From positions 930,001 through 994,000 of the forward strand of contig CP145419.1 of NCBI GenBank assembly GCA_036867785.1: a stretch of DNA of 64,000 nucleotides. Direction: 5' to 3'. The translations under genes and the position numbers were made by a program. The DNA is from Plasmodiophora brassicae. Taxonomy: Eukaryota. Below, piece by piece: positions 1-64,000 of the stretch; position 1 is the first letter of the stretch, and the number at the start of each line of letters is the position of its first letter. The notes below the pieces were generated by a model, which was not told where the DNA came from, made no database searches, and was given only the letters and a program-made list of their open reading frames with translations.

Positions 1-1172
1 CGCGAGCGTCGCGTGCGCCGGGCGCTGATCTGGGCGGCCGTCCTCGTCGTGATCGCGACGTTCTCCGTGCCGGTCACCGTGATCACCGACCTGATGTCGC
101 TGCCATCCATCGAGCGGCACGCGCCCTGGCTGGCCGCCCTGATCGCCTCGCAGCCCGTCCTGCAGTCGCTCTTCCTGTCGGTCGTGCCGACGCTCGCCTT
201 CACCATCCTGATCGTCCTGACGCCCGTCGTCCTGCGCGTCGTCTGCCGGCGCATCGAGCGCCTGCCGACGCACTCGGCGGTCGACGTCAGCGTCTTCTCC
301 AAGTTCGTCCTCGTCCTCGTCGTCGACATGTTCCTGTTCAGCGTGGTCGCCGGCGGCGCCCTGCCGGCGGCGCTGGCGCACCCGTCGACGATCGCGACGA
401 CGATCGCCAGGGCGTTCCCGACGCAGTCGTCGTCGTTCACGCTGTACGTCCTCTCGTTCTCCTGCCTGTCCCTGCCCGTCTTCGAGCTGCTCCTGTTCCC
501 GTTCAGCCTGGTGCGATGGGCGGCGTCCCGCAAGGCCCGGCACGGATCGGACGAGCACCTGGGCGCCATCGCCGCCGGCCGCTTCGATTACGGTAAGGCG
601 CGTGCGCGTGCAGGGCGGACACGGGGGGTGGCACTGACGGCGCGTCGCCTGCGTGTGTGCAATCAGGCCTGTACTACCCGTACCAGATCCTGATTGGCCT
701 GATCGGCCTGACGTACGTGACCGTGGCGCCCCTGGTCATCCCCTTCGTCTTCCTGTACTTTGCCATTGCCGGCGTCGTCTTCCGCCACCAGCTCTGCAAC
801 GTCTACGACCTGCAGTACGACGCCGGCGCCGTCTTCTTCCCCATGGCCATGCGTCGCGTCCTGCTGTCGGGCGTCCTCGCCCTGTGCATCACCATGGCGG
901 TCCTGTGCGCCCGGGGCGGCCTGGGCCCCGCCTGCGCCCTGCTTCCCTGCGTCGTGGCCCTGGCGGCGACCGCCCTGCACCTGTCGCGCCAGTGCCGGGC
1001 GGCCATGCGCCTGGACCACGTGCCCGATGCGGACCCGATCGGCGACGACGACGACGGCGGCTGCGGCGCTCGCCCGGTGGCGGCGCTCTATAGGGCACCC
1101 TGGGAGGACGACAACGACGAGGTCAGCGTCGACGACGACGACGACGACCGCGGGGTCATGCAGGCCGCCTGA
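1..1172 (+). CDS. OSCA/TMEM63 (CSC1/RSN1_7TM) family channel, 3' part; 5' end outside the window
   Basis: Multi-TM ORFs 13-693 and 657-1172 join through a GT-AG intron at 593-666, giving FDYG|LYYPYQIL. Motifs include FPTQSSSFTLYV, APLVIPFVFLYF and RHQLCNVY..YDAGAVFFP, typical of RSN1_7TM. Confidence 0.8.
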
Positions 1173-1189
1173 CCGAACTATATATTGTT

Positions 1190-1232
1190 TATGTGTGCAC
1201 GTGTTCGCGTGTGTGTGTGCGTGTGTGCGCGT
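1190..1232. repeat. Imperfect (TG)n microsatellite
   Basis: Runs such as gtgtgtgtgtgcgtgtgtgcgc directly after the OSCA stop codon. Confidence 0.7.
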
Positions 1233-2053
1233 GCTTTGGGCGGCTGGTGTGCGGGCACCGGCGGTCAGGCGGCGTCGTCGTTGCCCATGATCTGTACGGC
1301 GGCGAGCGGCGGCCCCCGACGATCCTGCTGGCGCCACGCCTGCTTGCGGTCGGCGATCGATGCCGGGCACCTGTGGCACGAACGCACGCTCATCGTCAGC
1401 CGCTGCACACGTGTAGGTCCTCATGTGCAGGCGCGAGCGCGGCACATCAACGCAGACCTGTTCGCATAGACGACCGCCTGCAGGTGGGCGACGCCCGCGC
1501 CGCCCCGCATCGACACGCTGACAGGGCACCCGTCCGCCTGCTGCGGGTCGTCGCTGAGGACGGCGCTCAGGTCGATCTGGCCGTGGTACGACGCCCGCCC
1601 GGCACCCGCAATCGCCTGTCGACGCACGACATGAGCACGACGGCGGCGCCCGCTAGCTAGGGCGACCGACCGGGCGCAGGCGGACGGGTAGGGGGCGCGT
1701 GCGACCCACGCCCCGCCTGTCCTGCCACAGGCCACGCTCCAGCGCAACGGCCAGGCGGATCTGGGCCGCTCCACCTGTGCGGCCAACGACCATTACCGTC
1801 GGGCTGAGGGGGCGCTCGCGTCGCCCGAGCACTACTGACCGGCGTCAGCCAGGGCGACTGACGACGAGCACCACCTCCAGGGGCGCTGCCAAACGTCCAC
1901 GACGACGCCGTCGCCGGCGAACGACGCCGGCAGGCCGTGCACGCCGTCAATGACGACCAGGAGCCAGCGGCGACGGACCGGGGGACGGCAGGACCACCAC
2001 CAGGCCGACGACAGCCATTGCAGCAGGTCGCCCAGGTCAGCTGATGACAGCAT
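1200..2053 (-). CDS. Hypothetical protein, probably spliced; boundaries uncertain
   Basis: Coding-like minus-strand segments (MLSSADLGDLLQWLSSAWWW..., ...YHGQIDLSAVL...HLQAVVYANRSA) separated by intron-like stretches. No family recognised. Confidence 0.3.
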
Positions 2054-2238
2054 CCCGTGTGTGGGTGGGTGTGGCGCGCACCGTGTGACCGCTGGCGCGC
2101 GCTCGTATACACCAGCGAGGATGATGATGATGCGCGAGCACCCGGAAGGAGGGGAGGGCGGGCGACGTCGTTGTATGCAGAGCAGTACGTGGTCCTGGTC
2201 AGAGCAGCCCACCACCGGGTGCAGGCACGTCGTCGTCG

Positions 2239-4373
2239 TCACCCGGCGCGCAGCTCCTGGATCGCCTGCACAATGTCGTCGTTGAGCTTGCCCAGCACCC
2301 GCATGTTGTCGTCCCGGCCGTTGGACGGCTCGATGAACTTCATCTCGGTCAGGGCGACGTACTCCTTCTCCAGGGCCAGGCGGATCTGCGACCAGGTCAC
2401 CTTGGGGGCGGCGCCGCCCGCCCCAGCGCCGCCGGCCTCGATCGCCGCCAGCGCCTGCGAGTAGAACGTGACAATGTTGCGCAGCATGCCGGCCGTCTTG
2501 TAGATCGGGCAGAAGCGGTCGTACGACGAGAACCCGTTCTGCTGCAGGAAGTCCTCGCGGATGATCTTGGCGACCTCCAGACACAGGCGCTGGTCCTCAC
2601 TCAGCGAGTCCTTGCCGACGAGCTGGACGACCTCCTGCAGGTCGTTCTCGTCCTGCAGGATTTGCCTACGCAGGAGGGAGGGAGGGTTAGCATCACGCGC
2701 GCGCGCGCGCCCCTGCACCGTCGTCCGCCGCCTACCTGAACACGGCAATGTCCTCGAGGAAGCGCGCGTCGTGCTGCGCGTAGTACCGCTTCAGCGCCAC
2801 CATGTACTTGCTGTACGACATGAGCCAGTTGACGGACGGGAAGTGCTTGCGCTGCGCCAGCTTCTTGTCGAGGCCCCAGAACACCTGCACGATCGACAGC
2901 GTCGCCGACGTCACCGGGTCGGAGAAGTCGCCACCGGGCGGCGACACGGCGCCGACGATCGTGACCGAGCCGGTCCGGGCGGGCGACCCGCGGCAGTCGA
3001 CGCGCCCGGCCCGCTCGTAGAAGGACGCCAGGCGCGCCGACAGGTACGCCGGGTAGCCCGAGTCGGCCGGCATCTCGCCCAGGCGCCCGCTGATCTCGCG
3101 CAGCGCCTCCGCCCAGCGCGACGTGCTGTCGCCCATCATGGCGACGTGCAGGCCCATGTCGCGGAAGTACTCGGCCAGCGTGATGCCCGTGTAGATCGAG
3201 GCCTCGCGGGCCGCCACCGGCATGTTGGACGTGTTCGCCACCAGGCACGTCCGCTGCATGATCGGGTACTCCTTGCCGTCGATCACGGTGGTCAGCTCGG
3301 GGAAATCCTGGGCAGAGCGGCGGGCGGTCACGACCCACGTGAGCGCACGGCACCGGGGGGCGTCCCCCGGGGGCACGCCCGCTCCTTACCTGGAGCACCT
3401 CCGCCATCTCGTTGCCGCGCTCGCCGCACCCGACGTAGATGATGGCCGTACAGTTCGAGTACTTGGACAGGGCCTGCGAGATGACCGTCTTGCCGCAGCC
3501 GAACGCGCCGGGGATGGCGCAGGTGCCGCCCAGGACGGACGGGAACAGCGAGTCCAGGACGCGCTGGCCCGTCACGAGCGGCACCTCGGCGGCCAGCTTC
3601 TCCTTGACGGGTCGGGGCTCCCGGACGGGCCAGAAGTGCGACATGCCGAACGAATGGTCGACGCCGGTGATCGGGTCGGTCAGGACCAGCGTGACGTCGT
3701 CGAGCGTGTACAGGCCTTTGGCGGCGACGAACTTGACGCGCCCCTGCGCCCGCGGCGGCACCATGATCGCCTGCGTGATCAGGTCGTTCTCCTTGACGGT
3801 CCCGTAGACGTCGCCGCCGGCCAGCAGGTCGCCGACCTTGCGCCCGGACGGGTTGAACGCCCACTTCTTCGCGTGGTCCAGCGCGTTGACGCTGACGCCG
3901 CGCGGGATGTAGCAGCTCTTGCTCGCCGAGGCGACCGCCTGCGACAGACGAGCGCAGGTCACTCAGACACACACACACGCACGCACAGCAGGAGAGGGGC
4001 GCCCCACGACTGACCCGGAGCGGCCGCTGGATGCCGTCAAAGATGTTGTCCATGATGCCGGGACCGAGCTCGACGGACAGCGGCTGCCCCGTCTTCTCGA
4101 CCGGGTCGCCGACCGTCAGCCCCGACGTCTCCTCGTAGCACTGAATGGAGGCGGTGTCGCCCTCGAGGCGGATGATCTCGCCGACCAGGCGATCCCGGCC
4201 GACTCGGACCAGCTCGTACATGGCCGACCCGGACATGCGGTCGGCGACGACCACTGCAACAAGACGGGGGCGTCAGCGCAGTGCACAGGCGGCGGCGGCG
4301 CGTTTCCGTACGTACACGGCCCAGCGACCTTGAACACGACGCCGACGTCCGGCGACGGCGGTGCGGGTGCCAT
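2239..4373 (-). CDS. ATP6V1A: V-type H+-ATPase catalytic subunit A
   Basis: Spliced exons carry [18 protein letters not shown]-loop [52 protein letters not shown] and [14 protein letters not shown]. Confidence 0.97.
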
Positions 4374-4831
4374 GGTATGCGCGCGCGCGCACGACCCCCG
4401 CTGGTCGATGGATGCCCTGGGCCCTGACGGACGATGTGCGCGGCGCAGGCGGTCACGCGACGCCGAACAACAACGACGGCGACAGCAACCCCCTTCCCGC
4501 TACGGACTTGCGGCGCAGTGGCGCACTTCACTGGCGGAGACAGAGCGCTCCGGCCCGCGCCCCCCGTCGCCCCCCGTGGCCGCGTGCCGCCGTGCGCAGC
4601 AGTGCTTCGAACGACGTCGACCACATGCGGCCGGCGCACGGGTGCACCATCGCCTGCGCACGGGTGCAGCACGGGACGCCTCGACTGGACCGTAGGGGGG
4701 AACGGCATTGACGTCGTCACCGCCGTTCTTTGTTCCGGGGCGACAGTGACGCCCTGCGTGATTCACCATGCATGCGGGGGCGGTGGGCGGGCCCGGATCG
4801 TAGCGTTCGGTCTCGCGCCTGCAGTCGGGCA

Positions 4832-6199
4832 ATGATGCTGCCAGACGTGGGGATCGTGGGGACGGGCAGCCTGCGCGAGGCCGGCGGTGGCCACCCGAGC
4901 AACCGCACCCGTCCCAGATATCATCGGGCAGAGCAGCGGCGCTCGTCGCTTTGGAATGCGCTGATGCGACCGTCGACAGCCGCCGGCGTGCGCTGGCTGG
5001 TCCCTGTCGTCATCCTGAACATCCTGGGCATCGTCGCCATCTTCTACGGGTCGGCCAAGACGCCGGCGAACGTCCTCGTCGGCACCGGCTACCACCAGGC
5101 CGCCACGTCATCGTTTCCTGGGCGATCGCCGTCGTCGTCGTCGTCGACGTTGGGCGACGCCCCGCTGCTGACGATCGCGATCGACGCCGACCGCGGGTCC
5201 TGCCCCGAAAACTGTGCCTTCATCCACACGCTGCTGCCGGACGGCGCCCGCTGGCGGTACGTCTCGTTCCGGGGCGACGACATCGCTGCGCTGAACATCG
5301 ACACGCACGCGCTGGTCGTCACGCGCTGGATGGCGCCGTCGTCACCGCTGGTCGCCTGGGCGCGCCGGCACCCGCACTCGGTCGGCGCCATGATCATGGC
5401 CGACGAGCAGAACACGGACGACACGTCCACCTACAACGCGTTCGACTACGTCCTGCGCCACTACTACTTTGACCGGCTGGCCGGCGACGCGTCCATCCCG
5501 GTCCTGGCGCTGGGCAACCTGACGTGCGGGCGGACGGCACCGGGCGCCTGGCCCCCCGTCGTGGCCGCCGCCCCCCGGTTCGGCGTGCACTGGGTCTTCC
5601 TGCAGGGGCGCGGCATGGGCAACCTCGAGTCGCACCACGTCGCCGGGTCGCACTGGCCGGCCGACCGGCGCCCCGTCCCCGCCGTCTTCATCGGGTCGCT
5701 GCGCGCCGACCGCCAGGACATGATCGACGTGATCCGCGAGCAGGTGCCCGGCGCCGACCTGCAGGTCGAGGAGTCGTTCGGCGGGTCGCTCTCCGCCTAC
5801 CGGTACGGGCACGAGCGCACGGCGGCCAGCGTGTTCGCCCTGTGCCCGCACGGCAACAACCCGGAGACGCACCGCCTGCCGGAGGCCCTGGACCAGGGCG
5901 CCATCCCCGTCATGCTGCCGGCCGCCTACCAGCGGGCCACGTTCGAACCCGTGCCGGGCATCGTCGCGCCCGACTGGCGCGCGGCGGCCGGCGCCATCGG
6001 CGACCTGCTGCGCGGCGACGCCGACCGCCTCAACCGCCTCCAGCAGCAGTGCATCCGGTGGAAGGAGCGCCTGCGCCAGTGCATGCAGCAGGACTTGGAC
6101 GTCATCATGGGCATGGCGTTCCGCCAGGCGGGCACGCGCCTCGACTGGCAGGCGGTGGCGCAGGCCGGCGGCGCCCGACCGGCGTCGTCTAGCGTATAA
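4832..6199 (+). CDS. Type II membrane glycosyltransferase, exostosin (GT47)/RXYLT1(TMEM5)-like
   Basis: Intronless ORF with one N-terminal TM helix (WLVPVVILNILGIVAIFYG) and the C-terminal motif SVFALCPHGNNPETHRLPEALDQGAIPV. Confidence 0.7.
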   Translation: MMLPDVGIVGTGSLREAGGGHPSNRTRPRYHRAEQRRSSLWNALMRPSTAAGVRWLVPVVILNILGIVAIFYGSAKTPANVLVGTGYHQAATSSFPGRSPSSSSSTLGDAPLLTIAIDADRGSCPENCAFIHTLLPDGARWRYVSFRGDDIAALNIDTHALVVTRWMAPSSPLVAWARRHPHSVGAMIMADEQNTDDTSTYNAFDYVLRHYYFDRLAGDASIPVLALGNLTCGRTAPGAWPPVVAAAPRFGVHWVFLQGRGMGNLESHHVAGSHWPADRRPVPAVFIGSLRADRQDMIDVIREQVPGADLQVEESFGGSLSAYRYGHERTAASVFALCPHGNNPETHRLPEALDQGAIPVMLPAAYQRATFEPVPGIVAPDWRAAAGAIGDLLRGDADRLNRLQQQCIRWKERLRQCMQQDLDVIMGMAFRQAGTRLDWQAVAQAGGARPASSSV

Positions 6200-6436
6200 A
6201 GAGCAGCACCAGCGACACGACACCAGATCCGTGACGACGTCGTGTACTTTGTCGTGAGTGACTCAGTGCGTCATCCCACGTGGGAGCAGGGGGGCGACCC
6301 CCCAGTTGCGTCACGCTGGACGGGCACCCCGCTGGTGCACGATCTGTCGCGGGTCAAGCGCCTCATACCCAACGTGTTACTTCGAATCGCACACGCAGAG
6401 ACGCCCTATAACCTCTATCACATATCGCACGACCCC

Positions 6437-8414
6437 ATGGGCAAGGTGCGCGCCGCCATCAGCAACCACTGGAAGCAGACGACGTACCGGCGCAGCGAGC
6501 GCACGCTGGCCAGCGAACGGTGGCTGTTCGTCGGCCTGCCCCTGGTCCCGTTCAACCGCTGGGCGCTGATCCCGTCCGCCTTCCTCATCCAGATGTGCGT
6601 CGGCAGCCTGTACGCCTGGTCCGGGTTCAACGCGCCCAGTACGTATCGGCGCGTCGTCGTCATCGGTGGCCCCTCGCCCGTCTGACCCGGCGTGTTCGAT
6701 CGCACAGTTGAGCAGTACGTGTACGGCGTGCAGGCGGTGAACGGCCGGCCGCCCGACCTGAACATCGCTCCGGTGACGTTCTACATCGCCGTCGTCTGCT
6801 TCGGCGTGGCGGCGGCGATCCTGGGCCCCTGGACGGAGCGGCACGGGCCGCGGGCCGCCATCCACCTCGGCGCCACCCTGTTCTTCGTCGGCAACCTGAT
6901 CACGGCCGCCGGCATCTCGCTGAGGACCATCGCCCTGGTCTACGTCGGGTACGGCGTCGTCGGCGGCACCGGCCTGGGCATCGCGTACATCAGCCCCGTG
7001 TCCGTCCTGCAGAAGTGGTTCCCGGACCGGCGCGGCATCACGGCCGGCCTCACGGTCGCCGGGTTCGGCGCCGGCACCATCGTCGCCACGTGTAAGTGTC
7101 GTCGTCGTCGTCGTCCCCGACGTCGCTCGCGCCGCCTCTGACAGCACGTCCTCCCATCGGGCAGATACGCAGAAGGCGCTGATGGCGCCGATCGGCCCGG
7201 GCGGCCCGCCCACGCTCGACGTGTACGCCGTGTTCCTCGTGCTGGGCACCGCCTACTTCATGGTGATGCAGGCCAGCGGGCGCGTCCTGCGCATACCACC
7301 GCCGAATTACGCGGTCGATGGCGTCACCGTCAGCACGATCAAGGGCGCCGACGAGCTCGACGTCGACGGCGAGGACGACGACCCCGCCGGCAACGACGCG
7401 TTCCTGGACGACGATGTGCCGCCCGTGTCGCGTATCGCCGTCCCGGACGAGATCCTGTCGACGACGCTGAACAGCATGTCGCTCAGTGCGGATGCGGTCG
7501 CTGCGCCCGACGATGACGACGACGCCGACGTCGCCGAGGCGTCGACGGCGCCCACCGTCGACGCCGTCGACCCGCTGTCGATGTCGCTGACGCAGTGCCT
7601 GCTGTCGCGCCCGTTCCTCCTGCTGTATGTCGCGTTCTTCGGCAACCAGATCTGCGGCCTGCTGCTGATCTCCAAGATCCAAACGAGTACGCCCCCGCGC
7701 GTCGCGCCTGCTCTGCATCGCGATCCCCTGACCGCCCTCGTGACAGTCTCGATGACGCAGTTCGGCATGAGCGTCGACGCGGCGACGTCGGTGAACGCGG
7801 CGGTCGGCGCCGCGAACCTGTGCGGCCGCTTCCTGCTGTCGACGGCGTCGGACCGGATCGGGCGCAAGTCGTCGCTGCTGGTGTCGCTGGCCGTCCAGAC
7901 GCTCTGCATCGCCCTGCTGCTGGTCACGTTCGACGCCGAGTCGTCGTCGCTGTTCCTCGCCTGCGTCGCCGTCATCGCCTTCATGTACGGCGGCGGGTTC
8001 GGCGTCGTGCCCGCGTTCCTGAGCGACCTGTTCGGCGCGCGGCACACGGGGCCGACGCACGGCGTCATCCTGACGGCCTGGTCGCTGGCGGCCGTCGTCG
8101 GCGGCCTCCTGTTCACGTCGCTGTACAACCGGGAGACGGCGGCGCTGGGCGCGCACAACGCCCACGTCTACGACCTGAACGGGTACTGGATCCTGGGCGT
8201 CGTCGTCGTCGCCCTGCTGGTCGGCGCCTGCATCCCGGCCAACATCCGCGACCGGGTCATGCCCCGCGGCGCCGACGAGCTGTTCCGCCTGCGCCTGCCC
8301 AACGGGACGCTGGCCGTCGTCACCAGGGCGTGCGGCCTGGACACCGTCGACAAGGAGACCGAGGACGCCCAATGGAAGGCGTACGTCCGCCAGCGACGCC
8401 AGGCCATGCCCTAA
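6437..8414 (+). CDS. MFS transporter, oxalate:formate antiporter (OFA) family
   Basis: Motifs QMCVGSLYAWSGFN, GLGIAYISPVSVLQKWFPDRRGITAGL, SDRIGRK and YGGGFGVVPAFLSDLFG. Short introns near 6640-6708, 7092-7164 and probably about 7685-7746. Confidence 0.88.
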
Positions 8415-8506
8415 GAACATACGCCCCCCGTACGAACCATCGGGCCACTTTCTCGCGTCCCATTCATATCCGTCTCCCCGTCGTCCAAGCCACACAATAC
8501 AGCACG

Positions 8507-9528
8507 TCACCCGACCCGTTGCTGTGTATCCACCGTATGGGCCACCGACTCGTTCACAGCATCGCCGGTCGCCCCGAGCGCCGGTTCTCGTGCATCGGAC
8601 GCCGACCCCGCCTGGTCGTCGTCGTCAGACGACGTTGGCGGCATGTCGCGAGGTTCCTCGCATTCGGACCCGGCGGCGACATCGCTGCCGTCGTCGTCGT
8701 CGTCGTCGTCCGACGACGACATCAACAGCATGTCGCGGCGCGGCTGTCGCGTTTGCGCCAGCCAGTCGTTCTGGACGCTGATGACGTCGGCGCTGGTCTG
8801 GCACGCCTCGTACAGGTCGAACAGGTCGCTGCGGAACACAGAACGCGTCAGACCTGCAGGGAGTACGGCCGGCGCGACGAGCGCCCTGCGCGTACCCGTT
8901 GACTTGAATGAATGCGGGGCCCCAGTTGAACTTGTCCAGGATCTGCTCCGCGAGCGGGCGCTCCCCGATCAGGATCAGGGTCGCGGCGATGGCCTCGACG
9001 CAGGTCAGCTTCATCGGGCGGCCGTAATTGACCGGGTTGGCCGCGACCATGAACGGCACTACAAGACGTTGCTGGTCAGGCGCCGCCTATATAGGATGCG
9101 CGTTCGGCGGATGGACGTACGGAGGCGGTCGGCCCCGCTCTTCAGCTTGTTGAAAGGGACATTGTCCAATGCGTTCCACGAGCAGTCGATGACGCCAATA
9201 CCGCCGGCGAGCGCCACGTCACGGTCTTCCCGTGACACGGTCCGCTTGCCCTTCGGGCTCAGCACGACACCCGGCCATCGCTGGTTCAATCGCAACTCCT
9301 TCAACAGCCCTGGCAAACGGAACGTTCGTCAGCGCGCAATACACGCCGACCCAGGCAAGGCCGCAGCCGACCGAGTCGCGCCAGCTTCCTGCCCGTGCAC
9401 CGTTTCGAATCGCATTGCCCGAAATCCCACATGGCCAGCGCAATCGGGAACGCGTGCCGCACGTCCTGGCGGGCATCGCGGGCGCCTGTCGGCCCCTGTG
9501 CAGGCCGCCGTCGCTCCCTTCGTGTCAT
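8507..9528 (-). CDS. TSR3: 18S rRNA aminocarboxypropyltransferase Tsr3
   Basis: Exons encode [52 protein letters not shown] and FNWGPAF, followed by an acidic C-terminal tail. Confidence 0.95.
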
Positions 9529-9889
9529 CACGGACTGCGCGACGACGCCACGGACTCCGCACGACGGGTACATAGGACCGGTACCATCCACACTAACGGG
9601 GGACGCCCGATGCCACTCCGACCGCGTTACCTATTCCCGTGCCCGACCCGATCTGCCAGCGTCTTGGCAAGGGCGTCGTTGCCGGCGGGTGCCAGCTCCG
9701 ACTCGGGCGATTCGCCCGCCCGTAAACCTCTGCGTACACGGCGCATCGGGCCCGAGCGAGATGCAACAGCTCCAGGTGGCTGCCCGATGTATGGCGACAG
9801 TACCTCGGTGGTTATCACGCGATGATGACGTCGCTCGCGCGCGTCATATTGGGACGGATGTGGGGAATCGCGGCGATCGTTGCCCTGCG

Positions 9890-10360
9890 CTAGGCGTCCG
9901 TGTCGGCTCGTCCGCCGGCCCGCATAGCCGCCAGGTGCATCTGGACGCGCTTAACGTCGGCGGCAATGGCGTCGTCGAGCGGGAATCGGCGCAGTCGATC
10001 CGCCAGCGCCCAACCGAGAATCGGGTTGTCACCGTGGTGGACCAGGGCCGGGTCGGCTCGCAGGATGGCCAGCAGCAGATCGCCGCAGAGGAACCCGGAA
10101 TCGCCGCCCTGCTCGCAGGACAGGATCTGGCACAGTATCATCAGCGTCGACCGCATCACGTACTGCGAGACGCGGCCGTGCGCGATCAGGTCGCCGAGCT
10201 TCCGGCAGCAGGCGCCGGCCACGGCCGCCCTCGTCGAGTTCTCCTTCAGCACGTTCAGCAGGACCACGTCGGCATCGGACACCTCCAGCTCGTTGATCAG
10301 TGCGACGGCCTCGCCCGTTGTCACATGGTCCCTGGTCAGCAGGCGGCACACGGCGGCCAT
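9890..10360 (-). CDS. Hypothetical helical protein; may extend by splicing to about 9627
   Basis: Coding-like ORF beginning MAAVCRLLTRDH between TSR3 and the ZIP gene. No motif recognised. Confidence 0.45.
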   Translation of the reverse strand: MAAVCRLLTRDHVTTGEAVALINELEVSDADVVLLNVLKENSTRAAVAGACCRKLGDLIAHGRVSQYVMRSTLMILCQILSCEQGGDSGFLCGDLLLAILRADPALVHHGDNPILGWALADRLRRFPLDDAIAADVKRVQMHLAAMRAGGRADTDA

Positions 10361-10607
10361 CGAACGCCACGACCCTTCCCTGACGCAACACGTCACCTGC
10401 CGCCGCCGCGCTGCTGGTGCCAATACTGGCAACGGCCACACCGAACGCGGAGTCCGAGACGGACGATAACACAAATAGCGCCGTCACGGACACAGAAATA
10501 GCGCGCCCGGCACTGTCGGGTCGGGGGCGCCGCGAACGCCGCCGCGAATCCGCCGGCACTCGTCTCGGCCCACTGGTCGCGGCTATACGTATAGGTGGGT
10601 GATCGCT

Positions 10608-11610
10608 TCACGATTTAACGAATGCCAGCAGCAGCATGCAGTGCGACATGACGAACAGGCCGGCGAAGGCGGCCGGCGCCACGGCCCGCCCATCGTACTG
10701 GAACGCGGTCGGCAGCATGACCGTGAACGCCAGATACGTCATCATGCCGGCGACGATACCGTAGCTGGCGCCGTAGACGCGCGGGTCCAGGTCCCCTTCG
10801 ACGCCCTTCATGATTGCGTACCCGAACAGCGACCCGACCGGGCTGACCAGCCCGCTCAGCGTCCCGGCCAGGAAGCCTTTCAATCGCGACCGCGTCTGGT
10901 AGTACACGGGCAGGGCCACCGCCATGCCTTCCTGTTTCAGGGCACTCACGTCTTCACAACACACTGCGTTGACAGGATCGCGCCACCCTTACGGGGATGT
11001 TGTGCAGGCCAATGGCGAAGGCGAGCGGCAGGCCTGCCGCGATACCCGTTGTCAGGCCCATGAAGGTCGTCAAACCTTCCGGTAGGTTGTGCAACGAAAT
11101 GGCAACGCCGGTGATGATGGCAGCACGAAGCATGGCGGTCGATGGCTTCACGTCGCCGTCGTACGTCGTCAGGTTGTTGTCGAACGCGGCGGTCTCCGTA
11201 TCCCTGTCGTGCTCGACGATGATGTTCTGCAACTCGACGTCCTCGCTGACGGGAACAGGGTCCTGAAGGCGGTTGCCATACCGGGTCAGGACGCCGACCG
11301 TGATACGATCCAGCAGGTAGGTCAGGATCGCCCCGCCAAAGAAGGTTTCGACGGCTTCCAGATGGGCCAGCTGCGCGTCGGCACGCGCCGCCGCATACGC
11401 CGCCGCCGACTGCTGGATCAGCGACGCCAGGCTGACGTACAGCATGACGCCGGCGGCGAACGCCATCGACGCCGACAGGAACCGTCGGCTGAGGATCCGC
11501 GGTATGAGGACCACGCTGGCACCGACGGTCGTGATCAGGCCGGCCGCGGCGCTGATCGCCAACGCCTTGTCCAGGACCTCGCCGGACGGGCGATCCGCCA
11601 TCGACGCCAT
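10608..11610 (-). CDS. ZIP family (ZupT-like) divalent metal transporter
   Basis: AFAAGVMLYVSL, AISLHNLPEG, AIGLHNIP|EGMAVALPVY (intron about 10934-10991) and AGMMTYLAF. Confidence 0.92.
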
Positions 11611-11813
11611 CGGTCAAAATGGTCCTCGACGCATCGGCGCCCAATTTTGTCAGGCGCCGCTCCAGTCACGACTCGCGCGGTTGCCGCGACGGGCACCGAT
11701 CCGACCTGCACCGGACGCGCGCTGTACGTCGTGCGCCACTGCGCCGCCACGGACGCCGTACCGTGAACTACCACCGTTGCAGTCGCGGACAGCGCACGTG
11801 CGGCTTGTCTGGT

Positions 11814-13319
11814 TTAGGACGACAGTGGGACAATGTAGGCGACGATGGCGGCGTAGTGCAGCGAGGAGCCCAGCAGGACCCAGAGGTGCCAGACGATGTG
11901 CATGGCGGGTGTGGTGGCACCCTTCACGAGGAAGGCGACGCCGACCGTGTACGCGATGCCGCCGTGCAGGACGAGGAGCATGGCGGGCTGCGGGATCAGC
12001 CCCGACCGGACAATGGGGACCCCCGCGATGACGCACATCCATCCCATGGCGAGGTACAGCGCCGTCGACAGCCAGTCGAAATGCTTGTGCCCGCGCATGA
12101 ACGTCGTCAGGAAGATGCCGACCAGGGCCAGCAGCCAGATCCCCAACAGCATCGGGTTCGCGATCTCGGGTCGCGACCGCAACGATATCACGAGGAACGG
12201 CGTGTACGACCCGGCAATCAGCATGAACACGCTGCCATGGTCGAGGTACTTGAAGAAGCGCTTCGCGGCCCGCAACTTGAACAGCGAGTGGTACAGGGTC
12301 GAGCTCAGGTCTGTGCCGGCCAGACGTTAGACCCCCGGCGGTGGCCACGTGCGAACGAGAAGGAATCCGGCGTACACGTCAGGCACAGTGCGAACGCGTA
12401 CGGGACGGTGCCGACGAGGTTCCGCGTGTCCCGCGTTTGCCAGGCGCGCCGAATCAGGAACCAGGACCCGATCATGGCGAACAGCAGGCCGACGCCGTGC
12501 GTGACCGAGTTGAGGATCTCGTGGACGTACAGGTTGCTCTCGGTATCAACTGGTGCATTCCTGGGTCAAACATGGACGCTGGCGATGGGCGCAACGCAAC
12601 GCCGGCAGACATACCCTCGAAGGCGCACCCGACCGACTGGATGGCAAACACGCTGGCCATGCCCAGCTGGTTGGACGACAGGTCCAGGGATTTGAGTCGC
12701 GACGCCGGATTCCGGAGGACATCTGCGGCGGAAACGGCGCGGGTCAGCACCGCCGACGGAACCGCCCCCGACGTGAGCGCGCGCACACCCAATATCATCG
12801 ACGTCAGCGAGCCGCCCAGGTGGCATCGGCGCAGGTTGACGTGCTCGAGCGGGCAGTCGCCCGTGGCCATGTACTCGAGCAACGGGGCCGCCGCCTGCGG
12901 TCCAATACGGGATCCCTGTACGTATCGTACGTCGATCAGGCGCGCGTTGCCGGAGACGCGGTGGCGGTGCGCACCTCCAGGTCGAGGCGGACGACGGACG
13001 GCAGGCGGCGCAGGCAGTCGACGAGCAGGCCGGCAACGGCGACGCCGAGGCGCGCGTGCGCCAGGTGCAACTCCTGGACCTGCGTCGCCAACGGCAACGC
13101 CTGCAGCAGCGGCAGCAGATCCAGCGCCTGCAGGTGCCGGTCCGGGACGATCGCCCTGCTGCCCATCAGCAGCGACGCCGCGATGCCTGTTGCGGGTGGC
13201 CGTCAGCGGCACCCCATCGACGACGGCAACGGCAACGACAACGGACCAGCGTTGACGTCGACCTTGTACCGGTGGCACTGCTCAACGTAGACGCTGGCCG
13301 CATCGGACACCTTCGCCAT
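11814..13319 (-). CDS. N-terminal LRR (RI-like) domain fused to a hemolysin III/PAQR 7TM domain
   Basis: LRR motifs VQELHLAHARLG, LEHVNLRRCHLG and LKSLDLSSNQLG. Intron 12614-12550 joins CAFE|VDTESNLYVHEILNSVTHG in frame. The PAQR metal-binding motifs YHS, LDH and H-x-x-W-H follow. Confidence 0.8.
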
Positions 13320-13393
13320 CGACGACCGCCGGTCCCCGACCGCGCTCAAAATAGCAATGCGCGCGCCCAGCAGCATCATCATCACCATCATCA

Positions 13394-14242
13394 TCATCGT
13401 TGCCAGCGCGCGATGACGTCGTCGAGGAAGCGCTGAACGCGCGGCGACCGACGCGTGCCAGCGCGCAGGACGATGGCGATCGATGCGATCCAGGCGCGAC
13501 TGTCGTCGTCCTCGTCGCCGGCCGCCGTACAGGCCGACAACGCCGCACACATGGCGTCGTCGAACGACGCGCCGTCGTCGTCGTCGTCGTCGTCCGGCGG
13601 GGCACGCCGTTGCCGGGCGACCGCGGCGCCGGCCAGGATCGGCAGGGCGTAGCGGCGCAGGAGCGCACCGGAGCGCAGGAGCGCGCCGACGGCCCGCACG
13701 ACGCTCGCGTCGATCCGGACGGTCGGCGGGGCGTCGTGCCGGCGCAGGGCGTCGGCGACGACGGCGCAGGCGAGCACGCGCGTCTCGACGGAGAACGCGA
13801 ACCCGTCGTCGCGGACGACGTCGAGCGTACGCGACGGGGCTGCACCCGACAGGATCCGCTCGACGACGCCGGCGCCGCCGACGTGGACGCACCGCAGCAG
13901 GCAGTGCAGGACGTACCCGGCGGCGTCGTCGTTGTCGTCGCCGACCTGGACGGGCAGGACGTGGCAGAGCGCGTCGGCGACGCCGCGGACGCTCCAGCAG
14001 GGGCGGCGGTCCGTCCAGAGCGCGGCCGACAGCGTCCGACAGGCGGCGGTCGCCAGGTCGCGCGACGTCGTGCTGGCCGCGATCCACAGCAGCTTCTGGA
14101 GATGGTCGTCGGCGAGCGCGCCGATCGGCAGGGCGGGCACGACAACGCCGAGCACGGCGGGGTCGTACGACGCCAGCAGCAGGTCGCAGACATCGACGGC
14201 CCGCCGCTCGTCCACGCCGTCGTCGGCACCGCCGTCGCCCAT
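13394..14242 (-). CDS. Hypothetical ARM/HEAT-like helical protein
   Basis: Intronless ORF of about 282 aa, rich in Leu/Ala/Val amphipathic helices. Family not recognised. Confidence 0.5.
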   Translation of the reverse strand: MGDGGADDGVDERRAVDVCDLLLASYDPAVLGVVVPALPIGALADDHLQKLLWIAASTTSRDLATAACRTLSAALWTDRRPCWSVRGVADALCHVLPVQVGDDNDDAAGYVLHCLLRCVHVGGAGVVERILSGAAPSRTLDVVRDDGFAFSVETRVLACAVVADALRRHDAPPTVRIDASVVRAVGALLRSGALLRRYALPILAGAAVARQRRAPPDDDDDDDGASFDDAMCAALSACTAAGDEDDDSRAWIASIAIVLRAGTRRSPRVQRFLDDVIARWQR

Positions 14243-14597
14243 CGCACGCACTTGCTGATTGTACATACAATATATGACACGGCGCCCTAACCCTGCAGCT
14301 CCCGCGTGACGCGACTATATGACTGGTCGCCCTAATCTCCGCCGACGTACCCAATTGGTATAGGTACCGTCATCTCGACGAGGCAGCCCTGTGCTGTGTG
14401 ACGCGCGACGAACACTGGCGTGACCCGCATCAGGGAATATCTCGGGCGAGGCGCTACTCAGCCACTCATGTACTTCACTCTGTGACATCGAGCACTGGCG
14501 AAACGCACGTTGGAGAAGAATATCTCGGGTGAGACGCTCTGGAGGCGGTCGGTCCCAGTGTATCCCTGTTGAGGACAGCGACGTCGCCATTCCAAAG

Positions 14598-16217
14598 ATG
14601 GGCGCTCGCGTCGGTCTGCTTCTCATCGTCGTGCTCGGCATCGCCGTCGCCCAGGAGTGCACGGAGCCGCCTCGGGATGACCGGCGGTGCGGGGCAGCGT
14701 TCGGCAATGCACGGTGCAGGCCCGGGCAGTGCTGCTCGCGGGTATGCACGTTCCGTCGCAGGCGCGCGCCGTTCGCTCCGGCTGACCCGTGTCGCGCCAG
14801 AACGGCCGCTGCGGGTCGTCGTCGTCGCATTGCAACCCCAGATCGCGATGCGCGCGAGAACCGGCCGTCGTCTCGGAGGCTGCCGTTTGTTCGGCGCCGC
14901 CCTTGACGTCAGGCCGGTGCGGTCCCGATTTCGGCAACGCCGGGTGCAGCGATGGCGAATGCTGTTCACCGGTACGCGATCGCCGCGTGTCTCGTCGTGT
15001 CTGACCGGCCGCTGACGACATCGTAATCGCAGAGTGCCTGGTGCGGAACGACGCCTGCCCATTGCAATTCGCGGTCCCTGTGTCCAGCGGCAACGACGAC
15101 GCCGGCTGTCCAACCACAGCGCCAGCAGCACCAGCATCAGCGACCAAGTCGACGACAGGCGTCGAGTTCGGACGGTCCGATCCGCGCCATGTCGTCGTGT
15201 GGCAACAGCAGGCGCATGGTGGCGCTGACGTTCGACGACGGCCCGACGCCGGGGGCCACCGAGCCCATCCTGGAAGTCCTCGCGGACCACAACATCAAGG
15301 CGACGTTCTACCTCACCGAGGACAACACCGGCCCGGCCGGCTGCCCGCTGATCCGGCGCCTGCTTCGCGAAGGGCACATGATCGCGCATCACAGGTCGGT
15401 CGCGGCGTCATCCGTCACCAGAACAGACGCTGACACATCCACCGGCGCAGCAAGTCGCACCCGCAGTTCAACCTGCCATCGACGAACCTTCGCCGGGAGA
15501 TGGAATCGCCGGTGGCCTGGATCGCCGCGTGCGGCGTCGACCCGGTAAGCTGCATTGCAGCGTGCGCCGTCGCTGTCTGCCGCGCCGTGCCGACCCGTGC
15601 CGCGTGACAGGGGCTGGTCACGCACTTCAGGCCGCCGTACGGGCAGCTGCGCGATGATCAGGTCCAGGAGATATCCGGGCGCATGGGTAGGCGACGTTAT
15701 GGGCGCTGCTAGGCCCCATCCACTGCTGCCTATAACGCGTATCGCAGGGTTCGTGATCGACCTGTGGAACGTGGAGACGATGGACTCGGATGACGGCAAC
15801 ACGAACCAGGAGTCGATCGAGAACGTGAAGCGCGCCATGCGCACCATTGGTATGGGCGTGTCGCCGTTGTCGTTTACCGCCCGGTCGTCTCTCATGTCAA
15901 CGCTGCGAACAGGAGTGGGCAACAGCGCCGTTGTACTCATGCACGACTACGCGGAAGGGCCCCGGATCGTCGACGCCCCAGGTTGGTAGTGTACTCTCGC
16001 CCGGGCGACGCGGCGCTGTCTGACGGCCGGCACAGACGGGAACGCGCTCGTGCAGATCATCGAGTACTTCCGGTCGCTCCGGTACAGGTTCGTGCGGATG
16101 GACGAGTGCTACGCGCAGTGTGACGCGCCGAGGTGCTTCGGCAACGGCGGTCCCACCCACTGGGCCAGCGTGTTCGACCCCGACCCCAACGGCGTCGGCA
16201 CGTTCCCCGCCGAATAG
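14598..16217 (+). CDS. Secreted chitin deacetylase: two CBM18 (hevein) modules plus a CE4/NodB domain
   Basis: Signal peptide MGARVGLLLIVVLGIAVAQ. Hevein-like RCGAAFGNARCRPGQCCS|..CG....C and RCGPDFGNAGCSDGECCS|..WCG....C. CE4 motifs ALTFDDGP, HS..H, FRPPY and VLMHD. About seven short introns. Confidence 0.9.
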
Positions 16218-16344
16218 CCGGCCCCGACGCCTGTTCCAGAACGAAATACACGTACGTCGTACAGCGGGGAGCGGTGGGCCCCCAATCCAGGGGGGATCAA
16301 CGTCGTATTCGCAAATGGGAACAATAAGGTGTGCACCGGCCGGG

Positions 16345-18846
16345 CTACCGGCTGGCCCCGCCCGCAGACGCCGCCCGGGACGCCTTGGCGGCCTCCTCCT
16401 CGATCTTGATCTCGGCCTTCTCGATCAGCATGTCCAGGTGCGGCTTGACGTGCGGCCACAGGCGCACCAGGGCGGCCTTGCAGGCGTACCCGGAGTTGAT
16501 GCCGACGCCCATCGAGTACATGGGCCCGAAGCCCCGGTCCCAGAACGCCACCAGCATCAGCAGGTCGGGGCCGGAGCGGAACGCGCCCTTGGTCGCGTTC
16601 AGGCGGCACCTGCGGAAACGGGTGCGGCGGTCAGAGCGAAACAGGAGCGGGACAGGGGCGTCACGCGCACGTACCGCCAGAACTTGAGGCGGAACTCGGC
16701 GTCGATTCGCGACTTGAGCATGCAGAGCGCGTTGATCGGCTTCTTGGACCACTGCGTCTCGAACCAGGGGCGCAGCGGCGTCGAGTCCCAGGGCGTGTAC
16801 GGCTCGAAGTGCAGCAGGCCGGGGACCGGGTCCGGCTCGGGCATCGACTCGGCGTGCTGGGGCGTGACCAGCCCCTCGATCGAGACCGAGTCGGCCAGGG
16901 ACGCGCCCCGAACGTACCGCGACAGGAACGACTGGCAATTGCCCAGCGACTCGGTCGACGACATGGGCGCCTTGGCATCGTCCGCCATGGCGCGCGCGTC
17001 GTCATCCTCGGCAATGGCGCCGTCTTCCTCCGCAATGGCCCCGTCTTCCTCCACGATGACACCACCGTCCTCCTCCTGCTTGTCGACCGCCATGCGCGAC
17101 GCGCCGTTCCCGTCGGCATCGGAATCCAGGTCGCCGTACAGGTCGACGACGGCCGGGACCGCGGGCGCAGGAGGGCGGCTGTCGTTCGCTCTCGCGGGCG
17201 CAGGCGCCGGCGGTGTCCCAGGGTCGTTCGTGGCGCCCTCCTCGATGACCTCGATGCGCGACGACGACACCGACAGGACGCGCTGTCGATTCGACACGAT
17301 CGTCGCGATCGCCTTCTTCAGCGACCGGTCCGCATCGCGAACGTCGTCGGCGTGCATCTCGGTCGAGCGGCGCGGGCGCTTGCGCAGCGACGTGACGGGC
17401 GCCGGCTGCATCTTGTCGATCCGGACGTTGTAGTACGCCAGGACGCGCGCCGACACGTCGTCCTTGGCGGCCTTCTTGCTCGGCTTCGGGTCGCCCTTGA
17501 TCACGACGGGCGGGTCGCTGCCGGGCATCGTGAAGATGCCCCGGAAGGCGCCGGACAGGGTGACGTCCTCCGACGACGTCACGTTGACAACGTCGACGGT
17601 CTTGGCGGGGAACGCAATCCTCCTCGTCATCTGCAGCCATTCGTGCAGCAGCGCGCTGGGCGGCTTCTGCAGCGGCTCGTTCATCAGCGCCTGCGCTGGC
17701 GCCGGCGCCATCGTCGTCGTCGTCGTCGTCGACACCACGTTCATCGCGGTCGGGGCGACGGACGGCGCCGGCGGCGCTTCCTGCGAGTGCCGCGTGAACG
17801 CCAGCGACATGTCGACGTCCAGGTGCTTCAGGACCATCTTGGCGACGGCGTCGCGCGCCTGCTTCTTGGACGGGAACGCGTCGCTCCGCATGACGAGGTC
17901 GGGGCGCAGGCCGGGCACGTCGCGACAGTCGACGCCGTCGGGAACGGAGAACTCGGCGACGAACTGGGACGCGCCGAGCACGCCCGACTGCGTCCCGTCG
18001 ACGACCCAGGTCGTGATCGTCCGTGCCGGGTACGCCATGCGGACGCGCGACTGAAGGAACTCGAACAGCGCCTGCGACGGGTTCTTGTGCCCGATCACTT
18101 CGCCGGCCGGCGCGCTGCCGCTGGCGAACGACGCGTACAGCTTGTCGGTGCTCGTGTGGGCGCTGCTCGTCACCGCCTCCTCGATGGCGTCCAGGATCTC
18201 GTACGTGACCGTCGCCAGGCGCGGCGTCAGGTGGATCTCCTCCTGCGGCTGCGTCTTGGAATTATCGCGGAGGAAGCACCGCCCGATGATGGCCTCGACC
18301 GCCGTACCCTGCGCGACGCGCCACGTCAGAACCAATACACATCCAGTGGGACGAGGGCGTCACGACAGGAACGCGGACTGGCTCGTCATCAGAGCCCCCC
18401 ACCCCACCCCGGTTCGTGTCGCATTCGACATAATGCTATGTCTGGATGGGCGGCCCAGACATAGGACATTGCCGAATGCCGAGTGGGGTGCACAGCGACC
18501 GGGACAGGGCGGGGTCAGCCACCCCAACTACGCCCGAGCATACCTTTTCGTGGATGGACGCCCCTTCCCATTCGTGCTGCGACAGGTACCTTGGGACGAC
18601 GAACGGGTGGCCGATCAGCGCCAGCGTCTCGTTGCTGACCATGGTGCCGCGCAGCATGGTCAGGCGCCCCTCGCTCTTGGCGTCGTACCGTTTCAGCAGG
18701 CGCCAGTACAGCATGATGTCCAGGAGCTTGTCGCCGATGAGCGCCTCGACCTCGGCGGTCCCATCGCCGCCCAGCGACCGCAGGCGGATCGGGTCAGATT
18801 GCTCCGGCGCGACCACGGTCATCGCCGGCGACGCGGACAGATCCAT
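16345..18846 (-). CDS. RNase III (Mini-III-like) domain protein with two clear and one degenerate dsRBD
   Basis: EALIGDKLLDI, EGRLTMLRGTMVSNETLA and K|GTAVEAIIG across intron 18543-18309. dsRBD-like segments: KNPSQALFEFLQ...FPSKKQARDAVAKMVL, KPPSALLHEWLQ...PSKKAAKDDVSARVL and KKPINALCML...GVGINSGYACKAALVRL. Confidence 0.78.
18400..18490 (-). ncRNA. Candidate intronic pre-miRNA-like hairpin
   Basis: Paired blocks 18436-18445/18455-18464 (10 bp perfect), 18432-18435/18467-18470, 18421-18429/18471-18479 (one G-U on the transcribed minus strand) and 18400-18407/18483-18490. Confidence 0.45.
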
Positions 18847-19101
18847 GGCAACGACGACGGACGACGACGCCGCCAACTGCGTTCTGCTCCCAGCGAGCGA
18901 CGACGAGGCGCGGCACTGGCGCGCACTTTCCGTGCCCGGCGCATTCTGTGTGCGTCAGTCACGGCATTATTGTCAAGTGGCAGCAGCCCACCGGCTGCCC
19001 CCGGGGCATGATGCATCGGGAACATCGGTCGTCGGTCTGCAGGCGGCGGCGATGGTTTTTGTCATTTCGGTTTTTGGTGAGCGGGAGGGTGGGCGACGGG
19101 G

Positions 19102-21909
19102 ATGGCGGCGTCGCTGGGCGGCGCGTCGGCGTTCCTGGCGGACCTGCCGGGGTCGTCGATGGTGCTGGCGCTGCAGGACCTGTCCGTCGTCGTGGACGCG
19201 GCCGCGATCGCCTGGGTCGTGTTCAACCTGCGCGGCCGGGCCGTCAACGTTGTCAACACGGACCTGGTCGCGCAGGCGCAGCAAGTTCGGTGCCAGGCGT
19301 GTTCGCCGAATGCGACAGTCGGCTCTGACGCGCTGCCATTCGGCAGGCCTTCGCCAGGCTCGACGACCTGATCAAGCAGCGCGCAGTCAAGCTCGTGATG
19401 TTTGCGTCGGGCAAACCGGGAACGTTCATAGCCGGTGCGGCAGTCGCAGCCAGTTACTGGGCAGGTCGCTCATCTGGAACGCGTCATTACAGGGGCCGAT
19501 ATTGACCAAATCTACCCAAACGTCGACCTGAATGCTGCCGTCGAGGTTTGCTGTCCGCTGTCCGACCCCGCAGGTGCTGTTCTCTGACCTGCCTATTAGG
19601 CTTCAAAGAGCGGCCAAGCGACGTTCGCGAAGATCGCACAGCTTCCCGTTGTCACGGTTGGTGCCTCAGTCGGATCGCGGCTCCCCATCGTCGGTTCACA
19701 GAATGATCTGCTAGGTGTGTGCGATTAACGGCGCCGCGCTAGGCGGTGGTCTTGAACTCGCCCTGGCGTGCGATTATCGCGTCGTCTGGGACTCTCCCAA
19801 GGTCCAGCTCGGACTGCCCGAAGTTAAGCTCGGCCTGCTTCCTGGAGCCGGCGGCACGGTCCGGTTGCCGCGCCTTGTGGGCCTGCAAGCGGCACTAGGC
19901 ATGATCCTGGCCGGCGGGTCGATTCGCCCTCAGAAAGCGTTGGCAATGGGGCTGGTCGATGAGATCGTCTCATCGGGCCCCGGAGTCCTTTCTGAGGCTG
20001 GGTTCTTTCTTGGCGTCCGAGACATTGCCATCCGCATGATTGACGGAAACGTATCGAAGCGCTCCGATACGCCTGCCTCCTCACTATCGTTTCAGGTTTT
20101 CTTCGCCACCAAGACGTTGATTGCGCGAATCCTGATCGAATTTATGTCAGGATCGTTTCTTGAATGACACCTCGGTGGGTCGTTGGGTCGTTGCGCGTCA
20201 AGCTGCTGCGTCGCTGGATCGGATGACGCGTGGCCAGTACCCTGCACCGTACCTGGCGCTGGACAGCGCCGTGCACGGTATGTCTGTTGACCTGCAGGCA
20301 GCGCTGGACTATGAGGCAGCGCTGTTTGGGCGACTGGCTGTGTCCCCTGAATCCAAATCGCTGATCGCGCTCTTTCGCGCTACTGAGAACAACAAGAAAC
20401 GGGGAGCGTCCAGTGCTGCACCTCGGACTCGTGTACGCAAGGTCGGCATCATTGGCGCTGGCGTGATGGGCGCTCAAATCGCGGGCATCTGCATCGGCAG
20501 AGGGTTCCACGTTTATCTTCGTGACATCAATCCGTCCATCGCTGAGAATGGCCTGCGTTTCGCCATTGAATCCGTGAGGCGGCCGCCCCCGAATATTAAA
20601 GACGTACGGTTTGCAGTGCGGCGCTTTATACGTCCAGATTCTGACGCCATTCGTTGTAGTTGATTTCTGCTGGGACTTCCATCGACGGGTTTCGAGACTG
20701 CGACGTTGTCATTGAAGCGGCCGTCGAGAGAATGGACCTCAAGCAGAAAATCCTCGCTGACGTGGAAGACGTGCTGTCTCCTCGTGCGGTGTTTGCAACG
20801 AACACGTCATCGCTGTCCATTGACACGCTGTCGAACGGGGCGCGGCGTCCCGGGCAAGTCTGCGGCATGCATTTCTTCAACCCGGTGCAGAGGATGCCGC
20901 TGGTGGAGGTGATCCGTGGCAAGAAATCGAGCGTACGGTCGTGTTCCAGGTTGGCCATGCCTATGTCTTACCAGTGCCATGTTTGTCAGAAAGAAGCTAT
21001 CGCGCTCGTGTACAAGCTCGCTCTTGACTTGGGCAAGACGCCCTGCGTCTGGTAGGTGGATGCAAGGCGATCCTTCGCCGAACCGTGCTGACCGGTCGAA
21101 CGTAGCCGCGATGGGCCGGGCTTTATCGTGAACCGCATCCTCGGGATCTATATGAACGAGGCGGGGATCCTGGCGATGGAGGGGACGCCGATCGCTGCGA
21201 TCGACAAGGCGCTACTCGATTTCGGCATGCCAATGGGCCCATTCCGCCTCATGGATGAAGGTTGCACGATGTCTCGTTCCGATTCAGCACGGGCTGATTT
21301 CGTGACTGTCTAGTTGGCCTGGACGTCGCCGCTCACGTCGGGCCAATCCTGGAATCCGGCCTCGGTGCCAGGTTCAAACAGGTCGGCCCATTTGCCGGCA
21401 TTCTTCGCGGGAAGGGTGACGGCAAGAGACTGGGCAAGAAGACCGGTGCAGGGTTCTACCTGTACGACAGGAACGGCAAGACCGACCCATCGCGTCTCAA
21501 TCCGTCAATGATGGACGAGGTGGAACGTGCCACTAACAAGCCGCGTCATGTGTCGTCAAGCGCAGACGTCGTCGACCGGTGCATATTGGTGGCTCTCCAG
21601 GAAGCGTGCCACATACTTCAGGATGGCATTTGCGGCAGCGCGGAAGAGCTCGACCTTGCCATGGTGTTTGGCACCGGTTTCGCCCCGTTCCGAGGTGGGC
21701 TACTGAACTACGCCGATCAACTCGGCGCCAAAGAAGTCGTCCAGCGCCTCGCTGCGCTGTCAGAGAAGGTCAGTGCGGTTAGGTTCAAGCCGCACGCCAC
21801 GCTGACAGAGATGGCTGCCAACGATGGCAAATTCTTCCCGGACCGTCCACTTGGGACGACTCCTGTCGGCCCATTGCCGCGTTCTGCGATTCGCATAAAC
21901 AAACTATGA
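19102..21909 (+). CDS. Multifunctional beta-oxidation enzyme (enoyl-CoA hydratase / 3-hydroxyacyl-CoA dehydrogenase), HADHA/FadJ-like
   Basis: [86 protein letters not shown] and GFAPFRGG over many exons. Ends in -NKL. Confidence 0.93.
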
Positions 21910-21943
21910 AGCGGGGCACCCGACATGTTCATCTCCGGCTGTT

Positions 21944-22947
21944 TCATTCGATCTTGAGGTCGCACAGTTCCTGCCGGCGCTGTTCCGAGACGTCGTGGTC
22001 AGCAAAGGATTGCGTTGTTCCTGGGTGACTGACGACGACTCCGCTGACCTGGTCGATTTCTTTGGCAATGACGGGCGCGACGTCCAGGAACGACTTCTCG
22101 CCGATCGAGGCCATCTGTTTCAGGAACTCCTCGCGCTCCTTGATCTCGGTTATGACTACGACGCAAACCGGTTAGCCACGATACGCGGCGATGAAACGCC
22201 ATCCCACGTACTTGCTGAGCGAAGCTGGAGTTTCCCCTCACGTGGCGACCAGCAAACATTGGAACCCGTGCGCCGAGAACGATTCCGCTTGACTCTAGCG
22301 TCTTCGTCGTCGTTATCGTTGCCAGCGAACTGCTTCTGCAGGTCCCGAATCACCTCTTCACGCGGCTTCCGAGCTTTGCATCGGTCATGTCAGTATAGCG
22401 GCATGAGACGCGTAGCACCGGCTACTGACGATGCACCAGCGGTGGACGGCGCTTGTCGCGGTCAAAGTCGATCTTCATCTGGACCTGTATATCGCGGGCC
22501 GTCCGCCGGCCTGCGCCCATCGGGAACCGGGCGCAGTCCTCATCAGACCCCGACCGCTTGACAGGCTTGGGGACCTTGACGTGCACGCGACGGTATTCAG
22601 GTTTCAGGCTCTTCAGGTGCTCCTCTGTATTCCCAACCACTTAGACGAGGAATACAAGTACGCGGCATGCCACGAACCGTGCGGGTCTTTGGGAGCTCCG
22701 GAGCGGATTCTGACGTTAGGCTGGTATGCACGACGACTACAATTAAAGTGTATCAGGCCTAGTACATATATATGGAGCATGTGCGAACAGACCTGTTCTG
22801 GGCGTTATAAATCGCATAGACCAGTTTACCCGCCTCCGTATGCCTGTTGTTTAGGAATCAACGCTCGACACGAATTACGGAGCAGCCACGATCATGGTGG
22901 CACCTTCCAAACGACGAGTACGCGTCGGAGACACTTGGGCTCGTCAT
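21944..22947 (-). CDS. UPF0193 (EVG1/C22orf23)-like protein
   Basis: The spliced C-terminus reads QEREEFLKQMASIG...VIAKEIDQ|RRQELCDLKIE*, resembling the UPF0193 C-terminal motif from memory. 5' exons are tentative. Confidence 0.5.
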
Positions 22948-23737
22948 CCTCGTAGAGCGTCGACCACGACGTCAATTAGCCATCATCGATCAGCTAACCG
23001 TACCTAACCTGACGGCTCCCACGAAAACGAATATGGAAATAGGGCATTCAGGGCATAATTAACGAGGAGATCGACAGACTGGCCAAACGAGCGACAAAGA
23101 AGTGCTTGAGAGGTACCGCACACGTCCTTCCCCTGACGTCATTTAAACCCCACCCGCGATGGATGGAAGCTGAACGATATGAAAGCAAGTGAAAAGACTA
23201 CTCGGCCAACCGATATCCGATACGTACCTTGATAACGCATGCGTTTATAAAATATCGCGCACTGAGAATGTTAACGGCACAGTTCGTACGTCAACCATAG
23301 TCCTCATAGGAACAGATCGCGTCGCCGACCAGAGCGCTGTCACCGCGCGAGGTCGCGTACCCGGCTCTGCGATCCCTCTCATTTGTCGGTCAGTGAAGGG
23401 CGCCATCGATCAACGCAGGCAAGGTCAGTCTTGCTGATCACGAACGTGCAGAGATCCTCAGCTGGCAACGTCTCCGCGAGGAGTTCCCCCTTACACTCGT
23501 CCTATGAGGAATGTGGTGATGGCGTCATGGCGTCATGGCGTCTACGTAATCAGCCATCAACGTCCAGCAGTATGCGATAGGATGTTGACGGTATCGTATT
23601 GCGCTTTGCGGGCATTCGATTTCCGAATAATGATGTACGCGAAACAAAACGCGCACGCAGCCTGCCGCTGGGTTTGCGGACTGTCTGCAAGTCAATTATT
23701 GCACGCGCGGCGCATTTCTCATTCGACCAGACTGAGT

Positions 23738-24535
23738 ATGAACGCTAGCAGCGTCGTTGTTGCTGTTGTGGCTGTGGCCGCAGCAGCAGTCGTTCTCGTC
23801 GGTGCAATGCCAGCTGGAGGCCAATCGAGCCGCCCCGGTCGGGCATCTACGACGTCGCATGGGCGAGGCCAGCCTGTTCTTATTGACCAGAACCAATGGT
23901 ATCAGGAAGCCGCGAACCTCTGGGTTCGCAGAACCGATGGCGCCAAGTACGTCGGCGATGTCATCCGGCAAGCGGATGGCGGAGGCGTGGTTCCGCATGG
24001 AGTTGGAAAGTGCACAATTCCTGGCGTCGTGTCGTACACAGGATCGTGGCGTAACGGATACCAGCACGGGAACGGCGGACTTGTTTCGGACGGCAGCAGG
24101 CCGTTTGCCTATCATGGCATGTTCAAAGACGGCCTGCCGTTCGGGTCCGGTGTCTTCAGTTCTGGATCGGAAGGATGGCGTTACCAAGGACACTTTGTGA
24201 ATAACAAGCGTCATGGTTACGGCGTGTTGGCCGATTGCGAAGGGCAACTGCTTAAGGGCCAATGGCGTCTCGGTCGGTTGGATGGTCACGGAAAGGTCCT
24301 GCTCTCCGACGGACGTACCCTCGAAGGAGAGTTCTCCGAATGGGATCCTCGCATCAACGTTCTGGAAGGGTCATTCCGTGGCAAGGTGACCGACATCGCC
24401 GGACTGCAGATTACGCAGCTCAACAGGAACACCTCGAAGAGTGACATTGTGAACGCGAGGAACGTTGTCCGAAAACGCCACCGTGCTGACGACGTCGATG
24501 GCGACAGTACTGGTGAACCCTGGTTGACACTCTGA
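23738..24535 (+). CDS. Secreted MORN-repeat protein, paralog 1
   Basis: Hydrophobic signal (MNASSVVVAVVAVAAAAVVLVGA), MORN units YTGSWRNGYQHGNG, YHGMFKDGLPFGSG and YQGHFVNNKRHGYG, and tail RKRHR. Intronless. Confidence 0.88.
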   Translation: MNASSVVVAVVAVAAAAVVLVGAMPAGGQSSRPGRASTTSHGRGQPVLIDQNQWYQEAANLWVRRTDGAKYVGDVIRQADGGGVVPHGVGKCTIPGVVSYTGSWRNGYQHGNGGLVSDGSRPFAYHGMFKDGLPFGSGVFSSGSEGWRYQGHFVNNKRHGYGVLADCEGQLLKGQWRLGRLDGHGKVLLSDGRTLEGEFSEWDPRINVLEGSFRGKVTDIAGLQITQLNRNTSKSDIVNARNVVRKRHRADDVDGDSTGEPWLTL

Positions 24536-25345
24536 AACTGACAAGCCTGTTGTCGCCAGCAAATAAAGGCCCCTTCATCTGTGCCTTTTCTACTTTGTAA
24601 CGGAATACCTGAGGCATCGAAAGGTTTAATTTGTAAAGCAGCTGGTCCCCATTAGAGCATTGCACACCGGTCAACACTTGCCGACACTTCTACTTTCTGG
24701 CAGCAGTTAGCAAGTGCCTGAGCAGCGCCTTACCCCCATCTATAAGCGCTCTCAGTATCAACTAGGGACCTGCATGCCTTCGTTCCATCATTGATAAAAA
24801 CGGTTGCAAATAGCAAAGTCATCGATGCCCTGGAAAAGGCCTCCAGTTGAGACCCTGCCCGGATGTCTCTCGCCAATGACACCCGAAATAATGGTACTAC
24901 ATGGCTCCCATGCATACTTGCACTTCATGGCTTGCTGAAGCAACTCGACCATCGCAGCGATGATACTCGGAATCGGGCTTCTACATACTCTGACGAGCTG
25001 ACGCCGCTAACGCGTTTCGTGTGGTTTTGTTCGCCGTCAGGGAGCATTCAGCTGTAGGTGGGCATCTGCCGCTATAAGAACGGCGGTGCGCGCGCAGGAT
25101 GTGGTTAACCAGTGCGAGCCGTGTGATCGTCACACGCCCGCTTGAGCTACCTTGGTGCCTTGGTGGCCCCTGTGGCCCTGTGACGGCGTCCACTGGCAGC
25201 ACCGAAGCGACCGCCGTACATTCCCTCGTGTGACTGCTGGTCTTCTCGTAATTCTGTATACACGTACACCGCCGCTTCAATCCCATCCCGATCGCGGCGC
25301 TCGTACGATCAGGCGCCAGACTATTAAGGCACCCAGAGCGACGTC

Positions 25346-26463
25346 ATGGTGCTCCCACCGACCGAGCTCCCGTGCACTGGGACGCTGACCACGTTCGAGC
25401 CGATCACGAGGCTCGACAACGCAACCTGTAGGCTGAACGCGCCGTCTGACCTGGGCACCAACTGATCACCCAGCGACGTTCTTTGTTGTAGACTGTGCCG
25501 TCACTGGCGGCATCATCTATATGATCCTATCGAATGTGCACACCCTGGCCAACAAGTACCAGCGTGCTGTGAAGTGTCTGTCGCGAGCAGATCGACCCCT
25601 GCCCAACATGATCATCATCATCGAGTTCGCCCTGGTCGCAATCTGGATCTCTCTTCTGATCGGCGACCTGCTCAACTCCACCTGTAATGCCGTTGGCGTT
25701 TCGTACTCGACACACTTCGCCCTGTCCTACATGGTTGACGCCCATCGTCTGTACCCCTTCCGTTCACCTCTGACCGTGGGCCGTTTCGCAGACTTTGCAT
25801 TCGTTCTACCTGTCTCAGATTACGCTGTTCACTGCAAGGATCCTAACCATTTGCCGGAATTTCGCGACGCTGACGGTTCCCAGGGGCATTTCCTACCTCG
25901 AGCAGGTCATCGTTCTCAAATCCATCATATCGCCCATCGTGTTCGCTATCCGAACGTTTGGCGTCGCCGGCAACCAGATCCAGACCTGGGGTAACTACAA
26001 CGAGCAATGGATGGTGGAAGTCGGGGTTACTATTGGCATCCTTCTCATTACCATCGCATCCGCTGCGAAACTCGAATTAATCAAGGACAAGGTCTGGTAT
26101 AACTTCCCCATGTGGCCGACATCAAGTGAACCTAACTGCACTGTACAGAGGCTCCAAACGCCGATCTACAATATCGCCATCATGCTGATAGAGCCATTTG
26201 TGTCAATGGTGTTCGACCTATTGGAAAGCGGGTTCAAAGTTTGGATCCCACCAATGACGGTCTGGAAAGTCATGGAGTTCCTCATCCTTCGCACCAGCTT
26301 CACAATGACGACACGTCTGGATCGGACCCTGCACGAGAAATCGGCCGGTGCCACAACGGGCACCCATAGCAAAGGTCCAGCTGTGTCCGGCGCCCCTGCC
26401 TCCAGGATTGCCAGTTCTCCCGCCGAAGGAGGCAGTGTTGTGCCTCTCACTTCCCGCACCTAA
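25346..26463 (+). CDS. Multi-pass membrane protein of unknown family (possibly 7TM receptor-like)
   Basis: Spliced ORFs 25521-25994 and 25795-26463 contain about six or seven hydrophobic segments and a low-complexity C-terminal tail. Confidence 0.55.
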
Positions 26464-26851
26464 CCAGTCTGCCTCGCATCGTCGTTCCGCCACAGTGTTC
26501 GCGTTTTCGCTTCTCTTCCGTGTTACGGTACCACTGGCTGTATCGCTGTCGTGCACATCATTCCACTTCCTCGTGTTTCCGAATTCAATAAACCTGAGAC
26601 ATTGACGGTGTGCCACGCCTGCATGACCCGTCCCCTGACGGGGGATCGCGATGATTTCGTTGGTGGACCGCGCCTTCGTCAGCGTGTCCAGACTGCGAGC
26701 CGGCCTATAATTCGACGGTTCCGACCCGATGTCCGAACTCGCAGGGTGGGGCGTTTCCAGTTAGTTGCGCAGAAATAGTGCCCGAATGCCGACTGAACGG
26801 GACGCGGCCACCTCATCAGTTTCGATGGATCGCTGCGAGAAGCCCAGGTGC

Positions 26852-27667
26852 ATGACTGCGGCCATGATGCTGGCCGGCCTTGCTGTTGCCATTGTCGGTG
26901 CGGCAGGCCAGCCGCCAGGCGCCAGCCGTGAATCGTCTTCCCCCGATGAGGCAGCCCCGCCCGAACGGGGTCTGCCTGCCGTTGTCATTGACGAGCAGCA
27001 ATGGCATCGGGCGAAGGCAAACCACTGGGTCCACAAGACCGACGGCTCCACGTACACTGGCGATGCGATTCAAAACCCGAATGGCGACGGCATGGTCCCC
27101 CATGGTCACGGACGACACGTTGTTGCGGACGAGGCGGCTTACACGGGACAATGGTATCAGGGTCTCCCACATGGCGAAGGTCACACGTCCTCGATCGACG
27201 GATTGATGAGCTACCAGGGCAAGTTCAAACACGGCCAGTGGGCTGGGTTCGGGGTTGCCATTGAGACTGCGGATGGAGGGCGACGCTACGAAGGACACCG
27301 GGTCAATGGCGCTCGTCACGGCCATGGCACGTGGACGGATACGGACGGGCAGGTCCTGGAAGGTCAGTGGCATCAGGGTTTCTTTGAAGGGCGCGGTCGA
27401 GTTGTGCTGGCCGACGGTCGTACCCTCGACGGCCAATTCCGCCAGTGGGACCCAGTTAGTAACTCGGTCTGTGGGTCCTTCCGGGGCCAGATGGTCGACG
27501 CCATGGGACAGGACATCGCTCGTTTGAAACGGTGGGTGTCGAAACGTGACGTCTTGGGTGCGTTGCCAGTTCTCGTGAAACGGGAGCGCACAGCTGACGA
27601 TGGCGGTGGTGGTCAGTCTGAAGGCGACCAGCAACCCAAACTTGTCAAGACTGAACCGCACCTGTGA
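26852..27667 (+). CDS. Secreted MORN-repeat protein, paralog 2
   Basis: Signal MTAAMMLAGLAVAIVGAAG, MORN units YTGQWYQGLPHGEG and YEGHRVNGARHGHG, and tail KRERT...PKLVKTE. Confidence 0.88.
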   Translation: MTAAMMLAGLAVAIVGAAGQPPGASRESSSPDEAAPPERGLPAVVIDEQQWHRAKANHWVHKTDGSTYTGDAIQNPNGDGMVPHGHGRHVVADEAAYTGQWYQGLPHGEGHTSSIDGLMSYQGKFKHGQWAGFGVAIETADGGRRYEGHRVNGARHGHGTWTDTDGQVLEGQWHQGFFEGRGRVVLADGRTLDGQFRQWDPVSNSVCGSFRGQMVDAMGQDIARLKRWVSKRDVLGALPVLVKRERTADDGGGGQSEGDQQPKLVKTEPHL

Positions 27668-27919
27668 ATCTTGCAACTGGCATGTCTCCGGCCACAGGGA
27701 TTCCGAACCATGCAGGCTGCGTCGATCGACGTCCACTTCGACTCACCGGTACTCTCGATACGTGATACAATACGGTCTTGAAGAAACACATGATCACGGG
27801 TCACGACTGACGAGCCACTAGCCACTGCCCGTCGCCAGAAATAGTGCAGCCTGACGGAGTTCCCCGGGAGGTCGCGTCCGTTCGTGCTGCTGCCGCCCAC
27901 CTCATTCCGGCACCGCAGC

Positions 27920-28735
27920 ATGACGTCGTCTGGAAACATCATCGCAGTCGTTGCGGTGGTCGTCGCCGCTGTCGTCACCAACGTCAGTGCGGCAGGCCGG
28001 CAGGGCCGGATGCGTTCTACCCATCAGGACAAGGCCCCGCCCAGACCATCCCGGCCCGTTATAACCATTGACCCGCAGCATTGGCATCGTGTGGGCGCAG
28101 ACTGGACCCACAACGCTAGGGGCTATACGTACAATGGAGAGGTCATCCAGCAACGCAACGGTGCCGTCATGGCCCCGCATGGATGTGGCCGGTTCACTGT
28201 TCCCGGCAAATGGGTTTATAGCGGACAGTGGCAGAACGGACGGCGCCATGGGGAAGGCAAGTATATGCAGGCCGACGGATCATACAGTTACCATGGCAGG
28301 TTGAAACATGGTAACCCGTTCGGATACGGCGTCGCCATCCATGGGGATGGGTGGCGATACGAAGGGCACTGGGTCAACGGCAAGCGACACGGCCAGGGGA
28401 AGTGGACCGATACGGAAGGGCAGGTCCTGGAAGGCCAGTGGCACCAGAACCGGTTGCACGGTCGCGGTCGCGCCACTGGGCTGGCCGACGGACGCTCCCT
28501 CGATGGCCAGTTCACCAAGTGGGATCCTGACGTTGCCGGAGGAACGTTCCGTGGCAGGGTGTTCGACGCCAGGGCACAGCTGCTGATCCGCTACACCGAC
28601 TGGACTTCCAAGCGTGACACGTTGCACGCGCTAGCCGCTCCTCGGAGACTCCAACGTGATGAGAATAATGCCGACGGTGGACAACCTGGCGGCCGGTCAT
28701 TCCCGAAGCGTGCTCGGCTGGCAATTTCGTCTTAG
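27920..28735 (+). CDS. Secreted MORN-repeat protein, paralog 3
   Basis: Signal MTSSGNIIAVVAVVVAAVVTNVSAA, MORN units YSGQWQNGRRHGEG and YEGHWVNGKRHGQG, and tail RRLQR...PKRARL. Confidence 0.9.
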   Translation: MTSSGNIIAVVAVVVAAVVTNVSAAGRQGRMRSTHQDKAPPRPSRPVITIDPQHWHRVGADWTHNARGYTYNGEVIQQRNGAVMAPHGCGRFTVPGKWVYSGQWQNGRRHGEGKYMQADGSYSYHGRLKHGNPFGYGVAIHGDGWRYEGHWVNGKRHGQGKWTDTEGQVLEGQWHQNRLHGRGRATGLADGRSLDGQFTKWDPDVAGGTFRGRVFDARAQLLIRYTDWTSKRDTLHALAAPRRLQRDENNADGGQPGGRSFPKRARLAISS

Positions 28736-29218
28736 TCCCGGCGGTATTCCCTGCGCCTGGTGACGAATACAGGTCACGTTCACAGTGCATCTGCGTCGCT
28801 ATGGAACGTGTCCTTCCCAGACATGGTCTGTAACCGAGCATCGAAACGGTAGTCGACAATGAGTAACAGGTATCGTTCCACATGGGGTACACCGTCCACG
28901 ATTTCGTGGACGTATCCGGCGTATCAGCGCGGTGGCGCGCAGGCCATTCAGCAGTTGAGTTTGACGCCCCAGATGGTCCATCGCCCGTCTTCATCGCAGC
29001 CATCAGGTGCAGGAGCGCCGACGACATCGCGTCACACCGCGTTGCTCGCTTACGTACTTACTACACACCAAGACACGACGACCAAGGCGGTCACTGTCGG
29101 CGGGCACCTTCATAGGGTGGGTGTCCGCGGAGTCCGCCAGTGGCACCGCAAATTAGGTCGCCTGCGCTGCAAGCTGCGCGTGCGATCCGTTCGTCGCAGT
29201 TGTCAACCGGCGGTAGCT

Positions 29219-29968
29219 ATGAAGCCCGGCCGCCGCAACATGCTCGCAGTCGTCATGGTTGCCGTCGTCGCTGTCGCCGTCAATGCTGCGGGTCGCCGAC
29301 CGCCGCCAGACAGGCCGGCACGACCCGCTGCCGACGTCGTGATCCCGACACCACGGCCCCGACCCGCGCTGACCATCGACGACCAGCACTGGCGACGCGC
29401 CGGCGCAGGCTGGGTGCACAAGACCCGGGGCTGGACGTACCGCGGCGATGTCGTCCAGCATGGCGCCGGCGTCGTCGTTCCACAGGGACGCGGACGGGTC
29501 AGCGATCCCGGCAACGCGACGTACGTCGGACAGTGGCAGAACGGCAGGCGTCACGGCGAAGGCGAATACCTCGCCACCGACGGGTCGTACGCCTATCGGG
29601 GCCGGTTCAGGCACGACGTACCGACCGGGTACGGCGTCAGCAGCCATGCGAACGGATGGCGGTACGAAGGGCATCACGTGCAGGGCGAGCGACACGGCCA
29701 CGGGACGTGGACGGATACTGCCGGGCAGGTCCTCGACGGGCAGTGGCGCCTGAACCTGTTCCATGGCCGCGGCCGGGTCCTGCTGGCCGACGGGCGCGCG
29801 CTCGACGGCGAGTTCGCCGAGTGGATGCCTCGCGCCAGCGACGGGTCGTTCCGGGGCCAGGTGATCGACGCCCGGGGACGGGTCACGCGTCGCATCACCG
29901 AGTGGACGTCGAAACGCGACCTTCTGGTCGCGCGCGCTGATCCTCGGAGGCCTGGGCACCCAGAGTGA
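29219..29968 (+). CDS. Secreted MORN-repeat protein, paralog 4 (short tail)
   Basis: Signal MKPGRRNMLAVVMVAVVAVAVNAA and MORN units YVGQWQNGRRHGEG and YEGHHVQGERHGHG. Confidence 0.88.
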   Translation: MKPGRRNMLAVVMVAVVAVAVNAAGRRPPPDRPARPAADVVIPTPRPRPALTIDDQHWRRAGAGWVHKTRGWTYRGDVVQHGAGVVVPQGRGRVSDPGNATYVGQWQNGRRHGEGEYLATDGSYAYRGRFRHDVPTGYGVSSHANGWRYEGHHVQGERHGHGTWTDTAGQVLDGQWRLNLFHGRGRVLLADGRALDGEFAEWMPRASDGSFRGQVIDARGRVTRRITEWTSKRDLLVARADPRRPGHPE

Positions 29969-30083
29969 CCGCTCTCGCCAAGCTCACGGGGTGGGGCGAC
30001 CACGCCACCCATGAAATACAGATCCGTCGACTGCCTGGATAGATAGCTTCATCATACACGGTCAGAATGGGGGGGTCTGGCGG

Positions 30084-33000
30084 TCACCATATCTACAGGG
30101 GATCGACCACAGGTCAGGCCGTGGCCATGTGGCGTGACGCGCCCTCCTACCCTTGGTATCAAACTGGACCGGTCGGCCTCCAGCTTGCGTTGGATCCGGT
30201 TGACCTCGTCAGCGTCGAACGCGAGAATGTTGGAGATGACAGGCAGCAACGCCTGAGGGGGTTCCGTCAGACGGGGCCAACGTCCAGCGGGGGACGCACA
30301 GACGTTACCAGCTGCTCGTCCGTCTCCATGTACTTCACGATCACGTGCTTCAGGTAACTGCCGAGATCAGGCGGGGTCAGTCCCAGACGTCGACGGCGCA
30401 ACACCCGCGGATCGTACTCGAGGTTCGCCCCAGATCGCTCACTGGACTTGGAGACCTCGCGGATCTGGGCATGCAACTGCTGGATCTGGGCCGCCTGGGT
30501 GGCGTTCTGCAGGCCAGGCCGTAAGTACCATTGGAATGAACCCCTCCCCCCTCCCCCCACACCGTGCTGCCACTGCCAGCGTACCTGAATTTCAGCCTCG
30601 CGAAGCAACGACTGCAGTCTGGCGATGTTGGCAGACTGGTCAGCGGTCGGCTCCGGTTCCCGGTCCGGGTGGGCCCGTCTCGGCGACGCCCCCGTGGCGC
30701 CTGCCGCAGCCGTTGCTGCCGACGACGACGACGACTGCCTCAGTGCGTCGACCTCTCCCTGAAGCATGCGGGCCTGCCGTTGGAGATCACGAACGGTCTC
30801 CTCCGATTCGGATATGCGAAGGTGCAACTCGCCGATCGTCGTGTCGCGGTCCTGCCACGAACGATCAGCGAAACGCGAATCGATGGCCGGCAGCAATCGT
30901 ACCCGAATGATTTGTGTGGCGGCAGACCGGTTGCGTTGCAGGTCATCCTGGGCGGCTTTCAGGCGAGCGTCAAGCGCGGCGACAACGGACGATTCCTCTT
31001 GTTGCTGGCGAAGGACGAGGCGCTCGTTCTCGAGATGGGCAGACTGCAGTTCGGCAGACCATTTCACCTCAGCGTCGTGCAGCGCTTTGCGACCCGCCTC
31101 AACGAGACGTTGCAGACGGATGATCTCCGCGTTGCTGCGATCTACAGTTTCGGATGACGACCGTTCGGCGGCACGACGTAATGCGTCCCGCTCCTCACGA
31201 AGGGCATCGATTTCATCCTGAAGTTCGGCCATGCGTACCGAATCGCCAGACTACGCAGGTTGCTCAGTTGCGAACCCAAACCCGGCGGCGGCCCAGTGGC
31301 AAACCGTTTCTTGTAGGACGCGCGTCGCTTGAGCTTTGTACTCTGAGAACTCGCGACGCACTTGTTCCAGTTCGTTCTGCCGACGCTCCAGTTCCGCATT
31401 CTGAAGTTTACGTCAGGTTAACACCGAGCTGGGGTCGTGCCGGAACAAGGACCAGTACCAGGTCGGCCACCTTCCGTTCGAACTTTCTCGCAGCGCCGTC
31501 CCACTTCTTGTCGAATTTAGCTTTCAGGTTGGTTTCCGATTGGAAGTCAATCGACCGCGGAAGGGAAACACCAGACGAAAGCGTGCACGCCTCGCGCGCC
31601 TAAACAACTGTCAGCAAAGTATTACGTGACGACGCAGCAACAACAATTCTACATGGAGCAACTCCAGGTCGGAGACATTCCCAGTCATAATACGCTTCGA
31701 TTCGGGTGAATGGACATCAAACGCGGCTACCGTCGTCCAAAACGACGCAGTGGGCCCTTCTAAGGAACTCGTGAGGGAGCCGGTCAATGGATGGGATGCC
31801 AGAGACGACGTACCGGCACCAGGTTGCCGCAAATGTACGAAGAGCCACCACTGGTCGCCGATCTTGCACCGCTGGTTAATCTCAACCTGGACGGAAGCGT
31901 CCTCGGAAGGCGCGATATCAGACAACCAATGGGAGCTGATGATCTGCGATAACTGTTGATTCCGAACGGTGAGCGACGCGTTCGCCGTCTTCATCTCGGC
32001 GATGCACTTGTTGGCACGGATCAGGCACGCTTTCAACTTCTGCTTCTCGCCTTCCAGCGCGGTGTGTCGCTCCTGCAGGGATTGCAGTTCTTTGTCGGCC
32101 TGTTCCAGACGGGCAGAGATCGACGCCTTCTCCTTCTGCGTCTCGCCATGTGCAAGCTCCAGCATCTCAATCGACTTGGATAGATGGAGCACTTGCGTTT
32201 CAGCAGTCTGCGCTCTGAATAGCGCGGCCTGTACATGTTCGGAATGGTCCTAGAAGACAATCAGAAAGAGAGGACTGCGTGCCCCCCAACGTCAGCGCCG
32301 TACCTTGTCAACCTTCTCGTCATCCGGTTTCGCCTCTTCTTTGTACTTCTTCAGTGCCCTTCCAAACTGGGCGACCTTCTTCTTCTCTTCCAGCCACTTC
32401 TTTTCCATGGCCGCGTACTAAAACACATTCTCAGGGGCAAACGAAGGCAAATTCATCGTGATGCGCGAACCTTCTCCGATTCGTCATCTGCCCGTTTTCG
32501 GGCGGCCGTCACCTGCTCCTTGAGGACGTGTTTCAAGCGGGCGTTCATACGCTTGAGAGATTCAACGGACTCGTCGTCCGCGGTGCCATCCGCAGACGAC
32601 GACGGTCCAGGCCCGCCTCTTTCGACGGTATATGACAGTGCTGATAGGAGATGGTCGGCGAACTGCTTCCACTTGTCCAGCTCACCGCTGAGGATATCCA
32701 CGCGTTCCAGGTCATCACGAGCATGATCACTGCTGGTCAGACGCTCGACAGCAGCAACACGATGACGAAGTGCGTCCCAGGATTCCGAGGTGACAACGCG
32801 GAACGTCCGGGATCCAGTCAGAGACGCATAACGATGCTCCAGCTCATCGAGCGACCGAAGCAGCGACCTCGATACGTGCAGTTGAGCACGTAGTTGGGCC
32901 ACCTCTGACCGCAACAAGTCATTGTCGACCTCTGCCCTCTCAGCTTTCAATCGAGCTTCCTCGAGGAGAAGCTCGAGTGACGACGAGGCGTCTGCGTCGG

Positions 33001-35310
33001 AGACAGCGGCGCCCGCGGATGAGTGAGGCGCTGAGACGTCGTCCCCATGAGCATCGGAAACAGCGGCGCGGTCACTCGTGGATTTAGGAGCAGAAGCAGA
33101 CGACCGACGAGCGCGATCCAACTGCGATTCAAGGTCGGTGCTGACGGCCTGTTGGTTGGCAAGCGCGTCTCTGGCAGCGGTAAGCTCTGAACGAAGCTCA
33201 TCGATCAGCGCATCTGAATTGACGCGAGCACCATTGAGAACGTCAATGTCGGCGCTTAACGACTGAACGATGGACGAACTGTCGGTGGCGTTGTGGCGAA
33301 TCGTATGCAGTAGGCTTTCACAGACGCCGGCGCGAACGGATCCCAACTCCCCCTCCAGCGACGCAATCAGCGACGCATTGCGAACCTCGTTCTCCTGAAG
33401 CGCTTGGAGTTCGTCGTTCAGGTTGCGTACGAGATCTTGGAACACACCCGAGTTCGACAGAGCGACCTCTGCCGTCCTGCGAATATCATCGTTCGACAAA
33501 GCGTTGGCCCTCGACGACGTCAACTGCTCATGCAAGGATCGGTTCTCGTCGGTCAGCTGGTCCACCTGCGATTGTAACGTGTGCACGAGGTTCTGCAACG
33601 CGGTCGGTGATTGTGCCCTGGCGGCTGCGGCATTGGCGTCCGCCTGAACCTCCTCCAAAGCCCGATGCGACGATTCCAACTCCATGCGCAGCCGCTTGAC
33701 CTTGGTCTTCAGCGTGTCGCGCTCCTCGACCAGCTTGTCGAGCTCCGCCTTCTTCGAGGAATGGACGGTATCGAGCTGGCTGCGTAAATCGGAGATCTGC
33801 AACCTCGCCGCATCGCAATCTGCTCGCAATGAAGCGACCTCGGAGGTCAGCGACGCGTTCTCTGCTTGCGACTCCTGCAGGTCCTGCTGGGTCGTTTCAA
33901 GCTTCGATAGCTGGGCTCTTACCTTCTGAAGAGCAGCCGTGTCGGCGCGGGCGGCTTCAGAAGCAGCGTTTGCGGAGGCGAGCTGTTCCCGTAGCGTTGC
34001 CAGGTCGTCCCGGGCGGCGACCAATTCAGCCTCTTTCGCCTGGAGCTCACCACGAAGTGCTAGGACTTCCGACTGCGCACGATCCAGCTTCATCGTCAGC
34101 GATGCGTCATCAGTACTGCTTGACGACTGCTGGGCGTCCAGTTGGCCGTGCAGATTGGCGATCTGCGATCTGGCGGCATCGAGATCGGCCTGCAAAGAGG
34201 CGATTTGCGAGTGCAACAACGCGTTTTCGGGTGATGGTTCCTGCAGGTCGGGTCGGGTCGCTTCAGGCGTATCCAGCTGGGTTTGCCGTTTCGCGTCAGG
34301 CGACCGCCGCCTTTCAAGTGCCGACTTCTCGGCCGCAACGGCCCGCAACGTCGCCACGTCGCCCTGGCTCGCTGCTAACGCAGCAGCAGTTGCCTGGAGT
34401 TGGTCGCGAAGCGCGACGGCCCCTGACTGCTCCTGATCCAGCGCCGATGTCAACTCGTTGATCTTCGTTGTTCTAGAGTCGAGCTGACCCTTCAGCTCTG
34501 CCAGTTCCTCGGCATAGCCGGACGAGATCTGCGAGAAGGATCAACGCCTGTGACATCTGGAGATGGCTTCGCTGGAGTCGTACTTCCTGCAGCGCTTTCA
34601 GCTCGTCATTCGGACGAGACTCCAAACGCGCAATCTGCTCGCGCAACGTCTGGTTCGTCGTTTCCTGTTGCTCCAGGCGCTCCATGAGCGTCGCCCGTGC
34701 CTGACAATGCCTTGAGCGACAGTTCTCCACAACAACACGACCGTGAGCGCAAACCTGTTTCAGTTGCTGGACCATATTTGTCACCCCAGCCATCCGACTA
34801 TGCTCCTTCTGTAAATCCTTCTCCTTCTGTTCGAGGGCCTGCCATGGTGTCAGTCGATAAGGCGGCACGTGCCGACCGTGCCACCCACCTGTTTCATCTG
34901 CTCAAAGGCCGCCGCCATTTCAGGGTCGGAAGAGCCGTGCGTTTTCATCTGCTCGGCGCCAGCCAGCTATGTGACCTTATTCAAAGGGTTGCGGGACACC
35001 CGAACGCGACAAGGAGTACGCCTACCGCTTGTGAACGCTGGCCCGCAAGCTGTTTCAATTGTTGCTCGTAATCATTCACAAGCTCTAGCTTCTCCTTCTC
35101 GGCGCGCTTCTTCAGCAGGGCCACGAGTCGTTTCGCGTCCGCCTGCGACTTCTTTTTCAACCCTGCCAGCGCCCCCCCGTCAACTCGCCGCGCCCGGCAA
35201 TGCCGGCGACACCACGCACCTTCGACATATTCGCGGACCGCGGGCGTCATCTCGGCCTCGACGTCGGCGCCCGCAGCGACGACGCCGCCGCCGTCGCCGG
35301 CGTCCGCCAT
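30084..35310 (-). CDS. GRIP-domain golgin (long coiled coil)
   Basis: Multi-exon heptad-rich ORFs, including 32453-34453. C-terminal GRIP-like sequence ANLE|YLKHVIVKYMETDEQL...LLPVISNILAFDADEV. Confidence 0.82.
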
Positions 35311-35532
35311 CGGCGCCGATCCGCGCGCACCACCACCCGACCGCGATGCGATCGACGCTGTCCCCGTTGCAGTTCGTGGAATCCAGCCACAGCACCGGAA
35401 AAAACAGCAACAAATTAATTGTCGTTTTTGCATTTCCGCAGTCAACCACGCCACAGGTGCGGCGGCACTGCAAAAGACTGCGTCGCCGCGGGTCATTTGG
35501 AATTCGGCGTCGGGGACTGCACGACGTCGGTC

Positions 35533-38450
35533 ATGACGGTGGCGTCGTCGTCTGGGCCGGTCAGCCCCGCCCTGCTGGCCGCCCTGCAGGCGTCGCAGGA
35601 CCCGTCGCGATGCGCGGACGGCGAGGCCGCCCTCGCCGAGTACGCCAAGGCGCCCGGATTCGCGCTGTCGCTCCTCGTACGTGCGCGGTGTCGCCCACCG
35701 GGGGTTGTCCGATATGAACGGCAGTGATCGGATCAGGCGCTGTTCTGCACGGAGGGGTTCGCGGTTAACGATCGGCAGTTGGCCGGCGTTCTGCTGAAGT
35801 CGTTGGCGAAATCCGGGTGGGATTCCGGCGAGGCGATCAGCGACGCCGAGAAGGCGCAGATTCGGTACGCGCTGCTGCGTCAGGTCGGCGCCTTGATCGA
35901 AACCAAACCGCTGCTGACCATGGCGTGCGCCCTGATCTGCACGATTGCCGAGGGCGATCTGCCGACGCATCAGTGGCCGGATCTCCTGCCAACGCTCCTG
36001 TCGTACGAAATTGGTTGTCTTTCGCCTGGAACCATTCCCCATTTGTGACGATGAATGCCGTATGTAGGTATATTAACGATTCGAGGTTAGCGCCCGCCGC
36101 TATCCATTGCGTTTCGTTACTCGTCACGGACCTTCCTCCCGAAGTCCTACCGGCGATCGCTGCGAGTCTCTATCCCGTCCTGACGGCCGTATTCACCAAC
36201 CCGTCCAACGATGCTGGTTTGCGGTACCAAGCCCTCGTCATATTCGCCGGGCTTCTGGACGGCATTGCGGCCGTTGACGACGATGTACCCGCTCTGAAGA
36301 GTGTGCTGAAGGAACACCTTGGGCAGTGGCTGCTCAGCCTGGTGGGCCTTTTCGCCACACCACCGGGCGCCATTCATGCCGAATTCCGATACGCCTTCCA
36401 CGTCGTTGCGTGTGACGTCTTCGGTGATGTGTTCCAACACTTCGGCAAGCTGCTCGCCCGGGAAGCGACAGCGATCCCGGCAATCGTGTCTGCTGTGCTA
36501 CAGTACTGTACAGCGCTGTCACACGAATATCAGGTTCGGGTTCGTCCGCAGGACTCTTCCGCCCACACGCCCTGATATTGCCAGTTCTAGGTCGGCTACA
36601 TCAACCAAGCGTGCGCCGAGGAATGTTCGATCGATCGTGGGTCCCTGCCCGACCTCCTTGCTGCGGCACTGGACATGTTCTTAATATTCTTTAACCATCT
36701 CAAGGAGAACCTGGAAGGTGTCGTTCGTCTGGCCGAAGTAGCCATGCAGGTCCCGTTCGGCGATGAGCCGCAGATGGCGGACGACGACTCGTGCTGCGAC
36801 TCGACATACACGCCCCGCATGGCTGCGTTGGATTTCCTCGGCAGGGTGCGGGACGGTGATGCGGAGTTGATTGCACGAGAAGCCTACGGCTGCATTACGA
36901 CCGGGGCAACGTGGCAGGTTCGCGAAGTCGGGTTTGCCATGCTGTCCGTCCTGGGTTGCGCTCCCGGCCCCCTGATGCCCGCCGTGCTTGCGGCCAGCGA
37001 GGACCTCAGCAATCCGCACATCCAGGCCAGCGCCGTCTCCGTCCTGCCATCTGGGACATGCGCCCTGAACGCGTTGAAGTCACCAGCGGAAGCCGTGCGG
37101 CTTGCTGCCGCCAAAGTACTGGCGGACGCGGACGCGCCTGTTCCACCAGTGCCCATTGATGCGGTCCAGGTCCTGTCTGAAGGACTTGCGAGCATCAGTG
37201 AGGCGCACCTGCCGCTGTGGCTGCGTGCCTTGCGAGTTGCCGTCGGAGATGGCTCCGCCGTACCGTTGGTATGTCACCGAACGCGCTGCCCTCGTTCTGA
37301 TCAAGCGTGTCTCATGTTTGCTGTGCACCGCTAGACCACTGTCATGCCCTACTTGCTGTCGACGTGGTCGTCGCACTCGACCAACGTCACCGTCGTCCGG
37401 CATGTCGTTGACGTTTTATCGGTCTTCGCAGGCACGTCGTCCCCGCCGCTTGCCCGTATTGCGCACGACCTGCTGACCTCACCGGCGTCCTCCGCCTCTG
37501 TCATGGAAGGCGCCCTGGACCTCCTCGGTCGCCTACCGTTCGATGATGACCTCTGCCAAGCGTCGATGCAGACGCTGGGTCACGTGCTGGGCACGGCGCA
37601 AGACGCGTCCATCGCCATCGCCTGTGCCAACGTCCTCGCACTGATGTTTACCAAGGTGCCGACGGCCTCCGCTCCGTTCCTGTCTTCAACGATCGCCGTC
37701 GTGCGGGACAAGATCCGGGAGTATCCCATCGCGAACTTGCTGTTCGCGATCGTGTCCTCGTTCGCCGGCAATTTCGCGCCCAGTGACATCGCGTCGGCGA
37801 TCGACGCCGTCGCACCTCGCGTTCGTAACGGCGATTCCGACGCCGTTCTTGTCGTCGCTAAAATCGTGCACACGTTCCGATCCCAGGCGTTCCTGGACGC
37901 TGGCGGCAGTCGCCTTCTGGAGGACTGGGTCGCCAGGCAGGATGACGTTCACTTGCCATGCGCCAAGCGCCTGACGCTGAGCGCTCTGGCTGTCCTCGTT
38001 TCGGAAGCCGCTCGTGCGACCGAATGCGTCGCTGTGAAAGGCTACGCGGTCGTCGACACGTCCGCGCCCAGGCGCACCCGGTCTTCGTCCAGGAGTGCAC
38101 CAGCCGCCGTGCAATATGTCCCAATACCGTTCCCGGCCAAAGTCATCTCCCTGCTCGTCAACGAGTGGAACGCCGATGTCGACGACGCCTTGGATTCCAG
38201 CACCGACAACGACGATGACGACGCGGCGTCGCTGGTCGACGGGCAGGCCATTTTCGATCAGCTGGATGAATGCGATGACGGCGACGGCGAACATATCGCC
38301 AGCGGCGATCCCGCTGGAAACCTGGACATTCGGGCATTCGTACCGGAATTCCTGACGCGTTTCGCCCGCGCCGACCTGGCCCTGTTCCGACGCTATGTGT
38401 CGCAGTTAAACTCTGCCGACCGCCACCTCGTTGACCGGTGCTTGGCGTGA
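35533..38450 (+). CDS. IPO9: Importin-9-like karyopherin beta
   Basis: IBN_N-like RQLAGVLLKSLAKSGW...EKAQIR...D.PTHQWPDLLP. C-terminal RRTRS...YVPIPFPAKVISLLVNE followed by an acidic patch, as in importin-9. Confidence 0.78.
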
Positions 38451-38580
38451 CGACGGCTGACGAACCATATTATTGATATTGTTCCATCCGAGTAAACACA
38501 GCGTCCACGATCGCGCAGCGTCGACGCGAAAACGACTCTGCTGTCGCGCGGCCGACATGACGAACAGGCCCGCATGGTCG

Positions 38581-41500
38581 TTACACAAAGTAGGAGGAGG
38601 CGCAGTGAATGTCCAGAATGACGTCGAGCTGCTCTTCGGGAAGTTTGCTGCGGACGCTGTGCCAGTCGTCCTGGTGCATGTGCTTCCAGTCGAGGAACGC
38701 TTTGCGGATGGCGCTGCCAACAGGGTCCCGTTCGTGGGACCTGCGCGCCAGCAACGACAGGACGGCAGGCAGCCAAGGCGGCACGTCGTACGCGGCGGAT
38801 CGTAGCAAGGCAATCAGGCCCAGCGTCGCGCCGTGCCGGTTGAACACATCCTGGCGGGTGTCCCCAGCGACAGCAGAGTCCAGCACGCGTCCAAACCTGC
38901 GAGCCATCCAGTTGGTGGTATGCAGGGGGCCCAGATGTACTGTCGGTGCATACCTCGTTATCAGCGCGTCCAGCGAGATGCGCTCCTGGCACCAGGTCGT
39001 CGCTAGGTGCACAGCCGTCAGCGTCTGGGCGGCGGCAACGCGAACGTCAAGCTCGGGGTCGTCGACCAGGTCGAGGATGAGCGTGAACAGCGACTGAATC
39101 AGAGGTGGCGACAAGAGCAGACCGTGGCGGGAGACCAGGCGTCGAAGCGCGCCTAGGGAGCAGCGCCGCGTTCGAGCGGACGACGACGCTCGACACGTGG
39201 TGACGAGACAGTCGATGACAGGAGCAACCTCGTCCGCTCCAAACATCATCCAGGCGGCTGTGTTAACCGCGTGCCGCGCATGGGATGCGGTTTCGTTGTT
39301 GCTGTTCCCGACGCCGTGCTCGAGGAGAGCCGGCAACAGGGACGCGAACACCAGCGACGAAACGCTGAGCGAGCCCGGGTCACAGAGCCGGATCAGGATC
39401 GTCATGAAGTCGATGCAGTACCGGGATTCGTCATCGTCGCGGCTCTGCGCGCACGCTTTGACGACGTTCCCCAGGAACTCGCGCAGAGCCGGGTCGTCCT
39501 CAGGCCTGGATACCAGGAGACGCCCACAATCGGAACGATGGGACGGCTCAGGCGTGACGACACCGTGCATGGCAAGGTGGGCCGTGCATGCGATCGACGA
39601 ACGGATCGTTTTCGACGGAACATGCTGTAGAGACACGTGTCACAGATGCCGTCAGATCGCGAGCGATAACACAGGCTTACAAGGTATCGACGCCCGACAC
39701 GACGCAGGACGACTCTCGCAAGGGCACGCGCACGCCACCCAAACTCTGCAAGCGCGAGGCCGACCAGCTGGATTTGGAACCGATGCAGAGCCGTGGTCGT
39801 CGACGCGGACTCGTAGCCGAGAGGGAACGCCATCTCCAGTACGGGCTTGATCAGCCACATGGACCGTCGAGGGTCCCCGCTCCTTGAGCACGCATACCTG
39901 AAGGCAGATGCCCATTCGGGATACGCTTCCGGATCCGCCTGCTGCGTAGACGACGTGAAGTAGTCCAGCAATTGATCGGAACCGCCGTCGTTAGTCAAAG
40001 AGGCCCACATTTCAGATCGTGTCGCAGCCGTCGTCCTCGTCGACTGATGCGACGACGAGGGCTTCACGTCGGCATCGAGCGGTGGAACGGGACCAACGGA
40101 TGCCCAGAACGCGACAAAGCGCGCCGAGAACAAGGACGACGCGATCTCGGCTCGCCCGCGACTGGCGGGCCAGTACGGACGTCGACGGGAATGGTCGGCA
40201 ATGCTGTTCGACGACTGATGCTTCATCCCAGGTGCATGGCGATGCGTTTCAATGGCGTTGGCGATGACGGATCTGTGTTCAAGCGCCCACGAATGAAGCC
40301 ATTGCGGCCGAACGCCCGCGTAGGCCTCAGGCAGACAGCGGTATCCATTGGGGCGCTTCGCGATGACCGATGTCGTCCAACCTAGGACGGCATCGTCACA
40401 GTAAGGACCTTCCAGGGGCGAACAATGAAGTTCGGAATCGACATCGCCTTCCAGGCACACCGGGTCGAACGTCAACCCGACACCGGGTTCAGGTTTCGCG
40501 GAGCATAACGACGTGATGGCGTCCAGAGCGAGGCTGAATTCATGCTGGGAGGCAGACGACAACAGCAGCGTCGTGAAGTACGACACGGTGTCGTCGACCT
40601 TGGGGCAGCACGCTAGCCGGAGGGAATGGGCCGCCAAGGCCTGCTTCCAGTGTAGCGATGATATCGGCCGCGCCACTGGTATTGCGGTTGACGAAGGGAG
40701 AAGCAGGGTCCAGATGGCGATGATGGCAGCGTTGACGAAGGCTTGCAGTTTGGCATCATTGCAGTCGATGCAGATCAGGCGCTCGAGGTAGGCCGACGGA
40801 TCATCGCAAACAACCTCCAGGACTCGATGAATCAGCAGCAGGCCAAACGCTGTTCGGAGGACGTCGTTGTCGTTCGCGCCCAATAGGGCGTCGCGGACGA
40901 ACGCCAGGACTAGATCGAGCGCCGGCCGACCATCATCCTGCGACACCACGTGTACCACGAGCCGAGCAGCTGGCAGGTACACGCGAGGATACGCCACGTG
41001 GATAACGGAAAGAACAGACGAAAGGATATCCTGCATGGACGGGTCAGGCACGAGTTGACCGAAATAGCAAACGGCAACACGCTCACCATGAGATGGGCTT
41101 GGTTGCGGTTCCGGAGCATGCCTCGATAACGTCGGAAGGTGTGGACCTCGGCGGCCTGAACGAGAAGAGGGCGGACGCGGCACACATGCCCATGCCATAC
41201 GTCGTGTTCGTCAGCGACGCTGGACAGGGCGTCGTCATGGCGAGATGCCCGACTACCGCTACAAGCGACAAAGGCGCACTTGACGGTCTGCACGAGATGC
41301 TCCATGACGGACGGGCTTGCAGAAAACCGAGCAGCAACATTGATCATCGCGGCCGCCGGCAAATCGACATGCATGGGTGCCCCTCGAATCACGGACCGTA
41401 CCCGCAGCAACGCCCGAATGGTCGCTTCCGAATCCGTTCCTGATTCCAGGACGGCAACGGACTGCGACAGGATCCCCTGGGCGAGATCACGGGCGGCTTC

Positions 41501-43638
41501 AACCTCGGATTCGCTTGGAACATGCCATCGAACGGACAGGTCTTCCGACGTCCCTGGTAGCAAGCCCGGCGATAGATCGCACACGTAAATGTCGGTCAAC
41601 GCAAGGAGGACATTGCGCACCAGTTTGTTCGCGAACGATCGAACGCGGACCGAATCATCGCAGGCCAACAAATCAATGACGGAAGCGACATCGTCCATGT
41701 GGGCCAACAGCGCTGTCCCAGTGCGGCGAACGACACAGGACATCAGGTACACCAGCCACTCCTTGTGGCCGGAATCGTGTTTCAGCGCAGCGCTGAGAGC
41801 GGGAACGAACAGGCCCAGGCACCACGCCGGGTCGACGAACGAGGCAGCGGAACAGGCGGCACCGAAGAAGCGACGCGCGTTGGTCGCGGCGCTCGACATG
41901 ACGTGGTTGAGGATGCGACGGGCGCAGACGCGATACAGATCCGTTGGCATTGCCGCGTAAAACGCAGTCATGAGGCGTCGAACGTCGCTCAGCATCGTGA
42001 CATCGTCTGCGCTCTTCTTCTGGTATTCGCCCGAACGCACGAAGAAGTGCAGAAGGTGGTCGTGGAGCGCGAACATGGTGTCCTCGTCGGCAGCGACGCG
42101 GGCGTCGGTCGCCTCTGATACCCTGGCGCACTGAAACAGTATCGTGAAGAGGCGCATGACCCAGCGACTGAACGACGGGTCGTTCGGGTCGAGAAGGCCG
42201 ATGGAGACCTGCAGCAAAGGCAGTGGCAGGTCGATGACGGGAGCGGCAGAGGTCATAAGCCTCAGGGCAGACAGGCGGCGATCCGCTCGCGACGTCGGCG
42301 ACATCAACGTCAAGTCAGCAACGTCAGCAACGGCGTCGGACACGCCCTCCGGATCGGCGAACGCCAGAAGGCGGAGCGCTCGAATGCCAGCCGACGAAAG
42401 CGAGGACGACTTGCTCAGAAGCGCCAGACGCGCCAGTGCGATCATTGACGTCGTGAACGTCGTTGATAGAGTCGCGTCGCTGATCCCACGCTGCTTGGCG
42501 AAGCAGAACGATGCCTCGCCGAGAAAACTCGACAGGCCGGGCGCCCACGACGATCCGTAATTCGACGGATGGTAAAACGTGGATAACGTGCGGGTCAGGT
42601 GCCCGAACAGGTGCACGTTGGACGCGTCCAGCGTCGCGACAACGATGCGTGCAAAGTATTTGGCCAGGCTCTTACGTCGCGAGTGGCCGCCGCTGCGGGA
42701 CAGCAGCAGGCGCACCGAGCCGGGCCACTGGACGACGCGTTGCGAATGCGACACGCCGTCGACGGGCAGGTTCAGCGAATGAATGAACCGCGTGTAGAGC
42801 CCGGGCAGGTGCGGCGTCCAGTCGTAGGCGCAGGAACGCGCCACGCGCGACAGGACCGAGAGGAACGCCGCCGACGTTGGCCCAATCGTGTCGATCCACG
42901 TCGACGCCTGAAGCAGCTGATCGGCAAGCGCGGCCGTACCGACGGCCCCCTTGCGGATCGGCAGGAACACCGCCAGTAATCCCAGGGCCCGAAAGAACAC
43001 CTTCTGCGACGGGTTCAGGTACGGCATGAGCCGCGCGGCGATGGCCTGGTCCGCGTCCCTGCTGAAGTGACGCCGGCCGTCGTCCGCCAACGATATCAGA
43101 CTTCCGGCCACGTTCAGACGACGACTTGACCCGGATATGTTCAAAGACGGTCCCTGCAAGGGGGCGTGGATCAGGGAACGCGCGCAGAGCACGAACGCGT
43201 TTGGTTTACCTCCTCAACCTCATCGCACAGGTTCCAGATGGATTCGAGGAGCGGGACCCAGTCGAGTTCGATGGCGTCGGGCCTCAGCCTGGGGACGATG
43301 CGGACCAGGTCGGAGCACAGATCCGCCAGCAGCTCGTTGACAGGGACACCCGCGCTGAATATCGCCGGGTACGCAATGGAAATCAGGGCGACGCGATCGT
43401 CGTGGTCGATCGCGACCTTCGCGCGCACGAGCCGCCGAACGGGGCCGATGACGCGGTCGACGGCGTCGCGCCGCCCGGACGCGATCGCCAGCGGCAGGTC
43501 GCGTTTGACGGCGGCGATGCGTGCCGCGCGTTCGTCGAGCACGACGGCGCGCACGCCGTCGGGCATGTTGCAGAGGAGCGTCGACGGGCACGGCAGGCGC
43601 GGGTTGGCGCTCGACGACGACGACGACGACGACGGCAT
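38581..43638 (-). CDS. PSME4: Proteasome activator PA200/Blm10
   Basis: ELDWVPL, FYHPSN.G.W, LDPNDP and WHVPS. C-terminus HGATLGL...YDVPPWLP...DWKHMHQDDW...SSYFV* with an aromatic terminal docking motif. Confidence 0.9.
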
Positions 43639-43960
43639 CGCGGCGCCACACGACGACGACGACGACGACGTCTGCCCTGCAGCTCCGACTGGGGCGACAA
43701 CGGGCCCTGAGTCGCGCGCTCCCGTCGGACGATGCGCCGGCCACAAATCCGCCCCGCGTCCGCCCTGGGGGGTTTTGCTGTCGCGCTGCTCCACTGCGAA
43801 TTATAGCCGCACCCTCGACCGAGTAGATGCGAAGCGCCCTTCGTAATCGGCTGCGAACTTTGTTCGCATCAGGCGATGTGGTATCAGCTGTGAACGTGCG
43901 CCATACGCTGTATTCATCGTTGCGTTGGCAACAGGCCAACCAGGTGCAGGTCCGGTGGCT

Positions 43961-44773
43961 TCACGACGACGAACAGGCCGTGATCTTGGTTCGCTTGGAG
44001 AGTGTACCACGTTCACTTCCGTCGCCGTTGTCATCGCGCTGTCGTCTCCGAACCGCTGGACGTCTGCGGATTGCTTGCGCGATCAAGGTACGACGTTTCG
44101 AAGTCCACTCATTGAAGCGGATGACGCCTCCGTGTACGTCGTCGATCATCACACCACGGAACAGTCCGTCGGCCAGGGCAGGTTTCCATTTGAAAAAGCG
44201 GCCAACGAGAATGCGTCCGTCGGCCAGCACGGCCCGCCCGCGACCGTGGAACATGTTCTGATGCCACTGACCCTCCAGGACGCGCCCGCCAATGTCCGTC
44301 CACTTGCCCTGGCCGTGCCGATATCCTTTGACAAAGTGACCTTCGTATCGCCACCCATTCGCATGACTGGCGACGCCGTACCCGAACGCCAGGCCTTGCT
44401 TGTACTTGCCACGGTGACTGTACGATCCGTCGGCCGTCAAGTGTTCACCTTCGCCATGGTGCCATCCGGCGCACCACTGGCCCGCATACGTCCCGACGCC
44501 AGGGACAGTGGCCCGACCATGCCCGTGGGGAACCATGACGGCACCACTCCCCACCTGGATGACATCGCCGCTGTACGTGAAGCCTTTGGTGCTGTGAACC
44601 CAGCCAGCACGCGCACGACGCCAACGCTTCAGATCAATGACAAGTGCGGGAACAGATGGCTCTGGTTGCATAGGAGACGATGCAGCCTGCCTGGCGGCCA
44701 GTTCTCCTGCCGCACCGAGGTAAGCGACGGCGGCCACTGCTAGGGCTGCGATCATGTTGCCAGCTGACTGCAT
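43961..44773 (-). CDS. Secreted MORN-repeat protein, paralog 5
   Basis: Signal MQSAGNMIAALAVAAVAYLGAAG, MORN unit YEGHFVKGYRHGQG, and tail RRRQR...SKRTKI. Confidence 0.9.
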   Translation of the reverse strand: MQSAGNMIAALAVAAVAYLGAAGELAARQAASSPMQPEPSVPALVIDLKRWRRARAGWVHSTKGFTYSGDVIQVGSGAVMVPHGHGRATVPGVGTYAGQWCAGWHHGEGEHLTADGSYSHRGKYKQGLAFGYGVASHANGWRYEGHFVKGYRHGQGKWTDIGGRVLEGQWHQNMFHGRGRAVLADGRILVGRFFKWKPALADGLFRGVMIDDVHGGVIRFNEWTSKRRTLIAQAIRRRPAVRRRQRDDNGDGSERGTLSKRTKITACSSS

Positions 44774-44787
44774 AGTGCGTTTTGACA

Positions 44788-44983
44788 GAACGAGGTGGGC
44801 GAGTGCCCAGCGGGCCACTGGGACCCGGGTTCCGTCAGTCCGCAGTGTCTATTTCTGTCTCCACCCGCCCGTTAGCGACGGGTTCGATGTCGAAACGAGG
44901 TGGGCGAGTGCACTGCGGACGACAGGGACCGCGGTACTGTCAGTCCGGACCGTCTATTTCTGTTCCACCTGCCGTTAGCGGAC
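44788..44983. repeat. Diverged tandem duplication (period about 105 nt) upstream of MORN paralog 5
   Basis: aacgaggtgggcgagtgc...gtcagtccg...gtctatttctg...ccgttagcg occurs at about 44788-44880 and again at about 44892-44983. Confidence 0.85.
44849..44857 (-). promoter_or_regulatory. CAGAAATAG motif shared upstream of MORN genes
   Basis: The same 9-mer lies 73-75 nt before the ATG of paralogs 2 (26770-26778), 3 (27836-27844) and 5. Further copies at 44954-44962 and 48847-48855. Confidence 0.5.
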
Positions 44984-45474
44984 AGGTGCCTGGTGCCGGG
45001 TGGATGGTGGATGCCCAACGCAAGACGAACACACGGTCTATTGCCTTACGCTGAGGACATTCTTCATCACCTAACTGACGACATCGCAGGTCAGGACGTC
45101 TACAAGCTTGCTCTAAATTAATTTCGCCGCCCATGCATGCGACTCAGCGCGACGTGGTCCACCCAGTAAAGTTGACGTGCCAACTCCAGCAGCCAGCGTA
45201 AGACGTGCTACGGTTGCTTGGCCAACGCCGGACGTCGTCTGCGCACCCGTATAAAGGCCTTCAACAACGGTGCAGACACAAGACCCTATTGAACAAGGCA
45301 AATAGCTACCGATACCTAGAGTTGCTAGACGGGAAGGGCAGTGTATCTGGTCGAACGATCAGCGAATTTTGCTACCTATCTTTGCTTGAGACTATCGTCA
45401 AACGTTCCCAAACTGGTTCCCAAATGGATTAAAAAAGAACGCATGTGTGTACTGTTCAACGTCCGTCCACTCAT

Positions 45475-46233
45475 TCAGGAGCCGGTCTTGAGCCGCATAG
45501 GGCGAGGGGGATTGCCAGGTTTACCATCATCGTCCGCGTCGCGTCCGTGTTTTCGAGAAGCCGCTGACGCGTTCAGGATGTCCTTCTTCAGGGTCGGCTG
45601 CTTTAATTCGGTAACTTGTCCCATAGCGTCGACCAAATTGCCGCGAAACGATCCTCCAGCAATACTGGCTCCAGGTGCCCACTTGGTAAACTGGCCCTCA
45701 AGGATCATCCCGTTGGCCAGCATAACTCTTCCGTGTCCTTCAAACAGGTCGGCACGCCATTGACCCTCTAACAGCTGCCCATCGATATCCGTCCACTTGC
45801 CATGGCCGTTACGCTTGTCATCGAGATAGTGTCCTTCGTATCGCCACCCGTCCTCATGACTGTAAACGCCAAACCCGGCACGCAATCCATGTTTGAACCT
45901 GCCCCGAAAACTAAACGACCCGTCGGCTGCCATAACCTCGCCTTCCCCGTTCAGGCAACCGTCCGCCCACTGCCCCGTATTCGTTGCAACGTCTTTACAG
46001 CTGTACCGTCCATATCCGTGCGGAAGCTGCTTCTGGTCGTCAATGTCAACAACAGCGCCAGCGTAGACGTGCCCGTCAGTGTTGTGAGTCCATTGGTCTG
46101 TTCCCTCCACATGTGTCCACAGCTGCTTATCAATAACAACCGGGGCAGATTGCGGCGGGACGGGTACCGCACTGACGATGACGCTGGCCGCAGCGACTGC
46201 CGCGAATGCAAGCATGAGCTGATCGACGCCCAT
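45475..46233 (-). CDS. Secreted MORN-repeat protein, paralog 6
   Basis: Signal MGVDQLMLAFAAVAAASVIVSA, MORN unit YEGHYLDDKRNGHG, and tail RKHGR...RPMRLK. Confidence 0.88.
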   Translation of the reverse strand: MGVDQLMLAFAAVAAASVIVSAVPVPPQSAPVVIDKQLWTHVEGTDQWTHNTDGHVYAGAVVDIDDQKQLPHGYGRYSCKDVATNTGQWADGCLNGEGEVMAADGSFSFRGRFKHGLRAGFGVYSHEDGWRYEGHYLDDKRNGHGKWTDIDGQLLEGQWRADLFEGHGRVMLANGMILEGQFTKWAPGASIAGGSFRGNLVDAMGQVTELKQPTLKKDILNASAASRKHGRDADDDGKPGNPPRPMRLKTGS

Positions 46234-46962
46234 ACCGAAATGAGGGCGCCACCCCGCAATTTCTGAACGGCAGTCGCTCTCTCGCTAAATCTGGCCCCCG
46301 GAGGCCCCGACGAGGGCCCTCCACGCGCCGAGTGAGCTCGGCAGCTTGACTCTCGGATAAGCGGCAACACATGGTTGCCAGAATGCCATTCCCTGATCTA
46401 CAGCGGATCCCTCCACCAAGGCGTGAAAGGAATCGAGTATGCGTTCATCAAGAAAGCGGCTCATTCTGACGCATGCTATGTATCGTGGCGCACCCCAGTA
46501 ACGCCAGGGCGTACCCTCGACGTTACATGCGCCCAGAGCCTCTACCACGAAAACTTGAGGTACGTACAGGGTCGACTTAGGTACATACCAGAAGCTTCTC
46601 GTGAACGTCTGCTGCAGCCTGCTGGACCTGTTCTGAAACGTGAACGAGGGGATCCGCAAAGGGAACAGACTTCAACGTCAGGGACGAGGAGGGCGCAGTT
46701 GAGCGATTCCGAGTAATAAACCCGCTCTGCAATTTTCCTGAAACTCGTGCAACTCAGCGTTGAAACTCGCAGCAGCGAGCGACACCCGCGTTAGAGCAAT
46801 CGTCGAAAGCACGGTCTAGCACGGCCGTTAGTACTGCGACCGTTAAGAGAGGCGTTGGCGTAAAAAAGCATTTTAGCAGTTGGATTCAATGCTGGAGCTT
46901 GACCCCCGTTCTCAATGCCTAACTGGCAGGTTCAGCACGTCACCATCTCCCGATCGAGGCGT

Positions 46963-47631
46963 TCAATATGTCACGTTTTTCCATGTCCACTGGTCGATGT
47001 GTAGGACCTGGCGTCCCACAGCATCAAACATCTTGCCACTGAAGGATCCTTGCGCAATGTGTGCTTCAGGGGCCCATCCGGTAAACTGGCCGTTCAGGGA
47101 GCGTCCATCAGATAGAATAACCCGGCCGCGGCCTTCAAACCTGCCCTGTCGCCACTGACCCTCCAGGACCTGCCCTTCATTATCGGTCCACTTGCCGTGA
47201 CCATGTCGTTTTCCATTACGGTAATGCCCTTCGTACCGCCACCCGTCCGTATGACTAAGGTCGCCGAACCCAAACCTCGAGCCACGCTTGAACCTGCCAC
47301 GAAAGGTGACCGACCCGCCTGCCGGTACATACTCGCCTTCGCCATGCATTCGTCCGTTCTGCCACTGCCCCGTATAGGTCGCCACGCCAGGAACATGGCA
47401 ACGTCCGTGGCCATGCGGGACCATGCCAGTGTCGTTGTACTGGATGGCATCGCCACGGTATGTGGCGCCGGTACGTGTTTGTACCCAACGATTGACACCC
47501 ACGCGCTCCCAGTCGAGCTCAGCGTCAACAGTAACGGCAAAGGTCGGTCGGCGTCGGACAGGCGCCGCCCCGACGACAACGACGACAGCTACCAAGGCAG
47601 CTGTAACAACTGCGATACCGGCGTCCCGCAT
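46963..47631 (-). CDS. Secreted MORN-repeat protein, paralog 7, C-terminally frameshifted/truncated
   Basis: Signal MRDAGIAVVTAALVAVVVVVGA and intact MORN units. The frame shifts in the A5 run at 46976-46980, and the family motif KRDILNAS continues in another frame. Confidence 0.82.
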   Translation of the reverse strand: MRDAGIAVVTAALVAVVVVVGAAPVRRRPTFAVTVDAELDWERVGVNRWVQTRTGATYRGDAIQYNDTGMVPHGHGRCHVPGVATYTGQWQNGRMHGEGEYVPAGGSVTFRGRFKRGSRFGFGDLSHTDGWRYEGHYRNGKRHGHGKWTDNEGQVLEGQWRQGRFEGRGRVILSDGRSLNGQFTGWAPEAHIAQGSFSGKMFDAVGRQVLHIDQWTWKNVTY

Positions 47632-47960
47632 ACCCCGTTTGCGTCCAGGTCGATCCAATGCGGTGGGAATGCGCTTTCGGAACGGGACCAGCGCGCCCCC
47701 TTTTACTGCCACTGCTATTCTAGGCACAGATTGCAGCTGGACCGCCGGCAGACCGCTCTTGAGGAACCGTAGCGACATCGTCAAGGTCCGACTCACATGG
47801 GAACGTACAGCTGTTGTTCGACTGAGAATCGAAGATCGATGGGGAGCTGATCGGTTTCCACAGCCCCCACCTACTCCTACTCTACTTCTGAAGGCTTCCG
47901 AGAGGTTCTTCAAACAATGTGTAATAACAGCCCCGTGGCCGCCATCGTAAGCGTCAAACT

Positions 47961-48728
47961 TCAAGCGTCAGTTCTGTTTCGCGCGTGATCACGCACGGAA
48001 GCGTGGTCCAATTCACCATCGTTCCCGGCGACCATACTGATGCTCCGTCTTCCACACACAACCAACTCGTCAAAGAGAAGACGTTTCGACGTCCACTCGT
48101 TGATGACGCATGTGACCTGTCCCATGGGGTTGATCTCCTTGCCACGGAACGATCCTTTTCTGGAGCGGGGGCGCCATTTGAGGAATTGCCCGTCGAACGT
48201 GCGCCCGTCGGCCAGCGTAACTCGTCCGCGACCATCCAGCAGGTTTTCACGCCATTGCCCTTCCAGGATCTGTCCTTCTTTATCAGTCCACCTGCCTTGT
48301 CCACGGGCGACATTGTCGACAAAGTGCCCTTCGTATTGACAACCATCTGCATGATTGGCGACTCCGAATCCGAACAGCCGGCCTTGCTTGAATCTGCCAC
48401 GATAGCTGGACGATCCGTCCCTGGAAATCATTTCGCCTTCCCCATGTAGGATCCCGTTCTGCCACTGTCCCGTCAATGTCATTATGGCAGAGGTGTACCA
48501 CCCGTGCCCGTGGGCAACAATATTGTCGCCGACCCCAAACCGCTGGACGACATCGCCGATGTAGGTCGCCCCAGTATCGTTGTTGACCCAGCCGGCTCCC
48601 ACACGATGCCACTGACCGTCAACGGTCAGAACATGAGGCGGTGTATCTCCTACACCGTGCGCCCCGACAATGGTCGTAACGGCGACAGAAACCGTTGCGA
48701 GGACCGCAACGACGTGTTCAATGCCCAT
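47961..48728 (-). CDS. Secreted MORN-repeat protein, paralog 8
   Basis: Signal MGIEHVVAVLATVSVAVTTIVGA and MORN units GQWQNGILHGEG and YEGHFVDNVARGQG. Confidence 0.88.
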   Translation of the reverse strand: MGIEHVVAVLATVSVAVTTIVGAHGVGDTPPHVLTVDGQWHRVGAGWVNNDTGATYIGDVVQRFGVGDNIVAHGHGWYTSAIMTLTGQWQNGILHGEGEMISRDGSSSYRGRFKQGRLFGFGVANHADGCQYEGHFVDNVARGQGRWTDKEGQILEGQWRENLLDGRGRVTLADGRTFDGQFLKWRPRSRKGSFRGKEINPMGQVTCVINEWTSKRLLFDELVVCGRRSISMVAGNDGELDHASVRDHARNRTDA

Positions 48729-48951
48729 TGGACAACCCGGAACTAACAGGCGATGGTACGTACGCAAGGGTGGCTGTTTCCATTTCTGGGTCCAACCAGT
48801 CTGACTGTCGGTGGCACCCCGCACCCACTGGCCACTGCCCGATTCGCTATTTCTGGTCTCCCTCGACGGATCACAGTCTCCGGAAGTTCATCCGTCCCTG
48901 AAAAGGTAGCACCGATACGGTACATCTACCGTAGCACGCTTACTGTAGTCC

Positions 48952-49007
48952 AGCAATGGACACAGCGTCGTTCCTTGTAGCAATGGACACAGCTTCGTTT
49001 CTTGTAG
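48952..49007. repeat. 27-nt tandem repeat, two copies
   Basis: agcaatggacacagcgtcgttccttgt followed by agcaatggacacagcttcgtttcttgt. Confidence 0.85.
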
Positions 49008-49199
49008 TATATATTATAAGAGAAAAGCCATGGCATACCATGATGGTGTCGAACAAACGATGGCGTTAGGTGGTGGACACCTATGGAATGGGCGAGAAGC
49101 CTTCGGGTAACTTCATTGGGCCGAAGTCGGCACGACCGCGACCGTCGTATGTGAGCATCCATTCCGGCGAACAGTTAGTTGGTCACAAGCGTGACATCA

Positions 49200-49700
49200 C
49201 GAGATATCCGACAGCTCCAGCTGACGCGATATTGCCAGACGGGAGGTCGGTGGCTGATGGTCAGCAAGGCAGTGCCGAGCTCTTTTGCACGCGTGCATAG
49301 CAGATGCTCGACGTCGACGCTGACAGCGCTACAGGTTTCACGCGTCAGAAATGGCAACAGTACAGTATAATTTAGGCCGGAATTGCTTACCTACATAGGT
49401 AGTCGACTCGCCGAGAATGGCAAACTTGGGGTGGTGGTAAAACAGACGAGATATTGCGATACGTTGCAGCCGACCGACCTCCTTCGAATACCACGACGGC
49501 ACCGCAATCTATCCGACGTCATGGGATCCGCAGACTTGTTTGCTGCAACGCGCTGCCTATATTGATCAGACGCGTGGCATTCGCCAGGAACGCCGCGTCC
49601 ACAGCAGCGACCGACGGTTTCCTCCTCCTGGCCGCCGCGCCCGTCACCTTTGCGCTTGCTGGCGGCGACGACGGGCCGCGCCGGCCACCACAAGAGCGGT
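49200..49700 (-). pseudogene. Internally deleted peroxisomal ABCD transporter fragment
   Basis: N-terminal-type KPSVAAVDAAFL and IAVPSWYSKEVG run straight into NBD-type QRIAISRLFYHHPKFAILGES. After a GT-AG intron (about 49390-49330) comes AVSVDVEHLL...LLTISHRPPVWQY. Confidence 0.78.
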
Positions 49701-49931
49701 CACGACCACGGCGCCCGGCTCCCGCGACCTGCCATCGTACGTAGACGCGGCGGCGCGGCAACCGTCGACCAAATCGGCCGACTGTACACAGCCAACGAGA
49801 CGCGATGTCATCACCTCATCGGCCACGTCGATTTGAGGGCATCCAACGGCGTTCTTCCCATTTGCTCTACAAATTGCCCCGCCGCTGTGCTCGGACGTAT
49901 GTTTTGATCCCGCGGGACGAATCAAACGCGC

Positions 49932-50220
49932 TGTGCAGCACTGGCTGTCACGCGCCAACTTATTCGAGATGTTCACGCATCTGGAAATGATACAGAAACA
50001 GCAGGATGACGAGGCGGCAAGAATATTGCAGGATGACGAGGCGGCAAGAATATTGCTGAATTGAGAAGGCGCGGATCAACGTAGTCGCTCCAGTGCTTGC
50101 CCTTGCGAACAAGGGTAGGTAGACACTATTCTTGCCGCCTCGTCATCCTGCCGTATCTGTATCATTTCCATATGCGTGAACATCTCGAATAAGTTGGCGC
50201 GTGACAGCCACGGCTGCACA
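49932..50220. repeat. 97-bp inverted repeat with an internal 27-nt tandem duplication
   Basis: 49932-50028 is the reverse complement of 50124-50220 with about six mismatches. 50001-50027 is repeated at 50028-50054. Confidence 0.92.
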
Positions 50221-50229
50221 TCGGAAACC

Positions 50230-50940
50230 GTCGTGTTCTTCACGGTTTCGTCCCATTTTGACAAGGGAATCCATAGCATCACGATCGCCGCCGAACGCCT
50301 GCAGTTTCCCCTTCCGCAGAGGACGGTGCAATAATGGCTTCTGAATTCTGCAGTCAGAGAATTGGTCGGACAGCATGCGTGTGACCTATATCATAGTTAT
50401 ATAGAGGAAAAGGAGCTCGTAATCCCCATTTACCATTGGAAACGGAAGGGAATACTTCCCCAGGTTCAGTATGTACGACATCTGTTCGGGCGTCAAATCC
50501 CATTGGTCATTTACAATTGCAGTCGCAGGCGATGAGACCTCCACAAGGTGGTTGTGTGACCTGTCCCTCTTGACGACGTATCTCCGTCGTCCAAAGTCAT
50601 ACGTGTTCATCGTACACGACGACTTCACTGATCGATCAGCTTTTCCTGACTCGGTCTTAAAGTTACAGTATCGGTCACCTGACGATGGCTTATGAGTATA
50701 AACCAACGAAGCAGTTAATGAACTACAATAACCAACCACGCGCCCAGGCTCCTTCTGTCCGAACAGCTCTACAGAGCGGGATGCCTTGGCGAACGTCTTG
50801 AACTTTATGATGATCTGTGACGAACTTCAATATATTTGTACTTGGATCCACGGTTCGTTAGACTTACACTCTTGGCGAACCCTTCAATGAAATTCTTCAG
50901 TTCGAGTTGGGTTTCAAACTCCATCCCCAGAGCAGGGGCG
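50230..50940 (-). mobile_element. Mutator-like (MULE/FAR1) transposase N-terminal remnant
   Basis: APALGMEFETQLELKNFIEGFAKS resembles the start of a FAR1 DNA-binding domain, followed by YC...SSC...RSHNH (C-C-HxH zinc motif). The frames are broken and no DDE core is visible. Confidence 0.6.
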
Positions 50941-51402
50941 CCACAGACAGCATCTTGACAGGTGTCGCCCCGTCATCAACGTCAATGCCAATCGCGGTAG
51001 ATCCGTAAACGTCTTGGCGGCCTCGTCAATGCTCGCCATCTCGATCTCAACCAGATCAATGCTCGCCATCCACACACAGCTCAGAAGTGCGCCGCGCTGG
51101 TACCCGCAGTCCCGCACGCCGCGTGCGGAAAGCAACCGCTCGCCGGACGAATCGTATTTTTCGTCCCGCGGGACCAATCGGGGGCCCTCCGCAATTTTGA
51201 GTTTCCCCACGTCGACTTGAGGGCATCCCGCGACATTCTTCCCAATCGCTCTGCCATTGCCCCGCCGCTGTGCACGTCGACCTGGTTGGCCTTGGGCCCC
51301 GTGTCAGGCGATGAACTGTCCTGCTGATACTGCGCGTTTGGAGGGGGATTGCGGGTACGGTTTGCAATCGCGGCATGGCAGTCGATCGCCTGTGCCCGGC
51401 CC

Positions 51403-53749
51403 ATGCAACAGCGGGCGCCGATCCCGAGGCTGAGCACGGCGGATGCGAGACGGGAGCGGCAGCTGGCGTCGCGGTCGTCGAGCGTCAACGATGGGACGCC
51501 CAGGTCGGAACTCGACGGTTTGCCCGATGATGCACCCGGTGTTCTTACGGTCCCTTGTGTGTGCCAGGCACCTCCCATTCGCATCGATAAACTCAACTGT
51601 ATACTTGTCCACCGCTCGTCCAGGGTATATCAGGAAACCGCAGCACGCTCCAGTGAAGTACGTATAGGAGACTCTCTTCCATCCACGAACGTCGTGTCAT
51701 TCCTGTCAGCAGGGATGCGAACCCAGCGCTGTGCTCAACAATTTCGGGCATAAAACCGCCGCTGCTGCTCACGATCGAGGAGATGATCGATCGTGGCGTG
51801 AAGAACGATAGCGGGGCACCCAGCGAGCAGCGATTGAGCGTGTTCCGGGACGCGTTCGAATCGTTCCTGAACGGGTTCGGCCCGTACAAGGGCGTCCTGT
51901 CCAGGATAAAAGGTGAGTATCAGGCGTTGCTGGATCATTATGCCGAGCAAGTTCGGTACATCGCGCCGCTGAAGATGCGCCTGAAAACGATCAAGGCGGA
52001 TGCTGACGCGCACGTCGCGTCGGTGAAGATGAAGTTCCGAAGAGAAAAGGCATGCCGGACGACGTTTGAAAGCCTTGCTGGCATACACTCATAATGCCAT
52101 CAGGAGCAGTTGGAGATCTTTATCGCGGAGCAACAGAAACTTCGGGATGGTGATCAGAAGGCCATCGGCGAGTTGAAACAAGTGGTCGAGGCATTGAAAG
52201 CGGCAGTTTCCTCTGCGGAAACGCGTCTTGGAGACGAAACGACAAGTCGAAAGACGCTGTCGGACGCGCTGAAGCGTCACAAGGCAATGCTGGAGACATC
52301 GAACAGCGAGCGAATCAATCTGACGCGCGCTCTGTCGAACGCCAATCAAACCGCATCCGCTCAACAGGTACCCATCGCAACCTGCAACACGATGCGCTTC
52401 GGTAACGCTCCCGCAGGTCCTGTACCAAACAATCGTCGCCGATCTTGACGCTGCGAACCAGAAGATTGCCGCGCTAGAAGCCAGGCTCGACCTAGCGTCC
52501 AACGACCGGTTGACAGCCAACCTCAAGACGCTGTCGAAAAAGCATGATCGACTTCAGAAAGAGTTCAAGCATCTGCTCAACCTGTACGAACAAGCGACCA
52601 CGGAGCGATCCCGGCATGGTTACGACAACCTGGCGAGCCACGTCCCGCCTAGCCTGCCCGGTCTCGAAGGCACCCACGAGCCTGCTGATCAGCCTGGCAA
52701 CAGGTCGTCTATTCTTCCAACAGCTGCTGTTGCGCGCTTGATCGACGACCTCTGGAGCGAACCCTTTGACGACATTGATCGACGTGTCGAGTCTAGGTTG
52801 GCCGCCGTGTTCCCGAACGCCCAGGATTCCTTGTCAATCATGACGACGTTCCGCGCAAGCCTAGCACAACATCCCAGGTTCAGGCTCGTTCTTCACATCG
52901 TCGACAAGCGCCTGCCTCCACAAGCCTTCCTTGATTTTCGAGAGCAGTTGCATCGGTGCATGATTGCAATGGGCACGCTCGTCAGTGAGTCGTCGTCTTC
53001 CCCGACAGTTGGTACGCCTATTCCGCTGCGAGGTCGGTCCCGATCAATGTTGCCCGTTTGACGACAGGGCTAACTGCCCGATTAGCTATGTTTGAATTCA
53101 TCGACGAGTTCTTTGGGGAAACGCGCACCGACGTGCAACTCGCTGTGCTGAAAGACGCCGCACGACATGACACGTATCCGGCTGGGCACATCGTCTACCC
53201 GCCGGCGCTATTCGACCCCATACCGCTGGTTGAGGACCTGCCAAGGTACATGGCCGTGCTCGCCGAACAGTACATAGACTGCATCGAGACGTTCCAGCAC
53301 AAGTTCCTGAAGATCTGTCGATCGCTGGTATACCCGTGCAGGATTCTACTTGAAATATTGCCTAACGCCCCTTGACCGCAGGCTGATGACGGCGGAAGAT
53401 TAACCGTTGAGCACGTCGATCAAGCACTGGCTGAGGCAGACCCTGCCATGGTATCTGTTGCCGGCATTTTCCTACGTTGTGTACTCATTGGTGTCGTCAG
53501 AGTGCACCTACTCGGCAATCTGCGATAAAATCCCTTTTCACAGCCGATGAGCAGGACGAGATCGCGAAGGTCGGTCTGCATAGTTTGTAGCCGCGAATCT
53601 TGACCTGACCTCAGTGCCAGACAATCGGCATCACGGAGCTCGAGGTTACGTTGACGAGAACTCTAATCAAGCCGGTCGGCAAGGTTGCCGTCGACCCTGA
53701 CCTATACTCGCTGGGCATCGTTGCGAATGCGTCGACTACTGTTCCATAG
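51403..53749 (+). CDS. TSNAXIP1: TSNAXIP1-like coiled-coil (cilia-associated) protein
   Basis: SEQRLSVFRDAFESFLNGFGPYKGVLSRIKGEYQALL matches the TSNAXIP1 N-domain pattern and is followed by coiled-coil exons. Termini are tentative. Confidence 0.62.
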
Positions 53750-55474
53750 ACTGCCGAGCATCTCTAAACACTATTAGGGCACTCTCCGAAACGCAACGTG
53801 TTCATGTGGTTGTAAATGTCAGGCAGTCATGCTAGCGGGAAGGTCGCATTAAACCTGTACTGCGTCTCAGGGCATCCTGTGAGCACACGACGAGATGGTG
53901 TGTAATGAAAGCACTTCCACGAACCTTCGGTACAGGATTCAGCGGCAGCGCTTCCGGTACGACATCCTCTTGCTGTACTGAATAGACGCGCTCCCGCGCG
54001 CTGACTTGCCCGTTCGCTCTGACCTGACGTTGTTGATGACGCCGATCAGCATCGGGACCCGCCAGTATCTGCAGTCAGCTCGAGGCAACAAGAACGAGGA
54101 CTGATGTCAAGCCCAAGGACCTGGGCTTAAGGACTGAAATTGCCAAGTGTTCAGGCCCGCGTTGGGAACCGGTGTATGCACAGTGGTCTTCATCAGGTCG
54201 CCGAGATAATGCGGTTTCCGCATGACGTGTGTTCACCCACGGGTCATCTCATCAGTTCGAGCGAGAGGGCCCCAGTAATGCGGGAGAGACCGGGCGATTG
54301 CATGGGGCATCGCCCAGCGACCTGATGAACCTTGCAGGACGGTCCCCGACGTGTTGCGATACTACCAGGGCGCCGACACACTATCTTCAATATCGCACGC
54401 CTCAATCCCCAACAGAGGTACGTCGACAATGCTGGTGACGTCCACAGCCCGATGGCAACCGATCGGCTCATTAAGGATGGCCATGCCTTCGATAAGGTTT
54501 CGGCGCTGCTGTGCCATGGCGAAGGCACCCCTACGTAGGTTGAGGGTACGCCGTACGTCTTCCAGACCCGCGGCGCACTGCGTGTGTCGACCTACCGTAT
54601 TATACGGGCGTGCCCCTAATGTTCTGAAAGAGGGACGACGACGGACTCCGTGGCGGACTTCCCGGCAGTCCGGCAATCTCCTCGGCAAGTTGTCCATCGC
54701 GTGTTCATACAAGCCGCCTGGCCTCTCCCCATGGTCATGAGGGCATCCAAATCACGCGGATACTGACTGTCGCATTCATTAGCGTCCGTCGGCGTCTGTC
54801 TGCCATTCGCATGAATCAAGTGAAGGCGGCGCAGGGTGGCCGATGGGCCGTCGCTCAATGCGCACATATGGTCTCATTGGCGGCATGCTGTCGTGGCTTT
54901 GAGTCGAATGTTTGCATAGCAAACATCCGACTCAATGCCGCATTCACAGCGTCCATGGGCTAAGTCATCGATGCATTGTTCAAGGCTTCGATCGATGTTG
55001 ACTGGACGCAGACTAAGGAGAAACGGTGAAGGTTCCCAATCTTCACCTCAGACTGTGTGTACCCGCGCGCCTTGGGTTCGCTTCGGGTCTCCATACGGTC
55101 GCACATGTGTCGATCAGTGCGCCTCAGATGATGGAATCGTGCGCGCGCTTCCAGCTCTGAGGTTCACTGTCAGAGTCTTTCTGGCTGTGAACCTGCGTAT
55201 GCGTTGATGGGCAGCCAGTTGCCATGCTGTACCTGCAGCGTTAGTCGCGCATAATAACTCTGATTATCTCGTCGCTGCCCGGGATCTCTGCTGCCGGGCG
55301 GCTCCATTGCGATCAAACAGGGCGTCTCGTAACCTATATCGATGCAATACATTCATGCGTGCACATTTTCTGTTGTAGAAATCGGGAATACTGTGGTGAC
55401 GCCAGCCCAAGGTGACTAACTGTGGATGGTGTTTCTATACGCGACGAGACGACAACGCCTGCGACGGACAGCCA

Positions 55475-55708
55475 TGATCGACCGGGGTAATTAAGGAAGT
55501 GCACACCACCATCGCGATATCCTTTGTCAGCTGATACCATTTCCCCGGGTAGAAGACGAGGAACGAGGCATTGGCGAGCGATCTTGATGTGTGGCAAGAT
55601 CGCTCGCCAATGCCTCGTAGTCGTTCCTCGTCTTCTACCCGGGGAAATGGTATCAGGTGACAAGGGATATCGCGATGGTGGTGTGCCCTTCCTTACCCCG
55701 GTCGATCA
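55475..55708. repeat. Near-perfect fold-back (about 112-bp arms, 8-nt loop)
   Basis: 55475-55586 pairs with 55595-55708. Differences are about three substitutions, a 4-nt extra in the left arm and a 6-nt extra in the right arm. Confidence 0.95.
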
Positions 55709-55997
55709 CCCCGATAGCTTCACCTCCACTCAGCGTCGAATCATTCTCGAGCTAAAGCTCATACAGTCACGTAACGAGCATGTTAACAGGCGACTCGACG
55801 ATTTCGGCTTCTTGACGGGCATATTCCGGCACGCCCGCAGACCGCATCGAATCGCATGTGCTGCGTGCGCTACGCTGACCCAAGTGAATCTGGTTGCAGA
55901 GTCGCTGGTTGACACGCGTGCTTTGCTGCAGCGCCACTATTTCGTAATAGATTCGTCTAACGACACACATTCGCTACATATGGGCAGATTCGACTAA
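55595..55997 (+). mobile_element. PIF/Harbinger (DDE_Tnp_4-like) transposase C-terminal fragment
   Basis: LLPGEMVS(A/G)DKGY...QSRNEHVNRRLDDFGFLTGIFRH...H...CATLTQVNL. The N-terminal catalytic half is absent. Confidence 0.75.
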
Positions 55998-56221
55998 AGC
56001 CGGCAACCGCCAGGGCGTACACGTACTGCGCGCTTTTCGCGTTTCCCGCAGCTTCCGACCTGGGGCGGCGCAGGCTTCAGTTCACGGTCAGGAACTGGCG
56101 GTAGTAGGCAGGGGGCCGGGGACAATACTCCCAATCCGCCGTGCACGGTTAATAGGAGTACTACCCTTTGCTAGATATTAACCGTACGAACCGCCCCAGT
56201 GATCCACGAAGCCATTTGCCG

Positions 56222-57592
56222 ATGGCCTCGACGGACACCCTGTTCGTTGGTGTATGGAGCGTGATCCTTGCGTTGAACTGCCTGTGGCTGGTGGCGGCGG
56301 TTCTGCTTTGGAATCGCCGCTGCCTGGAACCGGTACGTAGTCGGCGCCCGCGCCTGCTGTTGGCCGTCGCGTACCTGTTCGTTCTGCTGGACCTGTGGGT
56401 ATGCCTCGGCACTGTCTTTATTGATCACGTGCCGATGGCTGTCAGCGGAATCATGAACGGTCTCTTCCTGGAAGGCACGCTGGAGACGTTCACCTTCTTC
56501 TGCTTCTCGCTCTACGTCGCCTACCGTCGCACGCTGAGTCAGATCAAGATCGGCGAGGACGCGTCCGACAACGCCCGACGCAAATGGATTGCCATCTCCA
56601 CCTGGCTTCTCAAAGACCATGTTGCCTTCATGTGGGTCGCCAACCAGGCCTTGATCCTTCTCGTCGTTCATCTCATCTACCTGGCGTATTATCCGCAGCT
56701 ATGGCATGTCTCCGTTCGCAGCGGAGTGGATGATCCTACCAGCGGCGCGTTTCGTAACATCGCAGCCTATCGCTCCATGGCCACTGCACTCATTGCCGTC
56801 ATCGTTTCCATTAACCTTCGAGGTGTCTCGGACGCGTTCGGAACCGTCGACATGATGAAGAGGACGGGCCTCGCTGGGCTGGTCGGACTGGTCATGTACG
56901 CTGGGCTTTACAAGACGATGGGGTCCATCTCCCCATTCGCCCTGCAGAGTCTGGTCGCGGTTATCGCGTGCAACGCCTGCCTGTGGTTCGTCATGGGTCG
57001 CCCGCTTCTGGACACCTACCGCCCTGTATCCGCTGTCTCGTTGAAGGATCCATCGAACCCTGAGCGCAACCTTGAAACCTTTGAGGATTTCCTGACGACG
57101 CCGAAAGGGTTTGCCGCGTTCCAGGAACATTTGCAGACGGAGTTCGCCGTTGAGTCGTTGCTGTTCTGGGCGGCCGTCCGCAAGTTCCGATGTGAGTTCA
57201 CGAGGGACGAGCGCGGGATGGCGGCCGCGCAGTTCATTTACGAAAGCTTCCTGACGCCAACTTCGCCACTGCAGGTCAACCTGCCATCGTCGTCGTTTCG
57301 GGAATTCGCTGCCATCTTCGAAAATGCGGCTGCGACAGGCCGTGTCAACGCAGACATGTTCAATGGGGCGTCCGACCAAATGCTGAAGCTGATGGAGGTC
57401 AACTCGTTGGCACGGTTCCAGAAATCCAGCAAAGGTCATATCTGGGCGGAATTCGACAGCAAGGCGCGCGCCCCGGTCCCTCTGTCGGATACGACCACCG
57501 ACGACATCATCATCCCAACCGCCGCGTTACACGGATCCAGCACGACGGCCATGGCGACGCGCCCGACCACTGTCCTCCAAATCGACCACTGA
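56222..57592 (+). CDS. 7TM-RGS protein (AtRGS1-like architecture), copy 1
   Basis: About seven hydrophobic helices with a PVRSRRPRLL motif, then an RGS box: FAAFQEHLQTEFAVESLLFW...IYESFLTPTSPLQVNL...LMEVNSLARF. Intronless. Confidence 0.92.
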   Translation: MASTDTLFVGVWSVILALNCLWLVAAVLLWNRRCLEPVRSRRPRLLLAVAYLFVLLDLWVCLGTVFIDHVPMAVSGIMNGLFLEGTLETFTFFCFSLYVAYRRTLSQIKIGEDASDNARRKWIAISTWLLKDHVAFMWVANQALILLVVHLIYLAYYPQLWHVSVRSGVDDPTSGAFRNIAAYRSMATALIAVIVSINLRGVSDAFGTVDMMKRTGLAGLVGLVMYAGLYKTMGSISPFALQSLVAVIACNACLWFVMGRPLLDTYRPVSAVSLKDPSNPERNLETFEDFLTTPKGFAAFQEHLQTEFAVESLLFWAAVRKFRCEFTRDERGMAAAQFIYESFLTPTSPLQVNLPSSSFREFAAIFENAAATGRVNADMFNGASDQMLKLMEVNSLARFQKSSKGHIWAEFDSKARAPVPLSDTTTDDIIIPTAALHGSSTTAMATRPTTVLQIDH

Positions 57593-57996
57593 TCCTATAC
57601 CGTCGTCACAAATGAAACTTGGTGTATCGTCCCGACTCGAACGCCTGGGCAGGACCCAGACCAACGTTATTGCCGAGGCCGCATAGTGCAGCGGAATAAT
57701 CCAGTTGCCCTGAGGGCCACATAGCCCGATGGTACGTATTAGGCACCACCGCCAAGAATGGTCCATGCCCGACAGGTTCATGCGGGAGTGCCCCGCATCC
57801 GTACTGCAGTCGTAAAGTGCGGCGCAACGCAGTGCAAGTCGTCACACGAACGCACGCGAACGGCTCCGCGACCGTGTCGCTGTGGGCCATGTTAAGTCTC
57901 TGCCTGACAGCCAGTCACACGGAGAGCCCGACAGCCGTCGACTTTGGCTATGCAGACGCGTCGTTCTAGAACGCGGCCACATTGAATCGAGAATCG

Positions 57997-59328
57997 ATGG
58001 CGGCGCCAATGTCGACGGATACGCTGGTCGTGGGCGTATGGAGCGCGATCCTGGCGGTGACTTGCGGCTTATGGGGGATACCCGCGGTTCTGCTGTGGAA
58101 CCGTCGCCACCTGGAACCGATTCGAAGTCGGCGCCCTCATTTGCTGCTGGCCGTCGCGTACTTCATGTTGCTGTTAGCAGTTTGGGTCTGCGTGTCCACT
58201 GTGTTTCGTGACCGTATCTCAGTCGCCGTCAACGGGTTCGTCAATGGGTTCTTCCTGGAAACCGTCCTGGAGACGTTCACCTTCTTCTCCTTCTCGCTCT
58301 ACGTCGCGTACCGTCGCACGCTCAGCCAGATCAAGTTCGACGAGGACGCCTCCGGGTCAAACCAACGCAGGTGGCTCAGGATCTCCACCTGGCTCCTGAA
58401 GGACTCTGTCGCTTTCGCATGGGTGGCCTCCCAGGCCCTGATCCTGTTCGCAATTGAAGTCGCGTACGTGTCCGATCATCCGCAGCTCTGGCACATGACC
58501 ATCCTGGACGGCACCAACGACCCAACCAGCAACACCTACCGCAACATTGCCGCATATCGCTCCATGGTCACCGCGTTCCTGGCCATTGTGGTCTCCGTCC
58601 TCCTCCGCGGGGTTTCAGACGCGTTCGGGACCGTCGACATGATGAAGAAGACGGGCCTGACGGGCCTGATCGGTCTGGTCATCTACGCTGGCTTCTACAG
58701 GATCCTGGGGCCAATCTCCCCACTGGGCATTCCTCAAATGATATCGGTGCTCGCCTGCAACTCGGCTCTTTGGTTCGTCATGGGTCGTCCGCTCGTCGAT
58801 ACGTACCGGGCGAGCACGAGTTCGGCATCCCGGAAGGAGTCGTCGTCCAAGTCGGATCACATTCTGGAGACGTTTGAAGAGTTCCTGGCGACGACCGATG
58901 GGTTCGCCGCGTTCAAGGCACATTTGCAAACGGAGTTCGCTGTCGAGTCGTTGCTTTTCTGGGCGGCGGTTCGTAAGTTCCAAGCCGAATTCACGAACGA
59001 CCCCAACGGTGTCGACGCCGCCCGATCCATCTACAGCGACTTCCTGGCCAACAATGCCCCCTTGCAGATCAACCTGCCTTCAACATCGTTCCGCCACTTC
59101 CAGAACATCTTCGCCAATGCCGACTTGGCGGGTAACATCGAAGCGAACATGTTCGACCGGGCGTCGGAACAGATGGTGATCCTGATGGAGACCAACTCGC
59201 TGGCGCGCTTCCAGAAGTCGAAGAACGGGCACGTCTGGACCGAATTTATTGAGAACGGCGGGCCGATGCCGATTCCGTTGTCGGACACCACAACAGACAA
59301 TGTCCTGATGCGCGCTCATGCGCCCTAA
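57997..59328 (+). CDS. 7TM-RGS protein, tandem copy 2
   Basis: Colinear paralog of copy 1, sharing TDTL.VGVWS, YVAYRRTLSQIK, HLQTEFAVESLLFW and NSLARFQKS. Start is 57997 or 58009. Confidence 0.92.
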   Translation: MAAPMSTDTLVVGVWSAILAVTCGLWGIPAVLLWNRRHLEPIRSRRPHLLLAVAYFMLLLAVWVCVSTVFRDRISVAVNGFVNGFFLETVLETFTFFSFSLYVAYRRTLSQIKFDEDASGSNQRRWLRISTWLLKDSVAFAWVASQALILFAIEVAYVSDHPQLWHMTILDGTNDPTSNTYRNIAAYRSMVTAFLAIVVSVLLRGVSDAFGTVDMMKKTGLTGLIGLVIYAGFYRILGPISPLGIPQMISVLACNSALWFVMGRPLVDTYRASTSSASRKESSSKSDHILETFEEFLATTDGFAAFKAHLQTEFAVESLLFWAAVRKFQAEFTNDPNGVDAARSIYSDFLANNAPLQINLPSTSFRHFQNIFANADLAGNIEANMFDRASEQMVILMETNSLARFQKSKNGHVWTEFIENGGPMPIPLSDTTTDNVLMRAHAP

Positions 59329-59512
59329 ATTGGTGACGTGTCGCCCGACGGGTGCTGCATCAACAATAAATATCGCCTACATCAACGTACGTCCTTGAAA
59401 ACACTCAGGTCCAAGACAGCGAGGTGTGACAGTTATACGTTGTTCGCTTGTTGTTGCCGTGTGGCAAGGCCCGGATGAAGTGCCTTTAGGTGGTCGCCCA
59501 ATAGTACTGTTG

Positions 59513-62040
59513 CTACACGACTATAGATCTTTGGCGGGCGCGCGCGATCACGAGCGAGTAGGAAGCCGGAATGCGAGGCCAAGTGAGAGAGGGCGATCGA
59601 TCTCGCAGTTTGTGAAAGTCGGACACATCGCGTGCGCCCTGTACAACCGACTCGAGTTCAGAGACGTCCACGCCCTTCCACTCGGCGTATTGTCGGAACT
59701 GTTTCAGAAAGCCGTTAGAAACCTGTGCCATAGTAATATATTGTGTATACGTACACGATGCAGCAGTTCGTTTCTGACAACGCTGACGTGGAACGCCTAA
59801 CGTCTCAAGGAGCGCGACAACAACGAAAGTTGTCGCTTGATCAAGAAGTCGGCTAGAGCGACCTGGTTTCGAAATCGAATGCTGAAGTCGTGCGAAAGAT
59901 CGTGCACGGCCAAGTTCTGGAACTTGTCGGGCAACCCAACTGTGAAGTCGACGCCGACGCGCGGTGAACCTGGAGCAGTCCGGTCGACGTCCACGCTGGG
60001 AAGACCGATGGCATCGCCGTCGAAGAGACTGTCAGATGACCACCGAGAACGCAACGAAATGTCGTCTATGACGTCAGACAGGAACTCGGCGGACGGAGCG
60101 CGGCCCCTATGGTTTGGCTCAAGGTCCTGGATGCCGTCGAGGTGGGCCTCGATGTGAACACCGACTCGGTCATGATTACAGGCACGGTCGCCACCGACTT
60201 TGACGCTCTACTGGCAATCTGTAGGCAAGGATTTCGTTTACATTAGCGCTTTAATGACGCTCTCAAGTAAACGACGTTTCCTTGACATTGACGCTTGAAG
60301 TTTGTCACGAAACCGGCTTTCGTTGACCTTTACAGTGCCTGTAGGTAACTGCATGCAGCGCCTTGGAAGGACTGTTGTTTGACGCTTCTGGGTTTCTACG
60401 GTAGTGATATCACTGGAGCCACGGTAGGGCGACGTCAAAGTCCCCAATTAGCCACATCGGTACACACGATTTCATCTGCACATCGGACCCGTAACCGCCA
60501 TCACTGATAACTTCCTGTGGTACACAATGTTATCGATCACGCGGAACCACGGTTTCGAACATGTATAGACAGACCAGCTCAACGGCAAGTGCCCGACACC
60601 TCGCAAGCTCCATCGCAAGAAGCGACTCAGGGTCGATTCTGCAAATCAATAAATACACACGCGAATGGTGCATGAAGACACGCTCGACTGACTCCAGCGG
60701 ATCGAACGCGGGCCAGGGCCGATGCGTCGTCGCCTTCAGGATTGACGGTTGTCTTGGGAAAACGTTGAGCGCCCCTGGGCACATCTTCGAAACGTCGTTT
60801 GGTGGGTAGTTTTTATCGAACACTGCCGGGGGTCACACAAGGATCAGTAAAGGGGGTGAACTCCAAGGTCAACTGGCACCCAATTACGTGCGCAATCGTC
60901 CCGCAGAGCAAACGACACCACGCGCGGGGCCGACGATGACATTGGTGATGTGCCGGCCGCGACGGCAGGACGAGAGACGTTAGCAGGCAGCAGGCAAGCT
61001 GACGGCCCGGACGACGTAACAGCACATGCTGGCATCGCAAATGACCGCACCGTCAGAGATTGGCCGAAGTATCCGTCAGTCGGGGGGCGCCCGGCAGCAC
61101 TGGCAGGGGGCGCGTGCTTCCATGCAGCCGGTCGCGTCCTGCGTACAGTATCGCCGGCCAGCGGAATCACAGTGGTCAATGAGGAGCGCGCCACAGCGGA
61201 CATTGGCCAATGCGGCAAAACGATGACTGCTGTACAGATGGACCTGGCACTGGCAGTGAGCACTGCACTCTGCATCAGTTGCGCAATGTGCAGTTCCCCA
61301 GTCACGCGCAACACTCAGGCCAGCTCGAAAGAACGCAGGCGATGTACGACAAACGCCCATGTACCGACACGCCCCCGTTCGTCGATAAGAACGCCCCGGC
61401 CCGCCGCCAAAAAAGACCGCCATTTGGTCGGGGCCGGGCCGCCGGGCAATGACAGGTAGTGGTTGTACTGGGCCGACGTACCGCGACGTCGCCGGTTGCT
61501 GACGGCGTTGGCCGTAGATGCGGACAGTGCCGCGATGCACGCCACGTCGTACACGTCAGTGCCGATCGGGACCGGCGGCGACGCCGTCGAGCCGATCCCG
61601 TCGTCCGCTCGCCGCGCGTTCGTCGTCACCGCGTTCCACCGCTGTTTGACGCACTGCGCGTAAACAGTTCGACGGGCCGTTCGGCCTAAAACGTGTAGGG
61701 CTGAACCATGGCGCAGGTTCTTCACCATGTGCATATCGTACCTGGTGGTGTCGTCGCTGCCCCGCCTGACTGCCTGTCTTGATTTCCCCATCTCCTTGAT
61801 CGTCTTCTTCACCGTCGTGCGCCAGTCGGCGCCCCTGCCACAATACGTCGAAGACGAGTTTCTTCGGTACTCGTTCGCCGTACGAATAATACGTGTCTGA
61901 TCTGATCTCATCTGCAACACCTGACAATGGTTAATAGCGCTCCGGTGCCGACCTTCTCCTGTTCTCCTTCGTCCGATCGGTCGTTCTGTTCAATTTGTTC
62001 GCCTATCGCAACCAGACGGAGAAGGCCGCCCTTCATGTAC
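59513..62040 (-). CDS. Hypothetical multi-exon gene or genes; structure unresolved
   Basis: Successive coding-like minus-strand ORFs (59513-59731, 59797-60160, 60238-60447, 60530-60823, 60844-61920) with intron-like gaps. No family recognised. Confidence 0.3.
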
Positions 62041-62159
62041 GGGCTCGGTAACGGCGCCGATGCCGGCTTGCTCAACGGGTCGCACAATAGGCATCGAGAG
62101 CATCCGTGATCGGATCGTTGTTGTTCCTTGCCGTCAAGTTCTCACGCGCGTCTCATCGA

Positions 62160-63709
62160 CTACTGCCGCTTCTGATCACGGGGACGGCGATGTCGGTGGC
62201 CCAGTTCCTGGCCTTTACGTTGATTCGTCGTCGGCGAATTACGGCACCTCGGTACAAGTCTTCTACATCTGGTGGGTGCTGAAGACAAATGCTGTCTCCA
62301 CCGGGACTGACCATCGTCCTAAGGCCTTTCTCGAGGCGTGGGATACGAACAGCTTCCTGATGAGGCGAGCCCGTTCAGCGCTGTTGTCGATGATCTTGGA
62401 CCAGCGGCCCAGGACCTTCTCGAAGTCGACAGCCAGTTCATGGAGGTCGTATCGGCTGGATTGCGCGTACCTTTCTCTTTATTGATCAATTCCGTTCAGG
62501 TCGACCGCTTGTCGATTCATTATCGCATCCACAGGCATGCATCGAGCTCGCAGGTCATTTGCCTGGTAGGAGCAATGACGCTTTCTGCTGTGTACGGCTG
62601 TATTCTGACCGACCTCTGTAGTTGCATGGGTTTGGGGGCGGCGTCTTCGCCTGGCGACAAGTATGGGCGCAATTCTCCGAGATTGCAACCGTTGTCGCGT
62701 TCGACAGGCCCGGGTACGTGGCACCCGATGTCTATCTGGGCACTCGAGGTTGACTCGTCGATAGCTTCGGACTCAGTTCACGGCCGTTCGGCAATGATCT
62801 CCAAGCGCGGAAAGTGAACCCGTACTCTTTCCAGTATGCGGTCACGTTAACCCAGGCTGTGCTCGCGAACCTGGGCATCGATCGCGCCGTCTTCATTGGG
62901 CACTGCACTGGTATGTTCAAGTCAACTGGCGTCGACGTTTTCCACCACTAAGTCTGCGTTGTTCAGGCGCGTCGCTAGCAATGACGCTGGCAATGGAGAG
63001 TCACCCGGGTTTAGTACAAGCGATTGGCCTGGTTTCGTTTACAGAAAGCACGACAATGCCGGCGTTCGTTCGGTATGTGTCCATCCCGAATGGCCCTCTC
63101 GTCCGCGCTGACGTTTGCCCCTTGTAGGTCCATGTTCCGCACGAAGCTCGGGAAAGCTGTCATTATTCAGCTTGTTCGCACTGAGCTTGCTCAGGTACGG
63201 TCCGAGCCGGTCCAACCTGACCTGCTGACTGACTCGACTGTCAGGTCACGCTGCGCCGATCCTGGTACGATCCATCTCGCATCCCCGATGACGTGATTCG
63301 AAATTACAATTCGAGCCTCATCCTTCGACATTGGTCGGAAGCATTGTGTATGCTCGGTCGTTATTTCCAGGGCTCTGCGTGTACTGATTTACGATGTCCT
63401 GTAGCTGAGATGGTTAACGTCGCTGAGCATCACCACTGCATGGACCGTTGCGGTGAAATCAAGTGCCCTGTTGTAATTATCCAAGGGACTGACGACAGAG
63501 TGAGGTTGTTTCGCACGCATCCAAAGGTCTCCATTCAACATGTTCTGTGGCAGCTTTCCTCTTGGGCCGAACAGAAACGGCTGGCGACGTCGTTGCGCGA
63601 ACGTGCCCACGTATCACGGGTCCCTTTCTGTGGGCACAATCCCCAAGAGGAACAACCTGCCGCATTCGTTGACGTTGTCCGCCGGTTTCTCCTTCCTGGC
63701 AATTCATAA
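62160..63709 (+). CDS. Alpha/beta hydrolase (abhydrolase_1/6-like); 5' end uncertain
   Basis: Exons give LHGFGGGVFAW, AFDRPG|FGLSSRP, NPYS, VFIGHCTG, IIQGTDDR and CGHNPQEEQP. Confidence 0.85.
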
Positions 63710-64000
63710 TAGTAAAACCATTCCTGTCGACGGACGCGACGGTGTGGTCGTTAGTGGGTGGTCGGTTCGATCGAACGGAACCAGCAGACCAGGCGCCAAT
63801 GCTCCAGCTGCAGTCGCACAGCTCGGCCAACTTCCGATCGCTAGGGCGAGTGGGCACTACGAACACAGCAGGTCGTGTATGTACTGATGTGGTGAAGGGT
63901 GCGCGCGCATTGCAATCAGTGCGATGACGATGCCATGGCCTTTCTGCGTTCCTCGACGAGTGGCAGGAACCGACCTTTGCTGTGCAGCGCGTGGACATCG

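Follow-up and report, generated by a model that had tools for sequence, protein, structure and literature searches.

Gene structure at the locus and the length of intron 1

The window, by which we mean the whole 64-kb stretch of Plasmodiophora brassicae DNA analyzed here, carries on its minus strand the gene PBRA_007775 / XXQ36725.1, whose RNase III-like product is non-canonical and also has dsRBD-like domains. The exons and introns of this gene are as follows.

18544..18846, minus strand: exon 1, ATG at 18846, 101 codons; 5' portion of the RNase III-like domain including EVEALIGDKLLD
18309..18543, minus strand: intron 1, 235 nt, GT..AG, phase 0; interrupts the RNase III-like domain after HEK, ahead of GTAVEA
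16675..18308, minus strand: exon 2, remainder of the RNase III-like domain (GTAVEAIIGR), a low-complexity linker and two dsRBD-like folds
16610..16674, minus strand: intron 2, 65 nt, GTACGT..CAG; junction KFWR/CRLN matches the deposited proteins P0003 and P0044
16345..16609, minus strand: exon 3, carries the stop codon; the exons total 733 codons, the length of P0044
18325..18329, minus strand: CTGAC motif resembling a branch site, 16 nt upstream of the 3' splice site of intron 1 (CUGAC at intron position 215)

The translation of exon 1 matches Pfam Ribonuclease_3 (E 9.2e-07) and is identical to residues 1-101 of P0044. Exon 1 ends in ...GAAAAG at 18544, intron 1 begins with GT at 18543/18542 and ends with AG at 18310/18309, and the frame across the junction reads ...SIHEK/GTAVEAIIGR, the same as in P0003 and P0044. 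Splicing was examined in Logan contigs from four runs, assembled contigs of a kind that does not show RNA ends. Exactly 235 nt (CT..AC on the plus strand) are skipped in all four contig sets, and the deposited gene model agrees. The run types on record are guesses, and it is the presence of spliced joints that shows the sets to include RNA and the host gene to be expressed. Over 18000-18900, no sequence differences from the window were found in the four runs. The spliced form is present alone in two of the four contig sets, and an intron-bearing unitig (18281-18572) is found in two runs at depths of 24.2 versus 217.8 and 7.4 versus 16.1, or about 10% and 31% of the two depths added together, which could reflect regulated retention or, equally, pre-mRNA or genomic DNA. 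Two ORF fragments that read into intron 1, P0006 and P0047, were rejected as evidence of retention; they are letter-identical to the window and were called as genes on contigs as long as 43 kb, which are probably genomic.

The P. brassicae genome is compact, with a mean intron of 60 bp and a repeat content of 5.4% (PMC4471660), and intron 2, in which the same CTGAC motif lies 20 nt upstream of the 3' splice site, is of ordinary size for it. A heuristic intron finder run on the window returned 82 candidates, which cluster clearly at 55-77 nt; the remainder form a flat tail of probably spurious calls in this GC-rich DNA, and we base no claim of rarity on the result. The first-pass annotation had placed an intron at 18309-18543 and called it oddly long, and it was right on both counts: the intron is spliced in every contig set as well as in the gene model, and its 235 nt compare with 65 nt for intron 2.

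Structure and stability of the hairpin in intron 1

The center of intron 1 is an imperfect inverted repeat, which we describe as two nested features.

18397..18514, minus strand: full foldback, 118 nt; the sense RNA forms one unbranched hairpin of 46 bp including 8 G.U (-65.8 kcal/mol, z -4.44)
18421..18479, minus strand: core hairpin, 25-nt arms at 18421-18445 and 18455-18479 around a 9-nt loop at 18446-18454; unique in the window

The foldback occupies positions 30-147 of the 235-nt intron, leaving flanks of 29 and 88 nt. RNAfold pairs the core as 9 + 2 + 11 bp with a 7-nt loop, within an upper stem of 23-25 bp, and this is the same helix as the 9 + 4 + 10 bp proposed earlier; the lone mismatch of that stem becomes, as had been claimed, a G.U pair on the sense strand (18472.18428). 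An 8-bp basal helix had also been proposed, and it does form (18400-18407/18483-18490), but in longer folds it is outcompeted by a 17-bp helix (18397-18413/18498-18514), which contains 4 G.U pairs and forms on the sense strand only. Between this lower helix and the upper stem lies a large asymmetric internal loop. Aligned as DNA, the two arms give 41 matches, 8 mismatches and 13 gap columns, so that 41/49 aligned positions are complementary, and the mismatches include 6 of the G.U type versus 1 of the A.C type (one-sided binomial p about 0.06).

For the assessment of stability, dinucleotide shuffles (n=200) were folded for 91- and 126-nt segments. The 91-nt segment folds at -41.8 kcal/mol on the sense strand (z -5.08), a value equaled by none of the 200 shuffles, and with z -3.69 on the antisense strand, where 1 of 200 shuffles equals it; the corresponding values for the 126-nt segment are z -4.44 (0/200) and z -2.48 (3/200), and those for the entire intron are z -2.55 sense and -1.74 antisense. 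The hairpin is thus more stable than its dinucleotide shuffles on both strands, and more so on the sense strand. To place it among other hairpins, 12,784 segments of 90 nt from both strands of the 64 kb were scanned, and the intron 1 hairpin came out as the 5th-ranked locus with a GC-corrected z of -3.8, the adjoining ranks in the window having z of -3.8 to -4.6. Hairpins of such strength occur about once per ~13 kb, and that of intron 1 is therefore unusual but not unique in the window. No Rfam family was matched, the best E-value over 18250-18600 being 2 and the whole window giving 0 matches at gathering score.

We considered three readings in which the hairpin or its surroundings would serve a known intronic function. 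Mirtrons are likewise intron-derived hairpins, but the base of a mirtron hairpin is set by the splice sites, and we rejected this reading because the ends of the intron 1 hairpin lie off the splice sites. Yeast introns provide precedents for a hairpin that aids splicing, and the foldback might similarly have been kept to fold away the extra length and bring the 5' splice site and the branch site within reach of a spliceosome used to introns of ~60 nt. In sampled structures the distance from the 5' splice site to the branch motif is indeed 28 steps compared with 209 nt along the sequence. However, dinucleotide-shuffling the intron interior gives structures that are just as compact or tighter (mean 19.5, sd 6.2; 135/150 at or below native), implying that compaction is generic to a GC-rich stretch of this length and not a property of the hairpin; this control led us to reject compaction for splicing, which we regard as highly unlikely. 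The least probable reading, and one we hold to be extremely so, is a box C/D snoRNA in the 3' half of the intron. It would be suggested by UGAUGA, a box C-like motif at 18387-18392, and CUGA at 18326-18329, about 60 nt apart. This CUGA, however, belongs to the CTGAC branch-site motif, which is also found in intron 2, just 8 nt lie between the C'-like motif and CUGA, no terminal stem was seen, and the Rfam C/D match, sR47, scores 11.9 bits where the gathering score is 40 (E 2) and amounts to noise. The snoRNA reading was rejected on these grounds.

The host protein and its active site

P0003 matches Pfam PF00636 with 33 bits (cut-off 27), and a profile of its family searched against the PDB finds DCL4, DCL3, Dicer-2, Drosha and bacterial RNase III (best E 1.5e-17; 51 sequences at E <= 0.01), aligning with the RNase III domain plus dsRBD of the solved structures. 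These sequence comparisons identify the host protein as a genuine homologue of RNase III. The four catalytic acidic residues of RNase III are the E and D of ExxExxGD and the D and E of DxxE. In gapless alignments, the host protein has Ala35 at the second Glu, the catalytic Glu of ERLExLGD, and Thr103 at the catalytic Asp of (A/G)DxxEA, and retains Asp39 and Glu106. A35, D39 and E106 are nearly invariant among 31 aligned relatives, most of which have Thr at the Asp position; one pairwise alignment to E. coli RNase III differs in that a gap shifts the first motif. The degenerate set of carboxylates points to a host site that is non-canonical or inactive. As an observation in its own right, the relatives make up an RNase III-like protein family with a fixed Ala/Thr active-site variant.

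The C-terminal part was examined by structure prediction. The AlphaFold model was built from a 2-sequence alignment and is poor for the whole protein (mean pLDDT 42.5), the only usable parts being two dsRBD-like units with alpha-beta-beta-beta-alpha topology at residues about 178-263 and 315-390 (pLDDT 60-81). In the ESM Atlas, the best matches to the C-terminal 146 residues reach 0.80-0.85 against a bar of 0.9 and are mostly dsRBD-type clusters, a lead only. The architecture, and the architecture only, may be likened to that of R3B2 of Mucor: one atypical RNase III-like domain and then dsRBD-like domains. R3B2 reportedly consists of an RNase III-like domain and two dsRBDs. A metagenome scan yielded two loci from 596 pattern matches: L001, a distant family member that is intron-less and reads through HEK-GT, and L002, an ordinary bacterial-type RNase III with ERLEFLGD.

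The first-pass annotation had proposed that the enzyme cleaves its own pre-mRNA, and this is the part of it that finds no support: two of the four catalytic positions are Ala and Thr, and the enzyme shown to act in this organism, the Drosha-like PbDRL, is encoded by another gene. Self-regulation in the manner of rncO, with the host protein binding and cleaving the hairpin in its own transcript, would fit the location of the hairpin within an RNase III superfamily gene that also encodes dsRBD-like domains and the detection of an unspliced form in two of the four runs; moreover, E. coli RNase III mutants at the two changed positions are reported to keep some activity at high metal concentration. 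Since Ala and Thr replace two of the four catalytic acidic residues throughout the family, with Ala35 nearly invariant in the 31 relatives, self-cleavage is nevertheless disfavored. The core loop, in addition, is not an AGNN tetraloop, the motif of the Rnt1p type, and at about one such hairpin per ~13 kb a chance co-location with the gene is not negligible. Taken together, we find this form of self-regulation very improbable.

Origin of the foldback

We tentatively favor, at a little short of an even chance, the reading that a short intron was lengthened by an old foldback insertion of local origin, which is removed together with it and has no proven regulatory role. The central 118 nt would be an old imperfect foldback, whether a sequence duplicated locally in inverted orientation or an inserted low-copy foldback, and would have lengthened an ordinary intron of ~60 nt about fourfold. 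The sense RNA would fold into the hairpin of ~46 bp and, in most transcripts, be lost together with the intron, and any small RNAs would be by-products of PbDRL acting on the transcribed 25-bp stem and not of the host gene's own protein. We infer both the origin by inverted duplication and the absence of function. The imperfect arms fit the decay of an older repeat. A far better foldback lies in the same window at 55475-55705 (about 108 bp, near-perfect, -207.8 kcal/mol, z -25.7), indicating that inverted duplications do arise in this genome, and the hairpin, being merely the 5th locus in 64 kb, has a strength that is not rare there. The precise removal of the intron in all four contig sets, the lack of an Rfam family and the loss of two of four catalytic acidic residues in the host protein also speak for this reading, and L001, without an intron at HEK-GT, implies that not all family members have an intron at this position.

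A related reading, that the intron 1 foldback is a member of a multicopy MITE or introner-like family inserted at this site, appears improbable to us. The inverted-repeat architecture, with terminal inverted repeats complementary at 41 of 49 arm positions, is that of such elements, and the distant family member L001 lacks the intron at the same site. A search for a target-site duplication found by eye an imperfect direct repeat around the foldback on the sense strand, GGCTGA before it and GGCTCTGA after it, and no more than this pair. However, no second copy of intron 1 or its core exists within the 64-kb window, which argues against a family of many hundreds, the inverted repeat sits mid-intron whereas introners have it at their ends, and repeats make up just 5.4% of the genome (PMC4471660).

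Some observations run against a neutral foldback. In so compact a genome (PMC4471660), a neutral, long-decayed insert of 118 nt is somewhat unexpected. The sense-favored fold (z -4.44 vs -2.48) and the excess of G.U-type mismatches hint at selection on the RNA, though a C-to-T bias on the non-template strand could give the same mismatch pattern. The intronic 21-nt RNAs of this organism, a 21/21 duplex with 5'-C in the stem, the plant precedents and the possible regulated retention also count against neutrality, and we turn to these below.

Possible processing of the hairpin by PbDRL

As described in PMC13547706 (2026), P. brassicae has 21-nt, 5'-C small RNAs with 2-nt overhangs and 234 miRNAs, the loci of which include introns. 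The same source reports RNAi without Dicer and with one Drosha-like enzyme; this enzyme, PbDRL, has two RNase III domains, is encoded by a gene separate from the host gene, and converts dsRNA into 21-nt products in vitro (PMC13547706). The main rival to the foldback insertion is an intronic miRNA-like precursor, in which PbDRL would cut the hairpin of the pre-mRNA or of the excised intron into one 21-nt duplex. Cutting ahead of splicing would destroy the transcript and so tie the level of the host protein to PbDRL, as in Drosha-DGCR8 and in MIR838 of DCL1. From the pair table of the core stem, we predicted the following strands.

18458..18478, minus strand: predicted 5p 21-mer
18420..18440, minus strand: predicted 3p 21-mer, partner of the 5p strand

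We judge this precursor possible, if on the whole unlikely. The hairpin is stable, unbranched, sense-favored and on the expressed strand, its upper stem of 23-25 bp is long enough for a 21-nt duplex, and the predicted duplex is the sole 21/21-nt register of the core stem with 5'-C on both strands and 2-nt 3' overhangs. The organism makes hairpin-derived 21-nt RNAs, some of them intronic (PMC13547706), the host gene is expressed, and introns of plant DCL1 offer precedents (PMC4429486). The 5'-C/5'-C register, however, is one among several possible, with an estimated chance of about one in three, and is weak evidence. The internal loop above the 17-bp helix is unlike the long near-perfect 'palindromic region' illustrated in PMC13547706, the main text of which names no intronic miRNA in an RNAi gene. 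The long inverted repeats of that paper (2G legend) are similar in that inverted-repeat DNA gives one long stem, as at 55475-55705 in the window, but the intron 1 hairpin is shorter (46 vs about 108 bp), has a large internal loop and is intronic, not intergenic. Apart from the hairpin itself, target-like sites for the predicted 21-mers at <=5 substitutions are absent from the window, save a chance-level match with 5 substitutions at 61192. No curated miRNA family of Rfam was matched, the best, mir-3132, scoring 17.3 bits (E 2.4; gathering score 84) and lying outside the core hairpin. In yeast two-hybrid assays, two three-dsRBD proteins, Pb09092 and Pb07475, one of which may be the host protein, did not bind PbDRL (PMC13547706).

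The precedent that the first-pass annotation drew from a DCL1 intron is sound: MIR838 in intron 14 of Arabidopsis DCL1 and the hairpin in intron 7 of Physcomitrella DCL1 yield miR838 and miR1047, hairpin excision gives truncated host transcripts, and in plants RNase III genes have acquired such intronic hairpins on two occasions (PMC4429486). P. brassicae resembles these cases in having a hairpin in an intron of an RNase III-family gene and hairpin-derived 21-nt RNAs in the same organism. It differs in that the plant host gene encodes the processing enzyme, whereas PbDRL is encoded by another gene, the active site of the host protein is degenerate and the small RNA is only predicted. In animals, Drosha cleaves hairpins in the DGCR8 mRNA, which are located in the 5'UTR/CDS. 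If PbDRL does act on the hairpin, the two systems would be alike in that the mRNA of a dsRBD protein is cross-regulated by a Drosha-type enzyme via a precursor hairpin; the P. brassicae hairpin is intronic, unlike those of DGCR8, and the partnership of the host protein with PbDRL is hypothetical. The boldest form of this idea, which we consider a long shot, is that the hairpin is a sensor of Drosha-like activity: PbDRL would cut it in the nascent transcript of a multi-dsRBD RNase III-like protein, this protein would be the missing cofactor or antagonist of PbDRL, and a Microprocessor-style loop, releasing a 21-nt 5'-C RNA, would have evolved independently in Rhizaria.

Significance

The hairpin is real and stable, and any role in regulating the gene or producing small RNA is hypothetical. 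If it is merely a decayed foldback, as we tentatively prefer, the finding is ordinary, and the Ala/Thr protein family and the near-perfect 108-bp foldback would still be noteworthy. On the other hand, the pre-mRNA for this second RNase III-family protein, which has been overlooked, would through its hairpin be a natural place for RNAi feedback. If regulatory, the hairpin would be the third independent instance in which an RNase III-family gene has a hairpin in an intron, and, should the sensor loop exist, it would be convergent with animal Drosha-DGCR8 and with the MIR838/miR1047 introns of plant DCL1.

Host gene and splicing of intron 1

The DNA of the window is eukaryotic and GC-rich (55-71% GC), and its composition changes in a step, from 65-71% GC in the first 20 kb (1-20000) to mostly 55-62% in 20001-64000, where short rises to about 65% occur at 28-30 kb and 42-44 kb. 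The host gene of the hairpin, at 16345-18846 on the minus strand, is P. brassicae PBRA_007775, annotated as 'RNase III domain-containing protein', and its exons total 733 codons. A protein search retrieved a deposited model with 99% identity (P0003, 730 aa), and another one, P0044 (733 aa), agrees in every letter with the window exons across the HEK|GT junction. P0003 carries several single-residue differences (e.g. T10A, V11M, R86K), and an ACG triplet run at about 17713-17730 (minus strand) gives six Thr in the window and P0044 and three in P0003, which is a length polymorphism among isolates.

Features of the host gene
18846-18544, minus strand: exon 1 open reading frame, MDLSAS...SIHEK (by translation)
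18543 (GT) to 18309 (AG), minus strand: intron 1, 235 nt (from the sequence); the frame resumes with GTAVEAIIGR...
16610-16674, minus strand: intron 2, 65 nt, the second intron of the host gene

As the first-pass annotation had pointed out, intron 1 is unusually long; its 235 nt are about four times the norm. The stretch 17900-18900 was present in 20 of the 24 sequencing runs listed by one search, and two runs contained 0.77 of its words, which corresponds to the stretch without the intron. For the splicing check, four runs from four studies (X7, X15, X19 and X20), all of them in the form of Logan contigs, were compared over 18000-18900. All four contained a contig omitting exactly 235 nt, CT..AC on the plus strand, and none showed a letter difference from the window over this range. 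X19 and X20 contained the spliced form only (depth 56 and 54.4). In X7 and X15 a 292-nt unitig that reads across the intron (18281-18572) was present as well, at a depth of 7.4 vs 16.1 in X7 and 24.2 vs 217.8 in X15, which makes up ~31% and ~10% of the depth of both forms added together; the contigs do not discriminate between pre-mRNA, retained intron and genomic DNA, any of which this unitig may represent. One distant metagenome family member lacks the intron at the HEK-GT site.

Fold and origin of the hairpin

A repeat tool detected the two arms at 18421-18445 and 18455-18479, and the hairpin folds better than shuffled sequences on both strands.

Folding of the hairpin and its context
91 nt: sense, -41.8 kcal/mol, z -5.08, 0/200 shuffles as good; antisense, z -3.69
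126 nt (18393-18518): sense, -65.8 kcal/mol, z -4.44; antisense, z -2.48
Whole intron: sense, z -2.55; antisense, z -1.74

The fold is larger in the longer context, where the C-rich 18498-18514 and the G-rich 18397-18413 form 17 bp with four G.U pairs, and the extended sense fold, with 46 bp of which 8 are G.U, is a single hairpin without branches. The 8-bp basal helix of the first-pass annotation, whose observation is correct in every particular, exists and is contested by the 17-bp helix: the sense G-run GGGGUGGGGUGGGGGG at 18397-18412 (minus strand) has 18483-18490 (8-bp helix) or 18498-18514 (17-bp helix) as alternative C-rich partners, and therefore two alternative conformations are possible at the hairpin base. 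In a background scan that covered 12,784 90-nt windows, the hairpin came fifth when distinct loci were ranked (GC-corrected z -3.8); other ranked loci are at z -3.8 to -4.6, and 55.5 kb is the site of a much stronger outlier. The observation is thus confirmed, but folds of such strength occur about once per 13 kb in the window.

At 55475-55705 (plus strand) the window has a nearly perfect foldback, about 108 bp long and closed by an 8-nt loop (RNAfold -207.8 kcal/mol, z -25.7). Its core at 55563-55586/55595-55618 is a perfect 24-bp helix, and the foldback is located where no long ORF occurs, upstream of an ORF of 478 aa (56156-57592); no other copy of it was found in the window. About 500 nt upstream of it, the second-ranked local fold (54891-54980, plus strand; -41.2 kcal/mol, 48% GC, GC-corrected z -4.6) has a 21-bp stem and a 3-nt loop.

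The window contains no second copy of the hairpin core, even allowing 3 mismatches; when the intron was compared with the window by sensitive blastn, only the intron itself and its own inverted arm were matched, and Rfam gave no match. A low-copy MITE is a possible, though less likely, source of the foldback. Aligned as DNA, the arms agree in 41 columns; of the mismatches, 6 become G.U and 1 A.C in the sense RNA and 1 is of another kind, and 13 columns are gaps. The 6:1 excess of G.U-type over A.C-type mismatches (p about 0.06 by our arithmetic) is suggestive, and by inference a C-to-T bias on the non-template strand could equally explain it. We give a little under an even chance to the hairpin being a decayed local foldback carried passively in the intron.

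The hairpin occupies positions 30-147 of 235 and is therefore not a mirtron. Were it to aid splicing by bringing the 5' splice site closer to the branch motif, the native intron would be expected to be more compact than shuffles. It is not: the native path is 28.1 steps vs 19.5 +/- 6.2 in shuffled introns, and 135 of the 150 shuffles equal or exceed the native intron in compactness. A snoRNA was rejected: its box D is the CTGAC branch motif, also present in intron 2, the terminal stem is missing, and Rfam is without a match. Low-copy mobile element, self-regulation, splicing aid and snoRNA jointly take the probability left by the decayed foldback and by a small-RNA precursor (discussed below).

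Active site of the host protein family

HMMER against 1.84 billion representatives returned 39 proteins at E <= 0.001, among them one helicase fusion (P0019, 1059 aa, with the domain apparently N-terminal to the helicase, judged by eye from the sequence) and one record each from Blastocladiella and Mesostigma, the named records of the family. Thirty-one were aligned, omitting short or C-terminal fragments (P0006, P0007, P0008, P0012, P0026, P0030, P0032 and P0036); A35, G38, D39, D43, E106, A107 and G110, among others, are near-invariant. The family profile matches Dicer-like 4, Dicer-like 3, Dicer-2, Drosha and bacterial RNase III (best E 1.5e-17; 51 PDB sequences at E <= 0.01), with the family's EalALlGD opposite ERLE(V/F)LGD and kGTavEA opposite lGDvlEA. 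Against E. coli RNase III, one pairwise alignment displaces the first motif by a gap; the Dicer alignments and the profile show no such displacement. RNase III binds its catalytic metals through four acidic residues; from these alignments, therefore, two of the four are fixed as Ala and Thr throughout this RNase III-like family, which is sparsely spread in eukaryotes, and the other two are retained. The first-pass annotation had proposed that the enzyme cuts its own pre-mRNA. The Ala/Thr active site, and the fact that a different enzyme is the proven maker of small RNAs, disfavour this, and we therefore regard self-cleavage as unlikely, though not impossible.

Small-RNA setting

P. brassicae small RNAs are reported to be 90% 21 nt, phased, overhanging by 2 nt and strongly biased towards 5'-C; they include 234 annotated miRNAs, and their loci are mainly intergenic, with transposable elements next, then exons and then introns (2026, PMC13547706). 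The sole RNase III enzyme reported there, and the only RNase III protein named in the main text, is the Drosha-like PbDRL, which has two RNase III domains, makes 21-nt products from dsRNA in vitro and is required for miRNA accumulation (PMC13547706). With its single RNase III-like domain, the host gene is distinct from PbDRL. An intron hosting a small RNA is a live candidate reading. The core stem contains one predicted 21/21-nt duplex with 2-nt 3' overhangs and C at the 5' end of both strands (18458-18478 and 18420-18440), which is a prediction rather than evidence; several registers are possible. That PbDRL processes an intronic precursor, with possible cross-regulation, seems to us possible but rather doubtful. 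The closest known cases to the intron hairpin are, as described in PMC4429486, the plant DCL1 hairpins (miR838, miR1047), where, unlike in P. brassicae, the host gene itself encodes the processing enzyme.

Two dsRBD-like alpha-beta-beta-beta-alpha units of the host protein were modelled with moderate confidence, the remaining model being poor. Residues 585-730 of P0003 (window about 16345-16800, minus strand) are strongly conserved across P0003 and its relatives P0004 and P0005 and have no Pfam match; in the ESM Atlas, most of the clusters that neighbour them are of dsRBD type (scores 0.80-0.85, under the 0.9 bar). This C-terminal domain may be a third, divergent dsRBD. According to PMC13547706, yeast two-hybrid tests showed no binding to PbDRL for two proteins that carry three dsRBDs, and if the C-terminal domain is a third dsRBD, the host protein could be one of the 'three-dsRBD' candidates described there.

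Follow-up and report, generated by a model that had tools for sequence, protein, structure and literature searches.

The window, a 64,000-nucleotide stretch of the Plasmodiophora brassicae genome (contig CP145419.1, positions 930,001 to 994,000), carries a three-exon gene whose product combines a single RNase III domain (RIIID) with two double-stranded RNA binding domains (dsRBDs) and a further conserved C-terminal domain (Table 1). Contigs from four of four public sequencing runs, drawn from four studies (one contig per run), skipped the introns of 235 and 65 bases exactly, and the skipped stretches had CT..AC ends on the plus strand. The RNA nature of the four runs is itself a guess, and expression rests on the contigs that lack the introns. 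Because the introns are missing from the contigs of all four runs, the join of 18544 to 18308 that the earlier note had proposed is present in RNA-derived assemblies. The join rebuilds the peptide HEKGTAVEA, and the same motif is uninterrupted in the relatives P0003 and P0004. Moreover, the 733-residue product is identical to a P. brassicae protein record (P0041) and 99% identical to PBRA_007775, which is annotated just as "RNase III domain-containing protein." A literature search by gene identifiers found no paper. The word "undescribed" in the earlier note holds for the function and fails for the gene, for which the public record PBRA_007775 exists. We conclude that the locus is a real, expressed P. 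brassicae gene.

Table 1. Features of the RNase III gene, in positions of the window
Feature	Position	Strand	Description
Whole coding gene	16345..18846	-	Three exons, 733-aa product, ATG at 18846, TAG stop
Exon 1	18544..18846	-	Residues 1-101; N-terminal two thirds of RNase III domain
Intron 1	18309..18543	-	235 nt, GT..AG; interrupts RNase III domain; predicted to fold as long hairpin
Exon 2	16675..18308	-	Residues 102-645 plus two bases of codon 646
Intron 2	16610..16674	-	65 nt, GT..AG
Exon 3	16345..16609	-	Residues 646-733 plus TAG stop
RNase III catalytic domain	18132..18789 (intron 1 included)	-	Residues 20-160; Pfam, AF2 model, fold match
Signature helix A35-L-I-G-D39-K-L-L-D43	18718..18744	-	Ala for canonical Glu; catalytic Asp kept
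Second catalytic motif G102-T103-A-V-E106-A107	18291..18308	-	Thr for canonical Asp; catalytic Glu kept
dsRBD1	17796..18101	-	Residues 171-272; NPSQALFEFLQ helix, SKKQARDAVA motif
dsRBD2	17424..17672	-	Residues 314-396; PPSALLHEWLQ helix, SKKAAKDDVS motif
Basic cluster S-L-R-K-R-P-R-R-S	17364..17390	-	Residues 408-416; putative nuclear localisation signal, by eye
Acidic, predicted disordered stretch	16974..17264	-	Residues 450-546; pLDDT <50
Conserved C-terminal domain	16360..16958 (intron 2 included)	-	Residues 552-729; TPWDSxxLRxWF motif, dsRBD-fold core

Intron 1 is predicted to fold with a minimum free energy of -110 kcal/mol (z -2.55), and its hairpin, at 18421 to 18479, has arms of 25 nucleotides that are 80% complementary. 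A 16-base string of the hairpin was absent from the supplements of PMC13547706, and inspection by eye of the mature sequences Pb-miR001-026a and 032-225 in Table S8 of that study placed none of them within it. An Rfam search of positions 16200 to 19100 returned mir-598 at 20.8 bits against a threshold of 69, on an (ACG)n repeat, and the match was treated as chance.

The catalytic domain was recognized by both profile and fold. Residues 35 to 115 matched the Pfam family Ribonuclease_3 (PF00636) across the exon junction at 33 bits, above the cut-off of 27, and exon 1 by itself scored 30 bits. In the AF2 model, pLDDT exceeded 90 across most of residues 20 to 160, and the best fold matches were RNA-bound bacterial RNase III enzymes that covered the RIIID and a dsRBD, namely, those of Aquifex aeolicus (2nug_A; Z 13.0, rmsd 4.0 Å, 201 residues aligned) and Escherichia coli (7r97_A; Z 12.6). 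E. coli RNase III was also the top Foldseek match (E 1.4e-5). Pfam and the AF2 model each indicated one RIIID per chain, compared with the two of Dicer and Drosha. No PAZ or helicase was found among Pfam families at E <= 10, and the AF2 model resolved the remaining chain into dsRBD folds or disorder. In NCBIfam, TIGR02191 reached 24.8 bits, far under its cut-off of 166, and no Mini-III model was matched. ESM Atlas returned generic RNase III/dsrm clusters with scores below 0.9, which were taken as leads only. Thus, the single RNase III domain and the absence of PAZ and helicase domains reported in the earlier note were both recovered.

RNase III enzymes fall into a few classes, and outside Mini-III the E/D/D/E catalytic quartet is regarded as almost universal. 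Six canonical domains conformed when aligned with the P. brassicae protein, with E in 6/6, D in 6/6, D in 5/6 (one N), and E in 6/6. In the same alignment, A35-L-I-G-D39 corresponded to canonical E-F-L-G-D and G102-T103-A-V-E106 to A-D-x-x-E, which bears out the substitutions seen in the earlier note. Two of the four canonical carboxylates are therefore replaced, Glu by A35 and Asp by T103, and D39 and E106 are retained. The replaced and the retained residues are both conserved among the RIIIDs of the family, with A35 in 32/32, D39 in 31/32, D43 in 32/32, T103 in 29/32, and E106 in 30/32. Mini-III homologues presented the same states, with A in 29/29, D in 29/29, an acid at +4 in 28/29, T in 28/29, and E in 29/29; because these 29 sequences were gathered by protein similarity and not by motif, the sample is unbiased. 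The Bacillus ORF used as the Mini-III reference matched the Mini-III structure 4oun with an E value of 9e-81. Mini-III is reported to be an active dsRNA nuclease, the activity of which is abolished by the substitution E106Q (PMC5141509). As the two remaining carboxylates of the P. brassicae protein are kept across Rhizaria, a fungus, and green algae, the catalytic site is predicted to work.

The family to which the protein belongs is sparse and patchy: of 1.84 billion representatives searched, 39 proteins reached E <= 0.001. A second, word-based homologue search added only two more members and two canonical enzymes. The A/D/T/E pattern is conserved among 32 relatives, which belong to Rhizaria, the blastoclad fungus Blastocladiella, green algae, and other eukaryotes. 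One relative, P0018, has an RIIID of this type fused to a DEAD/ResIII helicase and a dsrm/Dicer_dimer-type domain. By eye, the N terminus of the short paralogue P0008 is rich in Arg and resembles a presequence, and the shorter relatives have Lys/Arg-rich tails. When profiles were compared by hhalign, the family aligned to canonical RNase III with a probability of 98.6% (E 1e-15, score 94) and to Mini-III with a probability of 93.1% (E 3e-7, score 46). Likewise, a profile search of the PDB returned the RIIIb domain of DCL3 with an E value of 1.3e-8 and Mini-III (2gsl) with an E value of 0.94. A tree of the family was built together with Mini-III, two bacterial Rnc proteins, two canonical enzymes, and one two-RIIID protein, leaving aside P0021, the C-terminal half of which was unalignable, and all short fragments. 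The Mini-III stem amounted to 3.5 changes per column in total, against 0.79 plus 0.54 between the family and the canonical enzymes. As judged from these profiles and the tree, the RIIID outside its catalytic columns has more in common with canonical RNase III and Dicer than with Mini-III, and the Mini-III likeness claimed in the earlier note stands for the catalytic columns, where it agrees with the retrieved Mini-III sequences, and not for the rest of the domain. We take the P. brassicae protein to belong to an old RNase III subfamily of eukaryotes that has yet to receive a name.

Both dsRBDs retain the helix-1 E/Q and the KKxA(K/R) RNA-contact motifs in their sequences. For dsRBD1, the family profile matched solved dsRBDs (DRB2, E 4.7e-5) and the fold matches included HYL1 (Z 8.9) and dsRBD2 of DCL4 (Z 8.8), and dsRBD2 was homologous to dsRBD1 by hhalign (probability 98.1%, E 9e-14, 81 columns). 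Pfam dsrm remained below its cut-off on the 733-residue protein, with DND1_DSRM the best match (E 0.023), and single-sequence searches of the PDB gave 0 matches for dsRBD2 and 2 unrelated matches for dsRBD1 (E ~1), none of them a dsRBD. By eye, no GPxH-type motif was seen in the β1-β2 loops. Since Pfam dsrm lies under its cut-off, the two dsRBDs that had been called clear are so at the level of profile and fold only. Basic clusters that resemble residues 408 to 416 also occur in P0003, P0007, and P0004. The linker noted as acidic holds 26 D+E and 6 K+R in its 97 residues.

The C-terminal domain has an α-β-β-β-α core, and this core is 79% identical to that of P0003 and 48% identical to that of P0004. 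When the domain was taken from a model of the relative P0006, its best fold matches were dsRBDs (Z 7.0 to 7.4, where a Z of ~7 falls in the range of common arrangements), and Foldseek returned dsRBD1 of Loqs (E 7.3e-4). Its sequence resembled neither dsRBD1 nor dsRBD2 (hhalign probability 0.3 to 1.3%), consistent with the degenerate third dsRBD of the earlier note, the observations of which were confirmed as a whole.

A single RIIID would be expected to pair with a second copy, and a homodimer was indeed predicted with a score of 0.59 (0.59, 0.59, and 0.66 in separate runs), compared with 0.00 for the best of three controls, although likeness to, or memory of, RNase III homodimers already solved may contribute to the score. 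The mark used for dimers was reached, among microbial proteins, by 21 of 30 solved as same-chain pairs and by 0 of 23 single chains; among eukaryotic proteins, it was reached by 17 of 29 pairs and by none of 30 single chains, but of the 7 that had no older relative of solved structure, just 1 reached it. At least 90% of contacts were common to the runs, with a partner pLDDT of at least 75. The predicted interface comprised the signature helix (residues 28 to 63) and residues 113 to 137, as in solved RNase III dimers.

P. brassicae is reported to lack Dicer and to possess PbDRL, a Drosha-like protein with two RIIIDs that generates 21-nucleotide RNAs in vitro and is required for microRNA (miRNA) accumulation (PMC13547706; PMC4471660). 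PbDRL alone dices dsRNA to 21 nucleotides in vitro, and its knock-down reduces miRNA levels (PMC13547706). As PbDRL dices alone and its knock-down lowers miRNA, the known pathway needs no second nuclease. According to the same study, no partner of PbDRL was found among two three-dsRBD proteins, Pb09092 and Pb07475, and the mechanism is not fully understood (PMC13547706). The supplements of PMC13547706 contained no sequence, coordinates, or primers named Pb09092 or Pb07475. In the available text of the two P. brassicae silencing studies, only the two-RIIID protein is counted, and neither the gene described here nor its short paralogue, PBRA_000886, is mentioned (PMC4471660, PMC13547706). With PbDRL already present as a dicing enzyme that makes 21-nucleotide RNAs and supports miRNA accumulation, the proposal that the protein substitutes for Dicer or Drosha is unproven and less needed than the earlier note assumed. 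The remainder of its interpretation fared better, as the architecture, the Mini-III catalytic motifs, and the predicted homodimer were retained.

The protein is not Mini-III, Dicer, or Drosha, and it is very unlikely to be mL44. On balance, we lean toward an active dsRNA endonuclease that works as a homodimer, probably in the nucleus. The protein would resemble class 1 RNase III in that its single catalytic domain pairs with a second copy of itself, and such self-pairing would set two active sites facing one dsRNA helix. The two homologous dsRBDs would grip the RNA duplex, and the C-terminal domain would probably make protein contacts, either in self-association or with a partner. Each active site keeps D39 and E106, with Ala and Thr in place of the other canonical Glu and Asp, and because this constellation is shared with the dsRNA-cutting bacterial Mini-III enzymes, cleavage is predicted to be Mg2+ dependent and directed at dsRNA. 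Candidate substrates are small-RNA precursors beside PbDRL, or pre-rRNA and snoRNA as for Rnt1 and RTL2.

One account keeps the same mechanism and assigns it to nuclear RNA maturation unrelated to silencing, such that the enzyme would cut pre-rRNA spacers, snoRNA, or mRNA hairpins in the manner of Rnt1 and RTL2. We consider it plausible, if not the expected outcome. The order of an RIIID followed by dsRBDs, the class 1 RNase III as best structural match, the basic cluster after dsRBD2, the tails of the shorter relatives, and the coverage of dicing by PbDRL agree with it, as does the precedent of RTL2, which is nuclear and processes pre-rRNA (PMC8708148). The patchy and sparse distribution is unlike that of a universal rRNA-processing factor, and its poor fit to an essential housekeeping enzyme also weighs on the dsRNA endonuclease reading that we prefer; moreover, the domain fusion of P0018 lies closer to silencing-type machinery. 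A somewhat unlikely alternative is that the protein binds dsRNA without cutting it, as a scaffold or cofactor, for example as a partner of PbDRL or an Argonaute. DGCR8, Loqs/TRBP, and R2D2 serve Drosha and Dicer in this way, and the C-terminal domain resembles protein-binding dsRBDs, with matches to Staufen dsRBD5 (Z 7.1), STAU1 SSM-RBD5 (Z 7.0), Loqs dsRBD3 (Z 7.0), and TARBP2 291-365 from the Dicer complex (Z 6.9), although all of these lie within the range of common arrangements. A scaffold would further accommodate the partner of PbDRL that was not found, the mechanism that is not fully understood (PMC13547706), and the loss of two of the four canonical metal-binding carboxylates, which likewise counts against the predicted catalysis. 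What speaks against a scaffold is the near constancy of D39, E106, and T103 and the invariance of A35 and D43 over very deep divergence, in the same constellation as active Mini-III. A decayed RNase III domain would be expected to lose such residues.

The more ambitious notion of a homodimeric "mini-Dicer" with a Mini-III-type site, a third kind of small-RNA nuclease acting beside or downstream of PbDRL in the Dicer-less, RdRP-less P. brassicae, strikes us as improbable. If it were true, the enzyme could, for example, carry out the second cleavage of hairpin precursors or act on long dsRNA, its C-terminal domain could dock to PbDRL or an Argonaute, and its own intron-1 hairpin could be a self-regulatory substrate. 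More doubtful still is a cutter of single-stranded RNA only, like R3B2 of the Mucorales, which has the same domain order of one atypical RIIID and two dsRBDs (PMC8136814) and which the lack of Dicer in P. brassicae might favor. The constellation of R3B2 differs, its reported occurrence is confined to the Mucorales, the active-site state of the P. brassicae protein equals that of dsRNA-cutting Mini-III, and no R3B2 chain was among the 42 PDB profile matches at E <= 1, an absence from the list that does not amount to exclusion. We give hardly any credence to an RNase III-like protein of structural or organellar type, as mL44 is, or to a true organellar descendant of Mini-III. Such an origin would draw on the shared RIIID-plus-dsRBD fold of mL44 (yeast 3j6b_5, Z 10.1; mouse and human, Z 9.7 to 9.9), on the Mini-III fold match 4oun (Z 10.1 over 101 residues, with Mini-III outside the Foldseek top 50), on catalytic columns equal to those of Mini-III, and on the N terminus of P0008. 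By eye, however, the N terminus of the 733-residue protein contains acidic residues, unlike a presequence; mL44 superposed with an rmsd of 9 to 12 Å, compared with 4.0 Å for bacterial RNase III; and the hhalign, PDB profile, and tree distances to Mini-III exceeded those to canonical enzymes. Moreover, mitoribosomal proteins accounted for 0 of the 42 PDB profile matches at E <= 1, and the orthology to mL44 about which the earlier note had cautioned was not found.

A Mini-III-type site (A/D/T/E) exists also in eukaryotic, dsRBD-bearing proteins, and its constancy across Rhizaria, a fungus, and green algae suggests that the reduced site represents a lasting alternative and not a stage of decay. 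Because the mechanism of PbDRL is described as not fully understood, its partner was not found, and the gene goes unmentioned in the available text of both studies, the gene is a testable candidate for a missing component. Should it prove only a nuclear RNA-maturation enzyme, it would still represent a new subfamily of RNase III and be of moderate interest.

Among known systems, mL44 resembles the P. brassicae protein in joining an RNase III-like domain to a dsRBD fold, but the P. brassicae protein is more than twice as long and retains the catalytic Asp and Glu. R3B2 of Mucor shares one atypical RIIID and two dsRBDs, and it is described as a homodimer with N52/E56/E113/D116 that acts in a Dicer-independent, non-canonical RNAi pathway (PMC8136814). 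Its N/E/E/D positions contrast with A/D/T/E in the P. brassicae protein. The yeast Dcr1-type Dicers (Kluyveromyces polysporus Dcr1 and Pichia stipitis Dicer) likewise combine a single RIIID with dsRBDs, form homodimers, and lack helicase and PAZ domains. They were matched by profile (7dey, E 0.0015; 3rv0, E 0.074) and by Foldseek (7dey, E 4.3e-4; 3rv0, E 1.3e-2), a similarity not above that to bacterial RNase III. Dcr1 retains the canonical catalytic residues.

The class 1 enzymes (Rnc, Rnt1/Pac1, and RTL1/RTL2) come closest in architecture, with one RIIID followed by one or more dsRBDs (one RIIID and two dsRBDs in RTL2), and they gave the best structure and profile matches; a homodimer through the signature helix, as in this class, is predicted for the P. 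brassicae protein. The P. brassicae protein differs from class 1 in that the canonical Glu and Asp are Ala and Thr, a GG(D/N)G motif replaces the AFTHxSY-type N-terminal helix, and the chain is extended by a long acidic linker and the conserved C-terminal domain. Mini-III (MrnC, class 4) comes closest at the active site, with Ala at -4 and an acid at +4 of the catalytic Asp and Thr at -3 of the catalytic Glu, and the single RIIID is expected to homodimerize in both. Mini-III is reported to consist of the catalytic domain alone (PMC5141509, PMC4357697), with an extra helix α5b and a short α5b-α6 loop that replaces RBM4 (PMC4357697). The P. brassicae protein, in contrast, adds two dsRBDs and a third domain of dsRBD fold, and at its central motif, EGxxTxxRxxxVSNxxLA, it agrees with canonical RNase III and Dicer rather than with Mini-III.

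Contigs from four public runs, which belong to four studies and are not recorded as RNA, were aligned to window positions 16300-18900, and each run yielded one gene-spanning contig, about 2.3 kb long (3.4 kb in run X14), from which exactly 235 and 65 bases were missing and which otherwise showed no differences. The simplest reading of contigs that lack introns and break at splice sites is that they derive from mRNA. Because the contigs of all four runs skip both segments at splice-site ends, the cDNA join of 18544 to 18308, set as a check on the gene by the earlier note, is present. No in-frame ATG occurs upstream of 18846 within the open frame. The 733-aa translation is 100% identical to the public protein P0041 (XXQ36725.1) and 99% identical to PBRA_007775 of P. 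brassicae, which the records name only "RNase III domain-containing protein" or "hypothetical protein." A "(mitochondrion)" tag in one record name was rejected as evidence of location, as other P. brassicae proteins carry the tag too. Separately, an (ACG)n repeat encodes six consecutive Thr residues in this sequence but three in PBRA_007775, so that its length differs between isolates; the repeat also drew spurious contig pieces and a sub-threshold Rfam match.

Pfam analysis of the protein indicated a single Ribonuclease_3 domain at residues 35 to 115 (33 bits against a cutoff of 27) and found no PAZ domain, no helicase, and no above-threshold dsrm domain, in keeping with the earlier report that no PAZ or helicase domain is visible. 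An AlphaFold2 model was built from 34 aligned relatives (mean pLDDT, 70), and residues 9 to 267 of the model superposed best on RNA-bound bacterial RNase III (Aquifex aeolicus, Z 13.0, rmsd 4.0, 201 residues aligned; Escherichia coli, Z 12.6), followed within the superfamily by Dicer, Drosha, Mini-III (Z 10.1, 101 residues), RTL4, and the mitoribosomal protein mL44, which matched at a Z of about 10 but with an rmsd of 9 to 12 Å. Chain DD of PDB entry 9ya0, a Toxoplasma pre-conoid ring protein, also matches the modelled RNase III domain (Z 10.6, 155 residues), which suggests an RNase III-like fold inside a cytoskeletal assembly.

Features of the RNase III gene and its surroundings (window coordinates) and of its predicted product (residues)
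Feature	Position	Strand	Remarks
RNase III gene	16345-18846	-	ATG at 18846; TAG stop
Exon 1	18846-18544	-	gene model
Intron 1	18543-18309	-	235 nt; GT..AG
Intron-1 hairpin arms	18421-18445 / 18455-18479	-	25 nt each; 80% complementary
Exon 2	18308-16675	-	gene model
(ACG)n repeat	17712-17729		Thr run
Intron 2	16674-16610	-	65 nt
Exon 3	16609-16345	-	terminates with TAG
Polysaccharide (chitin-type) deacetylase fragment	15027-15548	+	Polysacc_deac_1, E 1.7e-13; convergent with gene 3' end
Enoyl-CoA hydratase	19715-20167	+	ECH_1, E 9e-25; divergent from gene 5' end
MORN-repeat ORF	23438-24535	+	
RNase III catalytic domain (RIIID)	residues 20-160		confident in AlphaFold2 model
Two alpha-beta-beta-beta-alpha domains (dsRBD1, dsRBD2)	residues 171-272 and 318-393		AlphaFold2 model
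Disordered acidic middle	residues 400-546		one helix within; AlphaFold2 model
C-terminal domain	residues 552-729		confident in AlphaFold2 model; core again alpha-beta-beta-beta-alpha

The dsRBD1 part of a profile of 27 relatives matched solved dsRBDs (DRB2, E 4.7e-5), dsRBD2 matched the dsRBD1 profile (98.1% probability, E 9e-14), and both retain the helix-1 E/Q and KKxA(K/R) motifs in sequence. The C-terminal domain, modelled on the relative P0006 (56% identical over that part), also found dsRBDs as its best fold matches in a Foldseek-independent search (DCL3, Z 7.4; DCL4, 7.3; Staufen dsRBD5, 7.1; STAU1 SSM-RBD5, 7.0; Loqs dsRBD3, 7.0), and Foldseek agreed (Loqs dsRBD1, E 7.3e-4). These Z values are only moderate, and in sequence the domain resembles neither dsRBD1 nor dsRBD2; thus, the "degenerate third dsRBD" proposed earlier holds as a statement about fold and not about sequence. 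After the RIIID, the C-terminal domain is the best-conserved part of the protein, its core sharing 79% identity with the relative P0003 and 48% with the Blastocladiella protein.

Active-site columns were compared with those of Mini-III. A search with a degenerate version of the Mini-III motif gave 120 loci from Bacillota and cyanobacteria, including a Bacillus halotolerans ORF that matches (E 9e-81) the Mini-III of B. subtilis, whose structure is solved. That set is biased by the pattern, and therefore 61 genomes of the same phylum were searched with the Mini-III protein itself; 53 matched, and columns were counted in the best 29 matches other than the query. Four positions before the catalytic Asp, Ala occurs in 29/29 Mini-III and 32/32 RIIIDs of the gene's family, versus Glu in 6/6 canonical domains. 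The catalytic Asp is present in 29/29, 31/32, and 6/6, respectively, and the catalytic Glu in 29/29, 30/32, and 6/6. Four positions after the Asp, Mini-III has Glu (27/29) or Asp (1/29), the family has Asp (32/32), and canonical domains vary; three before the Glu, Thr occupies 28/29 Mini-III and 29/32 family domains, versus Asp (5/6) or Asn (1/6) in canonical ones. The column counts bear out the Mini-III-type signature described for this gene and extend it to the whole family. According to the available text of PMC5141509, Mini-III is an active dsRNA nuclease killed by E106Q, and the reduced A/D/T/E site is thus compatible with catalysis.

Outside the catalytic columns, the domain follows canonical enzymes, for example in an EGxxTxxRxxxVSNxxLA stretch, where Mini-III differs. 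Consistent with this difference, hhalign placed the family nearer to canonical enzymes (98.6%, E 1e-15, score 94) than to Mini-III (93.1%, E 3e-7, score 46), and the family profile matched the DCL3 RIIIb domain (E 1.3e-8) and bacterial RNase III (9e-6) but Mini-III 2gsl only at E 0.94. A maximum likelihood tree was built from 53 domains, and in it a single branch sets off each of three groups: the family with its 31 rows (support 95/86), the Mini-III domains (100/100), and the canonical enzymes (92/84). The Mini-III stem spanned about 3.5 changes per column, versus the 0.79 plus 0.54 that separate the family from the canonical enzymes. Profile comparison, profile search, and branch lengths agree, and on these sequence comparisons we conclude that the domain is not a Mini-III. 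The A/T state is more simply explained by convergence on a canonical background; shared ancestry of the state is the less simple alternative. The tree is unrooted and holds three groups, any two of which could be sisters.

When 1.84 billion representatives were scanned exhaustively with HMMER, 39 proteins reached E <= 0.001, with named sources P. brassicae (two members), Blastocladiella britannica, Mesostigma viride, and Cymbomonas tetramitiformis. The second P. brassicae member, P0008 (PBRA_000886, 230 aa), has an RIIID without dsRBDs, an architecture similar to that of Mini-III, and an Arg-rich N terminus that resembles a mitochondrial presequence; two fragments, P0029 and P0035, resemble orthologues of it. 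The Blastocladiella member, P0004, is full length with the C-terminal domain included. This fungal homologue, on a contig of 8377 nt, shares 58% identity with the rhizarian protein over the RIIID and 48% over the C-terminal core, which is high for such distant lineages; strong constraint, transfer of the gene, or contamination could account for it. Two fragments filed as hypothetical proteins of Beta vulgaris, P0007 (KMS94145.1) and P0029 (KMS94195.1), lie on contigs only 894 and 902 nt long and are closely related to the two paralogues of P. brassicae. They probably come from a plasmodiophorid that infects beet roots, such as Polymyxa, and contaminated the assembly. The remaining members lie on eukaryote-like contigs, the majority with one RIIID and one dsRBD. 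In P0018 (1059 aa, Logan contig), an N-terminal RIIID precedes ResIII/DEAD helicase, Helicase_C, and a C-terminal dsrm/Dicer_dimer-type domain, an order permuted relative to Dicer and with a single RIIID. The C-terminal domain is confined to orthologues of the gene (P0003, P0004, P0006, and P0007).

Two copies of residues 15 to 165 were predicted to pair, with a score of 0.59 versus 0.00 for the best control, contact agreement between runs of at least 90%, and pLDDT of at least 75. The pairing mark was reached by 21/30 solved homodimers and 0/23 solved monomers from microbes, by 17/29 from eukaryotes but 1/7 without an older solved relative, and by 0/30 single chains. The predicted interface, the signature helix plus residues 113 to 137, matches that of known RNase III dimers. 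Since structures of those dimers are already solved, the pass shows likeness to them, not binding.

We lean slightly toward an active homodimeric dsRNA endonuclease, a reading drawn from the conserved A/D/T/E site, which an active enzyme also has, from the class-1 fold in its RNA-bound-like arrangement, from the intact contact motifs of the two dsRBDs, and from the predicted canonical dimer. Weighed against that conserved site, the main rival, in which the protein is a non-catalytic dsRNA-binding partner, seems rather unlikely. A basic cluster conserved after dsRBD2, read by eye, suggests a nuclear protein. The available text of PMC13547706 and PMC4471660 describes two Argonautes in P. brassicae, no Dicer, no RdRP, and one Drosha-like protein with two RIIIDs, PbDRL. 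According to the former, PbDRL converts dsRNA to 21 nt in vitro, its knockdown lowers the level of a miRNA, and two three-dsRBD proteins did not bind it in yeast two-hybrid assays. The same available text of both papers does not mention the RNase III gene, and no publication turned up in a literature search on its identifiers. The protein may act in silencing or in RNA maturation.

Intron 1, much longer than intron 2, folds into a long hairpin (minimum free energy, -110 kcal/mol; z -2.55; 0/200 shuffles as stable). Such a structure within an intron of an RNase III gene might give rise to small RNAs or serve as a substrate for self-regulation; the hairpin had no counterpart among the published mature miRNAs in the available part of their listing. 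The gene sits in the G+C-rich first 20 kb of the window (65-71% in 1-20000); G+C is mostly 55-62% in 20001-64000 but returns to 65% in two stretches, 28001-30000 and 42001-44000.

The protein departs from several known classes in defining features: from Mini-III in having dsRBDs and in lying closer to canonical enzymes, from Dicer and Drosha in its single RIIID without PAZ or helicase, and from canonical class 1 in missing the full catalytic quartet. For these reasons, we assign it to the RNase III superfamily as a new variant distinct from Mini-III, Dicer/Drosha, and canonical class 1.
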